NCBI GenBank assembly: GCA_023264145.1
Contig: JALQTA010000001.1
Location: forward strand, 15,465 to 79,464
Length of the DNA stretch: 64,000 nucleotides
Direction: 5' to 3'
Source of the DNA: Minisyncoccota bacterium
Lineage (GTDB): Bacteria; Patescibacteriota; Minisyncoccia; SW-4-49-11
The notes under the pieces are model-generated. The model was not told the DNA's origin, ran no database searches, and worked only from the letters and a program-made list of their open reading frames with translations. This document shows positions 1 through 64,000 of the stretch, in pieces (the first letter of the stretch is position 1; each line of letters opens with the position of its first letter). A program made the position numbers and the translations under genes.

Positions 1-1079
1 CCGCAGCCTATCCCATGACACCAGCAACTCCTATTTTTGATCATTTAGCCAAACATGCAGATGATTATGGAATTATTGCAAAGCAAGCAGAAGATGAAAT
101 ATCAGCTATTTGTATGACGGTAGGAGCTTCATATGCTGGTGCAAGAGCATTGACTATGTCATCAGGAGGAGGCTTTTCTTTAATGGTAGAGGCTTTGGGG
201 TTATCCGGGATAACAGAAACTCCTTTGGTAGTCATTAATGCAATGAGAGGAGGTCCTAGTACCGGGCTTCCCACAAAGACAGAACAGTCAGATTTACGAT
301 TTGTTCTCCATGCTTCTCAGGGAGAATTTCCTCGAGTTGTCTTAGCTCCGGGAGATAGTGTTGAATTATATACTATGATTCAACATGCTTTTAATTTAGC
401 AGATCTGTATCAATTACCAGTAATTGTGTTAACTGATAAATATTTAGCTACTTCTCAAATGATGTTCCCACAAGATATAGATATTAATGCAATATCAGTA
501 GATAGGGGAATTGTAATTAAGAAGAAAGCAGATATCGGCTCTGATACATATGCTCGATATCTTTTTACTAAAGATGGAGTTTCTCCTCGGGCCTTTCCTG
601 GTACACGTGGGATTACCTTTCACTCTGGATCAGATGAACATAATGAATATGGTGAAATTAGTGAAGACCATATCAATCGTGTCAAAATGATGGATAAGAG
701 AATGAAAAAAGAACATAGTCTTTTACCTCATATTCCGAAACCAGAAGTATATGGAAACCCTTATGCAGAGCTTACTCTAATTAGTTGGGGTTCTACAAAA
801 TGGGCATGTATTGAAGCGGTAGAATTATTAGCGAAACAAGATATTACTGCTAATGTATTACACTTTTCATATATTTATCCATTTAATATTAAAAAAACGC
901 AACCATTACTTGACCGTATTCAAAAATCAGTAGTGGTAGAGAATAATGCTACGGGACAATTTGCTGGACTTTTGAAGCAATACTTTAATTTTGAGCCACA
1001 ACATGCATTGCTCAAATATGATGGACATCCATTTTATCCTCAAGAAATTAGTAAAATTATTCATAATACAATGTTTTAA
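1..1079 (+). CDS. korA: 2-oxoacid:ferredoxin oxidoreductase alpha subunit (5' partial, gene begins upstream of window)
   Basis: The ORF 15..1079 reading frame stays open to the window edge (AAYPMTP...). Motifs GASYAGARA and RGGPSTGLPT are typical of KorA/OorA/PorA-type alpha subunits. The expected N-terminal ~25 aa are missing. Confidence 0.7.
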   Translation, partial: AAYPMTPATPIFDHLAKHADDYGIIAKQAEDEISAICMTVGASYAGARALTMSSGGGFSLMVEALGLSGITETPLVVINAMRGGPSTGLPTKTEQSDLRFVLHASQGEFPRVVLAPGDSVELYTMIQHAFNLADLYQLPVIVLTDKYLATSQMMFPQDIDINAISVDRGIVIKKKADIGSDTYARYLFTKDGVSPRAFPGTRGITFHSGSDEHNEYGEISEDHINRVKMMDKRMKKEHSLLPHIPKPEVYGNPYAELTLISWGSTKWACIEAVELLAKQDITANVLHFSYIYPFNIKKTQPLLDRIQKSVVVENNATGQFAGLLKQYFNFEPQHALLKYDGHPFYPQEISKIIHNTMF

Positions 1080-1082
1080 GGT

Positions 1083-1952
1083 ATGAAAACAAAAAAAGAT
1101 TTATCATCTCATTATACACAATCTACTCCTAACTGGTGTCCAGGATGTGGTAATTATGGTATTTGGGTTTCTATTAAAAATGCTTTACAGGAACTAGCTA
1201 TTCCAGAACATAAAGTTGTATTAGTGGGGGATGTGGGATGTTCTGGAAAATTATCTTATTGGACTCACTATAATGGGTTTGCAGGATTACATGGAAGGTC
1301 TATTCCTATTGCCGAGGGGATTAAGATGGCTAATTCAGATTTGACGGTAATTGTAGTAGGAGGAGATGGTGGGCTTCTGGGTGAGGGCTTACAGCATTTT
1401 CTTCATGCATGTCGCCGTAATGTTAATATTGCAGTTATTCTTCATAATAATCAAGTATATGGCCTTACTACTGGGCAGACTTCTCCCACTTCTGATCCAG
1501 GATATATGAGCTCCACCACTCCAGATGGATCATATGAAACTCCCCTTAATCCTTCTTTATTAGCCCTTACCGCTCAAGCTACCTTTGTATCAGCTGGATT
1601 TGCAGGGAATACAACTCATTTAACGGAGATTATGAAAGCTGCTATTTTGCACCCTGGATTTGCCTTGGTAGATGCTTATCAGCCTTGTGTAACGTATAAT
1701 TATATTAATACCTATGAATTTTATTCTAAACGCGTATATGATGTAAGTACTACTCCGTATAAACCTAATAATCGATTACGTGCAATGAAGAAATCAATGG
1801 AAATAGAAGGGGGTAAAAAATTTCCTATTGGTATTTTATTTCAGGATACTGAAAAGCCATCATTACAATCACAAATTCAAAATCGAGTAAAACCTCTTGT
1901 TAAGCAACCAATTACCTCTATATCCGTAACATCCTTATTTGAACAAGATTAG
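1083..1952 (+). CDS. korB: 2-oxoacid:ferredoxin oxidoreductase beta subunit (TPP-binding)
   Basis: CPGCGN and GDGG(L)L TPP-binding motifs. It lies directly downstream of the alpha subunit with a 3-nt gap. Confidence 0.7.
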   Translation: MKTKKDLSSHYTQSTPNWCPGCGNYGIWVSIKNALQELAIPEHKVVLVGDVGCSGKLSYWTHYNGFAGLHGRSIPIAEGIKMANSDLTVIVVGGDGGLLGEGLQHFLHACRRNVNIAVILHNNQVYGLTTGQTSPTSDPGYMSSTTPDGSYETPLNPSLLALTAQATFVSAGFAGNTTHLTEIMKAAILHPGFALVDAYQPCVTYNYINTYEFYSKRVYDVSTTPYKPNNRLRAMKKSMEIEGGKKFPIGILFQDTEKPSLQSQIQNRVKPLVKQPITSISVTSLFEQD

Positions 1953-1955
1953 TAT

Positions 1956-2762
1956 ATGGCAATTAAGATAGGAACACTGTATGTTGATAATTTGACAAAA
2001 GAAGCGGTATTGTCTCGAGTAAATAAGGCAATAGATAATCAAAAAGTAGTACAGATAGTAACTCCTTACTCAGAATTTGTGGTAGAAGCAGAAAATAATG
2101 TTCAGTTTAGAGATGCTATTAACTCAAGTGAACTGAGATTACCTGATGGGATGGGAGTTATCTGGGCAGGAGCTTATTTAGCGCATAAGTGGGATAATAT
2201 CATTCAATCTTTTTGGGGAGTATTAAATTTAGATAGTAGGTTATATTCTGTATTTCCAGAAAAAATTAGTGGCTCGGACCTCATTTATGATGTTTTGGAT
2301 CTAGCTCATACAAAGAAGTTAAGAGTATATTTATTAGGTGGTGAAGGGGAAACTCCAGAGAAAGTGCAAGAGTATATCAAATCTCATTATCCTCGTATTC
2401 AGCTAAGTGGGAGTTATGCCGGGAAAGTTCCTGAATATGATGCTGATATATATGCTGAAGTTAAAGATAGTCACTCAGACATAGTATTAGTTGCGCTATC
2501 ATATCCTAAACAAGAAATTACTGCTTCCCATATGAAACAATATTTTAAGAAAAACGACCATAAGGGCGTTATTATGTGTATTGGTGGTACATTAGACTTC
2601 TTAGCGGGAGTGCAAAAACGGGCTCCTAAATGGATGAGAAGAATGGGGTTAGAGTGGTTATTTAGATTGATTCAACAACCCAGTCGTATTCATAGAATAT
2701 ATAAGGCTACCATTTCATTTGTACGGTTAATGTATCGATATCGTCATCATATTGACAAATAG
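1956..2762 (+). CDS. WecB/TagA/CpsF-family glycosyltransferase
   Basis: 268 aa. Family-like features include the LLGG..E and CIGG..DF..G regions. The call is by pattern recognition only. Confidence 0.5.
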   Translation: MAIKIGTLYVDNLTKEAVLSRVNKAIDNQKVVQIVTPYSEFVVEAENNVQFRDAINSSELRLPDGMGVIWAGAYLAHKWDNIIQSFWGVLNLDSRLYSVFPEKISGSDLIYDVLDLAHTKKLRVYLLGGEGETPEKVQEYIKSHYPRIQLSGSYAGKVPEYDADIYAEVKDSHSDIVLVALSYPKQEITASHMKQYFKKNDHKGVIMCIGGTLDFLAGVQKRAPKWMRRMGLEWLFRLIQQPSRIHRIYKATISFVRLMYRYRHHIDK

Positions 2763-2811
2763 AGGGGTAATACGGTATAATAATATAAATTAGGCTAATT
2801 ATATTTTTAGT

Positions 2812-2949
2812 ATGGCAGTACCAAAGAAACGACATAATCATAGTAGAACGGGGAAAAATCGTTCTCATCATGCTCTCAAAAATGTTGAGGCAAGAGTTCG
2901 AGGTGTATCTCATCGATTAAAAAAGTTTCTTGCAAAAACGAACGGCTAG
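2812..2949 (+). CDS. rpmF: 50S ribosomal protein L32
   Basis: 45-aa ORF MAVPKKRHNHSRTGKNRSHHALKNV... with a classic L32 N-terminus. It is below the 60-aa cutoff of the supplied ORF track and has an RBS-like purine run upstream. Confidence 0.6.
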   Translation: MAVPKKRHNHSRTGKNRSHHALKNVEARVRGVSHRLKKFLAKTNG

Positions 2950-2989
2950 ATAGTAGTAAAAATAGAGTCCCTAAATATCAAAAACATAT

Positions 2990-3424
2990 ATGGCAAATCG
3001 GCACTTTATGCGATCAGTAGCGATGCAAACCTTGTATCAAATTGATGTATCCGATCTTTGGGGAAAAGATACTCTCTGGGATATCATACAAGAGTCCATT
3101 GCTCGAATGGCAGAAAATATTGACGATACTTCCTATATTAAAGAAGTGATTAGTGGTATTATTCAACATCGGACTGAGATAGATAATTCTATCACTAAAT
3201 ATGCTACGGGTTGGGTTGTAGAAACTATTGCTCCCGTTGAGAGGAACATATTGCGTTTGGCTATTTATGAAATTGATTATTATGCGGATGAAGATATTCC
3301 TCCTAAAGTAGCTATTAATGAAGCTATTGAGCTTGCGAAAGCTTTTAGTGGGCCTGCTGCAGGGAAATTTGTAAATGGTATATTAGGCGGTTTATATAAG
3401 GATAAAGAGCAATCTAGTGTATGA
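2990..3424 (+). CDS. nusB: transcription antitermination factor NusB
   Basis: 144 aa. NusB-like helical protein (ARMAENID..., LAIYEI..., [10 protein letters not shown]). A 4-nt overlap with downstream rnc is the usual arrangement. Confidence 0.65.
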
Positions 3425-4101
3425 GTAATTTAGCCACATTGGAAGAAGTTTTGGGATATACATTTCAGAACAAAGATTTATTAAAGCAAGCTTTGACACA
3501 TCGTTCTTATCTCAATGAAAATCCAGACTTTACCTTAGGACATAATGAAAGATTGGAGTTTTATGGAGATGCTATTCTTGAGGATATTGTAACGGGACAT
3601 TTATTCCATCATTATCAAGATAAAAATGAAGGTGAATTAACTAATTTAAGAGCGGCTTTGGTGCGAGGTGCTCATCTTGCTCAAGTTGCAGATAAGATTT
3701 CATTAGACCAATACATTAATATATCAAATGGAGAACGTAATGATCCGTCTGCAAAGGCTTATATTACTGCTAATGCTATTGAGGCCCTTATTGCGGCAAT
3801 GAGATTAGATGGGGGATATGAGGCAGCTCAGAGATTCATTGAGACATTTATTATTGTAGATTTGGATACTATTCTTGCTGAAAAATCTTTTATCGATGCA
3901 AAAAGTTTATTACAAGAGAAAGTGCAAGAAAAATATGGAATTACTCCTAAATATGAAGTTATTGCAGAACAGGGGCCTGATCATAATAAAACCTTTGAAG
4001 TTGCCGTATATGTAGGAGATGTAGAGTATGCTCGAGGAATGGGCTCCTCTAAACAAAAAGCTGAGCAAGATGCTGCGAAAAACTCATTACATAATATGTA
4101 A
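3421..4101 (+). CDS. rnc: ribonuclease III
   Basis: [12 protein letters not shown] RNase III signature and a C-terminal dsRBD-like region ([11 protein letters not shown]). Confidence 0.8.
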
Positions 4102-4104
4102 TAT

Positions 4105-4563
4105 ATGCATATAGGATATGATATTGATGGTGTTTTGACAAAACGTGATTATACTCACGTATCACGCTTTGGGGTAAGGGGTTTTGTTAAGGTTCTTCAA
4201 GCTTATTTTCCTCAAATAATTCGGAGATGGACATTGAATCAACCTTTGCAAGATGATATTGTTATTGCTCAGAAAATTTCCAAAAAGCACACCATATCTA
4301 TTATTACTGCTCGTCCTGCTTCTTTTCGTCGTTATACTGCTCAGTGGTTACATAATGTAGCACATATAGAATATGATCATTTATATTGTGTGGGATTAAA
4401 AGATGGATTTGCGGAGCGTAAGCTGAAAGTTGCTCAAGATTTAGGAATTGATGTATTATTAGATGATACCTTAGAAACAGTTACCTTGTTTTTGGAGAAT
4501 GGAATGAATGCGCATAAATTTGAAACCTGGAAAGAAGCAAAACACTATATTGAAACATTATGA
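4105..4563 (+). CDS. HAD-superfamily hydrolase (5'-nucleotidase-like)
   Basis: N-terminal DIDGVL (HAD motif I) and a DD motif near the C-terminus. Confidence 0.4.
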   Translation: MHIGYDIDGVLTKRDYTHVSRFGVRGFVKVLQAYFPQIIRRWTLNQPLQDDIVIAQKISKKHTISIITARPASFRRYTAQWLHNVAHIEYDHLYCVGLKDGFAERKLKVAQDLGIDVLLDDTLETVTLFLENGMNAHKFETWKEAKHYIETL

Positions 4564-5459
4564 CATTATGGGAAGGATTTTTATTAGGTTTGGTGCAAGG
4601 AGTTACTGAAGTACTTCCCATCTCAAGTACGGCTCATTTAATTTTGGCCCAACGTCTTTTGGGTTTAAATGATATTACGATTTCTTTTGATGTGATGATG
4701 AATTTTGGGAGTTTAATTGCGATTCTGATTTATTTTAGAGATATTTGGCTTGATTTGATTGTAGGGACATTAAATTATATTAAAATTACCATCAATGTAT
4801 GGCTTAAAAAATATCCTCAGCTAAAGAAATATGTTCCACGATTTAGATCTATGGAAACTGAATATTCACGTAATACTTCTTTTTACCAAGCTTCCAAACA
4901 GTCAGCCCAAACATTTCTCTTTTTAGGAATCGCTACCTTACCTGCTCTTATGGCGGGATATCTGTTGAAAGATTGGATTGAAAATAATGCCCGTACTCCT
5001 TTTGTGATTGCGATTGCTTTGATTATAGGGGGAATTCTATTGGGTATAGCAGATAGATGGGGGAAAAAGCATAAATCACTATCAGAACTTAGTCCTATTA
5101 ATGTTATTATTATTGGGTTTTCTCAAGTACTCTCATTAATTCCAGGATTTTCACGAACAGGGTCTACCATGATTGGAGGATTGTCAGTAGGTCTTAATCG
5201 TAAAGACAGTGCAGCATTTGCGTTCTTATTAGGAGCTCCTATTATCACCATTGCCACAATAGCATTATTGCCAGAATTTATTGCGGAATATAGTTATTCT
5301 CATGCAAATGCTCTCGCCTTTATTACCTCAGGAATTGTTACATATATTACCCTTCATATATTATATCGTATGGTACAAAAACAATCCTTTAATGTGTTTG
5401 TTGTATATCGTATCGTATTGGGAATCATATTATTAGCATTATATACATCTATACTATGA
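4560..5459 (+). CDS. uppP: undecaprenyl-diphosphatase (BacA/UppP)
   Basis: Polytopic membrane protein with SSTAHL and SRTGSTMIGG motifs typical of UppP. Confidence 0.75.
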   Translation: MTLWEGFLLGLVQGVTEVLPISSTAHLILAQRLLGLNDITISFDVMMNFGSLIAILIYFRDIWLDLIVGTLNYIKITINVWLKKYPQLKKYVPRFRSMETEYSRNTSFYQASKQSAQTFLFLGIATLPALMAGYLLKDWIENNARTPFVIAIALIIGGILLGIADRWGKKHKSLSELSPINVIIIGFSQVLSLIPGFSRTGSTMIGGLSVGLNRKDSAAFAFLLGAPIITIATIALLPEFIAEYSYSHANALAFITSGIVTYITLHILYRMVQKQSFNVFVVYRIVLGIILLALYTSIL

Positions 5460-6202
5460 AAAAAATCATCTGTAATTGGAAAATGAATCCAAATTCTCTA
5501 GATAAGGTTAATACTATTATCCAGGCTATTTTGAATTGTGGGATACCAGTAGGAAGATCTGAATTAATTATATTACCACCAACTCTTTATATATCAACAT
5601 TACAACAATATCAAAGTCAATTATTTGCATCTCTAGGGGTTCAAGATATATCTGATGCGTCTGAGGGAGCATATACTTCACAGATTTCAGCTGAAATGGT
5701 ATATAATTTGGGTTTGGAATATGCGCTTATTGGTCATTCCGAAACTCGTATGTATCAGCATTATTCGGCGAATATAATTGCTCAAAAATGTGCTCAAGCT
5801 TTACAGTATAATCTAATACCTATCATTTGTGTTGGGTATGAAGATAATCCTATAAAGGGAGAGGTAAATATTGATTTGATTAAGACAGAATTAACTTCAA
5901 TATTATCTATTGATCATAGCTTACTTCAAGATAAACATATCATTATTGCCTATGAGCCTATCTGGGCAATTGGTACCGGTATAGTTCCTAGTATAGAAAA
6001 TATTGAAACGGTAAGTATTTTAATTAAACGGTTATTCCAAGATACTATTCCCCATGAATATAATACAACGGTATCCGTGGTATATGGAGGAAGTGTGAAT
6101 AAAGATAATATTCAATCTTTGGAGACAATTCCATCTATAGATGGGTTTTTAATTGGAAGTGCATCATTAGATATTGAACAAATTCCTATTATACTAACAT
6201 AA
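5456..6202 (+). CDS. tpiA: triose-phosphate isomerase
   Basis: NWKMN N-terminus, IGHSE, AYEPIWAIGTG and YGGSV signatures. Confidence 0.8.
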   Translation: MKKIICNWKMNPNSLDKVNTIIQAILNCGIPVGRSELIILPPTLYISTLQQYQSQLFASLGVQDISDASEGAYTSQISAEMVYNLGLEYALIGHSETRMYQHYSANIIAQKCAQALQYNLIPIICVGYEDNPIKGEVNIDLIKTELTSILSIDHSLLQDKHIIIAYEPIWAIGTGIVPSIENIETVSILIKRLFQDTIPHEYNTTVSVVYGGSVNKDNIQSLETIPSIDGFLIGSASLDIEQIPIILT

Positions 6203-6260
6203 TATAATTGATACTTAGGTCATACTATGATATGCTACAAATATAGTAAATATATAGCAT

Positions 6261-6650
6261 ATGAAAATAGATATTATTACCCAAACTCAAGAAAATACTG
6301 ATTATCGTAAAGTTGTTGCTACAGGAGCAGATAGTCAATTAGTACTTATGTGTTTAAGCCCTGGTGAAGATATTGGGGAAGAGGTATATGGTGAAGTTGA
6401 TCAAATTACTATCGTAGTAGATGGTACTGGAAGATTAGAAATGCCGGGAGATAATGGACCTATTGAAGTAGGGGATTTAGTTTTTGCTCCAGCTGGGGTA
6501 AAGCATAATATTATTAATGATTCGGAAGGCGATTTAAAACTTTATACTATTTACGCTCCACCTGAACATGATCCAGGAGAAGTTCAAGCAACGCAAGGAG
6601 ATGAGCTTGAAGAAGAGGAAGTAGAGTTAACAGAAGATTTTGATGAATAA
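6261..6650 (+). CDS. cupin-domain protein with acidic C-terminal tail
   Basis: Small beta-barrel-like protein (VFAPAGVKHNIIN) ending DELEEEEVELTEDFDE. Confidence 0.35.
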   Translation: MKIDIITQTQENTDYRKVVATGADSQLVLMCLSPGEDIGEEVYGEVDQITIVVDGTGRLEMPGDNGPIEVGDLVFAPAGVKHNIINDSEGDLKLYTIYAPPEHDPGEVQATQGDELEEEEVELTEDFDE

Positions 6651-6653
6651 GAT

Positions 6654-7322
6654 ATGCGTATACTTATTGTTGAGGATGAGATAGATATCGCTGATACACT
6701 AAAATTATACCTTGAGAAGCAAGGGTATGCCGTTGATGTTAAGTATGATGGGAATACGGGATTCTCAGCATTAAAACTCAATCAATATGATTGTTGTATT
6801 CTGGATTTAAATTTACCCGGTAAAGATGGAATGGAAATTATTCAAGAAATTAGAGAAATGGGGAATACGGTTCCAACCATTATGTTAACCGCAAGATCTC
6901 AAATTTATGACAAATTAGATGGCTTTAAGTATGGAGCCGATGATTATATGACAAAACCTTTTCATTTGGCAGAAGTTGTCGCTCGTATTGAGGCAGTAAT
7001 ACGGAGATTTTCTGAAAATAAAAGTATACATTTACAGGTCGCTCAGTATGAAGTTCTTCCCCACCAAAATCGAGTTATGGAGAATGGAAAGAGTATTGAA
7101 CTATCGACTAAGGAGATGAGATTATTGGAGTATCTTATTCGAAATCAGAATCGTATTATATCAGCAGAAGAATTATTAGAACATGTATGGGATGATTCTG
7201 TTGATATGTTTTCTGATACGGTAAAGACTCATATTAAAACATTAAGAAAGAAAATAGACCCTCAAAAGCAGCTTATTAAAACAGTAAAAGGGAAGGGGTA
7301 TGGTATCTTTAGTGAGACATAA
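6654..7322 (+). CDS. OmpR-family response regulator
   Basis: Receiver domain (ILDLNLPGKDG, MLTAR) plus a C-terminal winged-helix (TVKGKGY). Confidence 0.75.
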   Translation: MRILIVEDEIDIADTLKLYLEKQGYAVDVKYDGNTGFSALKLNQYDCCILDLNLPGKDGMEIIQEIREMGNTVPTIMLTARSQIYDKLDGFKYGADDYMTKPFHLAEVVARIEAVIRRFSENKSIHLQVAQYEVLPHQNRVMENGKSIELSTKEMRLLEYLIRNQNRIISAEELLEHVWDDSVDMFSDTVKTHIKTLRKKIDPQKQLIKTVKGKGYGIFSET

Positions 7323-7690
7323 ATATATGATTTCTCTTTCACGTTCACTTCACACATAGGAGAGTATAGTATAAATAGAATCAGAGATGATTCAATAATA
7401 CTAACTAAAGAAATGAATATGAGATATCAGAAACAATTTGTTCAATCAAAAGCACGACTTATTGATTCAAAACATCGTTTGAATCTCACCCATCATATCT
7501 CTAGTATTGCTCATCATGATATGATTAAAAAAGATGGTATTGAAAGAGTCTTTAAAGGCAAACGTAGATAAGCTGTATATACACTAGACTAATCAATTGC
7601 ACCTTATTTATATGAATTACAATTAAATCTTCATTAATTCTATCTGGGAACAGATATTAGCATTCTATCAATATAGAATCTTAGTCCATG

Positions 7691-7723
7691 AGAAAAAGAG
7701 AAGATCATTACTTCTCTTTTTCT
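7691..7723 (+). promoter_or_regulatory. perfect 13-bp-stem hairpin (AGAAAAAGAGAAG-atcatta-CTTCTCTTTTTCT) immediately upstream of the sensor kinase promoter
   Basis: Inverted repeat read directly from the sequence. It is followed by TATGTTATAAT and the kinase start at 7743. Confidence 0.35.
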
Positions 7724-7742
7724 ATGTTATAATGCACATTAT

Positions 7743-8888
7743 ATGAGTCAATATTTTCACACATTGCAGTTTCGACTAACCTTGTATTATACAGGGCTAT
7801 TTGTGTTATTAAGTGTTATTTTATTAGTTACGGTGAATGTATTGGCTTTACGATATTATCAACAGACCGAATTAGGTCTTGATAGTCTATCTATATATGA
7901 TCAGCTTCTTTCAGAATCAGAACAAACATCTTTCCCTGCAGAAAAATTTATTTCTCTTATACGAGAGGTAAGAGATCAAGATTTATCAACCATTCGGCGT
8001 AGTTCATTCTTTATTTTTGCTATTTTAGTGGGATTATCTGTTGCAGGAGGAAATGCTATCTCATCTCAAATATTAAGCCCTATTAAAGATATTAATAGGC
8101 AAATAAAAGCTATTCAAGCAGAATCAATAGAAAAAATATCATATCCCCATTTGGATGAGGAGTTACAAGAATTAATTTCTTCTATTAATGAAATGCTATT
8201 GAGACTGGGGAAAAGTTTTCGTTCACAAAAAGAATTTATTGAATATGCTTCTCACGAATTAAAGACACCATTATCTGTGATGATGGCAAAGACAGATTTA
8301 CTTTTGGCTGATTCAGATATATCTTCCCCCCATCAAAAACTTATTTTGGAAGTACAGCATAAAATTGAATATTTAAATGATTTAATTAATGATTTGTCAT
8401 TATTATCTTTATCTAAGGAGCATTTACAATTTGAATCAGTAAGTATACAATCGATTATTCAGACGGTTATGAATAATACTCAAGCCAAAGCGAAAGCAAA
8501 ACATATTACGATTATATCAAAAGGGAAAAAACTTGATAAAATGATTTCATTAGTCCCTATATTGTTAACCCAAGCAGTTGAAAATATTGTTGAAAATGCA
8601 ATTCAATATTCCCCAGAAAAGAGTTCTATTGATATTGAAACCATCTTATACAATAAGTTTTTTACTATGCGAATATCGGACACAGGAGTAGGTATTCCTG
8701 AAAATGTGATTCATCGTATCTTTGATAAATTTTATCGAGTAGATTCATCGCGCTCTCGACATACCGGAGGAAGGGGGCTTGGTTTAGCGTTAACTAAGGC
8801 TATTATTGAACTTCATAACGGTACTATTCAAGTAAAATCTCAAGAGGGAAAGGGAACTCAATTCACTTTACATATTCCTATTGGATAA
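7743..8888 (+). CDS. sensor histidine kinase
   Basis: Two N-terminal TM segments, H-box ASHELKTPLS and ATP-binding G-boxes (DTGVGIP, GGRGLGLAL). Confidence 0.7.
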   Translation: MSQYFHTLQFRLTLYYTGLFVLLSVILLVTVNVLALRYYQQTELGLDSLSIYDQLLSESEQTSFPAEKFISLIREVRDQDLSTIRRSSFFIFAILVGLSVAGGNAISSQILSPIKDINRQIKAIQAESIEKISYPHLDEELQELISSINEMLLRLGKSFRSQKEFIEYASHELKTPLSVMMAKTDLLLADSDISSPHQKLILEVQHKIEYLNDLINDLSLLSLSKEHLQFESVSIQSIIQTVMNNTQAKAKAKHITIISKGKKLDKMISLVPILLTQAVENIVENAIQYSPEKSSIDIETILYNKFFTMRISDTGVGIPENVIHRIFDKFYRVDSSRSRHTGGRGLGLALTKAIIELHNGTIQVKSQEGKGTQFTLHIPIG

Positions 8889-8896
8889 CAAAATCG

Positions 8897-9712
8897 TTAT
8901 TTGGAAATTAAAGGTTTGATAATAAGAATACTGAAAAAGAGTATAGCATTGATACTGACAATGGTAGCTCCTGTTGGAATACCTCCTAAAAATGATACTA
9001 TAATGCCAAGAGTAATGCTAAATAGAGCAATAATAATAGCAATAATAAGGGTGCTTTGAAAGCTTTTAGAAATCTGTAAGCTAGAACTTGCTGGTAAAAT
9101 AAGTAAGGCTGATATAAGTAATGCTCCTGCTAATCTTATACTCATAATAACGGTAAGAGCAGTAATGATTGAAAATACAATATCAAGAAAAATCACCGGT
9201 AATCCACTAATTTTAGCTTCTTCTGGGTTAAAAGAAATTGCCATAAATTCTTGATAAAAGAGAATAATAATCGAGATAATACTAACGGAACCAATAATAG
9301 CAAAAATAAGCTCTTGTTGATTAATGGCAAGAATATTTCCAAATAAATAGCTAAAAATATCAATATTAAATCCTGTAGAAATACTCGATAAAATAACTCC
9401 TACAGATAATCCTAAGGCGGCTAGTATTCCAATAATAGCATCTCCCTCAAGAATTTTATTGCGCGTAAGAGAGTAAATAATGAGAGATGCAATAATTACA
9501 AGCGGAATAGCAATAATAAGAGGATATATTCCGAATACAATTCCTAATGCAATAGCTCCAAAACTAATATGAGCGAGCCCATCTCCAATTAAGGACATCT
9601 TTCTTAATACCAAAAAAACTCCTAATACAGCACATAATACGCCTAAAAATAGGCCTGCAATAATAGCGCGTTCTACAAATTGATATTGAAAAATTTCTAA
9701 AATATTATTCAT
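8897..9712 (-). CDS. metal (Zn/Mn) ABC transporter permease, ZnuB-like
   Basis: Polytopic membrane protein in an operon with the ATPase and binding protein. It overlaps the ATPase gene by 8 nt. Confidence 0.6.
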   Translation of the reverse strand: MNNILEIFQYQFVERAIIAGLFLGVLCAVLGVFLVLRKMSLIGDGLAHISFGAIALGIVFGIYPLIIAIPLVIIASLIIYSLTRNKILEGDAIIGILAALGLSVGVILSSISTGFNIDIFSYLFGNILAINQQELIFAIIGSVSIISIIILFYQEFMAISFNPEEAKISGLPVIFLDIVFSIITALTVIMSIRLAGALLISALLILPASSSLQISKSFQSTLIIAIIIALFSITLGIIVSFLGGIPTGATIVSINAILFFSILIIKPLISK

Positions 9713-10472
9713 GTTGATGACAAATCAGATGTTGAGAGTTCTTGCCGAAATAATTACTCATTTGATTAGATTCACAAAAGGTATTAAAGTTTCCCCAAAA
9801 TACTAATTTTTGATCAATAATCATGAGCTTTTCCGCATATGTACCAATATCATTCATATCATGAGTAATAAGAAGAATGGTGAGACCTTTTTGATGTAAG
9901 TCAGTGATAATTCTATAAAAGGTTCCCCGGACATCCAGATCTAATGCATTGGTGGGTTCGTCTAAAATAAGCATTTTAGGCTGTGATACTAAGGCTTTTG
10001 CGAGCCAAACGCGTTGTCTTTGTCCACCGGATAAATCATGGATAGACATTTTAGCTAAATGATCGATTTCTAAAGAAGCAAGAGTTTCTTGTACTTGCTG
10101 TATATGAGTATTGGAAAGTATACGAGGCCAATTGAGAGTTGAGATAAGTCCTAGGGATACAATTTCTTCTACTGTAGCGGGAAATTGAAGTGAATAATGC
10201 GTAGATGATTGAGGTACATATCCGATATAATTCCAATTCTTAAAATGTTGAATAGGTTGATTCCATAAGGTAATGGTTCCCGTATATGGATTTAAATTCA
10301 ATAATGTACGGATTAAGGTAGATTTCCCTGCGCCATTGGGACCTGCTATTCCAATAAATTCTCCTTGATAAATATCAAAGCTGATATCAGATAAAATGAT
10401 ATTATGTCCCAGTTCAACAGATATATTTGTAGCAGTAATAATCGGTATACTCATATCTATTGAGTATATCAT
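9705..10472 (-). CDS. metal ABC transporter ATP-binding protein, ZnuC-like
   Basis: Walker A GPNGAGKST, ABC signature LSGGQRQR and Walker B ILDEP. Confidence 0.7.
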   Translation of the reverse strand: MIYSIDMSIPIITATNISVELGHNIILSDISFDIYQGEFIGIAGPNGAGKSTLIRTLLNLNPYTGTITLWNQPIQHFKNWNYIGYVPQSSTHYSLQFPATVEEIVSLGLISTLNWPRILSNTHIQQVQETLASLEIDHLAKMSIHDLSGGQRQRVWLAKALVSQPKMLILDEPTNALDLDVRGTFYRIITDLHQKGLTILLITHDMNDIGTYAEKLMIIDQKLVFWGNFNTFCESNQMSNYFGKNSQHLICHQHE

Positions 10473-11486
10473 CTAATCACAGCTAAGACCACTACGAAGA
10501 TTTTTTAGATTATCTTCCATGATAGTAATAAAGGATGTATTTGATTCAAACTGAGCTTGTGTGATATTGTGAGCACCATTGAGCATAAGAATAGGAACAC
10601 CTGTTTCATTTGATACGGTCTCCGCAATACGAGGCTCTATCAGTTCTTCACTAAAGACTGCTTGAGCATTTTCGGCTCGGATGGTTTTTACCAGATTCGC
10701 AATATCTTGAGCGGAAGGTTCACTATTAGGACTTAATTCTTCAGTTGTTACATATTCAAGATTGTATTTTTTTGCTAAATATCCAAATGTTCTATGTCCA
10801 GCTTGAACGATAGTTCTATTTTTACACGTACCAAGAGTGGTAGAATATCGAGCATCTAGATTTTGAAGTTGTTGAATATAATTAGTAGTATTTGTTGTTA
10901 GGGTAGTATTATCAAATGTATTTAAAGAAGCGAGAGCTTCAGAGATGGTATTTGTTGCGGTAATAGTATTAGAGAAGTCTAACCAGAAATGAGGGTCTAG
11001 AGTATGATCTTCATGGTTTTTCTCTTCTTTATCATGTGCATGATCATCTTTTCCTCCATGATCGTGGCTATGCTCTTCTCCTTCAATAAGAGTAATATTT
11101 TTACTTGCGTCCACTACTATTACCGATGAAGGTAATGTTGCTACAATATCAGCTACCCAAGGTTCCATCTCATTCCCTGTATAAATAAATACATCTGCAT
11201 TTTGAATAGTCGTAATATCTTTAGGTGTTGGTTCAAATGAATGAGGCTCGACTCCTGGAGGGAGTAATAAAGAGACATCTCCCGTGTCAGCTGCTAATTG
11301 TTTGGCAATGTCATAGAGAGGAAATAATGTTGTAACAATAGTTACTTTTTCAGGAGTGACAGATTCAGAAGCATCATTGTTTTGTGGGGTTGATTGCCTA
11401 TTTTCACTGAGTACCAAGGTAACTGCGATAATACCCAAAATAATGGGAATGAAAAGAAGTAAAAGTCGAGATTTTTTCATATACAT
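10473..11486 (-). CDS. metal ABC transporter substrate-binding protein, ZnuA-like
   Basis: Signal/anchor peptide and a His/Asp/Glu-rich loop (EEHSHDHGGKDDHAHDKEEKNHEDH) characteristic of Zn-binding ZnuA proteins. Confidence 0.65.
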   Translation of the reverse strand: MYMKKSRLLLLFIPIILGIIAVTLVLSENRQSTPQNNDASESVTPEKVTIVTTLFPLYDIAKQLAADTGDVSLLLPPGVEPHSFEPTPKDITTIQNADVFIYTGNEMEPWVADIVATLPSSVIVVDASKNITLIEGEEHSHDHGGKDDHAHDKEEKNHEDHTLDPHFWLDFSNTITATNTISEALASLNTFDNTTLTTNTTNYIQQLQNLDARYSTTLGTCKNRTIVQAGHRTFGYLAKKYNLEYVTTEELSPNSEPSAQDIANLVKTIRAENAQAVFSEELIEPRIAETVSNETGVPILMLNGAHNITQAQFESNTSFITIMEDNLKNLRSGLSCD

Positions 11487-11593
11487 TATTATTTATACTA
11501 TGAATCAAATATATCATATATGCAAATTATTCGCAAATATCGAAAAAAGGGTGTGTTATACTATATATAGTGCATAAATAGTATAAATATCAT

Positions 11594-12229
11594 ATGATTG
11601 GGTTTATTCGTAAAAGTATAGGTATAGGATTGATATCAGGAGTTTTTTTTATTGTATATACTAATTCATCTATTAATCATGATTCTACTCCATTTGTAAC
11701 TAAGGATATACAATCACTTTCTCCACATCGAGTAGGGTTGGTACTGGGAACAAGTGAAAGAACAATGACAGGTCGTGATAACCCCTATTTTGTGAATCGT
11801 ATTAAAGCTGCCGTTGAACTATATGAAGCTGATAAAATTGAGAAAATCTTGGTAAGTGGTGATAATGCTCAAATTTCATATAATGAACCTCAGGCCATGA
11901 AGGAAGCCTTGCTTGCTCAAAATATTCCAGAGGGAGATATAGTACTTGATTATGCTGGATTTCGTACATTAGACTCAGTAATTAGGGCTCGCGAGGTATT
12001 TGGACAGACTGATATTATTATTGTGTCACAAGAGTTTCACGTGAAAAGAGCAGTATATATTGCTCGTACCAGAGGTATTGATGCAGAAGGATTTATTGCT
12101 GATGGAGTTCCATTATCTTCAGATATTCGTACTCAGATCCGAGAAATTTTAGCGAGAACTCAAGCTTGGAGTGATGTTCATATTCTTAATCGTCAGCCAA
12201 AGTTTTTGGGAGAAAAAGAAATAATATAA
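11594..12229 (+). CDS. DUF218 (SanA/ElyC/YdcF-family) protein
   Basis: N-terminal TM segment and an ILVSGDN-type core. Confidence 0.4.
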   Translation: MIGFIRKSIGIGLISGVFFIVYTNSSINHDSTPFVTKDIQSLSPHRVGLVLGTSERTMTGRDNPYFVNRIKAAVELYEADKIEKILVSGDNAQISYNEPQAMKEALLAQNIPEGDIVLDYAGFRTLDSVIRAREVFGQTDIIIVSQEFHVKRAVYIARTRGIDAEGFIADGVPLSSDIRTQIREILARTQAWSDVHILNRQPKFLGEKEII

Positions 12230-12233
12230 ATCT

Positions 12234-12263
12234 AAAAAGAGAGTTCATATGAACTCTCTTTTT
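12234..12263. terminator. 30-bp perfect palindrome AAAAAGAGAGTTCATATGAACTCTCTTTTT, a bidirectional intrinsic terminator between convergent genes
   Basis: Perfect inverted repeat with an A-run on one side and a T-run on the other. It sits between the convergent 11594..12229(+) and 12282..12482(-) genes. Confidence 0.55.
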
Positions 12264-12281
12264 AGATTATGGGAGTTATTA

Positions 12282-12482
12282 TTAAGCAGCGAGGCTTTTA
12301 TTAATAGTTCGAATACAAGTGGTACAGGCCTTTACTTTGGTTCCATCAGGAAGCGTATAAGGCTGTACATTTACTTTTTGAGTATGCTTACTGGTAGGGT
12401 TATAATTTCCACGCAATAATTTACGCTTGGTTACAACCATCGCTTTTTTTGTACAAATTGGTAATTCACATCGTCGAGACAT
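12282..12482 (-). CDS. zinc-ribbon ribosomal protein, L28/L33 family (probably L28)
   Basis: 66 aa, MSRRCELPIC...CTTC four-Cys ribbon with a basic composition. The N-terminus resembles L28. Confidence 0.4.
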   Translation of the reverse strand: MSRRCELPICTKKAMVVTKRKLLRGNYNPTSKHTQKVNVQPYTLPDGTKVKACTTCIRTINKSLAA

Positions 12483-12565
12483 ACTATAAAATTAACGGTA
12501 TTATTGAGATTAATGACAAAATATGGTATTATTATACCGGTAAAGATAATAAAAGTCAACTCCTT

Positions 12566-13195
12566 ATGGATATAGCTATTACATTAATTTTATTTCAAAT
12601 TATTATATTGATTTTTGCAGTTATTGTTCATGAGGTATCTCATGGAGTCATTGCCTTGGCTCTTGGCGATCCAACAGCCAAACTAGCGGGAAGATTAACA
12701 TTGAATCCTATTCCTCATATTGATATATACGGATCTATTATTCTTCCCGTATTAATGGGGGTACTGAGTAGTGGGGCATTTATGTTTGGGTATGCAAAAC
12801 CAGTACCGTTTAACCCATATTTGTTGAGAGATCAAAAATGGGGTCCAGCTTTGGTAGCTTTAGCGGGACCTGGTTCTAATATATTATTAGCCTTAGGATT
12901 AGGAGCATTATATCGTATCGCGGGATTATTTATGGTTATACCTACAGAAATAGGACAGCTATTTGGTATTGCTATTATTATCAATATTGTCCTTGCGGTT
13001 TTTAATTCAATTCCCATTCCGCCTCTAGATGGGTCGAAAATGATTGCACCTTTTCTTCCATACCGTGTATTAAGAAGCCAAGCTTATACGGTATTAGAAC
13101 AGCAAGGTATGTTTTTGGTCTTGCTCTTTGCATTATTTGGATTTAGATTATTAAGTCCTATTGTTTTTGGATTAGCTAATCTTATTTTGGGGTAG
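12566..13195 (+). CDS. M50/site-2-protease-family membrane zinc metalloprotease
   Basis: HEVSHG HExxH motif inside a TM helix. The start is moved to MDIAITL, because the track start at 12449 overlaps the opposite-strand ribosomal protein gene. Confidence 0.5.
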   Translation: MDIAITLILFQIIILIFAVIVHEVSHGVIALALGDPTAKLAGRLTLNPIPHIDIYGSIILPVLMGVLSSGAFMFGYAKPVPFNPYLLRDQKWGPALVALAGPGSNILLALGLGALYRIAGLFMVIPTEIGQLFGIAIIINIVLAVFNSIPIPPLDGSKMIAPFLPYRVLRSQAYTVLEQQGMFLVLLFALFGFRLLSPIVFGLANLILG

Positions 13196-13196
13196 T

Positions 13197-13475
13197 ATGC
13201 ATGTGAGTCTTATTGTTTCAGGACGAGTGCAAATGGTGAGATTTCGTGTATTTGTTGTAAAGTGGGCGCAATACTATGATGTTTGCGGAACAGTTCAAAA
13301 TAATGGAGATGGAACGGTGAAAATTGAAGCATGGGGAAGTAAAGAATCCTTACAATTACTCATACAAAAAGTACATAAAGGATCTCGACTGTCTCGCGTT
13401 GACAATGTGGCTGAGGTTTGGGATAATAAGGGGTATAGTAATTCAGAACCTCGGATTTTTAAGTTAATACACTGA
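13197..13475 (+). CDS. acyP: acylphosphatase
   Basis: VSGRVQMVRFRVFV matches acylphosphatase signature 1; 92 aa. Confidence 0.6.
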   Translation: MHVSLIVSGRVQMVRFRVFVVKWAQYYDVCGTVQNNGDGTVKIEAWGSKESLQLLIQKVHKGSRLSRVDNVAEVWDNKGYSNSEPRIFKLIH

Positions 13476-13477
13476 AT

Positions 13478-13933
13478 ATGATACAGATACTCCTTATAGA
13501 AAATGTTCCCAAAATCGGTAAGAAAGGTGATATTGTTACCGTATCAGATGGATATGGAAGAAACTTTTTGATCCGTAAACATATGGGAGTTATCCCTACT
13601 TCTCAAGATATTGCTAAATATAAAGCTCAGATTGATAAAGCTCATTACACAGAACAAGCAAGAATACAAGAGTTACAACAGTTAAAAGAAAAGTTAGAAG
13701 CTTATTCCATTACCTTTACTGTTAAGACAAATAAAGAAGGGCATTTATTCGGTGCTATTAAGGAATCAGATATTATATTACGTATTAAAGATTCTTTTGG
13801 TATATCCCTAGATAAATCAATGATAATCATTGATCATCCAATTAAAGCAATTGGAGAATATACTGTTCAAGTACATTTAACCCCTATTATCAAAACTAAG
13901 ATACAACTGTATGTCAAATCGGAAATCGAGTAA
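13478..13933 (+). CDS. rplI: 50S ribosomal protein L9
   Basis: MIQILLIENVPKIGKKGDIVTVSDGYGRNFLI is a classic L9 N-domain. Confidence 0.8.
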   Translation: MIQILLIENVPKIGKKGDIVTVSDGYGRNFLIRKHMGVIPTSQDIAKYKAQIDKAHYTEQARIQELQQLKEKLEAYSITFTVKTNKEGHLFGAIKESDIILRIKDSFGISLDKSMIIIDHPIKAIGEYTVQVHLTPIIKTKIQLYVKSEIE

Positions 13934-15566
13934 AGCAAAAAAATCTAATCCCAAATATATCTTTGTAGTAGGTGGGGTAATGTCAGGAGTAGGGAAGGGG
14001 ATTACTACTTCATCTATGGGCCTCATTCTTCAATCAAGAGGGTTTAATGTGACGGCAGTTAAAATTGACCCCTATGTTAATGTTGACGCGGGTACAATGA
14101 ATCCTCTTGAACATGGGGAAACTTTTGTGTTAGCGGATGGATTGGAATGTGATCAGGATATGGGAAATTATGAAAGATTTCTTGATACGCAATTGACGCG
14201 TACTAATTATATGACTACAGGATCAATTTATTTGTCAGTTATTGAGCAGGAAAGAGCATTAAAATTTGGAGGTAAATGTGTAAGTGTAGTTCCTCATATT
14301 CCTAATGAAGTTATACAGCGAATCAAAAGGGCACAGCAAGAACAAGATGCAGACATTACTATTGTAGAGATTGGTGGGACGGCAGGAGAATATGAAAATT
14401 TACTCTTTTTAGACGCAGCTCGTCTTTTGAAATTAGAAAATCCTCAAGATGTGTTATTTGTATTGGTAAGTTATTTACCTATTCCAAATAAAATTGGAGA
14501 AATGAAAACCAAACCAACTCAACATGCCTCACGTTTGCTCAATAGTGCCGGTATTCAAGCAGATATGATTATTGCACGTTCTACTCATGCATTAGACGAG
14601 ATTAGGAAACAAAAACTTTCTGTTATGTGTAATGTTTCAGTAGATGATGTTATCTCAGCTCCAGATGTTGATAGTATTTATCATGTACCGATTAATTTTG
14701 AAGATGATAATGTTTCTACAAAAATATTAAAAAAATTAGATCTAAGGCCACGTAAAAGAGATTTAAAAGAATGGACATCATTTACCCAAAAAATTGATGC
14801 AGCTAATAAAGAGGTTAAAATTGGAATTGTCGGGAAATATTTCAGTAGTGGTAACTTTGTATTGAGTGATGCCTATATTTCTGTGATTGAGGCAATTAAG
14901 CATGCAAGTTATTTTTATCGTATTAAGCCAGTAATAGATTGGATAGATAGTGCTGATTTTGAAAATGATCCTAAAAAAGTTTCAACCTTAAAACAATATG
15001 ATGGAATTATTATTCCAGGTGGATTTGGTGAGCGTGGGGTAGAGGGTAAATTAAAAGTAATACAATATATTCGCGAAAATAAAATTCCTTATCTAGGTTT
15101 GTGTTATGGGATGCAACTCGCTGTAGTAGAGTTTGCACGTAATGTTGCGAAAATCAAGAATGCACATACCGCAGAAATAGATCCTAAAACTTCAGATCCA
15201 GTAATTCATATTATGCCTGGGCAAGATACCAATATAGAACAAGGTTCTATGGGAGCTACTATGAGATTAGGAGAATATGTATGTGATATTACCCCAAAGA
15301 CATTAACGCGAAAACTCTATAATAGCGCTCAGGTTCAAGAGAGGCATCGTCACCGATATGAGGTCAATAATACCTATCGTGAAGAATTAGAAAAAGCAGG
15401 ACTTACCATTGCTGGAGTAAACCCAGATAATGATTTAGTGGAAATTATTGAAATTCCAAAACACCCATTCTTTATTGGAACTCAATTCCATCCTGAATTG
15501 CTATCTCATCCAACAAATCCACATCCGCTATTTAAGGGATTTATTAAAGCTTGTCACAAAAAGTAA
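13911..15566 (+). CDS. pyrG: CTP synthase
   Basis: YIFVVGGVMSGVGKG N-terminus and a C-terminal glutamine amidotransferase domain (GLCYGMQ, HRHRYEVN). A 15-aa basic N-terminal extension overlaps the end of rplI, so the true start is uncertain. Confidence 0.85.
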   Translation: MSNRKSSKAKKSNPKYIFVVGGVMSGVGKGITTSSMGLILQSRGFNVTAVKIDPYVNVDAGTMNPLEHGETFVLADGLECDQDMGNYERFLDTQLTRTNYMTTGSIYLSVIEQERALKFGGKCVSVVPHIPNEVIQRIKRAQQEQDADITIVEIGGTAGEYENLLFLDAARLLKLENPQDVLFVLVSYLPIPNKIGEMKTKPTQHASRLLNSAGIQADMIIARSTHALDEIRKQKLSVMCNVSVDDVISAPDVDSIYHVPINFEDDNVSTKILKKLDLRPRKRDLKEWTSFTQKIDAANKEVKIGIVGKYFSSGNFVLSDAYISVIEAIKHASYFYRIKPVIDWIDSADFENDPKKVSTLKQYDGIIIPGGFGERGVEGKLKVIQYIRENKIPYLGLCYGMQLAVVEFARNVAKIKNAHTAEIDPKTSDPVIHIMPGQDTNIEQGSMGATMRLGEYVCDITPKTLTRKLYNSAQVQERHRHRYEVNNTYREELEKAGLTIAGVNPDNDLVEIIEIPKHPFFIGTQFHPELLSHPTNPHPLFKGFIKACHKK

Positions 15567-15591
15567 ATAGAGAAAGGAAGAAGTGTCCATA

Positions 15592-15620
15592 TTGACAAAT
15601 ATACACTTTTATTGTATAAT
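15592..15620 (+). promoter_or_regulatory. consensus sigma70-type promoter TTGACA-17-TATAAT upstream of rpsP
   Basis: TTGACA at 15592..15597, a 17-nt spacer and TATAAT at 15615..15620, about 40 nt upstream of the rpsP start. Confidence 0.5.
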
Positions 15621-15658
15621 TGTGAGAAGTATAGTATAAATTATAGTTATTAGAAGAT

Positions 15659-15940
15659 ATGTTGCGAATTCGATTGTCCCGAGTAGGAAAGAAAAACACT
15701 CCTATTTATAAAGTAGTTGTAGCGGAAAAATCACGACCAGTAAAGGGGAAATTTATCGAATCTTTGGGAGTATATAATCCAGGGAATAAAGATCAGTCTC
15801 TTAATGCTGAAAGAATTAAATATTGGATTTCAGTAGGAGCACAGCCTTCACAAACTGTACATAATCTTTTAGTTAGACATAATATTATTGAAGCGACAAA
15901 AATTCCAGTAACTCGATTCAAGGCGAGTGAATCAAAATAA
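15659..15940 (+). CDS. rpsP: 30S ribosomal protein S16
   Basis: MLRIRLSRVGKKNTPIYKVVVAE is a classic S16 N-terminus. Confidence 0.85.
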   Translation: MLRIRLSRVGKKNTPIYKVVVAEKSRPVKGKFIESLGVYNPGNKDQSLNAERIKYWISVGAQPSQTVHNLLVRHNIIEATKIPVTRFKASESK

Positions 15941-16105
15941 TATCAATCATAGACTTTACTAATCAGGAGTATTAAGAGTTCGAATCTCTTAAGTCTACAT
16001 TTTTTAGAGGAAACACCATTTCTGTTTGTATTAACATGATAATTTTAGATACGAGACAGTTATAGGAGATATACTCTTGAAGAAAAATAGTATTAATAAC
16101 AGTAT

Positions 16106-17872
16106 ATGCAATCAAAACGACCGCAAAATCAGTCACAGTTCAAGAACAATCGTTCTCGATCTCAGGGTAAGAATTTTGCTCAAAAACGAACCATTCCCGA
16201 GACATCTCGACAAGCCTTAAAAATTATTCCTCTTGGAGGATTAGATGGAGTAGGGAAAAACATGTATCTCTTTGAACAAGAGAATGATATTTTAATTGTG
16301 GATATGGGGCTTCAAATGCCTGGAGCAAATCAACCGGGTATTGATTATCTTATCCCTAATACGCAATATTTATTAGCTAATAGTACGAAAATCAAGGGAG
16401 TTGTACTTACCTCTCCGCATCCTGATCATATTGGAGCGGTACCGTATTTATTACACCTATTCCCTAATTTACATATTTATGCAACAGAGGCATTATTTGC
16501 TATCTTAGAATCTCGACAAGATTTTTATTCTCAAGGAGTGAAGTATAAAAAACATATTATTAAACCCTATAATTCAGTTCGTGTAGGATCATTTAAGATT
16601 AATACCTTTCCTGTTCCGTTTAATGTTACTGGTGCAGTAGGTCTATGTATTTATACGATGCAAGGTAAGGTGTTTTATTTATCAAGTTATAAATTAGATA
16701 CTGAAGAGGTATCGACTCAGAGTGAAATGCTTGATTATGTAAAGGAGTTAGCTGGAGGAGATGCTTTTGCTTTATTATCAGGGAGTATTGCTAGTGAGTC
16801 AAAAGGGTTAGCTCCTACGGAAGCATCGATAGCTACCTATATCAATGAAGTAGTTTCTCGAAAAACAGGAACTATTTATATTGCAACCTTTCCATCAATG
16901 GTAGGAAGAATGCAGCAAATTGTCAGTGCTGTAGAGGCTCATAACAAACATTTATTTATTGAAGGTAAAAGTTTACTGAATACCTTTAATACCTGTCGTA
17001 AAAAGGGAATGATTCAAATTCAATCAGGGACCATTGTAGGACCAAGTTTACTTCCTGATATTCCTCGTGAATCATTAGTCATTTTGATTTCTGGATCTCA
17101 TGGAGATGATATTCCTCATTTGATGAAACTTGCCAATAATGACCATAATACCTTTACCATTCAAGCTGGAGATATTGTGATGTATCCAGGAGCACTTATT
17201 CCAGGAAATGCTCGATCAGCAGCGAAGGTGAATGATAATTTTGCGAAATTAGGAGCCTTTGTAGAATATTATCAGCCCCTAGATACTCAACATAGTGCTT
17301 ATGCACGACAAGAGGATACCTTAGCTCTCTTAAAAGCTATTCGGCCTAAATACTATATTCCTATCTCGGGATCTCATCATTTATTGAGATCTAGCGGGGA
17401 TATTGCTATTACAGGAGGATATCCTGATCGTAATGTAGTAGTAGGAATGAATGGAAAAGTAATATTATTTGATTATAAACAAAGACGTATTACACCAGAA
17501 AAAGTACCTACTACCGATGTTATTGTAGATGGTCTTGGAGTTGGAGATCTTACTAATGTAGTGATTCATGACAGACAAACTATGTCTGAAGAAGGAATTT
17601 TACATATCGTAGCTTTATTAAATCCTGATGCAAGATCTTTGGTGGGAGATATTGTAGTTGTTTCAAAAGGCTTTGTGGACAATGAATCTTCTGAAAAATT
17701 GTTTAATGAAATTAAAGAACAGACTCGACTTATTATTATGGCACTTCTTGCGCAATCTGATGAAGTAAATATGTCATATATTCGTGATGAAGTGAAAGAA
17801 AATATTAGTCGACTCCTTCTTACTAAAACTGAGCGTAGACCAATGCTTATTCCTATAATAATGAATATTTAA
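16106..17872 (+). CDS. ribonuclease J paralog 1 (metallo-beta-lactamase/beta-CASP), motif 2 degenerate
   Basis: RNase J architecture with an N-terminal basic tail. Motif 2 reads SPHPDH rather than HxHxDH. Confidence 0.65.
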   Translation: MQSKRPQNQSQFKNNRSRSQGKNFAQKRTIPETSRQALKIIPLGGLDGVGKNMYLFEQENDILIVDMGLQMPGANQPGIDYLIPNTQYLLANSTKIKGVVLTSPHPDHIGAVPYLLHLFPNLHIYATEALFAILESRQDFYSQGVKYKKHIIKPYNSVRVGSFKINTFPVPFNVTGAVGLCIYTMQGKVFYLSSYKLDTEEVSTQSEMLDYVKELAGGDAFALLSGSIASESKGLAPTEASIATYINEVVSRKTGTIYIATFPSMVGRMQQIVSAVEAHNKHLFIEGKSLLNTFNTCRKKGMIQIQSGTIVGPSLLPDIPRESLVILISGSHGDDIPHLMKLANNDHNTFTIQAGDIVMYPGALIPGNARSAAKVNDNFAKLGAFVEYYQPLDTQHSAYARQEDTLALLKAIRPKYYIPISGSHHLLRSSGDIAITGGYPDRNVVVGMNGKVILFDYKQRRITPEKVPTTDVIVDGLGVGDLTNVVIHDRQTMSEEGILHIVALLNPDARSLVGDIVVVSKGFVDNESSEKLFNEIKEQTRLIIMALLAQSDEVNMSYIRDEVKENISRLLLTKTERRPMLIPIIMNI

Positions 17873-17873
17873 T

Positions 17874-19649
17874 ATGAAATCATATCATCATTCTGAAGTT
17901 AAGAGAGGAACTACTTTTATAAATGACTTAAGTCATCAAAGTAATCAATATCTTAATGCAAAAGAACCATTTAATACTAAAGACCCGCTGTTGAAGATTA
18001 TTCCCTTAGGAGGATCAGAAGAGATTGGAGGTCGAAATATGACTGTTATCGAATACGGGAAAGATATCCTTATAGTGGATATGGGGATGAAATTCCCTGA
18101 AGAAGATCAGCCTGGTGTTGATTATATTATCCCTAATCCAAGTTATCTCAAGGGTAAGGAAGATAATATTCGAGCCGTTCTGATTACTCATGGTCATATG
18201 GACCATATTGGGGGAGTTCCTCAAGTAATGGCTATGATTGGAAATCCTCCTATTTATGCTCCTGCATTACCATTAGCTATGATGCAAAGAAGACAAAGTG
18301 AATTTACGAGTCTTCCTCAGCTGAATGGAAAAGTAATTAAACTGAATGAAAAGTTAAAATTTGGGGTATTTACGGTAACATTTTTACATATTAATCACAG
18401 TATTCCAGATTCTACGATGATTAAAATAGAAACTCCAGAAGGAACTATTTTACATACAGGAGATTTTAAAATTGACGCCACTCCATTAGGAGAAGAGCCA
18501 GCAGATTTAGATATGTATCGTAAAATTGGTGATGAAGGAGTATTATTAATGCTCTCAGATAGTACTAGTATTTCTAAACCTGGGCATGCAATTTCTGAGA
18601 CTACAATTCAGAATAATATTGATGCTATTTTTGAAAATGCTACGGGAAAAGTGATTGTTACTACCTTCTCAAGTGCTCTGAATCGTATTCAGCAAATGAT
18701 ACATATTTCTGAGAAATATAATCGCAAGGTAGTTATCGAGGGATTTAGTATGAAGACAAATATTCAAATTTTACATGAAATTGGATATGCTCATTTTTCA
18801 CCTCAGACCGTTATTAGTGCCCAAGAAGCACGGAATTTACCCCCTGAGAATTTGACTATCATTTGTACAGGAGCTCAAGGAGATGAACGTTCTGCATTAA
18901 CACGAATGGCAAATCGTGAACATCGTAATTTTCATATCGAAAAAGGGGATACGGTAGTATTTTCATCTTCCGTAGTACCAGGAAATGAAGAATCTGTACA
19001 AAAAATTAAAGATGCTCTTGCTCGTCAAAGAGCAAATATTATTCACTATAAAATGTTAGATGTACATGTTGGAGGACATGGTCATCGAGAAGATTTGAAG
19101 CAAATGTTAGAGTTAATTCGACCTAAGTATTTACAACCTATTTATGGAGACTTTTATTCTCTTAAATCGCATAGTGATATGGCTCAAGAAATTGGTATGG
19201 ACCGAGATCATATTTTATTAACAGATAATGGTCGAGTAATTCAGGTTTATAAAGGTGAAGCTCGAGTGACAACAGAAAAAGTGAATGCAAGTACTATGAT
19301 GGTAGATGGATTGGGAGTGGGGGACTTGAAAGAAGTTGTTATTCGTGATAGACAAGCTCTGGCCCAAGATGGAATTGTGACAGTTGTAATCTTAGTAAAT
19401 CTTAAACAACGTAAGGTGATACGAGAACCAGAAATTATCTCAAAGGGATTTGTTCATATGCAAACATCGACAAAGTTACTACAAACGATACAAAGTCGTG
19501 TACAAGAACATGTAGAGAAAAAGTTAGCTCATGGCGAAGATCAAAACATTGAATATATTCAGCAAACGGTACGGGAAGATTTAGGACTCTTTTTATTCAA
19601 GACAACTCAAAGACGACCGATGATTATTCCGGTTATTATTGAAATTTAA
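17874..19649 (+). CDS. rnj: ribonuclease J paralog 2 (canonical)
   Basis: ITHGHMDHIGG HxHxDH motif, a beta-CASP region and a C-terminal domain. It starts 2 nt after paralog 1. Confidence 0.8.
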   Translation: MKSYHHSEVKRGTTFINDLSHQSNQYLNAKEPFNTKDPLLKIIPLGGSEEIGGRNMTVIEYGKDILIVDMGMKFPEEDQPGVDYIIPNPSYLKGKEDNIRAVLITHGHMDHIGGVPQVMAMIGNPPIYAPALPLAMMQRRQSEFTSLPQLNGKVIKLNEKLKFGVFTVTFLHINHSIPDSTMIKIETPEGTILHTGDFKIDATPLGEEPADLDMYRKIGDEGVLLMLSDSTSISKPGHAISETTIQNNIDAIFENATGKVIVTTFSSALNRIQQMIHISEKYNRKVVIEGFSMKTNIQILHEIGYAHFSPQTVISAQEARNLPPENLTIICTGAQGDERSALTRMANREHRNFHIEKGDTVVFSSSVVPGNEESVQKIKDALARQRANIIHYKMLDVHVGGHGHREDLKQMLELIRPKYLQPIYGDFYSLKSHSDMAQEIGMDRDHILLTDNGRVIQVYKGEARVTTEKVNASTMMVDGLGVGDLKEVVIRDRQALAQDGIVTVVILVNLKQRKVIREPEIISKGFVHMQTSTKLLQTIQSRVQEHVEKKLAHGEDQNIEYIQQTVREDLGLFLFKTTQRRPMIIPVIIEI

Positions 19650-20370
19650 TCTTTCATCCATGAGCCCGATTCATCATAGTCAGGCATATCTTATCAAACA
19701 AATAGACTTACCAGATACGGATAGATTAGGGGTGTTTTATACCAGAGAGTATGGAAAGCAAACCTTACTCTTAAAGGGGATTAAAAAATCCACCTCAAAA
19801 TTACAGTATCGATTATATGATTGGGGGAAATCTGATATTGAGTTTATTGTAGGACGAAGTATATCGCGACTTATTGCCATTAAGGATATTGATTCATATG
19901 CAGATATTCATAGCAATATGAATAGTGTAGCTGTAATGGGGCTATTGTTTGAATTATTAGATCAGCTTACGGATGATAATCATCAGGATATTTCAGTGTT
20001 TGAATGTATTGATCAGTATACCTATCTTGTTCGTAACTATGCAGAGAAACCCTATAATCTTATTGGTTGGTTACTTGTTAGATTATTGTACACTCTAGGG
20101 TATGGAATGAATTTATCTCATTGTGTTGTGACAGGGAATACTAAAGCAAAAGATTTTGGTATCAGTATTCGTTCTGGTGGACTTGTGATATCTCAACTAC
20201 AATCAGATATAGATGATTATATTCCGGTTAATAAAGATTTGATTTATGTAATGAGACAATGGCAAAAGGGAGTTTGGGTAGAGATAGAAGATTTTCCCTG
20301 GATTATCGTACAATATCATTTACAATGGTATCGATTACATAGCAATTCATTAAGCTTATTAAAAGTATGA
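19639..20370 (+). CDS. recO: DNA repair protein RecO
   Basis: N-terminal OB-fold pattern (FYTREYGKQTLLLKGIKKSTSK) and a central LGYGMNLSHCVVTG block, both RecO-like. Confidence 0.55.
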   Translation: MKFNLSSMSPIHHSQAYLIKQIDLPDTDRLGVFYTREYGKQTLLLKGIKKSTSKLQYRLYDWGKSDIEFIVGRSISRLIAIKDIDSYADIHSNMNSVAVMGLLFELLDQLTDDNHQDISVFECIDQYTYLVRNYAEKPYNLIGWLLVRLLYTLGYGMNLSHCVVTGNTKAKDFGISIRSGGLVISQLQSDIDDYIPVNKDLIYVMRQWQKGVWVEIEDFPWIIVQYHLQWYRLHSNSLSLLKV

Positions 20371-20404
20371 TATAATAAAGTTATATTATTTTGTCTCCAT
20401 ATAT

Positions 20405-22309
20405 ATGGCATTAAAAGATATAGAAAAACAAATATATCAGAAGGAAGATCGCAATATCTTAGATAGAGAGCGTACACAGAACACGCCCTACAGTGTATAT
20501 GCAAAACATCAAGAAGTAACTGAGCCAGTATTTAAACCATTTGAAGAAGCTGAGCTTACATTCTTTCAGAAGCATAAGAAAAAAATAACATTATATACCT
20601 TAATTGGGTTAACTCTCTTTGTGATAATTGGGATTGTTGGCTTTTTCTATACATTGAATCAACAACGTTTCTCAGATAAACGAGTACGTATTGATATTAA
20701 GGGAGAATCTCAAGTTAGTGCAGGAGATGAAGTTACCTATACATTAACCTATCGTAATGATAATTTGGTCGCTTTACGAAATGCAGAGATTACGGTTACG
20801 GTTCCAGAAGCATTAAATGATCCTTCATTGAATTTATTAGGGCAAACACGCTCTGAAGTACGATCTTTTGAACTTCCAGAACTAGCTCCACGTTCACAAG
20901 GTGAAATTATTATCAAAGGTAGACTTATTGGAGAACAGGGGAGTATTCATACCCTCAGAGCAACATTAAGTTATGTTCCAACCATTGTCACAGCAAGTTT
21001 TGAAACAAAGGCAGAATTTGCAACTACCATAGCAGATAGTCCCGTTATTATTGATATTCAGGCTCCACTTGAAAGTGTAGGCGGAGATACAGTTGATTAT
21101 ATTGTAACAGTCAATAATAAAGGAGATAAAGATTTAACTAATTTAGAATTAAAGGTAGAGTATCCCGATACCTTTGCCTTTACCTCTGCTACTGCACCAG
21201 CAAGAGGAAATGAACAAAATATCTTTGATATTCCACAACTTAGAGCTAAGGGGAATTATAGTGTCACTATTAGTGGTAATTTAGGAGGAAATGTGCAAGA
21301 GGTAAAAATTATTAAGGCTCAAATTGGAGAAACAAGAGAAGGAGTATTTACATTATATGCTAATAGTCAAAACTCGACTCGACTCGGTAATCCATATGTC
21401 TCAGTAGTACAAACAGTAAACTCTCAGTCGGGAGTAGTATCAGCAGGAGATTTATTAGAATATTCCGTTACTATTCGTAACAATACTCAGGTAAGAATTG
21501 GGGAAGGAGCTCTAAAAGTGAAGTTAGATAGTAATTTATTAGATATTACGAAGTTAAGAGCTCAAGGAGCTGACTTTGATGCGGGAACAAATACCATTAT
21601 TTGGAGAGCGAATACCTTGCCACAATTAAGAGCTTTTGCTCCGAATGAAGAAGGAAGAGTAACATTTTCAATACCCGTAAAACAAACGATTCCTATTGAT
21701 GATTTTCAGGATATAAACTATGTAATTAAAACTCAAGCTACCTTTGAAAGTGCGGAAGTACCTACAGAGTTAGGAGTAAATCGTATTATTCAGGGGAATG
21801 CTAGTGAAGTAAAATTGGCAACAAAAATATTTCCAAAGTCATCTATTACGTATAGAAATACGGATAGTTCTATTGTGAATAGCGGTCCTATTCCTCTGAA
21901 AATTGCTCAAAAAACAACATTTACGGTTAATTGGGAAATACGCAACTTAAGTAATGATGTCTCTGGAGCTACATTTAAAGCTACATTACCTGCAAATGTT
22001 ACCTGGACAGGACAAAGTACTACGAATGGATTTGGAACCCTATCTTATAATGATAGAACCAAAGAAGTAGTATGGGATATTGGAAATATTCCTGCTAATA
22101 CGGGTATATTAAGACCATTATATAAAGCGGTATTCCAAATTGAAATTGTCCCAACGGCTAATCAATTAGGACAAGAGCCAAGTTTATTAAGTGCAATTAA
22201 ATATACCGGTAAAGATGTATTTACAGGAATTGATTTATCAGGTACAATAAATGCTTCATCGGGACGACAAGTGTCGGATATTTCCGGATCATTTAGTGTA
22301 GAGAATTAA
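20405..22309 (+). CDS. cell-surface protein with an N-terminal TM anchor and multiple DUF11-type repeats
   Basis: A repeated VSAGDxVxYTLTxxN...L..xL.V..P module appears at least four times. There is a single TM near residue 60. Confidence 0.45.
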   Translation: MALKDIEKQIYQKEDRNILDRERTQNTPYSVYAKHQEVTEPVFKPFEEAELTFFQKHKKKITLYTLIGLTLFVIIGIVGFFYTLNQQRFSDKRVRIDIKGESQVSAGDEVTYTLTYRNDNLVALRNAEITVTVPEALNDPSLNLLGQTRSEVRSFELPELAPRSQGEIIIKGRLIGEQGSIHTLRATLSYVPTIVTASFETKAEFATTIADSPVIIDIQAPLESVGGDTVDYIVTVNNKGDKDLTNLELKVEYPDTFAFTSATAPARGNEQNIFDIPQLRAKGNYSVTISGNLGGNVQEVKIIKAQIGETREGVFTLYANSQNSTRLGNPYVSVVQTVNSQSGVVSAGDLLEYSVTIRNNTQVRIGEGALKVKLDSNLLDITKLRAQGADFDAGTNTIIWRANTLPQLRAFAPNEEGRVTFSIPVKQTIPIDDFQDINYVIKTQATFESAEVPTELGVNRIIQGNASEVKLATKIFPKSSITYRNTDSSIVNSGPIPLKIAQKTTFTVNWEIRNLSNDVSGATFKATLPANVTWTGQSTTNGFGTLSYNDRTKEVVWDIGNIPANTGILRPLYKAVFQIEIVPTANQLGQEPSLLSAIKYTGKDVFTGIDLSGTINASSGRQVSDISGSFSVEN

Positions 22310-22315
22310 GAAGAT

Positions 22316-23485
22316 ATGTTTAATGTGACTGAGAAGATTCATTATCTTCGTCATGGGGTATTAGAAACGGTACATAAACAACTGAATACTCCCTTTTTCA
22401 TGCCTGTTGCGACTAAAGGGAGTATTCGTGGTATTGGAAATCAAGAAATATTGAATCAATTTCCTACTGGTATTATATTGATGAATACGTATCATTTATA
22501 TTTGAAGCCAGGATATGATTTAGTTCATAAAATGGGAGGACTTCATCAATTTACCAATTGGCCCTATGCTATTCTTACAGATAGTGGGGGCTTTCAGGTA
22601 TTTAGCCTTTCTAATATTAATAAAATTACCGAAGAAGGAGTGTATTTCCGGTCTCATTTAGATGGGAGTGAACATTTATTAAGTCCAGAGGAGTCTATAA
22701 AAACCCAATATTATTTAGGGAGTGATATTTTAATGGTATTAGATGAATGTCCGCCTGGAGGCTCTGATAGAGATTATATTCTTAATTCCTTAGAATTAAC
22801 TACACGCTGGGCTCAACGCTCTAAAGATGAGTTAGAAAGACTATTACGTACTGATCCTCGACCAGACGGAAAAAGACCTCTATTATTTGGTATTGTACAG
22901 GGAGGAATATATGAAGATTTACGTAAATTGAGTTTATCTCAATTAGAAGCAATCGGATTTGATGGATATGCTATTGGGGGAGTCTCAGTAGGAGAATCAC
23001 GAATAGATGTGTTAAAGGTAATTCGCTGGATAGCCCCGTTACTTCCTACTGATAAACCTCGATATTTAATGGGGCTGGGGAAACCAGAAGAAATAGCCTA
23101 TGCAGTCTCTTTTGGGGTTGATATGTTTGATTGTGTAATTCCAACACGAGAAGCAAGACATGGTACGATATATGTGTGGAAATCTCCCAATAAAGAAGAA
23201 GATGTTCATACCTATTTAAGAGAATTAATCAGTCTTGCTGCTGAAGATACTTTATTGCCGAAGCATACATTTTTCGATACTATTAAAATTCAAAATCTCA
23301 AATATCGTGAAGACATGAGTTCAATAGATCCATATGCTACCTGGGATGGAGCACAGGATTATACGAGAGCCTATATTCGTCATTTATATAATGTAAAAGA
23401 ACAATATGCTTTGGAATATTTAAGTCGCCATAATCTCCAATTTTATTTAGAGATGATGGAGTATATCCGATCATTTAAGGGATAA
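22316..23485 (+). CDS. tgt: queuine tRNA-ribosyltransferase
   Basis: LTDSGGFQVFSL signature, a Zn-site CVIPTR region and LMGLGKPEE. Confidence 0.8.
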   Translation: MFNVTEKIHYLRHGVLETVHKQLNTPFFMPVATKGSIRGIGNQEILNQFPTGIILMNTYHLYLKPGYDLVHKMGGLHQFTNWPYAILTDSGGFQVFSLSNINKITEEGVYFRSHLDGSEHLLSPEESIKTQYYLGSDILMVLDECPPGGSDRDYILNSLELTTRWAQRSKDELERLLRTDPRPDGKRPLLFGIVQGGIYEDLRKLSLSQLEAIGFDGYAIGGVSVGESRIDVLKVIRWIAPLLPTDKPRYLMGLGKPEEIAYAVSFGVDMFDCVIPTREARHGTIYVWKSPNKEEDVHTYLRELISLAAEDTLLPKHTFFDTIKIQNLKYREDMSSIDPYATWDGAQDYTRAYIRHLYNVKEQYALEYLSRHNLQFYLEMMEYIRSFKG

Positions 23486-23542
23486 TAGTATGCATTTATT
23501 CAAAAATATAGTATGATAGTACAAAAGACTAAAAAATAATAT

Positions 23543-24220
23543 ATGTCATATTTGGTATTTGATATTGAAACAATAGGAGATAGTTGGGATTCTCTTGATC
23601 CAGAAACACAAACATATTTATTAAAATATGCACAAACAGAAGAAGAGCAAGAAGTGGTAAAAACTACATTAGGATTATATCCTTTAACAGGGCAAATTGT
23701 AGCTATTGGATTATATGATCCAGATAAGGATATCAAAAGTGTGTATTTGCAGGCTCCACAAGGAGATTTAGAGAGTCGTTATGAAAAGGATGGAGTTCAT
23801 TACCTTGTTGGGACAGAGGCCGAAATATTAGAAATGTTCTGGGTAACCATTCGTAAATATACAACATTTATCACCTTTAATGGGCGATCTTTTGATTGTC
23901 CGTATATTTTAATGCGATCAGCGGTGCACCGTATTAAACCTACAAAAAATTTGATACCATATCGATATTCTGATAAAGAACATATTGATTTATTTGATCA
24001 ATTAACATTTTATAGTACTACCAAGCGATTTAATTTAGATTATTTTTGTAAACGCTTTGGTATTATAAGTCCTAAAAGTGCTGGGGTTACTGGGCTTGAT
24101 GTACCTCAAATGTTTATGGATGGAAAGTATCATGATATTGCTGAATATTGTATGAGAGATGTAGTTGCGACAGGTGATTTATTTAGGATTTGGAAAGATT
24201 ATATCAAATCTCCAACATGA
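23543..24220 (+). CDS. predicted 3'-5' exonuclease (PolB-exonuclease-like / RNase H-like fold)
   Basis: N-terminal FDIETIGD and C-terminal YCMRDVVATGDLF motifs. Confidence 0.45.
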   Translation: MSYLVFDIETIGDSWDSLDPETQTYLLKYAQTEEEQEVVKTTLGLYPLTGQIVAIGLYDPDKDIKSVYLQAPQGDLESRYEKDGVHYLVGTEAEILEMFWVTIRKYTTFITFNGRSFDCPYILMRSAVHRIKPTKNLIPYRYSDKEHIDLFDQLTFYSTTKRFNLDYFCKRFGIISPKSAGVTGLDVPQMFMDGKYHDIAEYCMRDVVATGDLFRIWKDYIKSPT

Positions 24221-25068
24221 TTAAACCTAAGGTATCTATTGTTATATTAGCCTGGAATAATGTTACTGATATTAAAAAATGTATTGAATCTATTCAGGCT
24301 TATTATAAAGAATATCATCAGTTAATTATTGTAGACAATGGTTCAACTGATGGAACAGCGGAATATTTATCTAATTTAAAAGATAATTGGGATTATGATT
24401 ATGCTGATTTAAGTATTATTACCAACTCAGACAATATTGGCTATGCTGCAGGTAATAATAGGGCTTTAGCAAGTATTAAGGGTGCATATACCTTATGGCT
24501 TAATCAAGATATTGTGATTACTCAAAAGAGTATTGAACTATTGACTCAATGTCTTGATGAGAACCCTCAATATGCTATGGTAGCACCTCAATTACGCTAT
24601 CCAGATGGACGTATTCAGGCTAGCTGCCGGGCACTCCCAACTGTATCACATATGCTCCAGTCAATACGAAAAGGTCAATGGAATGATGATTTTGATTATA
24701 CAAAAAGTCAAATATGCGAGCAACCTATGGCCTCGGCAATTATGATACGAAGTGAAATTATGCAAGAAATAAAAGGGTTTGATGACCATCCAGATTATTG
24801 GCTCTTTTTTAATGATGTAGATTTATCTAAAACCTTACAGGTGAATAACTATACCACCTATTATGTGGCAGAATCTCTTATGTATCATGACCATGGAGGG
24901 AGTACAAGAAAATTGCTGAATATAAAGAAGCGATTATACTGGCAAAAAGGATTTAATCGGTATTTTATAAAATGGCATTATCCTCATGGATATAAGAAAT
25001 ATTCTTTTTATATCATATCGGGGCTCATATTTAGTTTATTAGTAGTAAGAGATTTAGTTCGTAAATAG
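24217..25068 (+). CDS. family 2 glycosyltransferase
   Basis: VSIVILAWNN...IIVDNGSTDGT GT2 N-terminal core. The start is moved to MIKPKVS to avoid overlap with the upstream gene. Confidence 0.6.
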   Translation: MIKPKVSIVILAWNNVTDIKKCIESIQAYYKEYHQLIIVDNGSTDGTAEYLSNLKDNWDYDYADLSIITNSDNIGYAAGNNRALASIKGAYTLWLNQDIVITQKSIELLTQCLDENPQYAMVAPQLRYPDGRIQASCRALPTVSHMLQSIRKGQWNDDFDYTKSQICEQPMASAIMIRSEIMQEIKGFDDHPDYWLFFNDVDLSKTLQVNNYTTYYVAESLMYHDHGGSTRKLLNIKKRLYWQKGFNRYFIKWHYPHGYKKYSFYIISGLIFSLLVVRDLVRK

Positions 25069-25122
25069 GGTATCCTATTTGAATATGATATACTTAGATA
25101 TAAGGAACAGAAGTACGATATT

Positions 25123-26553
25123 ATGATTAAAACGAGAATTGCTCCATCACCAACAGGAAATCTCCATATTGGGACCGCAAGGACAGCATTATTTAATTAT
25201 TTATATGCTAAAAATCAACAAGGTATCTTTGTTATTCGGATAGAAGATACAGATACTGTTCGATCTACTCAAGAATCAGAGAGAGATATTATTGAAGGAC
25301 TAGAGTGGTTGGGTCTTATTCCTGATGAAGGAGTTTCAACATCAGGCGAGTTAGGGAATTTAGGACCTTATCGGCAAAGTCAACGAACCTCTTTCTATCA
25401 ACCATATTTGGAGCAATTAATAGAAAGTGGAGATGCATACTGGTGTAATTTAACAGAATTAGAACTAGAAACTTTAAAACAAGAAGCAATAGATAAGCAG
25501 GAACAGTTTGTATTACGATCTCCCTATCGGGATCAAAAAATAATACCCAATGAGAATTCGGTTATTCGTTTTAAAGTTCCAGATACAACGATCTTTTTTG
25601 AAGATAAAATTAAAGGAAGAATTGAATTTGATACATCGCTGTTAGGAGACTTTGTTATTGCCAAAAATCTTACTTATCCTCTATATAATTTTGTTGTGGT
25701 TATTGATGATGAGTTAATGCAGATTTCTCATATTATTCGAGGAGATGATCATATTGCAAATACCCCAAAGCAAATATTAATCAATCAAGCATTAGGATTT
25801 AGTCGTAAGCAATTTGCTCATTTACCCTTAATTCTTGCTCCTGATAAGTCTAAAATGTCTAAACGGTTTGGAGCCACTTCTATCAAAGAGTATAAAGACC
25901 AAGGATATTTACCAGAAGCATTGATTAATTTCTTGTGTTTATTGGGGTGGAATGAAGGAAATGATAGAGAGTACTACAGTTTGGGTGAAATGATCGAGAA
26001 GTTTAGTTTGAAGCGAGTACAAAAAAGTGGTGCAATTTTTAATATTCAAAAATTAGACTCTATTAACGCGCATTATATTAAGAATTTAAGCCATTCTCGT
26101 CAAATAGAATTGGGGACAGAATATTTAGTCAAAAATGGATTTGATCTTAGTAGATGGACACAAGAACAGCTAATTAAGATTATTAATGTTGAAATACAAC
26201 GTATTAAAAAATTTGCAGATATAGGAATAGAGCTCTCCTTTTTATGGGAATATCCGTCATATGATGTCACAATATTGGCTTATAAAAACATGAATAAAGA
26301 TGATATTAAGGCGAGTCTTGAGTGGAGCTTGAGATTGTTGTATACTATAGAAACAGTGGAAACAGATACCATAGAGTCTATCATCAAACAATCAATTCAA
26401 GAAGATAATAAACAAATGGGAGAAATATTATGGCCATTGAGAGTGGCATTATCAGGAAAAGAGAAATCTCCCTCTCCCTTTGAAATCATATCAATTTTAG
26501 GAAAAGAGCAATCAATTGATAGAATACAAAAAGCTCTAAATATACTTATATAA
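25123..26553 (+). CDS. gltX: glutamyl-tRNA synthetase
   Basis: RIAPSPTGNLHIGTARTALFNYL HIGH region and KMSKR motif. Confidence 0.85.
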   Translation: MIKTRIAPSPTGNLHIGTARTALFNYLYAKNQQGIFVIRIEDTDTVRSTQESERDIIEGLEWLGLIPDEGVSTSGELGNLGPYRQSQRTSFYQPYLEQLIESGDAYWCNLTELELETLKQEAIDKQEQFVLRSPYRDQKIIPNENSVIRFKVPDTTIFFEDKIKGRIEFDTSLLGDFVIAKNLTYPLYNFVVVIDDELMQISHIIRGDDHIANTPKQILINQALGFSRKQFAHLPLILAPDKSKMSKRFGATSIKEYKDQGYLPEALINFLCLLGWNEGNDREYYSLGEMIEKFSLKRVQKSGAIFNIQKLDSINAHYIKNLSHSRQIELGTEYLVKNGFDLSRWTQEQLIKIINVEIQRIKKFADIGIELSFLWEYPSYDVTILAYKNMNKDDIKASLEWSLRLLYTIETVETDTIESIIKQSIQEDNKQMGEILWPLRVALSGKEKSPSPFEIISILGKEQSIDRIQKALNILI

Positions 26554-26589
26554 AACCTATTAGGTAATCACAGAACAAATATAGATACT

Positions 26590-27837
26590 ATGAAACGAAA
26601 ATATCCTTATATACTCTCTTTTCTCATCATACTTACCTTAGTAGGTATGCCAAAGTCTATATGGGCCAATACTCAGGCAAATATTAATGCAAAAAATGCT
26701 CAAATACAACAATTAGAGCGTCAGATTCAATCAATTCAGAATACTAAAAATCAAACAACACAGCAAAAATCAGCTAAAGAAGCAGAGGTTACCAATTTAC
26801 GAAATCAAGTAAATCAACTGAATAAAGATATATCAACGCTACAAAATCAACTGAATCAAGTAGGCCAGCAAATTACAGAAACAGAAAATAATATTCAGTC
26901 TACGACACAAAGTATTCAAGAGTTGGAGCAGAAAATTGATGAAAATAAAGCTACACTTCAGGGGCTCGTAGAAAATCTATATAAACAGTCTCATGTAAAA
27001 AATGAAATTGTGGCGGTAGTAAGTGCAGATAATTTATCTGAAGTATTCAATGCAGTAAAATATTCAGATACCATACAAAATCGTATTCAAGTCCTATTGA
27101 CTGAAGTAATGGATAAAAAAGCAGCCTTAGATGTGGAAAATCAGAATTTATCCAATCAAAAAGCAACGCTTGCCTCAACTCAGGGAACATTAGAAGATAG
27201 AAAAGAATCTATTGAAAGCAGTAAAAATCAAGTACAAAGTCAAGCTCAAGCTTCGGCTGTCGCGGTGAATCAATTAAATGCTAGTTTAAACAACCTTAAT
27301 TCTCGACAACAGGAATTAGAAAGACAGCGTCGAGCAACAGCGGTAGAGTTAGCTAACTTAGAGGCAAGTTTATCTCGACAATTTGGAGGAGAAGGTCGAG
27401 TATGTTCCGCCAGAGGATATGCCTGGCCCGTGCAAGGAGGAAGAATTACGCAAGGATTTGGAATGACTCCATTTGCCCGTACTGGAGCTTATGGAGGAGC
27501 GGGACATAATGGAATTGATATTGGAGCCCCAACGGGAACTCCGGTATTTGCTACAGCATCAGGAACCGTAGTAAGTGTAGGGTTTAATAATAACTCATAT
27601 GGAAAATGGATTGTAATACGGCATGATGATGGATACTTTTCTCTCTATGGCCATTTATCAGCACAAAGTGTTTCTAATGGACAAAGTGTAACAAGAGGGC
27701 AGCGTATCGGGTCTATTGGAGCTACGGGATTTGCCACAGGCCCACATCTTCACTTCACGATTTATTTACCAAACTCATTACGTATAGGCTCTAGTCCACA
27801 AGGGGCTCCGGTAAATCCTTCAACTTGTGGATATTAA
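26590..27837 (+). CDS. M23-family peptidase with a long N-terminal coiled coil (EnvC-like)
   Basis: Signal peptide, about 250 aa of Q/N-rich heptad-like coiled coil, and a C-terminal M23 domain (HNGIDIGAPTGTPV, GHLS, HLHF). Confidence 0.7.
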   Translation: MKRKYPYILSFLIILTLVGMPKSIWANTQANINAKNAQIQQLERQIQSIQNTKNQTTQQKSAKEAEVTNLRNQVNQLNKDISTLQNQLNQVGQQITETENNIQSTTQSIQELEQKIDENKATLQGLVENLYKQSHVKNEIVAVVSADNLSEVFNAVKYSDTIQNRIQVLLTEVMDKKAALDVENQNLSNQKATLASTQGTLEDRKESIESSKNQVQSQAQASAVAVNQLNASLNNLNSRQQELERQRRATAVELANLEASLSRQFGGEGRVCSARGYAWPVQGGRITQGFGMTPFARTGAYGGAGHNGIDIGAPTGTPVFATASGTVVSVGFNNNSYGKWIVIRHDDGYFSLYGHLSAQSVSNGQSVTRGQRIGSIGATGFATGPHLHFTIYLPNSLRIGSSPQGAPVNPSTCGY

Positions 27838-27844
27838 TTAATAT

Positions 27845-28300
27845 ATGAGAAAAAAAATTAGCTATAAATCAAAACCAAACAATAATAATAGGGGAAAGCG
27901 TATTCTTCAAGGATTTGTTATCATTATTCTATTAGGATTTATTGGCTTAATTGGAAGGGGATTATGGACTACCTTTGAAAGAAAATATGCAATTGAAAAA
28001 GAAAAACAAGAATTAATGCAAAAAGTATCTCGTATTCAGCAAGATATTGTTTCATTAGAACAAGTGAAAGAATATATTAGTTCATCAGCCTATCAAGAAA
28101 GAGAAGCAAAGCAAAAATTAGATTTAAAGAAGCCAGGAGAAGAAGTTGTAATGATAACCCCAGGCTCTATTGTTGCTAATCTAAGTAATGAAGAACTTGT
28201 CTCAATCCTCAGAGATCCGCAAGCTGAAAAGCGAATTCCAGCACAAACAAATCCAGAACGCTGGTGGGCATTCTTCTTTGATAAGGAAAGATTATTATAA
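27845..28300 (+). CDS. FtsB/DivIC-like septum formation initiator
   Basis: Short basic N-terminus, a single TM, then a coiled coil; it follows the M23 peptidase gene. Confidence 0.4.
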   Translation: MRKKISYKSKPNNNNRGKRILQGFVIIILLGFIGLIGRGLWTTFERKYAIEKEKQELMQKVSRIQQDIVSLEQVKEYISSSAYQEREAKQKLDLKKPGEEVVMITPGSIVANLSNEELVSILRDPQAEKRIPAQTNPERWWAFFFDKERLL

Positions 28301-28306
28301 TAGATG

Positions 28307-28378
28307 TTGTCCGACCAGGACTCGAACCTAGATTAACAGGACCAAAACCTGTCGTCCTACCAATTAGACGATCGGACA
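28307..28378 (-). tRNA. tRNA-Gln (anticodon TTG)
   Basis: The cloverleaf was folded by hand from the reverse complement TGTCCGA-TC-GTCT...GGAC-G-ACAGG-TTTTGGT-CCTGT-TAAT-CTAGG-TTCGAGT-CCTGG-TCGGACA-A. It shows the U1:A72 pair typical of bacterial tRNA-Gln, and CCA is not encoded. Confidence 0.7.
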
Positions 28379-28552
28379 TCTGAGAATAAGTATATCAAAT
28401 TCAAAAAGATAAATCAATTGTTTGGACTAAGTAAGGAAAAAAGGAGCAATAATATACGATAATAATCCAAATAATATAATTATAAAGACTACAAATCCAA
28501 TGCTTTTTTTGACTAATCGTTTAATCTGGGAAGGTTTTATCATAGGGGTAGG

Positions 28553-28581
28553 TTGAATATTTTCTTACTATAGTGTATAAT
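28553..28581 (+). promoter_or_regulatory. sigma70-type promoter TTGAAT-17-TATAAT upstream of rplY
   Basis: TTGAAT at 28553..28558, a 17-nt spacer and TATAAT at 28576..28581, about 40 nt before the rplY start. Confidence 0.45.
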
Positions 28582-28619
28582 ACATCTATAAGGATAATAA
28601 TGTCAAGATAGATTTATAT

Positions 28620-29285
28620 ATGAAAAAAGAAGTAGTATCATTGCAGGTAGAAGCTCGGGAACAAGCAGGAAGTAAACAAAGTATATTATTAAGAAAATCA
28701 GGATTTGTACCTGGTGTTCTATATGGAAGTGGACTAGGGAAAGATAAGCCTGCTTTGATTAAAGTAAATGCGTTGGAGTTAAATAAAGTACTCGCTGAGG
28801 TAGAAGAATCAACCCTGATAAACATTATCATCGGGAAAAAATCATATCCAAGTCTTGTGAAAGATATTCACAGAAATTCTCTCAAATCAGAAATCTTATC
28901 CATTGATTTCTTCGCTCCTGATTTAAATGAAGAAGTTGAAGCTCCTGTGGTATTGGAGTTTGAAGGAGTATCTCCATCAGAAAAAGAAGGAAATACCCTT
29001 ATTAAAGCCTATCAGGAAGTAGAAGTAAGTGCTTTTCCACGAGATTTACCAGAACATTTGGTAGTAGATTTATCTACTCTTGTGACGGTAGATGATGTAA
29101 TTCGAGTAAGTGATATTGTGCTACCAAAGGGAGTAACTATTCTCTTGGATCCTGAGGAAATTATTGCAATGACAGAAGAGCCTCAAACTGAGGAAGAACC
29201 AGAACTCAGCAAAGAAGAGCTAGATGCTCTAGAAAAAGCTCAAGCAGAGAGTAACTCAAAATCTAAAGATACTGAAACTGAATAA
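28620..29285 (+). CDS. rplY: 50S ribosomal protein L25 / general stress protein Ctc, with acidic C-terminal tail
   Basis: N-terminal L25 domain (EAREQAGSKQSILLRKSGFVPGVLYG) plus a C-terminal beta-domain and a Glu-rich tail. Confidence 0.75.
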   Translation: MKKEVVSLQVEAREQAGSKQSILLRKSGFVPGVLYGSGLGKDKPALIKVNALELNKVLAEVEESTLINIIIGKKSYPSLVKDIHRNSLKSEILSIDFFAPDLNEEVEAPVVLEFEGVSPSEKEGNTLIKAYQEVEVSAFPRDLPEHLVVDLSTLVTVDDVIRVSDIVLPKGVTILLDPEEIIAMTEEPQTEEEPELSKEELDALEKAQAESNSKSKDTETE

Positions 29286-29292
29286 TCATATC

Positions 29293-30660
29293 ATGGTCCC
29301 AAAAAACAAAAAAACAGCGATAAAAACCATTCTCCTCAAATCAACTATACTTTCTCTTATAGCAGTGTTTGCATTACTCTATCCATTATATTCGGTATAT
29401 GCAAATACAAAATTAGAAGAAGTCAAAACTAATCTTCAATCTGAGCTCACGAAAATTCAGGATTTAACTGATTCAAAAAAAGAAACTGATGTACAAGTAA
29501 GAACCCTAACCAAAGAATTAGAATCTCTTGACTCAGAAATTAGCTCATCTCAGCGTAATCTTGACCTTACCAATAAAGATATAGAGGGAATTCAGTTGGA
29601 ATTGGCTGATACGCGAGCCTATATCTCTACTCTTGAGCAGACAATCGCAGCTCAAAAGAAACTCATTAAAGAATATATTAGCACTCTTTATACGCAAAAA
29701 GATGTTTCTTTATTTGAGGTTATGTTATCACAAGATCAATTATCTGATTTGGTAGGATCCGTACAAAAAACTGGAGTAATGCAAGACTCCATTGGAGAAT
29801 CTATTACTTTGGTAGAAGCAAAAGAAAAAGAAATTGTAGCAGAAAAGAAGCATCTCTTTGATAAAGAAGAAGAATTACTCGCCCTAAAACAAGCTCAAGA
29901 ACAGCAAAAGAGTTTATTAGAGCAAACTCAATCTGATAAAGAAACCTTACTCGCTCAAACTAGAGGAGAACAATCAGAATTTGAAGCATTATTAAAACAA
30001 TCATTTGCAACTAAGCAAAATTTGCTGAATAGTGTGCGTCTCTTAGGAGGATCAGATGGAAGACCAGGAGCTATTTCATTAGAGGAAGCCTATGCAATTG
30101 CAGTAAGAAATGCAGCACGATTTGGCAATAAAATACGACCTGAATATATGGTGGGTATTCTGAAAGTGGAGTCTGGACTTGGGGCCAATGTAGGAAGATC
30201 ATTTTATAAAGACTCTCTCAGTGGTTGTGCTGCACGGCCAGGAAATAACACAAGAATTAAATATCAAAAAGAAGAAGAAACATTTGAGCGAATCGTTCGT
30301 GATTTAGGATTACCATTAACGCAACCGGTATCAGGATGCCCATTCCCTAATTATCCTAGTGGTACAGGTGGAGCTATGGGACCTGCTCAATTTATGCCTA
30401 CTACCTGGGCAGGATATGAGCCTCGATTAAGGCAATTAAAAGGAGGTCCGGTAAGTCCATGGAATATTGAAGATGCTATGTTAGCAATGGGATTAAAGCT
30501 CTTAAGTGCTGTCGGAGAGCAGTCTATGGCGGGAAATGAATCGTTAGAACGACGAGCAGCATTATGTTATTTAGGTGCAGGATGTTCTGCTAAAAATATG
30601 TGGTATGCCGATAGAGTTTTAAATGAAGCGGCAAGAGCAAAAGCATTATTGGGAAAATAA
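29293..30660 (+). CDS. secreted coiled-coil protein with a C-terminal lytic-transglycosylase-like (SLT-like) domain
   Basis: N-terminal TM/signal, about 250 aa of coiled coil, then a C-terminal ILKVESGLG block reminiscent of SLT catalytic-Glu regions. Low certainty. Confidence 0.3.
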   Translation: MVPKNKKTAIKTILLKSTILSLIAVFALLYPLYSVYANTKLEEVKTNLQSELTKIQDLTDSKKETDVQVRTLTKELESLDSEISSSQRNLDLTNKDIEGIQLELADTRAYISTLEQTIAAQKKLIKEYISTLYTQKDVSLFEVMLSQDQLSDLVGSVQKTGVMQDSIGESITLVEAKEKEIVAEKKHLFDKEEELLALKQAQEQQKSLLEQTQSDKETLLAQTRGEQSEFEALLKQSFATKQNLLNSVRLLGGSDGRPGAISLEEAYAIAVRNAARFGNKIRPEYMVGILKVESGLGANVGRSFYKDSLSGCAARPGNNTRIKYQKEEETFERIVRDLGLPLTQPVSGCPFPNYPSGTGGAMGPAQFMPTTWAGYEPRLRQLKGGPVSPWNIEDAMLAMGLKLLSAVGEQSMAGNESLERRAALCYLGAGCSAKNMWYADRVLNEAARAKALLGK

Positions 30661-30665
30661 AAAAA

Positions 30666-30696
30666 CTTTCCCTACTCTAAACAGAAATAGGGAAAG
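30666..30696 (-). terminator. hairpin CTTTCCCTA-13nt-TAGGGAAAG preceded by AAAAA (a T-run on the minus strand)
   Basis: 9-bp perfect stem read from the sequence. It is positioned 3' of the minus-strand gene ending at 30722. Confidence 0.4.
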
Positions 30697-30721
30697 TGAT
30701 TCATTTGTATATCTATTGTAT

Positions 30722-31300
30722 TTATAGATTTGGTACAGCAGCAGCATACTTACTCCAAGCTTTGATTTGCCCTTCTGTTAAGTTTTGTGCATTCTGTACG
30801 GTCTCTGATAAGGTATCTACAGAGAAACTAATATCTTGACCAACGGTTAGATGATGCTGATAATAGCTATTCTTTAATACGGTTTCAGCATATAATTTTT
30901 GCTCTTTAGACAAGGTGATATTATTCATAGAACTATACTCTGCAATTGCTTTGCGAGCAAGATGAGTAACTCCATCTCCTTTTCCTGCGGATACAATAAT
31001 TGCTTCTTCGGTAGTCTTTACTTCAGTCTTAGCCTCTTTTGTCATTTCTTCTTTGGTATCGGTGTCTTCTGTCTTTGCTGTCTCTTCTGATGATTCAGTG
31101 TTTTCTGCGTCTTTGTCATTATTCTTGATATCGCTGACTTTTTCTTCTACATCTTTGTCATTCTCAGCAGGGTCTCGATTAAAGGCATAGATACCACTAA
31201 TAATCAAGAATACAATTAAAAGAATAGATACGATATTTTTCGCCCAAAATCCTTTATTTTCATCTTGCTGTTCTTCTGTTGTTTGCTTTTCTTCACTCAT
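30722..31300 (-). CDS. hypothetical membrane-anchored protein with an acidic low-complexity linker
   Basis: One TM near residue 25, an E/K/D/T-rich linker, and a ~90-aa C-terminal domain of unknown function. Confidence 0.3.
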   Translation of the reverse strand: MSEEKQTTEEQQDENKGFWAKNIVSILLIVFLIISGIYAFNRDPAENDKDVEEKVSDIKNNDKDAENTESSEETAKTEDTDTKEEMTKEAKTEVKTTEEAIIVSAGKGDGVTHLARKAIAEYSSMNNITLSKEQKLYAETVLKNSYYQHHLTVGQDISFSVDTLSETVQNAQNLTEGQIKAWSKYAAAVPNL

Positions 31301-31327
31301 TTCTATTCACCTCCTTTCCGTATTCGA

Positions 31328-32170
31328 TTATTTCTTTAAGGTAATCATCAGATGTCTATCAAGTTCTTGTATATCTTTATATATCTCAATATGAGAATAA
31401 GGAGCGGCGGTCATAATAAAGGTTGAGATATCCGGTACTTGTTCAGGATTAATCTCTATCAAGAGACGGGGATATACAATAAAACGACTCAAAATGCTTG
31501 TCATAAGCTGTTTATAGTGGTCTAATCCTTTATCAGGGGAATAGAGCGCTATATCAGGCTCATACAAAAGAGAGTCGTCTGTATATATGTTTTGATCGAG
31601 ATAGGGTAAATTGGCGACAATAATATCAGGTTGATTGGAAGGAAACTCTTGGAGTAAGTCGCTACAAATCCATGAAATAGGATGTCGTTTACCTGAAATA
31701 ATTATATCATTATTCTTGGCAACTTGTAAGGTATCGGAGGAAATATCAGAAGCCGTGATATGAGCTTGAGGGATTTCAAGAGCTAACGTTATCGCAATAC
31801 ATCCACTTCCAGTACCAATTTCCCATAAAACTGGCTCGGTATCAAAAGATTGGCTTTTGATAATATCAATAATGGCTTCACTTTCTGGCCGAGGGATAAG
31901 AGTATGCTGATTTACACAGAATATTCTTCCATAAAATTCCTTATATCCAAGAATATAGGCAATAGGTTTATGATTGATACGCTCTTGAATATACCCAAGA
32001 ATAATATCGATTTCATTCTCAGGAATATCAAGCTCGGACTGCATAATACAGTCAAGTTTATTGAGTCCGGTGACATATTCTATAATCAGATAGGTATCTA
32101 ATTCTGGAGTAGGGGAATGAGGTTTCAGGAGTATATTACTCTTCTGAATGATTTCTTTTATAGTCATCAA
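31328..32170 (-). CDS. prmC: release factor glutamine N5-methyltransferase
   Basis: EIGTGSGCIAITLA SAM-binding motif and NLPY catalytic motif. It overlaps prfA, the usual arrangement. Confidence 0.75.
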   Translation of the reverse strand: MMTIKEIIQKSNILLKPHSPTPELDTYLIIEYVTGLNKLDCIMQSELDIPENEIDIILGYIQERINHKPIAYILGYKEFYGRIFCVNQHTLIPRPESEAIIDIIKSQSFDTEPVLWEIGTGSGCIAITLALEIPQAHITASDISSDTLQVAKNNDIIISGKRHPISWICSDLLQEFPSNQPDIIVANLPYLDQNIYTDDSLLYEPDIALYSPDKGLDHYKQLMTSILSRFIVYPRLLIEINPEQVPDISTFIMTAAPYSHIEIYKDIQELDRHLMITLKK

Positions 32171-33179
32171 AGGCAGTTAATATATGAGTAAAATCACCAA
32201 GGAGAATAGATTCGATATCAGAAAAGTTCTGTTTAATACGATGATCAGTGATACGGTCTTGAGGAAAATTATAGGTTCGAATTTTCTCTGATCTATCTCC
32301 TGTTCCAATTTGATTCTTACGGAAAGCGGCTTCTTTCTCTGCCTGCTCTTGTTTCATTTTATCCAAAATACGGGTACGGAGAATTTTCATTGCCTTATCC
32401 TTATTTTTGAGCTGTGATTTTTCATCTTGACAAGATACTACGGTATTGGTAGGAATATGAGTGATACGTACGGCTGAGTCGGTGGTATTAACACTTTGTC
32501 CTCCTGGACCACTAGAGCGAAATACATCAATCTTCAAATCATTAGGATTAATATCAATATCAACTTCTTGAGCAATCGGTAATACTGCTACCGTAATGGT
32601 AGAGGTGTGAACACGACCAGCTTTTTCTGTTTTAGGAACTCGTTGTACGCGATGTACCCCACTTTCATATTGGAGATATTGATATATTTCATGACCTCTT
32701 GCTTCAAGAATAACTTCTTTTATTCCTCCCACAGGGTTTTCGGATAAAGACAATATTTCGGTTTTTGCTCCATTCTTTTGGAGAAAGGTTACATAGGCTT
32801 TGAATAATTCTAGAGCAAATAATCCTGCTTCATCACCTCCAGCTCCAGCTCGAATTTCTACAATAATTTCATTTGCAAAATGCTCTTTAGGGGATAAAAT
32901 TTCATTCCATGCGGACTCAGCTATATCGAGACGAGCTTGAAGGGAAGATAGTTCTTCAGCGGCTATCTCTTTCATTTCTGGATCATCTAATAAGGCAGTA
33001 GCTTCTTGAATTTGAGACTTGAGATGTTCAATGGTCTGTAATAATTCAATATGAGAAGCTAATTCGGTATGGCGTTTTGATATATGGATAAAATCAGGAT
33101 GAGCAAATATCTGGGGATCAGACATCTGCTCAGATAACACATCATATTCTTGTTGAATATCAGCTAAAGAAAGGCTCAT
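32136..33179 (-). CDS. prfA: peptide chain release factor 1
   Basis: GGQ motif (SSGPGGQSVNTTDSAVRITHIPT) and an RF-1-type N-terminus. Confidence 0.85.
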   Translation of the reverse strand: MSLSLADIQQEYDVLSEQMSDPQIFAHPDFIHISKRHTELASHIELLQTIEHLKSQIQEATALLDDPEMKEIAAEELSSLQARLDIAESAWNEILSPKEHFANEIIVEIRAGAGGDEAGLFALELFKAYVTFLQKNGAKTEILSLSENPVGGIKEVILEARGHEIYQYLQYESGVHRVQRVPKTEKAGRVHTSTITVAVLPIAQEVDIDINPNDLKIDVFRSSGPGGQSVNTTDSAVRITHIPTNTVVSCQDEKSQLKNKDKAMKILRTRILDKMKQEQAEKEAAFRKNQIGTGDRSEKIRTYNFPQDRITDHRIKQNFSDIESILLGDFTHILTAFDDYKRNHSEE

Positions 33180-33206
33180 ATGATAAAGGTCGCTAAATAG
33201 GGTAAC

Positions 33207-33428
33207 TTATTTTTGAGAAAGTTGGCTTTTCTTTTCCATTTTGAGTCGGAATTTTTCAACTCGTCCAGCAGTATCTACAAGAGTTCTTTTTCCGGTATAA
33301 AAAGGATGGCATTTTGAACATACTTCAATAGAAATTTTATCTCGAGTTGCTCCAATTTCAAATTCACTACCACATGATATACATTTCACGGTAGAGCGAT
33401 AATAAGTGGGATGAATACCAGGTTTCAT
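33207..33428 (-). CDS. rpmE: 50S ribosomal protein L31
   Basis: MKPGIHPTYY...CSKCHPFYTGK is a classic L31 with a Cys ribbon. Confidence 0.8.
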   Translation of the reverse strand: MKPGIHPTYYRSTVKCISCGSEFEIGATRDKISIEVCSKCHPFYTGKRTLVDTAGRVEKFRLKMEKKSQLSQK

Positions 33429-33593
33429 AGAATACAGTCTTTAGTAATACGTATAATTATCTGTAATAATATCACAGAATAAGAATAAAGTCAATGTATT
33501 ACGAGGGATAAATATTACCATAATTGCTATCTAGAGATATAATATGATATACTAACAAAAGAAATAATATATAAACATAATTATTATATTTGT

Positions 33594-34334
33594 ATGGAAT
33601 CCAATATGACTCTTGGTGACATTGTTGCAAAAATACAAAGAAAGTTCAATACGGTGGTGATTATTACCTTGACATTCGTGTTAGTGGGGGTAGGTATTAC
33701 TCTTATTCTCCCGAAACAATATCGGGCTGAATCCCAATTAGTAGTTATTCAAAAAGCAAATCCAGGGATAGATTCATATACCGCTCAGAGATCTATTGAC
33801 TCTAATGTTGATTTGCTTATTAACTTAGCCTATACCGATGCATTTTTCAGCAGTTTTACGGTAGATAATGTTGAAATTCGTAATGCCTTCCCTGAAAATT
33901 TAAAAGATAGGAGAACTCAATTTGCAAGAAATGTAGTGGTACAGGCAAGAGGAACGGGATTTATTTCAGTCTTAACCTATGATGGTTCATCAGAATTGGC
34001 CTTGACCATGAATCAAGTTGCAGTTAATAAACTTATTGACCAAGCAAAAGTTCTTTTAGGAGATACTGCCAATATACAGATAGTCAATCAGCCATCACTC
34101 TTTGATGGTGTTGGGCGGCCAGATATCACCATTAATCTATTAGGTTCTGCAATAGTAGGATTAGCAGTAGCTATAGGATATGTACTATCGCGTAAAGAAA
34201 ATACTCTTGTGTATGATTTTGGGATAGATGAAGAAGGAGGATCTTCGTCAGAGGAGTTTAATTCTTTCAATACGACCTCAGTTATACCTCCATCTATTAC
34301 TACTGATACTGAATATGATTCTCAATCCTTCTAG
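33594..34334 (+). CDS. Wzz-like polysaccharide chain-length determinant protein
   Basis: An N-terminal TM (after FNTVVIITLTFVLVG) followed by the LPKQYRAESQLVV motif region, and a C-terminal TM. Confidence 0.45.
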   Translation: MESNMTLGDIVAKIQRKFNTVVIITLTFVLVGVGITLILPKQYRAESQLVVIQKANPGIDSYTAQRSIDSNVDLLINLAYTDAFFSSFTVDNVEIRNAFPENLKDRRTQFARNVVVQARGTGFISVLTYDGSSELALTMNQVAVNKLIDQAKVLLGDTANIQIVNQPSLFDGVGRPDITINLLGSAIVGLAVAIGYVLSRKENTLVYDFGIDEEGGSSSEEFNSFNTTSVIPPSITTDTEYDSQSF

Positions 34335-35727
34335 GGTTATTTTATTGGTTGGAGCATTAGTGCTTTTTTCTGGAGTTATGCTTTTAGATAGAGGTATTGC
34401 CCCCTTTATTTTACTTGCCGCATTATTGATATTTGTGAGTATTATACGACTTTCAGTTCCTGCAGTATTTTATACGTTACTTATTATTCGTCCCTCCTTG
34501 GATATATTTGGTGCTTATGTTTTTGTCATATCTTCTAATTTACCAAGTATTAATATCGCAGGAATTGTTGCTCTTATATCAATTATTGTCAGTATTATTT
34601 TAATATATCGTTCTCAGAAAAGAATATTAACTATTCCTCTCAGTGCTTTATTTATATTTCTATTCTTTATATATGGGATATTTACCGTCTTATCATTGCA
34701 TCCTATCGCCTCTATCAATGAATTAATACGGGTATCCTCCTTTTTATTGATGTACTTTACTGGATATGTGGTAATTAATACAAAATATGATCTTACTCGG
34801 ATTATATGGGCTATTATTATATCATCCATTATACCAACTATAGTTGGGTATATCCAACTATTTAATGGGGCTGGTCTTTATACCAATCCCGGATTTGAGA
34901 ATCGTATAGCCGGTACCTTTGGCCATCCAAATGTATTGGGGTATTTTTTATTAATTATTATTGCGTTAATTGTCTATCTTTATTTTGAAAACCCAGCTCG
35001 GAAACCTTTATATAAGACATTATTAATCACCTATGGCGTTCTATTAGGGGTGCTTTTATTATCTACTTATACTCGAGGTGCTTGGATTGGGATAAGTTTA
35101 TTATTATTAGGAGTGAGTATTATTCGATATACCAAAAAAACACTGATTATAAGTGCGATTGCTATTCCTATTATGGCAATAAGTGCATTTAGCTATACGT
35201 GGGTACAAACGAATATTATTTATGATTTAACTCCATTAGAAGATATTTCAGTTATATCGAGAGTGGTGGGGCTTTTTAATGGGGATCCAAGTGACTCTAT
35301 TATATGGAGACAAATTATGTGGTCAGATATGTATAATAAGGCTTTAACCCGTCCTATTATTGGATTTGGGGCGGGGACTATCGAAATTATCGTAGAGGAA
35401 GTGAGGGGAGTTTCATTGGGAGCTCTAGAAGCTCATAATGATTATATTAAAATTTTGGTTGAAATGGGAGTAATTGGATTATTCTCGTATATTACATTTA
35501 TATTAGCGCTACTCTATAGTTTATTAATACGTATTCAATCAAAGCAGGATACCTTATTTTTGATTATGACTTTCTTGGTTTTAGCTATTTATTTATCAAG
35601 TATTTGGGATAATTTATTAAGACAAACAGCAGTAATGTGGATATTTTTTGGCTTATTAGGTGTGGTAATGAAATATCATACTATTCGTGCAAAAGATCCT
35701 TCAAAAGATTCTCCCACTGAGGAGTGA
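34315..35727 (+). CDS. O-antigen ligase / Wzy-family polysaccharide polymerase-like membrane protein
   Basis: 10-12 TM helices with a large loop containing RGAWIG and, further downstream, HNDYI motifs. The start is moved to MILNPS to limit overlap. Confidence 0.5.
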   Translation: MILNPSRVILLVGALVLFSGVMLLDRGIAPFILLAALLIFVSIIRLSVPAVFYTLLIIRPSLDIFGAYVFVISSNLPSINIAGIVALISIIVSIILIYRSQKRILTIPLSALFIFLFFIYGIFTVLSLHPIASINELIRVSSFLLMYFTGYVVINTKYDLTRIIWAIIISSIIPTIVGYIQLFNGAGLYTNPGFENRIAGTFGHPNVLGYFLLIIIALIVYLYFENPARKPLYKTLLITYGVLLGVLLLSTYTRGAWIGISLLLLGVSIIRYTKKTLIISAIAIPIMAISAFSYTWVQTNIIYDLTPLEDISVISRVVGLFNGDPSDSIIWRQIMWSDMYNKALTRPIIGFGAGTIEIIVEEVRGVSLGALEAHNDYIKILVEMGVIGLFSYITFILALLYSLLIRIQSKQDTLFLIMTFLVLAIYLSSIWDNLLRQTAVMWIFFGLLGVVMKYHTIRAKDPSKDSPTEE

Positions 35728-36940
35728 TAGTTTTTTGAGCAAAGTCTTGTATACGCAGAGAAGATTTTTGATGATATGAATTATATATTTCATCATTACA
35801 TAATATCAATTCCATAGCAGATACGAGATACTGTTCAGACTGAGATAAGGAATAGGGTTTTTCTGGGAGAGTATTATGATCAAGGGGAATTAATATTCCA
35901 TATTCTGCTTGTTCTATTATGGAGGTTTTGACGGTAATATCGCTACTTGGAGCCAATAATTCTCGTGGACCAGAATCAGAATCCGAGGCAATAACAGGAG
36001 TTCCAATGATTAAGCTTTCAACAAGTACATTGGGAAGCCCTTCATAATGAGAAGGAAGAATAAGTACTTTAGCCTGAGCAATAAATGCAAATGGGTTTTT
36101 CTGGAATCCCAGAAAGTATATATCATAATTATCCTTAATATCTTGATTATCCCATACGGTATATACCTTGAGTCCTAAACTTCTTGCAAAATTAAGATGA
36201 TATTCTCTCAAGGGGCCATCCCCCAAAATAATATACCGAATATTAGGATGAGTTTTTTTGAGACTATGAAATGCAAGAATACTATGCCAAAATCCTTTTT
36301 GACGAGATAATCTTCCGGTTGATATACATACAGGGTTTTGATATAGAGAAGCATATTCACCAATATCCTGATGAGCTAATGCTCTAATACCATCTATATC
36401 AAAAGGATTGAGAATAACTTGAATCTTATCTTTAGGGAGGCCTAATTGAATCAGATTGGCTTCAATTCCCCGAGAGACCGCAATAATACGAGTATGAAAT
36501 CGCTCTAATAATTTGACAAGACCTAAATAAATAGTACTTCTAAAGAATACTCCTTCCTGAGTATAATTAGAGGTGAGATGGCTATGAATAACTCCAATAG
36601 ACAAATGGTGAGAGAATGGTTTTGCTAAAATATTCACAAAATCAGCTCTTTCAAGATGACTAATACATAGATGTATCTGATTTTGCTTAAGATATTGAGC
36701 TAGCTTAAAGGGAAGAAGAGGAAATTGTAATAATTTTTTGAATTTAGAGGATTGTCCTTTGATATCTGATAAAAAATGTATCGAGAAATTATCGGGCATA
36801 ATATAGGAATCTTGATGTTCAAGGGCAATAATATGGACTGTATATCCTAAATCTTGGAACATCTGAGCTTGAGTAATAGCTATTTTCTGAGCTCCACCTC
36901 CTTCAAAATTGGTAATTAAGATAGCAATAGATTGTTTCAT
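35681..36940 (-). CDS. family 1 (GT4-type) glycosyltransferase
   Basis: GRLSRQKGF and LPSHYEGLPNVLVESLIIGTPVIASD GT1 C-terminal motifs. The start is set at MKQSIAIL (ATG at 36938..36940). Confidence 0.65.
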   Translation of the reverse strand: MKQSIAILITNFEGGGAQKIAITQAQMFQDLGYTVHIIALEHQDSYIMPDNFSIHFLSDIKGQSSKFKKLLQFPLLPFKLAQYLKQNQIHLCISHLERADFVNILAKPFSHHLSIGVIHSHLTSNYTQEGVFFRSTIYLGLVKLLERFHTRIIAVSRGIEANLIQLGLPKDKIQVILNPFDIDGIRALAHQDIGEYASLYQNPVCISTGRLSRQKGFWHSILAFHSLKKTHPNIRYIILGDGPLREYHLNFARSLGLKVYTVWDNQDIKDNYDIYFLGFQKNPFAFIAQAKVLILPSHYEGLPNVLVESLIIGTPVIASDSDSGPRELLAPSSDITVKTSIIEQAEYGILIPLDHNTLPEKPYSLSQSEQYLVSAMELILCNDEIYNSYHQKSSLRIQDFAQKTITPQWENLLKDLLHE

Positions 36941-37011
36941 ATAGCTATAGTATAACGTATTTTTAGAATATTGACGATAGTAGGATATATACATAACCTT
37001 GTTGTATACTA

Positions 37012-37040
37012 TTGACAAAATGGCTATTTTATGCTATTAT
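37012..37040 (+). promoter_or_regulatory. island promoter copy 1: TTGACAAAATGGCTATTTTATGCTATTAT (-35 TTGACA, 17-nt spacer, -10 TATTAT)
   Basis: Read directly from the sequence; 28 nt upstream of the island gene A start. Confidence 0.55.
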
Positions 37041-37068
37041 CACACAGAACCTTATGCCTCGGAGGCAT

Positions 37069-37992
37069 ATGTACATTCTCAAACTGATGATGGGGACTCT
37101 GGTCCTCATCGCAACCGCCATCCCGGTTATGGCACAGGGCCTTCCCGTTACCTGCAAGCAGGTGGGAGACAAGGCCGTCATCTCCACCCCCGGTTTTTCG
37201 GGGTCGTGGATGAGCTTCGGATCAGGGCGCTTGAGCCCAGCCTCGACGGAGACGGTAATTCCGAACTTTCGGAATGCACCGTTTCCCTTGGTCGGGAACA
37301 AGGCTGTGAATCCTGGTGATCCGCAGTCTTGGTTCAAGATCGAGAGGGTGACTCCCGAACAAAAGCGTGCCTCCGGGTGTGGCTTTGTTCAGGCAGGGGT
37401 CCTGATCCCGGGAAGCAACTGGACTCCGGTGCAGATCGCGAATACCCGTTCGCAACTTTCTGCGCAGGGAGGAGTGCTCGGAAATCCCGCTACCTTTGCC
37501 GTGGTTCCTGTCCCCGCCGTAGGACCGGCGACCCGTTCCAGGGTGATTATCTCTCGTAAGGGAGATGCCATCACCTTGGAACTGCCTCCTTCCACGGAGA
37601 GCAGTCAATGGGTAGTTCAGCGGGGACAGTCCGGCCCCATTGTTGGACGACCCACCACGGGTATCGAGGGGCTTCATCGCACCTCGACCTTCCTCAGCGC
37701 CTATCAGCGCTTTGAGGCGGTGGTGAAGACCAATCGTGGCTGGCCTGTCACCGTGCCCCTGACTCTTCAGGGTCTGCGGATTACTGGCACCTTGCCAGCA
37801 GATTGGCATTCCTTCGCCATTGTGGCAAGGGGATCAGGGCAGGACGCCTGGTTGCAGGTGGGCCCCGCCATTGAGCAGGGGCTTACCCAGCATGATGGTG
37901 TCCCAGATGCTTTCTGGGGAGGGCGGACGGACAATTCGTTGTTTACCGTTCCTGGGAACAACCCCAACCCGGGGTATTTCTGGACCCGCTGA
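37069..37992 (+). CDS. GC-rich island gene A: secreted protein of unknown function (307 aa, signal peptide MYILKLMMGTLVLIATAIPVMAQG)
   Basis: RBS GGAGG 4 nt upstream of the ATG at 37069 and a clean signal peptide. About 60% GC against a ~30% background. The track ORF 37012..37992 is trimmed to the RBS-supported start. Confidence 0.55.
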   Translation: MYILKLMMGTLVLIATAIPVMAQGLPVTCKQVGDKAVISTPGFSGSWMSFGSGRLSPASTETVIPNFRNAPFPLVGNKAVNPGDPQSWFKIERVTPEQKRASGCGFVQAGVLIPGSNWTPVQIANTRSQLSAQGGVLGNPATFAVVPVPAVGPATRSRVIISRKGDAITLELPPSTESSQWVVQRGQSGPIVGRPTTGIEGLHRTSTFLSAYQRFEAVVKTNRGWPVTVPLTLQGLRITGTLPADWHSFAIVARGSGQDAWLQVGPAIEQGLTQHDGVPDAFWGGRTDNSLFTVPGNNPNPGYFWTR

Positions 37993-38010
37993 TCTTCCGT
38001 TAACAAGTTC

Positions 38011-38045
38011 GCCGCCAGCACCCAGTGCTGGCGGCTTTTTCTTTT
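38011..38045 (+). terminator. intrinsic terminator GCCGCCAGCAC-cca-GTGCTGGCGGC followed by TTTTTCTTTT
   Basis: 11-bp perfect GC-rich stem plus a T-run, 19 nt after the gene A stop. Confidence 0.6.
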
Positions 38046-38072
38046 GACTTGATATATAGGGAAATATATGGT
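38044..38072 (+). promoter_or_regulatory. island promoter for gene B: TTGACT-17-TATGGT (weaker variant)
   Basis: TTGACT at 38044..38049, a 17-nt spacer and TATGGT at 38067..38072; it abuts the preceding terminator T-run. Confidence 0.35.
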
Positions 38073-38106
38073 ATGGTGAAATAGCAAATTATGAGGTTTT
38101 CCTCTC

Positions 38107-38547
38107 ATGCAAAGGCTCATCTGTTCTTTGGTGACTGTGGTTTCATTGTCCGTTCCTTCATCTGCTTTGGCTCAGTATTACCCATATCAAGGAGGTGGTA
38201 CTCAATATGGCCATCAACAGAAAGATCCTGACTATCTGGAACTCCGGTTTCGAGATGGTCGGCGGGTAGTTACATACCCTGTTTCTGGTACTCGACATGA
38301 AGATGTTGCTGCTCAGCACGGTATTGCCTACTGTGAGCAATATTGGAGAGAAGTGGTACCTCCTCCAGGATTCGGATACGCTGCAGTGATCTCTCAGGGG
38401 GCTTGTAGGGGTAGGCAGATCAATCACCAACCGATTAATCGGTACCCCGATCACAAACATCAACGTCGATGGGTAAATCCTGTTCCAAGGCAACATCTTC
38501 CCATTTTGAATGGAGGAAGTAACTGTCTGCTTTTCTGTTTTAACTAG
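38107..38547 (+). CDS. GC-rich island gene B: small secreted Cys-containing protein, paralog of gene C; the 3' end may read through past the original stop
   Basis: RBS GAGG 10 nt upstream of the ATG. Signal peptide MQRLICSLVTVVSLSVPSSALAQ. It shares a ...V/I..P.RPGFGYAA.I.Q C-terminal block with gene C. About 45 codons after that block are lower-GC and have no counterpart in gene C. Confidence 0.45.
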   Translation: MQRLICSLVTVVSLSVPSSALAQYYPYQGGGTQYGHQQKDPDYLELRFRDGRRVVTYPVSGTRHEDVAAQHGIAYCEQYWREVVPPPGFGYAAVISQGACRGRQINHQPINRYPDHKHQRRWVNPVPRQHLPILNGGSNCLLFCFN

Positions 38548-38589
38548 ATGTGTTTCTGTCCCATACAACCGTTTTCTTAATCTCTTCGC

Positions 38590-38623
38590 GCCGGTAGTGG
38601 TAAACTGCCGGTATTTTTTTTTG
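38590..38623 (+). terminator. hairpin (G)CCGGTAG-tggtaaa-CTGCCGG(T) followed by TATTTTTTTTTT
   Basis: 7-8 bp stem with one G-U pair and a 10-T run, 43 nt after the gene B stop. Confidence 0.45.
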
Positions 38624-38633
38624 CTCTAACCTC

Positions 38634-38662
38634 TTGACAAAATGTATAAAATATGCTATAGT
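38634..38662 (+). promoter_or_regulatory. island promoter copy 2: TTGACAAAATGTATAAAATATGCTATAGT (-35 TTGACA, 17-nt spacer, -10 TATAGT)
   Basis: Read directly from the sequence; 27 nt upstream of the gene C start. Confidence 0.55.
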
Positions 38663-38689
38663 GCCATCGTCAACACTTGGAGCAATCCA

Positions 38690-38998
38690 ATGAAGTGCCT
38701 TTCCAGCTTCGCCAGCGTTCTGCTGGCTTCCACCTTGCCCCTCCTCGCCGTGGCTCCCGCCATGGCAACCCCTCAGCCCCAGGAGGGTCGGGGGATGCTC
38801 CCCGATCTCATTCTTCTCAAGTTCGCCGATGGGCGAATGGAGGAGGTGTCCAATCCCTCCCGTGCTGCGGGGGGGCGGCCCCACGAAGTGGTGGCCGCTG
38901 AAAAGGGGATTCCGACGGCCTGCCAAGCGTGGCAGGAAATCCCGTCTCGGCCAGGATTCGGATACGCTGCACAGATCACCCAGATCTGTGGTAACTGA
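38690..38998 (+). CDS. GC-rich island gene C: small secreted protein (102 aa), paralog of gene B
   Basis: RBS GGAG 7 nt upstream of the ATG at 38690. Signal peptide MKCLSSFASVLLASTLPLLAVAPAMA. It ends ...RPGFGYAAQITQICGN. The track ORF 38642..38998 is trimmed. Confidence 0.5.
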   Translation: MKCLSSFASVLLASTLPLLAVAPAMATPQPQEGRGMLPDLILLKFADGRMEEVSNPSRAAGGRPHEVVAAEKGIPTACQAWQEIPSRPGFGYAAQITQICGN

Positions 38999-39021
38999 GC
39001 CTGCTCAGCAATCGTCCAATC

Positions 39022-39049
39022 GCCCCCTGCACTGCAGGGGGCTTTTTTT
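39022..39049 (+). terminator. intrinsic terminator GCCCCCTG-cactg-CAGGGGGC followed by TTTTTTT
   Basis: 8-bp perfect GC stem plus a 7-T run, 23 nt after the gene C stop. Confidence 0.6.
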
Positions 39050-39085
39050 ATTCTCTTATGATACTATTTCAGATGTTGTTATCTA

Positions 39086-39114
39086 TTGACAAAATAGCTA
39101 TTATATGCTATAAT
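39086..39114 (+). promoter_or_regulatory. island promoter copy 3: TTGACAAAATAGCTATTATATGCTATAAT (-35 TTGACA, 17-nt spacer, -10 TATAAT)
   Basis: Perfect -35 and -10 hexamers with a 17-nt spacer; 35 nt upstream of the gene D start. Confidence 0.6.
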
Positions 39115-39149
39115 CTCAACGTTCTGTACATTCTCAACGGAGTTTTCTT

Positions 39150-40280
39150 ATGAAACTTCTCAAACAACTTCTCCTGCCCATTGCAGCATGTGCTGCGGTG
39201 TTTGGAGGAATGCCTGTGGAAGCGCAGGTTGAATCGCTCTCCCCTCGAGAGCAACTCCAGCAGCTGCGTGCAATGCGCAAGGCTGCTGAAGCTCGCAATG
39301 CGAATGCGGGTGAGGTGCAACAGGTGTCCCAACCTGTGAATCCTCCCGTCCAGCAAGCTCCACCGGGTCCACCGCCCGTAATGGCGGCAATTCCGGCCCC
39401 CGCTCCCGTGCTGGCCACCCCTCCTCAAAAGGAGCAGGGGCCTTCCACTTCTGGTATCGTGGTCCCTCCTCGGGACTCGATTCCCCAGCAGGGAGAGGGG
39501 CAGTGGAAGCCCCTCCGAGTTCACACCGAATTCCGTTCCCTTCCGCGGAATACGGCTTTCGATGTGAAGGCTGAGCTGGGCACCCAGAATGGGTGGATGT
39601 TTGGGGCTCAGTTCGTGACTCAGTCTGGATCTTTCACAGGTGAGAACCTGAAGGAGATCTGGAAGGGGTCCTATACGGATACCCGGGCAGAGTTCTGGGG
39701 AGGCCGTCATTGGTCCTCCCAGGATTCTAAAACCCGGTGGTCGGTGAACGCCTTTGTGCGGCAGCTGACACATACCGATTCTGGTGAAGGCAGGAGTCGT
39801 CCGGGCAATCCGGATTCCTACACCTACACCTGGAGGAATCCGGTGAAGCCCCTCACCCAAGTGGGTGTGAGAGCCAGGGTCGAGCATGACCTCATCCGGA
39901 CGGAGAGTCAACAGCTCACCGTTCACCTCAAGGGTGAGGTGGCTGCCACTGTCTCAGGACAGTCTGGCTTGGCCTACGATGTCCAGACAGGCGTCTGGTA
40001 TCGGACGGCACGGATCGAAGCCTATGCTGAAGCCGGTGTGAATAATACCGGCGGGTACGCTAATGGTTACGGCCGTTATTACCTGACTAAGGGTGGTCAG
40101 CTCAAGCCCTTCGTGGAGGTGCGGGGTGAGGTTGGTACTGGCTACCACAACGCCCAAGTGGGCGCTGGTGTCCAGGTGGGGATCGGCAAGAACGCTTACG
40201 CCGAAGGTGTGCTTGGCTACAACGCTGGCACCTCTGGCAATGGCATGGCTGTCATCACCCGGTTCGGTTTCCGATTCTGA
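39150..40280 (+). CDS. GC-rich island gene D: secreted Pro/Gln-rich-linker protein with a beta-barrel-OMP-like C-terminus (...AVITRFGFRF)
   Basis: RBS GGAG upstream and signal peptide MKLLKQLLLPIAACAAVFGGMPVEAQ. A PxxP/Q-rich spacer is followed by about 250 aa of Gly/Tyr/Thr-rich sequence with alternating hydrophobics. It ends in the aromatic C-terminal Phe motif typical of outer-membrane beta-barrels. Confidence 0.55.
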   Translation: MKLLKQLLLPIAACAAVFGGMPVEAQVESLSPREQLQQLRAMRKAAEARNANAGEVQQVSQPVNPPVQQAPPGPPPVMAAIPAPAPVLATPPQKEQGPSTSGIVVPPRDSIPQQGEGQWKPLRVHTEFRSLPRNTAFDVKAELGTQNGWMFGAQFVTQSGSFTGENLKEIWKGSYTDTRAEFWGGRHWSSQDSKTRWSVNAFVRQLTHTDSGEGRSRPGNPDSYTYTWRNPVKPLTQVGVRARVEHDLIRTESQQLTVHLKGEVAATVSGQSGLAYDVQTGVWYRTARIEAYAEAGVNNTGGYANGYGRYYLTKGGQLKPFVEVRGEVGTGYHNAQVGAGVQVGIGKNAYAEGVLGYNAGTSGNGMAVITRFGFRF

Positions 40281-40364
40281 CGCAAAATAGAAACGATAGT
40301 AGCTATCTAATCGGAGTAATCTGAGAAGAGAAGTTGCCTTGACCGTTTCTGGTTTTGAATATAT

Positions 40365-40392
40365 CCCTCGTTGTTCGCAGCGAGGGTTTTTT
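40365..40392 (+). terminator. hairpin CCCTCG-ttgttcgcag-CGAGGG followed by TTTTTTATTT
   Basis: 6-bp stem (extendable with one mismatch) plus a T-run, 85 nt after the gene D stop. Confidence 0.45.
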
Positions 40393-40467
40393 ATTTGTTG
40401 AAAAGGTTAGACAGAGAGGGGATAATATGATATTGTTAATATAGATTATCTTATTGTTAATAAGTCT

Positions 40468-41649
40468 ATGAAAATTGCTTTTATAGGGCAAAAAGGGATT
40501 CCTGCTCTTGGTGGTGGTGGAGTTGAAAATTATGTTGACCATATTGCAGTAAGACTTGCACAGCGAGGACATGAAGTTATTGTTTACACTCGTAAAGCAT
40601 ATGCTCCGGAGGGTATGTATAAACATGTCAAGGTTATCGCGACATCTGGTATTCCTACCAAGAGTTTAGATGCGATTACGCATACCTTTACGGCATTATG
40701 GAAGAGTTTTTTTATCTCTGATTTAGACGTTTTGCATGTCAATTCAGTAGGGCCTGCTTTATTGATTCCTTTTGCACGGTTTGGATTTTTGTTAAAATAT
40801 TTAGTTACGGGTTCATATACAAAGGTCGTATTTACCTTTCATAGTGCTGATTGGTATCATGGGAAATGGAATTTATTTGCAAAATCTATGCTCAAATTAG
40901 GAGCCTGGACTGGTTGTGTCTTTGCGGATGAAGTGATTACGGTATCAAAGAGTTTACGGTATCTTGCCTATAAACAATTTGATGTACGAGCTACCTATAT
41001 CCCTAATGGTACGGTATTTAATCATATTACCTCGGATTCAGAGTTAGCTCAATTTGGACTCAAAAAACGAGGGTATATTGTTTTTATTGCCCGCCTCATT
41101 CATCATAAAAATGCTCATATTTTGATACAGGCCTATCAAAAAATGGCAAAAAAATATGGAAAAAAGCTTGTGATTGTAGGAGGAAATTCCCATACTCCTG
41201 AATATGAGAAATATCTGCATGAATTAGCTCAAGGGGATAAGAATATTATTTTCACAGGGCATCAATCAGGGAGAACGTTAAAGCAATTATTTGCCAATGC
41301 GGCTATTTATGTATTACCCTCATCGTCTGAAGGCTTATCTATTTCTCTCTTGGAAGCTGCAAGTTATGGAGTACCTGTGGTTGTCTCTAATATACGAGAA
41401 AACCGTGAAATTGTAGGAGATCTTGGACATATTGCGGAAGTTGATAGTGTGGTCTCATTAGCTCATACGATTGAAGGAGTTTTGATGGATTATCGGGGAG
41501 CCTTAGAATTAGCAGATATGTTGCAGGCAGAAATTAAATATCATTATGCCTGGAATAATATTGTAAGAGCTTTAGAAAATGTATATAAAAGAGATTCAAA
41601 TCAATATAAAGGAGCTAGTATACAAGTTACTCCAGCTTTGAAATATTAA
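40468..41649 (+). CDS. family 1 (GT4-type) glycosyltransferase
   Basis: N-terminal IPALGGGGVENYV and C-terminal LPSSSEGLSISLLEAASYGVPVV motifs. Confidence 0.65.
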   Translation: MKIAFIGQKGIPALGGGGVENYVDHIAVRLAQRGHEVIVYTRKAYAPEGMYKHVKVIATSGIPTKSLDAITHTFTALWKSFFISDLDVLHVNSVGPALLIPFARFGFLLKYLVTGSYTKVVFTFHSADWYHGKWNLFAKSMLKLGAWTGCVFADEVITVSKSLRYLAYKQFDVRATYIPNGTVFNHITSDSELAQFGLKKRGYIVFIARLIHHKNAHILIQAYQKMAKKYGKKLVIVGGNSHTPEYEKYLHELAQGDKNIIFTGHQSGRTLKQLFANAAIYVLPSSSEGLSISLLEAASYGVPVVVSNIRENREIVGDLGHIAEVDSVVSLAHTIEGVLMDYRGALELADMLQAEIKYHYAWNNIVRALENVYKRDSNQYKGASIQVTPALKY

Positions 41650-41653
41650 TAGT

Positions 41654-42940
41654 ATGGCTCGATTACTTGCTAAAATGATTCCGCTATTCAAATGGACTAT
41701 TATTACTTTGATAGGGTTAGTTTTGGTGATAGTCATATGGGGATGGGGAGCGTATGGAAAAGAAATTCAATTAGTACAAGCATTATCTCAGGATACTGAG
41801 ACCACCTATTTAGTTTTATTTCAAAACACTTTAGAATTACGTCCTACTGGTGGATTTGTAGGGAATTTTGCAGAGTTAACCATAGAAAAGGGGAGAATAA
41901 AAAATTATACGATTTATAATACAAATGCCTTTGATTTTGGAAAGCCAGGTATTGATTCCCCTCAGCCATTTAAGGATATGCTTGGGGTACAACAAATTCA
42001 GATGAGAGATGGGAATTGGTCTCCTCATTTCCCAGCTACGGCTGAGCAGATGATTTCTCTTTACGAATTACAAGGGGGAGAAAAAGATATTACGGGGGTA
42101 ATAGCAGTTAATGCTTTGCTGTTACCAGAAGTATTGAGAATTATGGGGCCAGTGACGGTGGATGGGATAGATGAAGAGTTGACAGCAGATAATGTCTTAT
42201 TAACGATTCAATATGAGTTGAATTTTGGATTTATGGAGAGGGGAGTAGATAGGCGTGATCGAAAAGAACCAATTCGGGATCTTGCAGCTCAATTAGAAAG
42301 TAAAATATCTACAACCTCACCTATGAATTTGTATCGGTTAGCAACAATGTTAGTAGATCAAGCGGATAAAAAACAGATTTTAATGTGGAGTAAGGATGAT
42401 AGGGTACAAAAAAGAATTGATAATTTAGGATGGAATGGAGTAATCGATACTGACACGGTAGGAGATTATTTTATGTTAGTGGATGCTAATCTAGGCGCTC
42501 TTAAAACAGATTATTATATGGAGAGAGATATTATGAAAACGGTTGATGAGTGTGGAGATAAGTTATGCTCTAAAATACGTATTATCTATCGTAATACCGC
42601 CAAAACAGCATCAGAATTAAATAATGACTATAAATCATATAGTCGAGTCATATTACCAAAAGATGCCTTTATTACGAATATTACCGGGATAGAATCTCGT
42701 CCAATACCTATAGATTATAGTACTGCCTATAATAAAAAATTTGCAGGATTTGAGATTAATGTTCCCTTTAATGGCCAGAGAGAGGTTATTGTGGAATATA
42801 CGATGCCTCAACTGAAGGAATATACCTTGGACATTCAAAAACAGTCAGGAATTGTAGGATATAATTTTGAATTAGAGTATCGACCAGGGAATAAAAAGGA
42901 GAAGGTATTTATTGATTCCGATTGGAGTTGGAAAGAATAA
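41654..42940 (+). CDS. DUF4012-domain membrane-anchored protein
   Basis: N-terminal TM, then the LELRPTGGFVGNFAEL motif that I recognise as the DUF4012 hallmark; commonly linked to surface-polysaccharide loci. Confidence 0.45.
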   Translation: MARLLAKMIPLFKWTIITLIGLVLVIVIWGWGAYGKEIQLVQALSQDTETTYLVLFQNTLELRPTGGFVGNFAELTIEKGRIKNYTIYNTNAFDFGKPGIDSPQPFKDMLGVQQIQMRDGNWSPHFPATAEQMISLYELQGGEKDITGVIAVNALLLPEVLRIMGPVTVDGIDEELTADNVLLTIQYELNFGFMERGVDRRDRKEPIRDLAAQLESKISTTSPMNLYRLATMLVDQADKKQILMWSKDDRVQKRIDNLGWNGVIDTDTVGDYFMLVDANLGALKTDYYMERDIMKTVDECGDKLCSKIRIIYRNTAKTASELNNDYKSYSRVILPKDAFITNITGIESRPIPIDYSTAYNKKFAGFEINVPFNGQREVIVEYTMPQLKEYTLDIQKQSGIVGYNFELEYRPGNKKEKVFIDSDWSWKE

Positions 42941-42942
42941 TA

Positions 42943-45069
42943 TTATTCAAAATGAATGTTTTCTTCAAAATAGGATAATCGAGATTTCAGTTCAGGATAT
43001 TGATTAAGGGTATAATCTTGAGATAACACTTCTTGAGATAATGATTTTGTCTGTACAATAATATCGTGATTCAACAGAGCTTCCATGCTAATATCAGAGA
43101 GTCCGGATTGATTGGAGCCAATAAATTGACCAGGTCCTCGTATTGCTAAATCTTTTTCTGCTAGTTCAAATCCACTAGTGGCTTCTTCGATAGCCTTTAG
43201 CCTTTGATTCATAGAGACTTCTTGATCACTTGTTTCGAATAAAAAGCAAAATGATTGATGTTCTCCTCGTCCTACTCTTCCTCTGAATTGATGTAATTGA
43301 GCGAGTCCAAATCTTTCAGCTCCTTCTACCACTATAATACTTGCATTCGGAATATCAATACCAACTTCAATGACTGAAGTTGCAACCAGAATATCAAATT
43401 TTCTCTGTTTAAAGTCCTGGATAATGCGGTCTTTTTCGGCAGTTTTCATTTTTCCATGCATCATTTGTATACGTAAATCAGGAAAGATATTGGTGGATAA
43501 ATCGTGAAAACTTTCTTCCACGGATCGTATATCTGATTCTTGATCAGCCTCAATTTTGGGACATACTACAAAGGCTTGTCTTCCTGATTGAATATGCTTA
43601 CGAATAAATGTATAGGCTTCAGTTCTTTTAGATGGAGGCACTAACTTTGTTTTAATGGCTTTTCTTCCTGCAGGATATTCATTTAATAAAGAAACATCCA
43701 AATCTCCATATATACTTAATGCTAAGGTTCTCGGGATGGGGGTGGCTGTCATACTTAAAAGATGAGACATAGTTTCTTTATTACTATGGGAATGTTTATT
43801 CATCATGGTTTGTAATTCAGAGCGTTGTTTTACTCCAAATCGATGTTGTTCATCAACAATAGTTAAAGCAAGATTATGATACTCAAGGCTATCTCGGATT
43901 ACGCTATGAGTTCCGATAATAATATGTACTTGGCCTCTCGATATTTTTTTTAATAACTCTTTTTTAGGAATAGTGATCCAATAATCAAGATGAGGATCAG
44001 TAGAGATGCGAGACTCTTTGGCAGTAATAAGTGCAATTACAGGGAGATTGGGGATATGAGCGGTGAGTTTGGTAATACTCTCAAAGTGCTGGGTGGCTAA
44101 TATTTCAGTAGGAGCCATTAATACAGATTGATAGCCATTATAATGGGTATTAATCATAGCAATAGTAGCTACAATGGTCTTTCCGGTTCCTACATCTCCC
44201 TCTAAGAGTCTATTCATCGGAGAAGGTTTGGAGGTATCATGTAGAATATCTTGAATTGCAGTATGTTGGGCTTGAGTAAGATGAAAAGGAAGATCTTCGA
44301 TAATAGTTTTAATAGTATCATGATGTATCGTAAGATTAGGAGCGTATTTGGATTGAAACATCATTTTTTGTTTTGCAATGTATAATTGCATAATAAAGGC
44401 TTCTTCAAAAATTAATCGGTTCTTTGCCAGGTGTATTTGTTCAACGGTTTGAGGATAATGTAAATAGCGTATGGTTTCATTAATACTGAGAATATTTGCT
44501 TTCCTGAGTATCCATTCGGGTAAAGTTTCAGGTAAGATACCAAATTGTTTGAGCGCTAGATCAATACGATAACGGATCATTTTAGAACTAATACCAGCAG
44601 TTTCAGGATATATGGGGACTAATCTATGGGAATGTAATAATATTTTATGAGGTAATATTCTTTCAAAACTCATCTGGGTGAGGGGTGTTTTGGCCGTATG
44701 TTTAATAATAGCTGATAGAGCATAGGTTGAATTAACCTGAAGAGATTCAAAAAGAAGTTTTTGATTAAATAGGGTAATAGTCAGAGTGTCACTAGTATCT
44801 TGAATGGTAATTTCGGCGATGGTTAATTTGCGTCCTCGTAGACGAGTTTGTTTTTTATGAATAATCGTGACTTCAAATACAACTGCTTGCCCATCAGGAA
44901 TGGTATTAATTTGACTGAGAGTTTGAAGATGAGTATAATTAACAAATTTTTTAGGAGGATACAGAAGTAATTGGGCTAAGGTGAATATACCTAATTTATG
45001 CAAACTATGCACAAGACGGGGGGTAGGTTTTGGTTTTAGATTTGTAATTGAGGTATAGAGAACATTCAT
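42943..45069 (-). CDS. recG: ATP-dependent DNA helicase RecG
   Basis: 708 aa with an N-terminal wedge/OB region. Helicase motifs are DVGTGKT (Walker A), DEQHRFG (DEQH) and QLHQFRGRVGRG. Confidence 0.85.
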   Translation of the reverse strand: MNVLYTSITNLKPKPTPRLVHSLHKLGIFTLAQLLLYPPKKFVNYTHLQTLSQINTIPDGQAVVFEVTIIHKKQTRLRGRKLTIAEITIQDTSDTLTITLFNQKLLFESLQVNSTYALSAIIKHTAKTPLTQMSFERILPHKILLHSHRLVPIYPETAGISSKMIRYRIDLALKQFGILPETLPEWILRKANILSINETIRYLHYPQTVEQIHLAKNRLIFEEAFIMQLYIAKQKMMFQSKYAPNLTIHHDTIKTIIEDLPFHLTQAQHTAIQDILHDTSKPSPMNRLLEGDVGTGKTIVATIAMINTHYNGYQSVLMAPTEILATQHFESITKLTAHIPNLPVIALITAKESRISTDPHLDYWITIPKKELLKKISRGQVHIIIGTHSVIRDSLEYHNLALTIVDEQHRFGVKQRSELQTMMNKHSHSNKETMSHLLSMTATPIPRTLALSIYGDLDVSLLNEYPAGRKAIKTKLVPPSKRTEAYTFIRKHIQSGRQAFVVCPKIEADQESDIRSVEESFHDLSTNIFPDLRIQMMHGKMKTAEKDRIIQDFKQRKFDILVATSVIEVGIDIPNASIIVVEGAERFGLAQLHQFRGRVGRGEHQSFCFLFETSDQEVSMNQRLKAIEEATSGFELAEKDLAIRGPGQFIGSNQSGLSDISMEALLNHDIIVQTKSLSQEVLSQDYTLNQYPELKSRLSYFEENIHFE

Positions 45070-45080
45070 AATAACACTAT

Positions 45081-45157
45081 TGGTGTACCTAAGAGGATTT
45101 GAACCTCTGGCCTCAGGTTCCGCAAACCTGCGCTCTATCCAGCTGAGCTATAGGTAC
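45081..45157 (-). tRNA. tRNA-Arg (anticodon read as GCG; CCA encoded)
   Basis: Hand-folded: GTACCTA-TA-GCTC-AGCTGGATA-GAGC-G-CAGGT-TTGCGGA-ACCTG-AGGCC-AGAGG-TTCAAAT-CCTCT-TAGGTAC-A-CCA. The D-arm is identical to enterobacterial tRNA-Arg. The track ORF 45080..45289(+) is its antisense. Confidence 0.65.
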
Positions 45158-45158
45158 A

Positions 45159-45635
45159 TTAAATCTTCAAAAAATGATCTAGGGTGTCAAAAAAAGATTC
45201 TTTCCCGTCTTCACGAGGAATATATTGAGATAATATTTCAGCAAGTTCTTCAGGATCTTCTTTACCTACTGGTATACGAGTATGAGTAAGAATACCAACT
45301 GTCATGTAAAGAGAGATAAATTGTACTTCACCTCGTTTAAAGACACCAAATGATTCGATATCTTGATATTGAAATGTCTTTTTTTGATCGAGCGTTATCC
45401 CCGTTGTGGTAATATCAATGGTAATAATCTGAGGTTCTTTATTGGAAATAATGAGGGTCAAAATAAATGTCAGTAATATCACAATGAACATCATGGGGGA
45501 TTGCTCTATAACAGCATAAGCAAGAAGGATAATTGCAATGATTCCTGCTAAGATGTACCAGGTAGGTGTTTTTTCATATCTATCAAATTCAGGTGATTGA
45601 TAGCTATATACTAAATGTGCTTTTTGTGTAGCCAT
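45159..45635 (-). CDS. hypothetical membrane protein (two TM helices plus a small soluble domain)
   Basis: ORF with two hydrophobic helices (ILAGIIAIILLAYAVI, MMFIVILLTFILTLII); no family recognised. Confidence 0.3.
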   Translation of the reverse strand: MATQKAHLVYSYQSPEFDRYEKTPTWYILAGIIAIILLAYAVIEQSPMMFIVILLTFILTLIISNKEPQIITIDITTTGITLDQKKTFQYQDIESFGVFKRGEVQFISLYMTVGILTHTRIPVGKEDPEELAEILSQYIPREDGKESFFDTLDHFLKI

Positions 45636-45689
45636 ATATTTTTGTATTATCTTGTGATTATATCATAAAATCGAGAAATACAAAATCGG

Positions 45690-46382
45690 CTATTTTTTTT
45701 GATTTTGCTTCCATTCATGAATGCGTTGATGATTCCCAGAAAGTAATATATCGGGTACAGTCCAGGTATTCGGGGCATCTTCTATAATAAGATGGGGATT
45801 GTCGGGAGTAAATTCTGCGGGTCGTGAGTATTGAGGATACTCTTTTGTATTAGTATATGTCCATGATTCTTCAGATAAGGATTCTTCATTTCCTAATACA
45901 TCAGGAATATGGCGAGATATAGCATCTAGCATGGTCAATGCCGGTAATTCACCCCCGGTTAATATAAATTGCCCAATAGAGAGTGATTCATGGATTAAAT
46001 ATTCTTCTACACGAGCATCAATTCCTTCATATCTGCCGCAAATAAAAATAATATGATTATATTCTTTGCCTAAAGAAATTGCTTTCTCTTGATTAAATAT
46101 AGGAGCTCCTGCTTTTGTAAGAATAATGTGTTTATTGGTATCTGGATATTCTTTGAGAATATGCTCTAAGGTATAATAAATAGGTTCTATTTGTAATATC
46201 ATACCAGCGCCACCACCAAATGGTGCGTCATCTACTTTATTATGACTATCGTGACTATAATCTCGTATATTGTGAATACCAATTTGAATACTTTTCTTAA
46301 TCGTATGAGCTCTCCCAATTACCCCACTATTAACATAAGGTTCTATCACTGAGGGAAAGAGGGTTAGAATGTCAAATCGCAT
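45690..46382 (-). CDS. trmD: tRNA (guanine37-N1)-methyltransferase
   Basis: MRFDILTLFP N-terminus, and GRYEGIDARV and LTGGELPA motifs. Confidence 0.85.
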   Translation of the reverse strand: MRFDILTLFPSVIEPYVNSGVIGRAHTIKKSIQIGIHNIRDYSHDSHNKVDDAPFGGGAGMILQIEPIYYTLEHILKEYPDTNKHIILTKAGAPIFNQEKAISLGKEYNHIIFICGRYEGIDARVEEYLIHESLSIGQFILTGGELPALTMLDAISRHIPDVLGNEESLSEESWTYTNTKEYPQYSRPAEFTPDNPHLIIEDAPNTWTVPDILLSGNHQRIHEWKQNQKK

Positions 46383-46394
46383 ATATCTATATGA

Positions 46395-46718
46395 TTATAG
46401 GTCTAAATCAGCAACTGCTTTATCAATATCTTCAGTGTGATTTGATCGTGTTTCATTGCGTACACCTTGTTCTGGTTCTAAAATTTTTAAATTAACTCTG
46501 GCATTATTTCGAGCTCCTACAATACGAAGTAGAGATCGAATTGCTTTTGCTGTAGATCCAGATTTTCCAATAACATATCCCATATCACTTGGATTAACTT
46601 GAAGGGTAATCAATACACCCATCTCATCCACCGTTCTTTCTATAAGAACATCATTCGGATTATCTACAATTGATTTAACAATATAGGTAACAAATTCTTT
46701 ATCTCCTGCCTTTTCCAT
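46395..46718 (-). CDS. KH-domain RNA-binding protein (KhpA/YlqC-like)
   Basis: VIGKSGSTAKAIRSLL GxxG KH motif. It is adjacent to trmD, as in many ribosomal-maturation operons. Confidence 0.55.
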   Translation of the reverse strand: MEKAGDKEFVTYIVKSIVDNPNDVLIERTVDEMGVLITLQVNPSDMGYVIGKSGSTAKAIRSLLRIVGARNNARVNLKILEPEQGVRNETRSNHTEDIDKAVADLDL

Positions 46719-46801
46719 TTCTGTGTTTTTATCTGTTAATCAAAGTTATATAAACTTTATATCCATAGTATATCATATTTAATGTTAGATACAAGCATAT
46801 C

Positions 46802-47509
46802 TTAATGAGCTAAAATAACCGCATGTATATTACGAAAACCTTTTTTATAGAGAGCTGAGGCGGCTTCATTTATTGTGGATAACGTAGTCGTTACATCATC
46901 AATCAGAATAATAATATCATTTTGGGTTGGTTTAGAGTGAGCAATGAAGGCTTCTTTGACATTGGCTATTCTTTCTGATTTATCATGAATTTTCATCTGT
47001 TGGGGAGTGTTTTTTATACGTTCTAAATCAGTATATACAGGTAATCTTAATTGGCTAGCAATATATTGAGCTAATAAATCGGACTGATTATATGTTCTAA
47101 AGAGAAGTCTTTTAGGGTGTAGGGGGATAGGACAAAGAATAATATGAGATTGTAGACGTATTGCCTGAGTTATGGCTCTGAGCATGAGTCCACCTAAAGG
47201 ATTAGATAGTTGAGGAAGATTCTTATATTTAAGATAATGAATACTTTTGCGAATAATGGGATCATTGAATAATGTGCATGATAATACGGTAATGAGATGA
47301 GAGTTTTCTAAAGGATATTGTATTTCAGTAAAGGCTGTTGGCCTAAATAAAGGAGGCTGAGTAATATGACTATTTATCCATAATTTGGGTTTATGAGGGA
47401 TTTTGAGTATGCATGTGTCGCATAAATTATCATCACTCAATGTATGGCAGATAATACATTGATTAGGGATGCAGATATTTTTGAGAAGTTGAAGGAGTGA
47501 GTATTGCAT
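46802..47509 (-). CDS. comFC: competence protein ComFC-like phosphoribosyltransferase
   Basis: N-terminal four-Cys ribbon (CIICH...CDTC) and a C-terminal PRTase motif IILIDDVTTTLST. Confidence 0.6.
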   Translation of the reverse strand: MQYSLLQLLKNICIPNQCIICHTLSDDNLCDTCILKIPHKPKLWINSHITQPPLFRPTAFTEIQYPLENSHLITVLSCTLFNDPIIRKSIHYLKYKNLPQLSNPLGGLMLRAITQAIRLQSHIILCPIPLHPKRLLFRTYNQSDLLAQYIASQLRLPVYTDLERIKNTPQQMKIHDKSERIANVKEAFIAHSKPTQNDIIILIDDVTTTLSTINEAASALYKKGFRNIHAVILAH

Positions 47510-47566
47510 ACTTGTGAATGGTATGATACTATCATACTATAGAAATACGTAAAAAATAAAAATACC

Positions 47567-48640
47567 TTGATGTTAGGAATTGGGTCAAAAAATTCATTTG
47601 GAATTGATATCGGGACACAAACGATAAAAATTTCTGAAGTTAATAAAAAAAACGGACGGATATTGGTTGAAAATTATGCGATATGGAGTAATGATATCAC
47701 CAATATTATTCAAGAAAAAAGTGGGGAGCATGCTCTTTCAGTGGAGAAAATTGTATCTATCATCCAGATGATGCTGAATAGTGCTCAGATGAATATCAAA
47801 GAGGCTTATATGGCAATTCCATCATATTTAGCTTTCTCCACGGTGATTGAAATGCCTGCCCTGTCTGCAGAAGAACTTATCACCGCAGTCCCATTAGAGG
47901 CGAAGCAACATATTCCTGTTCCCTTTGATACGGTACAATTAGATTGGGTTAATTTAGGTAAGAAAGCCTCAAAAGACACCTTAAATATTTTACTTATTGC
48001 AATTCCTAATAATGTCATTACTAAGTATATGGAAGTGAGTCAGGCATTAGGAATTACCATAAAAGGATTTGAACTTGATGTTTTCTCTGTAATACGATCA
48101 ATTGATTTGCCACCTAAGCAAGTATGTATTGTGGATATGGGAGCACGTACAAGTACTGTAAGTATTATTAATCCTGATCAACAATTACAAGTCTTACAAT
48201 CATTTGACTTTGGAGGAAATCATATTACAGAAGCGATTTCTCAGCTAAAGCATATCTCTTTAATAGAAGCTGATTTGTTGAAAAAAAATAATGGTATCTC
48301 AGGCTCTGATACTGAAGTTTCGGCTGCAGTTCAAACACGAATAAGGGGATTTATTACCAATGAAGTTGTTCGAATGATTCGTCAAACACAGGAAAGAAGT
48401 GACTTTGTGATTGAGGATATTATTTTGCTCGGTGGTTTTGCAAAAATGTCTGGAATACAGGAGTTTGTTTCAATGATTATAAAAAATAATTTTAATACCG
48501 ATAAACCAATAGCTGTTTCTATGGCAATTCCTACTCCTAATCTAACTATAAAGGGAGTTAAAGATGCAACGATAATACACTCAACCTGGCAAGATCTTGT
48601 ATTATCAATCGGTATTGGCTTAAAAGATTACAATATATAA
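47567..48640 (+). CDS. pilM: type IV pilus assembly protein PilM (actin-like ATPase)
   Basis: N-terminal FGIDIGTQTIKISEV and an actin/FtsA-like fold; first gene of the pilMNO block. Confidence 0.65.
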   Translation: MMLGIGSKNSFGIDIGTQTIKISEVNKKNGRILVENYAIWSNDITNIIQEKSGEHALSVEKIVSIIQMMLNSAQMNIKEAYMAIPSYLAFSTVIEMPALSAEELITAVPLEAKQHIPVPFDTVQLDWVNLGKKASKDTLNILLIAIPNNVITKYMEVSQALGITIKGFELDVFSVIRSIDLPPKQVCIVDMGARTSTVSIINPDQQLQVLQSFDFGGNHITEAISQLKHISLIEADLLKKNNGISGSDTEVSAAVQTRIRGFITNEVVRMIRQTQERSDFVIEDIILLGGFAKMSGIQEFVSMIIKNNFNTDKPIAVSMAIPTPNLTIKGVKDATIIHSTWQDLVLSIGIGLKDYNI

Positions 48641-48641
48641 T

Positions 48642-49175
48642 ATGGATAATATTTCATTTATTCCTGCTAATCAAAAAAATATCAATGGACAGGTTTTGCC
48701 ATACTCGAACTCAAAACCCTACAGCACAACCTTTATGTGGATAACTATATTCTTAGTAATATACGGAATAGTGGTTGCGTTAGGGTATTGGTTTTTTATT
48801 GCTGAGCGTAAGTCAATGATAACAGAAAAAATTACAGATCTAGATAGTCAAAATGCAAACTATTATCCACAAGGAAATTTAGAGCAAAGTTTTTTTAATA
48901 TAACAGATATTATACAAAAACGAAGAGATATCAATAAGATTATTCAATCTGTGGAAGCAACCTTTATTCCTAATTTAAGAGTTAAAAATATTGTATATAT
49001 TAAAAAAAATAATACGCTTTTATTATCTGCAGTTGCTCCCACAATTAGTGATGTCACAACTCAAGTAGCTGCAATCAATAAATTACCTGAAGTATTGCCT
49101 TCAGATGCGCCTTCCATTGAGCAATTAGAAAATAATGAAGGAGCATCTTTTAATCTTATTATTAATTTGAAATAA
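48642..49175 (+). CDS. PilN-like type IV pilus assembly protein
   Basis: Bitopic (single TM near residue 45) and located directly after pilM; assignment is by synteny and topology. Confidence 0.4.
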   Translation: MDNISFIPANQKNINGQVLPYSNSKPYSTTFMWITIFLVIYGIVVALGYWFFIAERKSMITEKITDLDSQNANYYPQGNLEQSFFNITDIIQKRRDINKIIQSVEATFIPNLRVKNIVYIKKNNTLLLSAVAPTISDVTTQVAAINKLPEVLPSDAPSIEQLENNEGASFNLIINLK

Positions 49176-49180
49176 TATCT

Positions 49181-49750
49181 ATGAATAAAGAAAATATCTA
49201 TTTCAATATCGCCTTTATTGTAGTATTTGGTTTTTTACTAGCTACCATTAACTCAGTAGTATCTGCTCGATTTTCGTCTGAGATGAAAAGTATCAATGAG
49301 CTTGAAAGACAATTACAAATTAAAGAAGCTTTTGCAGCTCAAAAATCTCCTCAAGAACTATCTGAAAGAATGAAAAAATCTATACCTGCTTCTCTTGATA
49401 AGTCTGCTATAACTCTTGCTCTTGATCAATTTGCTCGGGAGTCTAATGTTAGAATGCCCTCTTTGTCAGTAGAAGAGACTAAAAAACAAGCAGTATCTTT
49501 AGGAGATACCGCGGGCACTTCATCAGTATCTGAAGCCGTTAATATCCCTGTAGAGATGACAAATACTCTTAGATCTGCAACTATTGAAGTTTCCATTGAA
49601 GGAGGAAGACGAGAGATATATGCTTTTATTCAAAAAATATTAACAGCAAATCCATATATGGAGGTGACAGACCTTTCTCTTTCCTTTGATAAAGGTCTTG
49701 GTGCTGTAGAAGGGAATATTACCGCAATAACATATTATACTGGACTATGA
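49181..49750 (+). CDS. PilO-like type IV pilus assembly protein
   Basis: N-terminal TM plus coiled coil, following the PilN-like gene; assignment is by synteny and topology. Confidence 0.35.
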   Translation: MNKENIYFNIAFIVVFGFLLATINSVVSARFSSEMKSINELERQLQIKEAFAAQKSPQELSERMKKSIPASLDKSAITLALDQFARESNVRMPSLSVEETKKQAVSLGDTAGTSSVSEAVNIPVEMTNTLRSATIEVSIEGGRREIYAFIQKILTANPYMEVTDLSLSFDKGLGAVEGNITAITYYTGL

Positions 49751-49903
49751 ACAATATCATAAAATATCAAAAAACTATTGTAAGATTAAGCTGTTTTATT
49801 ATTACATTATACTTTTTATATACATTAGGGATGATTATTTTTGGAGATATAATTATGAATACAGGGTCTCCTATACCAGATATATCTATTATTAGTAAAT
49901 ATT

Positions 49904-51634
49904 TTGGTTTATAATATGATGCAATTTGATTTAAAAAAAACATTTGAAGTTCTTAAAAATGACTATCCAGATATATTTAAGGATATCCAATCTTTTGAGT
50001 CTTTACCAGAATCTGAAATCCGAACTTTTTTAGAAAAGAATTTTACAGAAAAAGAATTGTTAAAAGTCAATGCTGAGCTATTGGGGCTTACTTTTATTAA
50101 TTTAGAGGATAAGACTATTCCAAAAGAACTTTATACTATCCTTCCTTTTACGATTATGAAGCGATATACGGTAGCACCTTTTGCTCAAGAGGGGAATACC
50201 ATATATATTGCTATTGCTGATCCATATAACTATACGGCATTACAAGCAATTCGATTTGCATTTCAAGATAAGAACTTATCCTTTGAACTTCATGTAGCCA
50301 CTGAAGAAGATATTAAACAATTACTTCGTAAATCTGAAAACTTAAGTAATACGGTTACTGAGACATTAGAGGAATTTCATCAAAAAAATGAATCAGCTCA
50401 AGTATTGCCCGACGTTGATGAAATGACCACTGAAAACCTTGAGACAGCTCCTATTATCAAAATTGTATCCGTTATTATTAAAAATGCGGTAGAGGGAGGC
50501 GCCTCTGATATTCATATTGAGGGAACAGAAGAAAATGTACGTGTTCGATTTCGTGTAGATGGGGTGTTACATACGAGTCTTGTATTGCCAAAAGAAGTAT
50601 ATTCTCCAGTAGTTGCTCGTATTAAAATTTTATCTAATTTAAAAATTGACGAACAGAGAAAACCTCAAGATGGTAGATTTTCTATTTTAGAAAAGGATAA
50701 AAAAGTTGACTTCCGTGTCTCTACTTTTCCTACTCAATATGGAGAAAAAGTAGTATTGAGAATTTTAGATACTTCAAATGGTATTCGATCTATAGAAGAA
50801 TTAGGTTTTATGGGCCCTAAATTAGCAATGATTCAGGACGCCATTACCAAACCATTTGGAATGATTCTATTGACAGGACCAACAGGATCAGGAAAATCTA
50901 CTACGGTATATACATTATTATCTCAAGTCAATAAAGAAGATATTAATATTGTAACTCTTGAAGACCCTATTGAATATTATTTATCCGGGGTCAATCAGTC
51001 TCAAGTAAAGCCAGAAATTAACTATACCTTTGCATCGGGACTTCGCTCTATTTTAAGACAAGATCCAGATGTCATTATGGTGGGGGAGATTCGAGATGGT
51101 GAAACTGCGGGACTTGCCGTACAGTCAGCCTTAACAGGTCATATTGTGTTTTCTACTCTTCATACTAATGACTCTCCTGGAGCTATTCCACGACTTATTG
51201 ATATGGGGGTAGAGCCATTCTTATTATCAGCTTCTCTTCAAGTAGTAATTGCGCAAAGATTGATTCGTAAATTATGTAATGAGTGTAAGAAAGAAGTACC
51301 ATTAGAAGAAAAAGAGAGAGAGTATATTAAAAAATCTCTTGATACCTTGACTCCAGAATATATCTCTTCTGTATATAGTGGAAATTATGAAAGTATCTAT
51401 GTTCCTGTGGGATGTCCTAAATGTTCCAATGGATTTAAAGGAAGAATGGCTATCTTTGAAATTGTCTCAATGACAGAAGAGTTACAAAGCATTGTATCTA
51501 AAAATTTTAGTGAAACTGAAATTATGGATTATCTCAGAAGAAATGACTATGTAACCTTAAAACAAGATGGAATCTTTAAGGTACTTAATGGATACCTTTC
51601 ATTACCTGAGTTATTAACATCCATAGAAATATAG
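49904..51634 (+). CDS. pilB: type IV pilus assembly ATPase PilB (GspE family)
   Basis: N-terminal GSPII-like domain, Walker A LLTGPTGSGKSTT, Asp/His boxes and a tetracysteine motif (CNECK...CPKC). The start codon is uncertain; MMQFD at 49916 is equally plausible. Confidence 0.8.
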   Translation: MVYNMMQFDLKKTFEVLKNDYPDIFKDIQSFESLPESEIRTFLEKNFTEKELLKVNAELLGLTFINLEDKTIPKELYTILPFTIMKRYTVAPFAQEGNTIYIAIADPYNYTALQAIRFAFQDKNLSFELHVATEEDIKQLLRKSENLSNTVTETLEEFHQKNESAQVLPDVDEMTTENLETAPIIKIVSVIIKNAVEGGASDIHIEGTEENVRVRFRVDGVLHTSLVLPKEVYSPVVARIKILSNLKIDEQRKPQDGRFSILEKDKKVDFRVSTFPTQYGEKVVLRILDTSNGIRSIEELGFMGPKLAMIQDAITKPFGMILLTGPTGSGKSTTVYTLLSQVNKEDINIVTLEDPIEYYLSGVNQSQVKPEINYTFASGLRSILRQDPDVIMVGEIRDGETAGLAVQSALTGHIVFSTLHTNDSPGAIPRLIDMGVEPFLLSASLQVVIAQRLIRKLCNECKKEVPLEEKEREYIKKSLDTLTPEYISSVYSGNYESIYVPVGCPKCSNGFKGRMAIFEIVSMTEELQSIVSKNFSETEIMDYLRRNDYVTLKQDGIFKVLNGYLSLPELLTSIEI

Positions 51635-51683
51635 TCAAATATATAAAAGTATGATACTATCAATATATGATAAATAAATACCT

Positions 51684-52061
51684 ATGAAACATAATATACT
51701 CCTGGTTGAAGATGATAGCTTTATTACCCAAATGTATGCTACTAAAATTGATGAATTGGGGTTAAGTGTTGTAACAGCATCAGAACAAGAAGAAGTAAAA
51801 AAAGCTTTAAAATCAAATAAAAAATTCAATCTTATCTTACTTGATTTGGTTCTTCCTGATGTGAGTGGCTTTGATATTTTGAAGTGGATAAAAGGACAAG
51901 ATGCTCTAAAAGATATTCCTGTTATTGTTCTCAGTAATTTATCTTCACAGGCTGATATTAATCAAGCCTTTGAGCTTGGGGTAGTAGACTATGTAGTGAA
52001 ATCTAATTATACGCCAACTGAAGTGATGAGAATTGTACAGAAATACTTGCCAGCTACTTAA
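51684..52061 (+). CDS. single-domain response regulator (CheY/PilH-like receiver)
   Basis: 125-aa receiver with LLVEDD, LILLDLVLPD and KSN motifs and no output domain. Confidence 0.6.
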   Translation: MKHNILLVEDDSFITQMYATKIDELGLSVVTASEQEEVKKALKSNKKFNLILLDLVLPDVSGFDILKWIKGQDALKDIPVIVLSNLSSQADINQAFELGVVDYVVKSNYTPTEVMRIVQKYLPAT

Positions 52062-52082
52062 ATCTAATTAATAAAAATCAAT

Positions 52083-53156
52083 ATGCAAATCAATTTACCC
52101 GATATTATTACTCAAATTGTAACGGCGAAAGGATCAGATATTCATTTAACCACCGGAAGTAAGCCGATATTAAGAATAAAAAATCGATTAATTACCTTAG
52201 ACAATCATGAAGTTCTTACAAAGGAGGGATTAGACGAATTTTTAAATACTGCTATTCGACCAGATCAAGTTACTCAATTATATGCAGGGAAAGAGCAAGA
52301 TTTTGCCTATACTTCTTCAGATGGAGCTTATAGATTTCGTGTCAATGCTTTTATTGCTCAAGGAAATCCTAATTTAGTAATGAGATATTTACCATCTGAA
52401 ATTCTGACCTTTGAGCAATTGGGACTTCCTACTATTATGCATCAATTCAGTCAGTTGATGCAGGGATTTGTATTGGTAACTGGGCCAACGGGATCTGGAA
52501 AGTCAACAACATTAGCTTCAGTAATTAATGAAATTAATCATACCAGAGATGTAAAAGTGGTAACGATTGAAGATCCTATTGAGTTTATATATCAATCAGA
52601 TAAAAGTATTATTACCCAAAGAGAAGTTGGATATGATACGGAAAGCTTTAGTGGGGCTTTAGAATCCGCCTTTCGTCAAGATATTGATGTTATTCTCTTA
52701 GGGGAAATGAGAGATTTAGATACAATGAAAGTAGCAGTTACGGCTGCTGAGACCGGGCATTTAGTATTCTCAACCTTGCATACTAATAGTGCTGCTCAAT
52801 CTATTGATCGAATTATTGATACTTTCCCCACCCATCAACAGGGTCAGGTTCGCTCTCAGATATCAACCTCCCTACAAGCAGTAGTATCTCAGAGATTAAT
52901 TCCTACTATTAAGGGAGATTTAACTCCAGCACTTGAAATTTTATTAGCAAATAATGCAGTAAAGAGTCTCATTCGTGAAAATCGTATTTATCAATTAGAC
53001 ACCGTGATTGATACCCATCGTAAAGATGGCATGATTTCTATGAATGTATCTCTGTTTGATTTGATTCGTACAGGAATTGTATCTTATGAAACAGCTTTGT
53101 TGTATTCTCCTGATCCTGTGAGTTTAAGAAATATGTTAAAAAGATCAACTATATAA
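52083..53156 (+). CDS. pilT: twitching-motility / pilus retraction ATPase PilT
   Basis: 357 aa, Walker A VLVTGPTGSGKSTT, and the PilT-typical AIRNLIRE-like helix (VKSLIRENR). Confidence 0.8.
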   Translation: MQINLPDIITQIVTAKGSDIHLTTGSKPILRIKNRLITLDNHEVLTKEGLDEFLNTAIRPDQVTQLYAGKEQDFAYTSSDGAYRFRVNAFIAQGNPNLVMRYLPSEILTFEQLGLPTIMHQFSQLMQGFVLVTGPTGSGKSTTLASVINEINHTRDVKVVTIEDPIEFIYQSDKSIITQREVGYDTESFSGALESAFRQDIDVILLGEMRDLDTMKVAVTAAETGHLVFSTLHTNSAAQSIDRIIDTFPTHQQGQVRSQISTSLQAVVSQRLIPTIKGDLTPALEILLANNAVKSLIRENRIYQLDTVIDTHRKDGMISMNVSLFDLIRTGIVSYETALLYSPDPVSLRNMLKRSTI

Positions 53157-53165
53157 AACATTATT

Positions 53166-54383
53166 ATGGCAAAATTTAACTATTTAGCAAAAGCACAAGA
53201 TGGAAGTTCTCGAAAGGGGACGGTTACGGCATCGAATTCAGATACTGCCTTAAGTACCTTGCAGTCCAATGGTCTGATTGTTATTTCTCTACAAGATGCC
53301 AATGCTCAGTCTGTATTCTCTCAAGACCTAGAAGTATTTAATCGAGTAACTGCCCGAGAATTGGTAATATTTTCACGAATTTTGGCTACATTTCTTGAGG
53401 TGCAAATTCCTCTTGTTGATGCTATGGCGATGTTAGCTGAGCAGAATAAGAAAAATAAATATTTTACTTCGGTTCTTGCCCAAGTAATTACTGATTTACA
53501 AGATGGAAATCTTTTATCAGAAGCTTTATCAAAACATCCCAAAGTTTTTGATAGATTATATATCTCTATGATACGGTCTGGAGAAGCTTCAGGAGGATTA
53601 CAGGAGACATTGACCTATATGGCAGATTATCTTGAGGATCAGTATGAGCTCAATAATAAAATTAAGGGAGCTTTAGCCTATCCTATATTTGTGTTATTAG
53701 TATTCCTGGTTATAGGAATTGGTATAGCATACTTTATTCTTCCTCAATTAGTAGATGTCCTTCAAAGTCTTGGTACTGATACTGAGCTTCCATGGACAAC
53801 TCAACTGATTATTTTAGGATCCAATATTATTCAAAATTATATTTGGTTTCTATTAGGAGGGATTATTATTTTATTAGGAGGAATTTGGGCCTTCTTAAGG
53901 ACAGAGGCTGGGAAGAGGTTTAGTGATACCTGGAAAATTAGACTTCCTGTATTTGGAAGTTTATTTACCAAAATGTATGTAGCACGTTTTTCTACCAATA
54001 TGAAAACTCTTTTACAAGGAGGGGTTCCTATTATTATGGCATTAGAAATTAGTTCTGATGTGGTAGGAAATTATGTCTTTGAGGGTATAATTAAAGAGGC
54101 TATCGTAGAGATTAAAGGAGGAGCTGTAATGTCAAAAGCTTTCCTAAATCATGCTGAATTTCCTCAGATTGCTTCACAGATTATATCGGTGGGAGAGAAG
54201 ACTGGTAAGATGAATTCCGTTCTCGAGACATTAGCTCGATTTTATAAGAGAGAAGTTGATGTAGTGGTCGATAACTTAACCACATTAATTGAACCAGTAA
54301 TGATTGTGATACTAGGGATTGGGGTTGCTATATTTGTGATCTCAATTTTGATGCCAATTTATAATGTGGCTGGATCTATTTAA
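53166..54383 (+). CDS. pilC: type IV pilus inner-membrane platform protein PilC (GspF family)
   Basis: 405 aa with two GspF repeats, each followed by TM segments. Confidence 0.75.
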   Translation: MAKFNYLAKAQDGSSRKGTVTASNSDTALSTLQSNGLIVISLQDANAQSVFSQDLEVFNRVTARELVIFSRILATFLEVQIPLVDAMAMLAEQNKKNKYFTSVLAQVITDLQDGNLLSEALSKHPKVFDRLYISMIRSGEASGGLQETLTYMADYLEDQYELNNKIKGALAYPIFVLLVFLVIGIGIAYFILPQLVDVLQSLGTDTELPWTTQLIILGSNIIQNYIWFLLGGIIILLGGIWAFLRTEAGKRFSDTWKIRLPVFGSLFTKMYVARFSTNMKTLLQGGVPIIMALEISSDVVGNYVFEGIIKEAIVEIKGGAVMSKAFLNHAEFPQIASQIISVGEKTGKMNSVLETLARFYKREVDVVVDNLTTLIEPVMIVILGIGVAIFVISILMPIYNVAGSI

Positions 54384-54417
54384 TATAACGTAATATGAAG
54401 AAGGGGGGTGTAAATAA

Positions 54418-54810
54418 ATGAAGCAATTAAAAAAAGGATTTACACTTATCGAGCTATTGGTGGTAATTGCAATTATTGCTATATTAGCTTCTGTGGTATT
54501 GGTAAATGTAAATCAAGCTCGTAGAAGGGCACAAGCAGCAGCTATCAAGTCAGCATTATCTCAATTAAGAACTGATAAAGAGTTAAACTTTAATGGTACA
54601 AATTATCCTTTGACACCAGCAAATTCTCAAATTCGAGCTACAATATCAGCGAATAATGGAACTTTTGCTGAAACTGCAACTCCTGGTCCAGCATATTTTG
54701 CGGCATCTACCGTCCCAGGTGAGAACGCATTTTGTGTAGATAGTACAGGGGTTGCTAGAACTTTAGGAACAACCGCTACTCCACCTACCACAGCTACAGC
54801 ATGTCCATAG
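54418..54810 (+). CDS. pilA: type IV (major) pilin
   Basis: Class III signal MKQLKKG|FTLIELLVVIAIIAILA with Glu at +5 and a C-terminal Cys pair. Confidence 0.7.
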   Translation: MKQLKKGFTLIELLVVIAIIAILASVVLVNVNQARRRAQAAAIKSALSQLRTDKELNFNGTNYPLTPANSQIRATISANNGTFAETATPGPAYFAASTVPGENAFCVDSTGVARTLGTTATPPTTATACP

Positions 54811-54847
54811 TTCAAATTACGATGTATAGATAAGAGATTTAACCCTC

Positions 54848-55702
54848 TTGTCTATCATGATAATTGGAACACAATATATGATAATAGGTATTTGGATATT
54901 TTTTAGTATTATTGGCCTTGGAATTGGGAGCTTTCTTAATGTCGTTATCTTTCGGATGGAGACAGAAAAAAAGTTCTGGAATGGAAGGTCTGAGTGTATG
55001 CATTGTCACCATACATTAGCCTGGTATGAATTAATTCCAGTACTTTCTTATATTCTACAAAGAGGGAAGTGTAGAGAATGTGAAGTCTCATTATCTCCTC
55101 AATATCCTCTTGTAGAGATAGGTACTAGTTTATTGTTCGGCGGAGTAGCCTATCTTTATGCTCCAGACCTTAGTGCGATAGTAGGGTTATCCTGGATAGA
55201 TTATGTCTATGCAATGCTTGTATTGATTCTGGTTACTCAATTGATGATTATTTTTGTGTATGATGTACGGTATCAGTTGATACCCGCAATACAATTAAGA
55301 GCAATACAAGTCTTAGGCTTGATATGGTTTATACTTCATTATTATCAAAATCGTATTGTATCAGATTCCTGGTTAACGGTACTGTTGAGTGTGTCAATTG
55401 TATTATTTTTATATATTGTTACCAAAAAACAGGGAATAGGGTGGGGAGATGTAGAGCTATTCGCAGGACTTGGTTTTTTTATCCCCTTTATGTGGTTTGT
55501 CCCATTTTTCTTTGGGTCATTTATTATAGGAACCATATGGGGGCTTACCGTAATGATAATCAATCATAATAATTCTTTAAAACAAAAAATTGCTTTTGGC
55601 CCAAGTATTATTGTTTCTTTTGTGATTATGTATAGTATTATTCAGCTCAATATTGTACCTTCTGTTAATTTATGGTATTATTTAATTATTCCTAATATAT
55701 AA
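54848..55702 (+). CDS. pilD: prepilin peptidase (A24 family)
   Basis: N-terminal Cys tetrad CMHC...CREC and polytopic membrane domains. Confidence 0.7.
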   Translation: MSIMIIGTQYMIIGIWIFFSIIGLGIGSFLNVVIFRMETEKKFWNGRSECMHCHHTLAWYELIPVLSYILQRGKCRECEVSLSPQYPLVEIGTSLLFGGVAYLYAPDLSAIVGLSWIDYVYAMLVLILVTQLMIIFVYDVRYQLIPAIQLRAIQVLGLIWFILHYYQNRIVSDSWLTVLLSVSIVLFLYIVTKKQGIGWGDVELFAGLGFFIPFMWFVPFFFGSFIIGTIWGLTVMIINHNNSLKQKIAFGPSIIVSFVIMYSIIQLNIVPSVNLWYYLIIPNI

Positions 55703-55709
55703 AATAAAT

Positions 55710-56216
55710 ATGCAAAAAGGATTTTCATTAGTAGAGCTTATTGTAAGTGTCGCTATTATTAGTACCTTGTCTACTATAGGAATTACTTCTTATGCATCAA
55801 GTCAACGTAGAGCTCAACTTGATGCAGATGTAATTTCTGTATATTCTGCTATTCGTAAGGCACAAAATAGGGCTTTATCACCCTCTAAATCTGATTTTGG
55901 TATTGCTGAGACAGATGAATTATGTGCCTTAGGGGTTGATTTTCAGTCTCCTAATAGAATTAGACCTTTTGCTATATCTCGTTCTCCTGGTCCAGGAGCT
56001 CCCTGTGGGTCGTCAGGATTACCAAAAGTTTATAGGGGAGAAACTCTATTATCAACGAGCTCCTTTGGTCATACAGGTACTATAGAAGTATTATTTAGTC
56101 CACCCTTTGCTCAAAAACAATCTACAGGAAATACCAATATCCAAATTCGAAACTCAGGAAATACCTTAACAAAAACGATTACCATTAGTAGTACAGGGTT
56201 AATAAAAACAAATTAA
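55710..56216 (+). CDS. minor pilin (prepilin-type N-terminal cleavage/methylation domain)
   Basis: MQKG|FSLVELIVSVAII class III signal. Confidence 0.55.
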   Translation: MQKGFSLVELIVSVAIISTLSTIGITSYASSQRRAQLDADVISVYSAIRKAQNRALSPSKSDFGIAETDELCALGVDFQSPNRIRPFAISRSPGPGAPCGSSGLPKVYRGETLLSTSSFGHTGTIEVLFSPPFAQKQSTGNTNIQIRNSGNTLTKTITISSTGLIKTN

Positions 56217-56219
56217 TAT

Positions 56220-56774
56220 ATGAAAATATATAAAGGATCAACATTGGTAGGAGCTCTCTTAGCCGTATTCATTTTATCTACAACCTTGGTTGCAATTCTT
56301 AATTTACAAGTAAGTATTATACAGGCAGATTTCTTTCGTAAATATGATAATACCGCAAATTTATTAGTGTCTGAGGGATTGGAATTAGTACGAGCAGTAT
56401 ATGCAAATAATGTTGAAGATACTTCTTCTGCTCCTTGGAATGAAGGACTTCAAGATGGAAGATATGCTATAGATTATGGTACGATAAATGTAATGAATGG
56501 TAATCAATTATTGAGTACTCAAAGTATAGGTAATACCTGTGATACGACCACCCCACCTACAATATCTTCCTCATGTGCTCTTATGAATACTGGAACTGGG
56601 TATAGAATCAATCCTGTAGGAAATACGATATATCGGTATGTTGATATATCGGGAAGTACCTCATCTTCTTCAGAAATTCAAGTGAAAAGTGTAGTTATGG
56701 TCAGAAATCCACGATTAAATACTACAAGAGTCTATTCTGCTGATATGACATTGTTTAATGTTAATAATAAATAA
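56220..56774 (+). CDS. minor pilin-like protein (non-canonical, Gly at +5)
   Basis: MKIYKG|STLVGALLAVFILS hydrophobic N-terminus resembling PilV/PilX types that lack Glu+5. Confidence 0.35.
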   Translation: MKIYKGSTLVGALLAVFILSTTLVAILNLQVSIIQADFFRKYDNTANLLVSEGLELVRAVYANNVEDTSSAPWNEGLQDGRYAIDYGTINVMNGNQLLSTQSIGNTCDTTTPPTISSSCALMNTGTGYRINPVGNTIYRYVDISGSTSSSSEIQVKSVVMVRNPRLNTTRVYSADMTLFNVNNK

Positions 56775-56777
56775 TAT

Positions 56778-57233
56778 ATGATGAAGCAAGGATTTACCTT
56801 AGTTGAACTCACAATAGTAGTAGGAATTTTATCTATTATCTTACTTGCTATATCTTCTCCATTTGTAAATATATTACAATATCAGCGCAATTCACAACAA
56901 AATGATAATGTTAGAGATAATATTCAATTTGTATTAAATGTACTTGATAAAGAATTAAGAACTTCATCGAATCCTTCCAGTACTGGACCAGGACAATTAC
57001 AAGTTACCAATCAAGATGGTATATCAGTTACCTATACATTATCTGGAGGGGTATTACAAAAAAATGGAGTAGCTATCACTGATCCTACGATATTTACTCT
57101 TACGAATGTACAATTTACTATTAATACGAATGGTTCCCCTACAGTCCCCGTTATTACCGTTATATTAACTGCAATACCCATTAATGGGGGAGAGTCTATT
57201 ACTATGCAGGGAACAACTATGCCAAGAAATTAA
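56778..57233 (+). CDS. minor pilin (prepilin-type N-terminal domain)
   Basis: MMKQG|FTLVELTIVVGIL class III signal. Confidence 0.55.
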   Translation: MMKQGFTLVELTIVVGILSIILLAISSPFVNILQYQRNSQQNDNVRDNIQFVLNVLDKELRTSSNPSSTGPGQLQVTNQDGISVTYTLSGGVLQKNGVAITDPTIFTLTNVQFTINTNGSPTVPVITVILTAIPINGGESITMQGTTMPRN

Positions 57234-57244
57234 TACTATATTCT

Positions 57245-57670
57245 ATGAGAACAATGTATAAAGGAGATATTACCTTACTTACCGTTATTATGTTATCAGC
57301 TATTATGCTGATTATACTAGGATCTTTGTCTCAAAAATCTAGTATTGAGTCAGTTATATCACGAGAAAATCTTTATTCTCAACAAGCTTTACAAGCAGCT
57401 AATACGGGTCTTGATGCCTGGCAATATCAATTTGTACAAGGACCAGTAGATATTAATGAGCCTCTTGAACGTGATTGGCCTACTATTGCTTCTTCACCAT
57501 CAGGGGTTCAACAATGGATTCCCTTGCCTGGAGGGCCAGGAGGAACAATAGAATATCAGGTTAAATATATACCACCCTCTGGAGGAGTTCCTGCACAAAT
57601 TATTTCGACAGGGCGAGTTACACGGGGAGCACTTATTATTGAGAGAACCTTAGAACAAGAATTTAACTAG
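57245..57670 (+). CDS. PilX-like minor pilin
   Basis: MRTMYKG|DITLLTVIMLSAIML N-terminus; last gene of the pilin block. Confidence 0.35.
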   Translation: MRTMYKGDITLLTVIMLSAIMLIILGSLSQKSSIESVISRENLYSQQALQAANTGLDAWQYQFVQGPVDINEPLERDWPTIASSPSGVQQWIPLPGGPGGTIEYQVKYIPPSGGVPAQIISTGRVTRGALIIERTLEQEFN

Positions 57671-57686
57671 ATGAGGAAATTGATAG

Positions 57687-59741
<2,055 letters not shown>

Positions 59742-59800
59742 TATCTAGATTTGACCAAATAGATAATTTTGGATACACTAAGAGTATAGAGAAAACATAT

Positions 59801-60907
59801 ATGAAGGTATTATTTGCAAGTGGAGGAACAGGGGGTCATATTTTGCCTATTGTTGCGGTTAAGCAAGAATTAGAAAAAATTGGACAAGAGAGGAATATTC
59901 CGATGGAATTTTTATTAGTGGGATATGTTGATGATACGGCAAAATCATTATTAGAGTCATATAATATTCCCTATAAATCAGTATATGCAGGGAAAATTCG
60001 TCGATATTTTTCTTTTGATAATTTCCTAGATATTTTTAAGGCAATAGGTGGTCTGATTGCGGCTCAATGGTATATTTGGAAGTTTATGCCTGATATTACC
60101 TTTGGAAAAGGAGGGTATGCCAGTGTTCCTGGGGTGTTAATCTCCTGGTTATATCAAATTCCGACACTTATTCATGAATCTGATTCGGTTCCAGGCCTTG
60201 CTAATAAATTTCTAAGTAGATTTGCAAGTGTGGTTGCGGTGGGATTTCCGAAGGTAGCTGCAGTATTTGGAGAGAAAAAAACAAGTATTGTCGGAAATAT
60301 GACTCATCCTGATATTATGAATGGAAGTCGTGAAGATGCAAAAGCATTATTTGAGTTAACCATGGAAAAACCTATTCTTCTTATTGTGGGAGGAAGTCAG
60401 GGAGCACATATTATTAATCAAGTAATTTGGAGTATTTTACCTCGCCTTACGGATATTGTGGAGATTATTCATATTGTAGGTAAAAATGATACTCTTGAAG
60501 CCTCAAAAGTGAAAAAATCTCTCACAGGAAGTGAAGAAAGGCTATACCACTATGTAGGATTCTTGAATGATGAGATGAAACATGCCTATGCAGCCGCTGA
60601 TTTAGTGATTTCTCGAGCAGGAGCTTCCAGCATTGCAGATATTTGTCTTACTCGTAAACCCAGTATATTAGTTCCCATTACCGTAGATGCAGGTCAACAG
60701 AGATCTAATGCTTATGAAATGGCAAAAATTGGAGCAAGTCTTGTTTTGGAGGAACCTAACTTTACGCCTCATATTGTTATTGATAAAATAGAAGAATTAT
60801 TAAGACAACCTAATATTATGCAATCAATGTCAGAAAAGACTATACAATTTGCTTCTCCAGATGCAGCTGCTCGGATCGCAGAACAATTAGTGGTATTAGC
60901 GAAATAA
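59801..60907 (+). CDS. murG: undecaprenyldiphospho-muramoylpentapeptide beta-N-acetylglucosaminyltransferase
   Basis: MKVLFASGGTGGHILP N-terminus and a GT28 C-terminal domain (GGSQGA). Confidence 0.8.
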   Translation: MKVLFASGGTGGHILPIVAVKQELEKIGQERNIPMEFLLVGYVDDTAKSLLESYNIPYKSVYAGKIRRYFSFDNFLDIFKAIGGLIAAQWYIWKFMPDITFGKGGYASVPGVLISWLYQIPTLIHESDSVPGLANKFLSRFASVVAVGFPKVAAVFGEKKTSIVGNMTHPDIMNGSREDAKALFELTMEKPILLIVGGSQGAHIINQVIWSILPRLTDIVEIIHIVGKNDTLEASKVKKSLTGSEERLYHYVGFLNDEMKHAYAAADLVISRAGASSIADICLTRKPSILVPITVDAGQQRSNAYEMAKIGASLVLEEPNFTPHIVIDKIEELLRQPNIMQSMSEKTIQFASPDAAARIAEQLVVLAK

Positions 60908-60908
60908 T

Positions 60909-62255
60909 ATGATATATTTTGTTGGAATTAAAGGAGTTGGAATGACTGCTCTCGCTCAAGTGTTGCAAGCTCAGGGTATGAAGGTGATGGGAAGTGATAT
61001 CGCTGAAACCTTTATGACAGATAAAGTACTGGCTCAAGCTCATATTTCCGTTAAATCTCCTTTTCATCAAGATAATATTCCTCAAGATATACAATATGCT
61101 GTTATATCAGGAGCGTATTATCAAAAAGATAAAACACCTACCAATCCGGAGGTAATTGAATTATTATCGAGAAATATTCCTATTTTTACCTATAGTGAAG
61201 CATTGGGAAAAGTCTCTGAATTGTTTGCCACTACCATTGCCGTAGCTGGATCTCATGGAAAAACAACAACAAGTGCATTATTAACCTATACTTTACAAGA
61301 GTTAAATCAAAATCCGTTTGGAGTTATTGGAAGTTTTGTTCCACAATTTAATGGAAATGCATGTATTGGAGATACACAATCTCAATATTTAGTAGTTGAG
61401 GCAGATGAATATCAAAATCATTTCTTAGATCTTAATATACAATGTCTGATTATTTTGAATGTGGATTATGATCATCCAGATTATTTCCCAACTCCTCAGT
61501 TATATTATCAAGCCTTTATTCAAGCTATACATAAACTTCCTATACACAAACCTCTCATTATTAATGGGGACGATGAAACGATTAAAACACATATTCTTCC
61601 GTTTATTGAAAAAGATCGTATGATTATTACCTTTGGTTTACACAGTCATAATGATATTACTCTTAATGATCAATATGAGGTTAGTGTCAAAGGAGTGTCA
61701 TATCCTAAGATAGATTTACTGATACCAGGGAATCATAATAGATGTAATGCCTTAGCCGTGATTGCAGTATTAGATTATCTTGGATTAGATATTCATCAAG
61801 GAATAAAGAAGATGAAACAGTTTAGAGGAACACAGAGAAGATTAGAATATAAAGGTGTTTCAAAAAATGGAGCCACTCTGATTGATGATTATGCGCATCA
61901 CCCAACTGAAATTAGTGCGGGGATACAAGCCTTAAGAGAAGCATATCCTCAGCATACTCTTCATTGTGTGTTTCAACCGCATACTTTTAGTCGAACGGAA
62001 TCATTATTACAAGAGTTTGGTAAAGCTCTATCTCAGGCTGATAATGTGTATATCCTTCCTATTTATGGGTCTGCTCGAGAAGAAATAGGGACTATTACCA
62101 GTGAAGATATACTACCTTTTATTAACAATACACATACCCGTCTATATTCTGATATAGCTTTATTATTATCTGACGTAGAGATACTCACAGATAAGGATGT
62201 AATAGTAACGATGGGAGCAGGAGATGTCTGGAAAATTATTAATAATATGCTATAA
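60909..62255 (+). CDS. murC: UDP-N-acetylmuramate--L-alanine ligase
   Basis: Mur ligase with a GSHGKTTT P-loop, directly downstream of murG. Confidence 0.7.
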   Translation: MIYFVGIKGVGMTALAQVLQAQGMKVMGSDIAETFMTDKVLAQAHISVKSPFHQDNIPQDIQYAVISGAYYQKDKTPTNPEVIELLSRNIPIFTYSEALGKVSELFATTIAVAGSHGKTTTSALLTYTLQELNQNPFGVIGSFVPQFNGNACIGDTQSQYLVVEADEYQNHFLDLNIQCLIILNVDYDHPDYFPTPQLYYQAFIQAIHKLPIHKPLIINGDDETIKTHILPFIEKDRMIITFGLHSHNDITLNDQYEVSVKGVSYPKIDLLIPGNHNRCNALAVIAVLDYLGLDIHQGIKKMKQFRGTQRRLEYKGVSKNGATLIDDYAHHPTEISAGIQALREAYPQHTLHCVFQPHTFSRTESLLQEFGKALSQADNVYILPIYGSAREEIGTITSEDILPFINNTHTRLYSDIALLLSDVEILTDKDVIVTMGAGDVWKIINNML

Positions 62256-62295
62256 TAAACCGAGTATATAGGTATATGAATAAAAACTTCTGTTT

Positions 62296-62994
62296 ATGAT
62301 AGATCACGTTGCAATTATTCCAGATGGTAATCGTCGCTGGGCTAAATTAAATGGTAAAACTTCACAAGAAGGGCATTTACAAGGATTTGAAAGAACACGT
62401 GAAATTATTGAAACGGCTCTTTTGGGGAAAGTAAAAAATCTTACGTTATGGGGAGCTTCAATAGATAATTTAGCAAAGAGACCAGAAGAAGAGGTAAAGC
62501 ATTTATACAGTGGATTTCAGAAATATATCAAAGATTTACTTACCTATAAAGAAATTCACAAACAAAAAATTAAAGTTAATATTTTAGGAAAATGGCAAGA
62601 AATTTTTCCGAAACCTCTTCAAGCCGTAATTCAAAAAGCGATTGATGCGACACAAGGATATTCTAATTATACCCTTAATTTCCTTCTTGGATATAATGGT
62701 GATGAGGAAATGCTACAAGCAATACAGTCTATTGCAGAGCAAAAATTGCATAATCCAGATTTAATAGTAACTCCAGAACTGATTAAGCAGTCATTATATA
62801 CCAAAGATTTACCTCCAGTAGATTTACTGATTAGAAGTGGGGGAGAACCGCATAATAGTGTTGGTTTTATGATGTGGGATACCGCGAATGCTCACTATTA
62901 TTTTACTGATATCAATTATCCAGACTTTACGGTTCAGGAGTTTGATTCTGCATTAGAGGAATACCATAAAAGAGAGAAAAGAAGAGGTAAATAA
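62296..62994 (+). CDS. uppS: undecaprenyl-diphosphate synthase (cis-isoprenyl transferase)
   Basis: HVAIIPDGNRRWA signature. Confidence 0.85.
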   Translation: MIDHVAIIPDGNRRWAKLNGKTSQEGHLQGFERTREIIETALLGKVKNLTLWGASIDNLAKRPEEEVKHLYSGFQKYIKDLLTYKEIHKQKIKVNILGKWQEIFPKPLQAVIQKAIDATQGYSNYTLNFLLGYNGDEEMLQAIQSIAEQKLHNPDLIVTPELIKQSLYTKDLPPVDLLIRSGGEPHNSVGFMMWDTANAHYYFTDINYPDFTVQEFDSALEEYHKREKRRGK

Positions 62995-63006
62995 ATTGAT
63001 ATATCT

Positions 63007-64000
63007 ATGAAAATCATTATTATGGCCGGTGGAACAGGAACACGATTATGGCCACTTAGTAGAAATTCAAAGCCAAAGCAATTTCAAGTATTATTTGGAA
63101 ATGAGACGATGTTGCAGATGACGGTAAAGCGACTTTTAACTCACTTTAGTTTAGATGATATTTTTATTGCAACTAATCAACAATATAAGGAAGAAGTATT
63201 ACAGGAATTACCCGATTTGCCCGGAAATCATATTATTCTAGAACCAGAAAAACGAGATACTGCTCCTGCCATTGGTCTTGCTAGTATTTCAGTGAATGCT
63301 CAGTCTGATGAAGCGATAGCTTTTTTGGCGGCAGATCATTATATTCATAAGCCACAAGAACTATGTCATATACTACAAATTGCAGATGAGTTTTTACAGC
63401 AATCTCCAGAATATATTATTACGTTAGGAATTACCCCGACAGCTCCCGAAACAGGATATGGATATATCAAATATAGTCAAGAATCTCTGGTAGAAAATCA
63501 GGCTATATCTGTATACGAGGTTGATGCTTTTGTAGAAAAACCAGATTTCAAAACCGCAACCGAATATCTTGCCGATGGACATTATGTCTGGAATTCAGGA
63601 ATGTTTGTAGTACAAAAAAAGACATTAGCAGCAATGTATCAAGAATATTTACCTAATACCGCGAAAATTTTGTCTCAAATAGAGGAAAATACTATACCTG
63701 ATATTGAAGAATTATATCATCAAACCGATGCTATTAGCTTTGATTATGGAATTATGGAGAAAGCAGATCATATTGCTGTGATTCCTGCTAATATTGGATG
63801 GAGTGATATTGGGTCTTGGTCAGCATTAAAAGATATTCTTCAAGAAGAAACAACAGTTACTCATAAAGGAAGCTCCCAACACTTTGATATCGACTCAGAA
63901 CATATCTTAGTGCATTCACATAATAAAGATAAAATTATTGCTACAATTGGAATTCGTGATATAGTTATAGTAGAGACAGAAGATGCTTTGCTCGTTTCTC
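63007..64000 (+). CDS. mannose-1-phosphate guanylyltransferase-like nucleotidyltransferase (3' partial, runs off window)
   Basis: MKIIIMAGGTGTRLWPLSR N-terminus with an ORF open to the window end. It is absent from the supplied track because it has no stop codon. Confidence 0.6.
   Translation, partial: MKIIIMAGGTGTRLWPLSRNSKPKQFQVLFGNETMLQMTVKRLLTHFSLDDIFIATNQQYKEEVLQELPDLPGNHIILEPEKRDTAPAIGLASISVNAQSDEAIAFLAADHYIHKPQELCHILQIADEFLQQSPEYIITLGITPTAPETGYGYIKYSQESLVENQAISVYEVDAFVEKPDFKTATEYLADGHYVWNSGMFVVQKKTLAAMYQEYLPNTAKILSQIEENTIPDIEELYHQTDAISFDYGIMEKADHIAVIPANIGWSDIGSWSALKDILQEETTVTHKGSSQHFDIDSEHILVHSHNKDKIIATIGIRDIVIVETEDALLVS

Follow-up and report, generated by a model that had tools for sequence, protein, structure and literature searches.

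Introduction

Beta-barrel outer membrane proteins (OMPs), BamA and outer membrane (OM) tethers serve as genomic markers for one versus two membranes in the bacterial cell envelope. To our knowledge, an outer membrane has been neither seen nor inferred in any CPR bacterium. CPR are treated in the literature as monoderms that have lost porins and OM tethers, and as being without Omp85/BamA, LPS genes and OmpM; the OmpM system has been reported as lost in this group. This scoring of CPR as monoderms from which all such markers have been lost feeds into reconstructions of the ancestral bacterial envelope. In the envelope work cited here, the annotation of the CPR envelope is not based on cryo-ET (PMC10160955). 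The same work describes the toga of Thermotoga, a Terrabacteria outer layer that consists largely of arrayed beta-barrel proteins with small lipid patches only (PMC10160955). Other described systems that invite comparison with the locus studied here are OmpG and FadL/TodX, which are monomeric 14-stranded OM barrels, and the tethering proteins OmpM/SlpA of diderm Terrabacteria and OmpA/OprF.

Here we report an analysis of a gene, designated D, from a clade of freshwater Paceibacteria (CPR), located in a 64-kb window (the whole stretch of 64,000 nucleotides that was analysed). An earlier note on this DNA had stated that the product of D looks like an OM beta-barrel protein in a CPR-like genome, had proposed an AlphaFold model and a search for the closest homologs, and had suggested either a diderm donor, with D a xenolog unlikely to be functional, or an unexpected outer-membrane-like structure. 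The presence in a CPR clade of a conserved gene for an OMP-type barrel, preceded by a consensus promoter, challenges the scoring of these bacteria as monoderms in one of two ways: the cells may have an outer envelope layer that has gone unrecognised, or D may form a pore in the membrane of a host.

Results

Domain layout of the gene D protein

Gene D is a genuine gene, and its features and those of the neighbouring genes are listed in Table 1. By inspection, the N-terminus of the protein (MKLLKQLLLPIAACAAVFGGMPVEA before the proposed cut and QV after it) begins with a charged n-region, followed by a hydrophobic core and a cleavage site of the AxA type, and an AxA/Q-type site is kept in both N-terminal types of the D family. 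On this inspection, D appears to carry a cleavable Sec (SPase I) signal peptide with n-, h- and c-regions and a VEA/Q junction, in agreement with the earlier note. A lipoprotein was rejected because homologs do not conserve Cys14.

Downstream of the signal peptide lies an amphipathic helix that is a putative tether or anchor. Its motif, REQLQQLRAMRKAAEARN, persists even in the D allele whose barrel is 28% identical, and the N-terminal helix is conserved at this level of barrel divergence together with a PPGPPPV motif. The Pro/Gln/Ala-rich spacer described earlier was recovered as residues 56-120 (26% Pro, 15% Gln), a segment that AF2 predicts to be disordered and that differs in length among alleles. 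The stalk of D consists of the 20-residue helix and this disordered, Pro-rich spacer of ~65 residues, with no coiled coil. The spacer had been likened to periplasm-spanning linkers, and its position between the conserved N-terminal helix and the barrel is as expected for such a linker.

Table 1. Coordinates of gene D, its domains and the adjacent genes and expression signals, in positions of the window.
Feature	Position	Strand	Description
Promoter cassette of A	37000..37044	+	-35 TTGACA 37012-37017, 17-nt spacer, TG-extended -10 TATTAT 37035-37040
Gene A	37069..37992	+	Secreted, 307 aa, GC 0.59, GC3 ~0.65; start refined (GGAGG 4 nt upstream)
Intrinsic terminator of A	38011..38035	+	11-bp GC stem followed by T-run
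Promoter of B, weaker	38044..38072	+	9/12
Gene B	38107..38547	+	Small secreted, Cys-containing, 146 aa, GC 0.47, GC3 0.36
Terminator of B	38590..38612	+	
Promoter cassette of C	38622..38666	+	-35 38634-38639, TG-extended -10 TATAGT 38657-38662, 11/12
Gene C	38690..38998	+	Small secreted, 102 aa, GC 0.60, GC3 0.69; refined start
Terminator of C	39022..39042	+	
Promoter cassette of D	39074..39118	+	TTGACA 39086-39091, 17-nt spacer, TGc-TATAAT 39109-39114
Gene D	39150-40280	+	376-aa ORF
D signal peptide, by inspection	39150..39227	+	aa 1-26, cleavage after VEA; inspection and family AxA/Q site
D amphipathic helix	39243..39302	+	aa 32-51, conserved, ...REQLQQLRAMRKAAEARN..., AF2 helix
D proline/glutamine-rich spacer	39315..39509	+	aa 56-120, 26% Pro, pLDDT <50
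D beta-barrel domain, predicted	39510..40280	+	aa 121-376, ~14 strands, ...RFGFRF, stop codon included
D 3' UTR	40283..40386	+	Long hairpin arms 40284-40295 and 40344-40355; intrinsic terminator 40365-40386

Structural prediction of the barrel

We modelled D with AF2 using an alignment of 30 sequences. Residues 121-376 were predicted with a pLDDT of 85-94 in all five of five models, as consecutive antiparallel strands joined by short turns, with short loops on both sides of the barrel. The model contains 15 DSSP strand elements, best read as 14 strands, with barrel closure and strand number deduced from DSSP and fold matches. Comparison of the model with the PDB using Foldseek gave 175 matches at E<=1e-3, and the best 50 of these 175, which were listed, were all OM barrels. 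Matches included TodX/FadL, autotransporter beta-domains, OmpG, PelB, FapF and porins, with a Foldseek probability of ~1.0 for the top matches listed and a TM of 0.57-0.58, normalised by target length, for OmpG. The best matches in a viral structure library were again OMP-type barrels.

The alternation of hydrophobic residues remarked on in the earlier note was evident in the family-mean Kyte-Doolittle values of the two strand faces, at +1.03 for the outer face and -1.63 for the polar/charged inner face. A hydrophobic face opposite a charged one was clear in 10 of the 15 strand elements and weak in strands 3-6. The same note had called this region rich in Gly, Tyr and Thr, which was correct for Gly (14% of residues 121-376) and Thr (9%) and incorrect for Tyr, which falls outside the ten commonest residues and shows no special enrichment. 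At the C-terminus, GMAVITRFGFRF (M-A-V-I-T-R-F-G-F-R-F), the x-Phe-x-Phe pattern pointed out previously is present in D; Gly373 is invariant and Phe376 at least 90% conserved among 30 D homologs, and the conserved family pattern is G-[FIL]-[RK]-F. Among ORFs of at least 100 aa in the window, D alone has an OMP-like C-terminus. The D terminus fits a C-terminal beta-signal, defined by a terminal Phe/Trp with hydrophobic residues at -3, -5, -7 and -9, and the refined zeta-x-G-x-x-aromatic-x-aromatic motif is only partly matched, because the Gly of D sits at -3 and that of the motif at -5.

The assignment of D to the OMP-type beta-barrels is thus a high-confidence prediction, with a fold class strongly supported by the modelling, and the ~14-stranded antiparallel barrel of the AF2 model agrees with the first reading of D as an OM barrel. 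We considered whether D might instead be a secreted soluble or wall-associated beta-rich protein that is not embedded in a membrane, or a barrel over-predicted by AF2. Searches of Pfam, NCBIfam and PDB sequences, with the single sequence and with a profile, placed D in no described OMP family, which is compatible with this alternative, as are the shallow alignment of 30 rather similar sequences, the weak hydrophobic faces of strands 3-6 and connecting loops that are all short on both sides compared with typical porins. However, the agreement of all five models at high pLDDT, the uniform OM barrel identity of the top PDB matches listed, the two-faced character of most strand elements and the conserved terminal aromatic motif argue against it, and a protein with a hydrophobic belt ~250 residues long would be expected to be insoluble. 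We regard a non-membrane D as quite improbable.

D belongs to a family confined to one clade

We identified 40 homologs of D, in every case without annotation. In an HMMER search of 1.84 billion representatives the family formed 4 clusters at 50% identity. The search for the closest homologs placed all relatives of D inside the clade: no relatives outside it were found among 5.8 billion and 1.84 billion proteins, and a profile search with a barrel-only alignment including distant members recovered the same family and added nothing. The family was not found in viral contigs. Searches of the products of A-D against Pfam, NCBIfam, PHROGs, PADLOC and PDB sequences gave no family, with one sub-threshold exception in gene A, and the island proteins had no matches to phage or defence families. 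The D family is confined to one clade, and it therefore cannot mark a general CPR outer membrane. The genomes that carry the locus belong to Candidatus Paceibacteria or the Parcubacteria group, and the description of the source as a CPR-like genome holds for this reason.

All related genomes that we examined have D at the same syntenic position, including nine of nine contexts with long flanks, and this position is kept in genomes whose flanking proteins are just 58-79% identical. One locus, L008, has the downstream GT4-DUF4012 pair in common with the D locus. The D ORF is intact in all lineages; homologs of 227 aa were considered as possible pseudogenes and rejected as such, being gene-caller truncations. 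D shows in-frame indels and frame-specific purifying selection, with dN/dS of 0.20-0.27 compared with 0.09-0.23 for its flanks. The identity of D between genomes does not follow flank identity, and D alleles are mosaic, with for example 48% and 100% identity in adjoining 65-residue blocks. Contigs from other samples end at the edges of the island in which D lies. Purifying selection on D and the synteny of its locus are both strongly supported, and D is best explained as vertically inherited and native to its clade.

D is the last gene of a GC-rich island

D is the last of four monocistronic secreted-protein genes, A-D, in a sharply bounded GC-rich island of 3.3 kb (~37050-40300) that the earlier note had missed, along with its consensus promoters and strongly folded mRNAs. 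The promoters of A, C and D constitute a 45-nt direct-repeat family, and the best matches in the window to their core, TTGACAAAAT-N10-TGCTATAAT, occur only at these three genes. The promoter of A matches the sigma-70 consensus at 11 of 12 positions, and that of D, which has an extended -10, at all 12. Other lineages conserve the -35 element of the D promoter together with the GATGTTGTTATCTA that lies upstream. D also has a Shine-Dalgarno GGAG and its own terminator, and the hairpin in its 3' UTR encloses a GCCTTGACCnTTTCTGGTTTT segment that is conserved across lineages in the alignment. These transcription signals are strongly supported and, judged from their consensus motifs, D is probably highly expressed.

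The other three secreted-protein genes of the island, A, B and C, are accessory and hypervariable. Gene B is a paralog of C (BLASTP, 38% identity, E 9e-15), and the longer nominal ORF of C, which begins at 38642, includes the promoter. Gene A has just 6 homologs, with two conserved Cys. The only family match of its product was a sub-threshold hit to T2SSC (E 0.013), its AF2 model was poor (pLDDT 58.7), and a fold search gave no significant match, showing only a vague likeness to tandem beta-sandwiches.

GC content is 0.59 in the island against a background of 0.34, and GC3 is 0.62-0.69 against 0.228 +/- 0.049, gene B being lower (0.36). Codon usage differs in parallel (AAG 84% vs 24%, TTA 0% vs 48%). 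The rise in GC affects each of the three codon positions, and amino-acid composition is shifted as well; amino-acid composition was rejected as the cause, since GC3 and four-fold sites are affected, the latter having 49-72% GC even where saturated. The enrichment ends at the limits of the CDSs, with 36-42% GC in the intergenic promoter/terminator segments, and three genes are held 25-35 GC points above the genome. This GC-rich composition persists across lineages, and two distant syntenic homologs of D (P0041 and P0042) have GC3 near native values.

These data bear directly on the suggested diderm donor, according to which the island would be a recent horizontal acquisition and D a decaying, non-functional xenolog. 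The island does have the atypical composition and codon usage of a horizontal island, with sharp compositional edges and codons typical of a 55-60% GC genome, and an OMP-type fold would be foreign to a monoderm-like genome. However, a patchy distribution, mobility genes or scars and donor homologs were not found: there are no insertion scars of mobile elements at the island edges, and the island has no integrase, adjacent tRNA or flanking repeats. The xenolog reading is further at odds with the lack of homologs outside the clade, the syntenic slot shared despite diverged flanks, a dN/dS of about 0.2, ORFs intact across lineages, the conserved promoters and terminators of the island and the Shine-Dalgarno sequence of D, the GC retained at saturated synonymous sites and the near-native GC3 of distant syntenic homologs. 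Unameliorated recent HGT was rejected on the synteny with diverged flanks, the GC3 of the distant homologs and dN/dS; the reading is already contradicted, and we consider it highly improbable. The GC-richness of the island is not a sign of foreign origin. An assembly chimera was also rejected, as the island recurs in independent assemblies. D is very probably a functional OMP-type barrel native to its lineage.

mRNAs of A, C and D are predicted to be unusually folded

We compared the predicted folding of the mRNAs with two composition-preserving controls, dinucleotide shuffles and synonymous-codon permutations; the RNA-structure evidence is thermodynamic prediction throughout. Dinucleotide-shuffle z was -2.5 to -4.05 for A, C and D (-4.05 for C) and ~0 for the flanks, while codon-permutation z was -8.9 for A, -5.4 for C and -8.6 for D, the native mRNAs being about 20-23% more stable than their synonymous-codon permutations. 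Gene B was not hyper-folded (z -0.3 with dinucleotide shuffles, -0.6 with codon permutation), flanking genes had folding z near zero, and the island was the sole sustained hyper-folded block in the 64 kb. In a set of 11 external controls, genes of 46-67% GC with ompA and xylN among them, z ranged from +2.5 to -2.5, and on this basis an artefact of GC content or of encoding an OMP-type protein was rejected. Composition alone is insufficient to explain the excess because composition-keeping shuffles and codon permutations lose ~20% of the stability.

The folding excess is conserved in all D homologs, the 28%-identity allele included, and 6 of 8 genes gave a stronger signal on the sense strand than on the other. 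Predicted pairs common to close lineages amounted to 11-37%, and those shared with the divergent allele to 2-5%; 4 of 67 conserved pairs were compensatory. A specific conserved RNA structure was rejected, as few pairs are shared or compensatory. Because the evidence is thermodynamic and specific pairs are poorly conserved, we can only infer a function for the folding.

Strong GC-rich folding in an AT-rich genome is a classic signature of non-coding RNA, and GC-rich DNA should contain long ORFs on both strands by chance, so that the block could be taken for a large structured non-coding RNA with spurious ORFs. This is already contradicted by the coding signatures of the island: frame-specific purifying selection with in-frame indels, signal peptides, an RBS, an alignment that yields a confident protein fold, and the fact that every ORF has a promoter and a terminator. 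In addition, the base pairs are not conserved, and the island matched no Rfam family at either the gathering or a permissive threshold. We give the non-coding RNA reading almost no credence.

A second alternative attributes the composition to a recombination hotspot with GC-biased gene conversion, or to alleles imported repeatedly from a GC-rich pool that has not been sampled, with folding as a side effect. The mosaic D alleles, the independence of D identity from flank identity, the contigs that break at the island and the rise in GC at all three codon positions with shifted amino acids are consistent with such a process, and some lineages resemble each other more at the four-fold sites of D than at those of the flanks, as could result from more recent sharing of alleles. 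However, the enrichment stops at CDS edges and leaves the intergenic segments at 36-42% GC, and gene B, which lies within the island, is neither GC-rich nor folded. Stability is lost in composition-preserving shuffles and codon permutations, GC-rich control genes show no such folding excess, and no GC-rich donor or reservoir was found among 5.8 billion and 1.84 billion proteins. We consider gene conversion or import distinctly unlikely as the source of the GC-richness. It is reasonably likely, on the modelled folding energies, that mRNA folding maintains the GC-rich codons: selection for densely base-paired, presumably long-lived A, C and D mRNAs would produce the GC-richness, probably as a by-product. 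The arrangement of synonymous codons in these three genes for ~20% extra folding energy would represent an unusually clean natural case of selection on RNA structure in a CDS, and the island is a warning that compositional islands are not always due to horizontal transfer.

Genomic setting of the locus

Genes for OM biogenesis were surveyed across the 64-kb window and a few kb past both its edges, with Pfam annotation of essentially all window ORFs of at least 150 aa. As the earlier note had reported, this annotation revealed no LPS, BAM or Lol genes in the window, and no BamA, Lpt, Lol, Lpx, TolC or secretin genes were found within the 64 kb; a BamA/Omp85 insertase was absent from the window and from the sequence just past its edges. 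The window encodes a type IV pilus cluster without a secretin and a TagA/WecG-type transferase. With no OM-biogenesis genes in the window, this combination looks monoderm.

Discussion

The explanation that we favour as a whole, and to which we assign an even chance, is that D is a native, vertically inherited, probably highly expressed, Sec-exported and porin-like envelope protein in a lineage-specific outer layer, with a GC-richness that stems from selection on mRNA. A protein that combines a signal peptide, an amphipathic helix, a proline-rich spacer and a predicted ~14-stranded barrel with a polar, charged lumen and an aromatic beta-signal-like motif would sit in a hydrophobic layer outside the cytoplasmic membrane. 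By analogy with the Thermotoga toga and with OmpM/OmpA-tethered outer membranes, this layer would most likely belong to the cell itself, as an outer sheath or OM-like layer specific to the lineage. There D, fastened to the wall through its helix and spacer, would serve as a pore, and its exposed barrel would diversify by recombination. We propose this location in the cell's own outer layer tentatively, as a possibility that falls a little short of an even chance. If it is correct, there are Patescibacteria with an outer layer that escapes detection by genomic markers.

Alternatively, D could be exported by an epibiont into the outer membrane of a diderm host, as a feeding or attachment channel that the helix and spacer keep tethered to the CPR wall. 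Its C-terminal beta-signal would then allow recognition by host BAM or spontaneous insertion. Bacterial porins can be assembled by foreign Omp85-family machines, as Neisseria PorB is in mitochondria. The standing view of CPR as monoderms and the window without OM-biogenesis genes fit this alternative, as do the conserved anchor beside a variable, mosaic barrel, and the hypervariable A, B and C are as expected of host-interaction factors. We know of no precedent, however, for a monomeric 14-stranded barrel that approaches from outside and inserts into an outer leaflet carrying LPS while cut off from the periplasmic side of BAM. The consensus-strength promoter also suggests a bulk structural protein over a specialised effector. 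Some freshwater Paceibacteria have been seen attached to larger prokaryotic cells, but others appear free-living (PMC9166423), and the clade that carries D has no known host. We consider insertion into a host membrane unlikely, if still an appreciable possibility; if true, an epibiont porin in the membrane of its partner would provide a molecular handle on nutrient acquisition by ultra-small cells. Nothing supports the extreme variant in which host-like codon usage and hyper-stable mRNAs reflect delivery of transcripts or genes for expression in the host.

Comparison with known systems

The RNA of the island genes resembles GORS-like RNA structure in its order-dependent folding-energy excess along the coding RNA, its many consecutive stem-loops and its poorly conserved pairs. 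Published MFED values are ~1% for unstructured genomes, 7-11% for HCV and 15% for SARS-CoV-2, with a maximum of ~23% (PMC7642675); the island genes, at ~17-25% by the codon-permutation control, were analysed with a shuffling method and window size that differ from the published MFED protocol (PMC7642675). In contrast to GORS, the island RNA is mRNA transcribed from a bacterial chromosome and encodes three secreted proteins, and the benefit that we propose, by analogy (preprint 10.1101/549022), would be mRNA longevity and not immune evasion.

The beta-domains of type Va autotransporters (AIDA-I, EspP, Hbp, BrkA, NalP) are high-ranking fold matches of D and likewise have an N-terminal segment before the barrel. 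They have 12 strands, a large passenger domain and a pore traversed by an alpha-helical linker, whereas D has ~14 predicted strands, ~95 mostly disordered upstream residues, no passenger and no Pfam autotransporter match. D is not a type Va autotransporter, and the resemblance is at the level of fold only.

OmpG and FadL/TodX are the best structural matches of D (Foldseek E 6e-7 to 4e-5, TM up to 0.58 by target length). They share with it the predicted strand number, an antiparallel all-next-neighbour topology, a hydrophobic exterior, a polar lumen and a terminal aromatic residue. D differs from them in having no sequence similarity (Pfam, NCBIfam, PDB), short loops on both sides, an N-terminal helix with a Pro-rich extension and a host phylum considered monoderm, and from FadL in that no N-terminal hatch is predicted.

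In overall plan D resembles the OmpM/SlpA and OmpA/OprF tethers, which also combine a wall-proximal anchor, a periplasm-spanning spacer and an outer-layer barrel. Unlike OmpM/SlpA, D has no SLH domain (Pfam gave no match to this or any other domain), its 20-residue helix and proline-rich spacer stand in place of a long coiled coil, and no sequence homology was detected. Thermotoga differs from the D locus in having BamA-family proteins, but its toga, with Omp-beta and Omp-alpha tethers, is a precedent for an outer layer of this kind and offers a plausible model for D in a lipid-poor CPR cell.

Gene D encodes a predicted outer-membrane-type barrel

The open reading frame of gene D was as the earlier note had described it, and its features are collected in the table below together with those of its surroundings. 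The product begins with a signal-peptide-like N-terminus and a helix. These are followed by a spacer with 26% Pro and 15% Gln, in agreement with its description as rich in these residues. The remaining residues had been called rich in Gly, Tyr and Thr, which holds for Gly (14%) and Thr (9%); Tyr enrichment is not notable. The C-terminus ...GMAVITRFGFRF is OMP-like as claimed, with a terminal Phe at least 90% conserved and an invariant Gly373 across the family, and no other ORF of at least 100 aa in the window has such an end. The N-terminal helix motif and PPGPPPV are kept even in the D allele of a related locus (L011) whose barrel is only 28% identical.

Structure prediction with AlphaFold2 on a 30-sequence alignment bore out the proposed barrel, and each of the five models gave residues 121-376 a pLDDT of 85-94. 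This region forms 15 consecutive DSSP strand elements with turns of 2-8 residues, which are best read as 14 strands in the models, and the first 120 residues are low-confidence except for the helix. Foldseek returned 175 matches in the PDB at E<=1e-3, and the best 50 of these 175 were all outer-membrane barrels (TodX/FadL, autotransporter beta-domains, PelB, FapF, OmpG, KdgM and general porins); OmpG matched with a TM score of 0.57-0.58, normalised by target length. The top matches in a viral structure library were likewise OMP-type barrels. Family mean hydropathy was +1.03 on one strand face versus -1.63 on the other, Arg, Glu, Lys and His abound on the inner face, and we infer that the predicted barrel is closed. 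Assignment of D as an autotransporter was rejected, and no sequence-based method linked D to a described family.

Features of the window and of related loci (positions refer to the window unless a locus or protein residues are named)
Feature	Position	Strand	Remark
RNase III	3421-4101
Response regulator	6654-7322
Intergenic region with two strongly folding windows	7323-7742	+	420 nt
Histidine kinase	7743-8888
Tandem RNase J paralogs	16106-19649		588 and 591 aa
DUF11/CLIPPER-type protein	20405-22309		634 aa
Island	~37050-40300
First codons of A (ATGTACATTCTCAAAC)	37068-37084
Gene A	37069-37992	+	start refined from DNA, GGAGG 4 nt upstream
Gene B	38107-38547	+	start refined from DNA
Gene C	38690-38998	+	start refined from DNA
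Gene D	39150-40280	+	376 aa; start refined from DNA
D N-terminus			MKLLKQLLLPIAACAAVFGGMPVEA/QV, signal-peptide-like
D helix	residues 32-51
D spacer	residues 56-120
Recurrence of A codons, D 5' UTR	39123-39139
Modified recurrence, D start	39149-39165
Antisense ORF, rejected	37222-37809	-
Antisense ORF, rejected	38540-38926	-
Antisense ORF, rejected	39108-39926	-
Window counterpart of extra small gene site	40281-40467
Extra small gene, L006	11060-11518
Extra small gene, L007	11186-11653
Extra small gene, L011	11165-11642
Extra small gene, L014	10685-11152
L014 A gene	7418-8311
L014 third island gene	8955-9344
Type IV pilus cluster	47567-57233
Isolated windows, z < -3.8	301-450; 12151-12300; 12601-12750; 26701-26850; 54751-54900

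Conservation of gene D and its genomic slot

Searches identified 40 homologs of D at E<=1e-3, and not one carries an annotation. Only four clusters matched D when 1.84 billion cluster representatives were searched exhaustively with HMMER, and a barrel-only profile gave no additional relatives. Among GTDB species genomes, those with D bear the titles Candidatus Paceibacteria, Parcubacteria group or uncultured bacterium; several of them are MAGs from freshwater lakes. Homologs of 227 aa were considered as short forms and proved to be truncated gene calls, the full-length protein being encoded in one related locus (L014).

The slot of D was identical in every long-flank context examined, with Wzz, Wzy_C and GT4 on one flank and GT4, DUF4012, RecG, TrmD, KH and type IV pilus genes on the other. 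The homolog P0041 (40% identity to D) likewise lies upstream of GT4-DUF4012. Between the window and related genomes, identity is 58-79% for flanking proteins and, in most of these genomes, 53-74% for D; the L011 allele is only 28% identical although its flanks are equally close. The three secreted-protein genes just upstream (A, B and C) are far more divergent between genomes than D, or unrecognisable. D alleles are mosaic: between the homologs P0007 and P0023, identity is 48% in one 65-residue block of the barrel and 100% in another. dN/dS was 0.20-0.27 for D versus 0.09-0.23 for the flanks. Together with the shared slot and the full-length homologs, this argues that D is a resident gene under selection, as opposed to a xenolog in decay. 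The non-functional xenolog put forward in the earlier note was rejected on the slot, the dN/dS values and the lack of detectable relatives outside this clade; that branch of its interpretation fell, and its observation of an OMP-type barrel gene stood. Its other branch, an unexpected outer-membrane-like structure, may hold and can now be framed more sharply, so that its interpretation is supported in part.

Organisation and composition of the GC-rich island

Four genes on the same strand, of which D is the last, lie in a block with sharp edges and 55-65% GC in a 34% GC genome. All four proteins have a signal-peptide-like start, and B and C are paralogs (38% identity, E 9e-15). Each gene has a sigma-70-type promoter and a GC-stem/T-run terminator to itself and forms its own transcription unit. 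The D promoter matches TTGACA-17-TATAAT perfectly and carries a TG extension; its strength suggests a bulk structural protein, and its region is conserved in other lineages. The promoters of A and C score 11/12; one 45-nt repeat family is common to the A, C and D promoters, and the three best matches to the core motif in the window are exactly these. The first codons of A recur in the D 5' UTR and, modified, at the D start, and promoter, 5' UTR and signal-peptide start seem to have undergone duplication together, as one module.

Gene C of the window is a paralog of B, whereas its counterpart in L014, the third island gene there, is instead paralogous to the N-terminal part of that locus's own A protein. 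The accessory secreted-protein genes are duplicated and shuffled between lineages. Two contigs from other samples, whose flanking proteins are identical to those of the window, break at or near the island edges (L012 ends at the Wzy gene and L013 starts in RecG), which suggests strain-level heterogeneity or effects of coverage or composition. In four lineages, an extra small gene with a TATAAT-type promoter of its own follows the D terminator, ahead of the downstream glycosyltransferase gene. Gene calls give it 63-68 aa in L011 and L014; the window and the related locus L001 lack it. Long antisense ORFs in the island (128-272 aa) were rejected as genes, being a by-product of GC-rich, stop-poor sequence with the selection signal in the sense frames.

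GC3 is 0.62-0.69 in A, C and D, 0.36 in B and 0.228 +/- 0.049 in all other window ORFs. Codon choice is inverted between island and flanks (Lys AAG 84% versus 24%, Leu TTA 0% versus 48%, Ile ATA 0% versus 24%, A at the third position 11% versus 36%). The same excess (GC3 0.51-0.71 versus 0.16-0.25) was found in L001, L005, L006, L007, L011 and L014, and the distant, syntenic homologs P0041 and P0042 are near-native in GC3. GC drops at the CDS ends, to 36-42% in the segments up- and downstream of D in nearly all lineages. Four-fold sites at or near saturation are still 49-72% GC, with four-fold identity of 0.25 between D and its L011 allele (expected 0.26) and 0.36-0.40 among A genes (expected 0.27). 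Under a two-state mutation model, little of the excess should be left once more than 1 substitution per site has accumulated, if it decayed neutrally toward the genome value of ~0.2, so an active force would be upholding it. The island is without integrase, adjacent tRNA, flanking repeat or tandem repeat and gave no phage or defence-system signal; its composition is not a transfer scar.

Folding of the island mRNAs

In AT-rich genomes, GC-rich patches are usually a sign of structured RNA, and we therefore tested folding in 150-nt windows against dinucleotide shuffles. Mean z was -2.5 for A, -4.05 for C and -2.5 for D, with 75-100% of their windows below -2, and -0.56 to +0.23 for B and five flanking genes. 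In a stricter control, synonymous codons were permuted among positions of the same amino acid, which keeps protein and codon counts. Native A, C and D were ~12 kcal/mol per 150 nt more stable than these permutations (z -8.9, -5.4 and -8.6), and 0/30 permutations reached the native value; z was -0.6 for B and -0.3 to -2.0 for the flanks. Every D homolog tested showed excess folding (z -8.0 for the 28%-identity allele, -5.1 for P0041), weak in P0042 (-1.8), and A-type genes gave -2.8 to -4.6. As external controls, eleven genes with 46-67% GC were folded, among them ompA of E. coli and xylN, a FadL-type gene of plasmid pWW0; their z lay between +2.5 and -2.5 and their energy excess between -10% and +5%, versus 17-25% for the island genes. 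Scanning the whole window identified the island as the sole sustained folded block (mean z -2.22, 57% of windows below -2; elsewhere -0.22 and 6.7%).

The predicted structure is a chain of local 6-12-bp hairpins, with a folding energy of -0.43 kcal/nt versus -0.21 for the next gene and predicted pairing equal at all three codon positions. One hairpin is predicted over the D Shine-Dalgarno and start codon, and a conserved one lies in the 3' UTR ahead of the terminator. The sense strand folds more strongly in 6/8 genes. Predicted pairs are shared at 11-37% among close lineages and 2-5% with L011, with compensatory changes in only 4 of 67 recurrent pairs, which argues that foldedness as such, rather than any one fold, has been conserved.

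GC-biased gene conversion at a recombination hotspot could account for part of the island's GC, but leaves the order-dependent folding excess, the sharp CDS boundaries and gene B unexplained. Selection for long-lived mRNAs of abundant secreted proteins probably keeps these coding sequences GC-rich; in eukaryotic cells, highly structured coding sequences gave a longer functional mRNA half-life (bioRxiv 10.1101/549022). Such selection would also explain why four-fold sites of D are conserved beyond the flanks (0.55-0.59 versus 0.31-0.47). The window encodes tandem RNase J paralogs and RNase III, which bear on a possible protection of heavily folded transcripts against decay.

Strong folding was also seen between a response regulator and a histidine kinase gene, where 7351-7500 (z -4.2) and 7651-7800 (z -5.3) are two of the strongest-folding windows outside the island. 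This stretch had no Rfam match at the gathering threshold and may be an undescribed ncRNA or leader. Some of the further isolated windows lie at gene ends or within an M50 peptidase gene.

Envelope context and location of D

Pfam annotation of essentially all window ORFs of at least 150 aa found no Omp85/BamA, LptD, Lpx, Lol, TolC or secretin, confirming that outer-membrane biogenesis genes are absent from the window, and the few kb beyond its edges held nothing relevant. MurG, MurC, UppS, BacA, a TagA/WecG-type transferase and Wzz/Wzy and GT4 genes are present. The type IV pilus cluster encodes PilM, two small proteins, a PilB-like ATPase, a response regulator, a PilT-like ATPase, PilC, a prepilin peptidase and three pilin-like proteins but no secretin, consistent with a monoderm-type pilus. 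A protein with DUF11/CLIPPER-type repeat domains, whose GC3 is not elevated, is likely a large surface protein.

Patescibacteria have been called a monoderm phylum (PMC11665869) and placed within a monoderm clade in which porins and the OmpM/SLH tether were lost (bioRxiv 10.1101/2021.05.31.446380; PMC10160955); by its own statement, the CPR annotation in PMC10160955 is not based on cryo-ET. Imaging of freshwater Paceibacteria has shown both free-living cells and cells attached to larger prokaryotes (PMC9166423). Our literature search, partial in coverage, found no report of OMP-type barrels in CPR, which is absence of evidence.

We propose that D would be exported by Sec and then processed. 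Its conserved helix would bind a conserved self component, either wall or partner protein, the proline-rich spacer, if extended, could bridge ~15-20 nm (our own estimate at ~3 Å per residue), and the barrel would act as a pore in a hydrophobic layer beyond the wall. We tentatively rank first a location in the cell's own sheath or OM-like layer, which follows the usual logic of OM-wall tethers and agrees with the promoter strength; the Thermotoga toga shows that a barrel-rich, lipid-poor layer is possible (PMC10160955). Insertion into the outer membrane of a host ranks second and seems unlikely: in its favour are the monoderm gene inventory, the pairing of a variable barrel and a conserved anchor, and the epibiotic habit, but entry from outside is without mechanistic precedent.

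Comparison with known systems

By its predicted layout, D would work like a tethered porin of the OmpA/OmpM type; it lacks an SLH domain. Its predicted fold resembles the 14-stranded barrel of OmpG/FadL, but it is no sequence member of the described OMP families. D is best filed as a predicted orphan OMP-type barrel family, apparently confined to one Paceibacteria clade and coupled to an unexpected coding-RNA phenomenon. The latter resembles the genome-scale ordered RNA structure of some RNA viruses in its folding excess and in pairings that are not conserved. In a comparison that is approximate because methods differ, published virus excesses run from ~1% in unstructured genomes through 7-11% in HCV and 15% in SARS-CoV-2 to a maximum of ~23% (PMC7642675).
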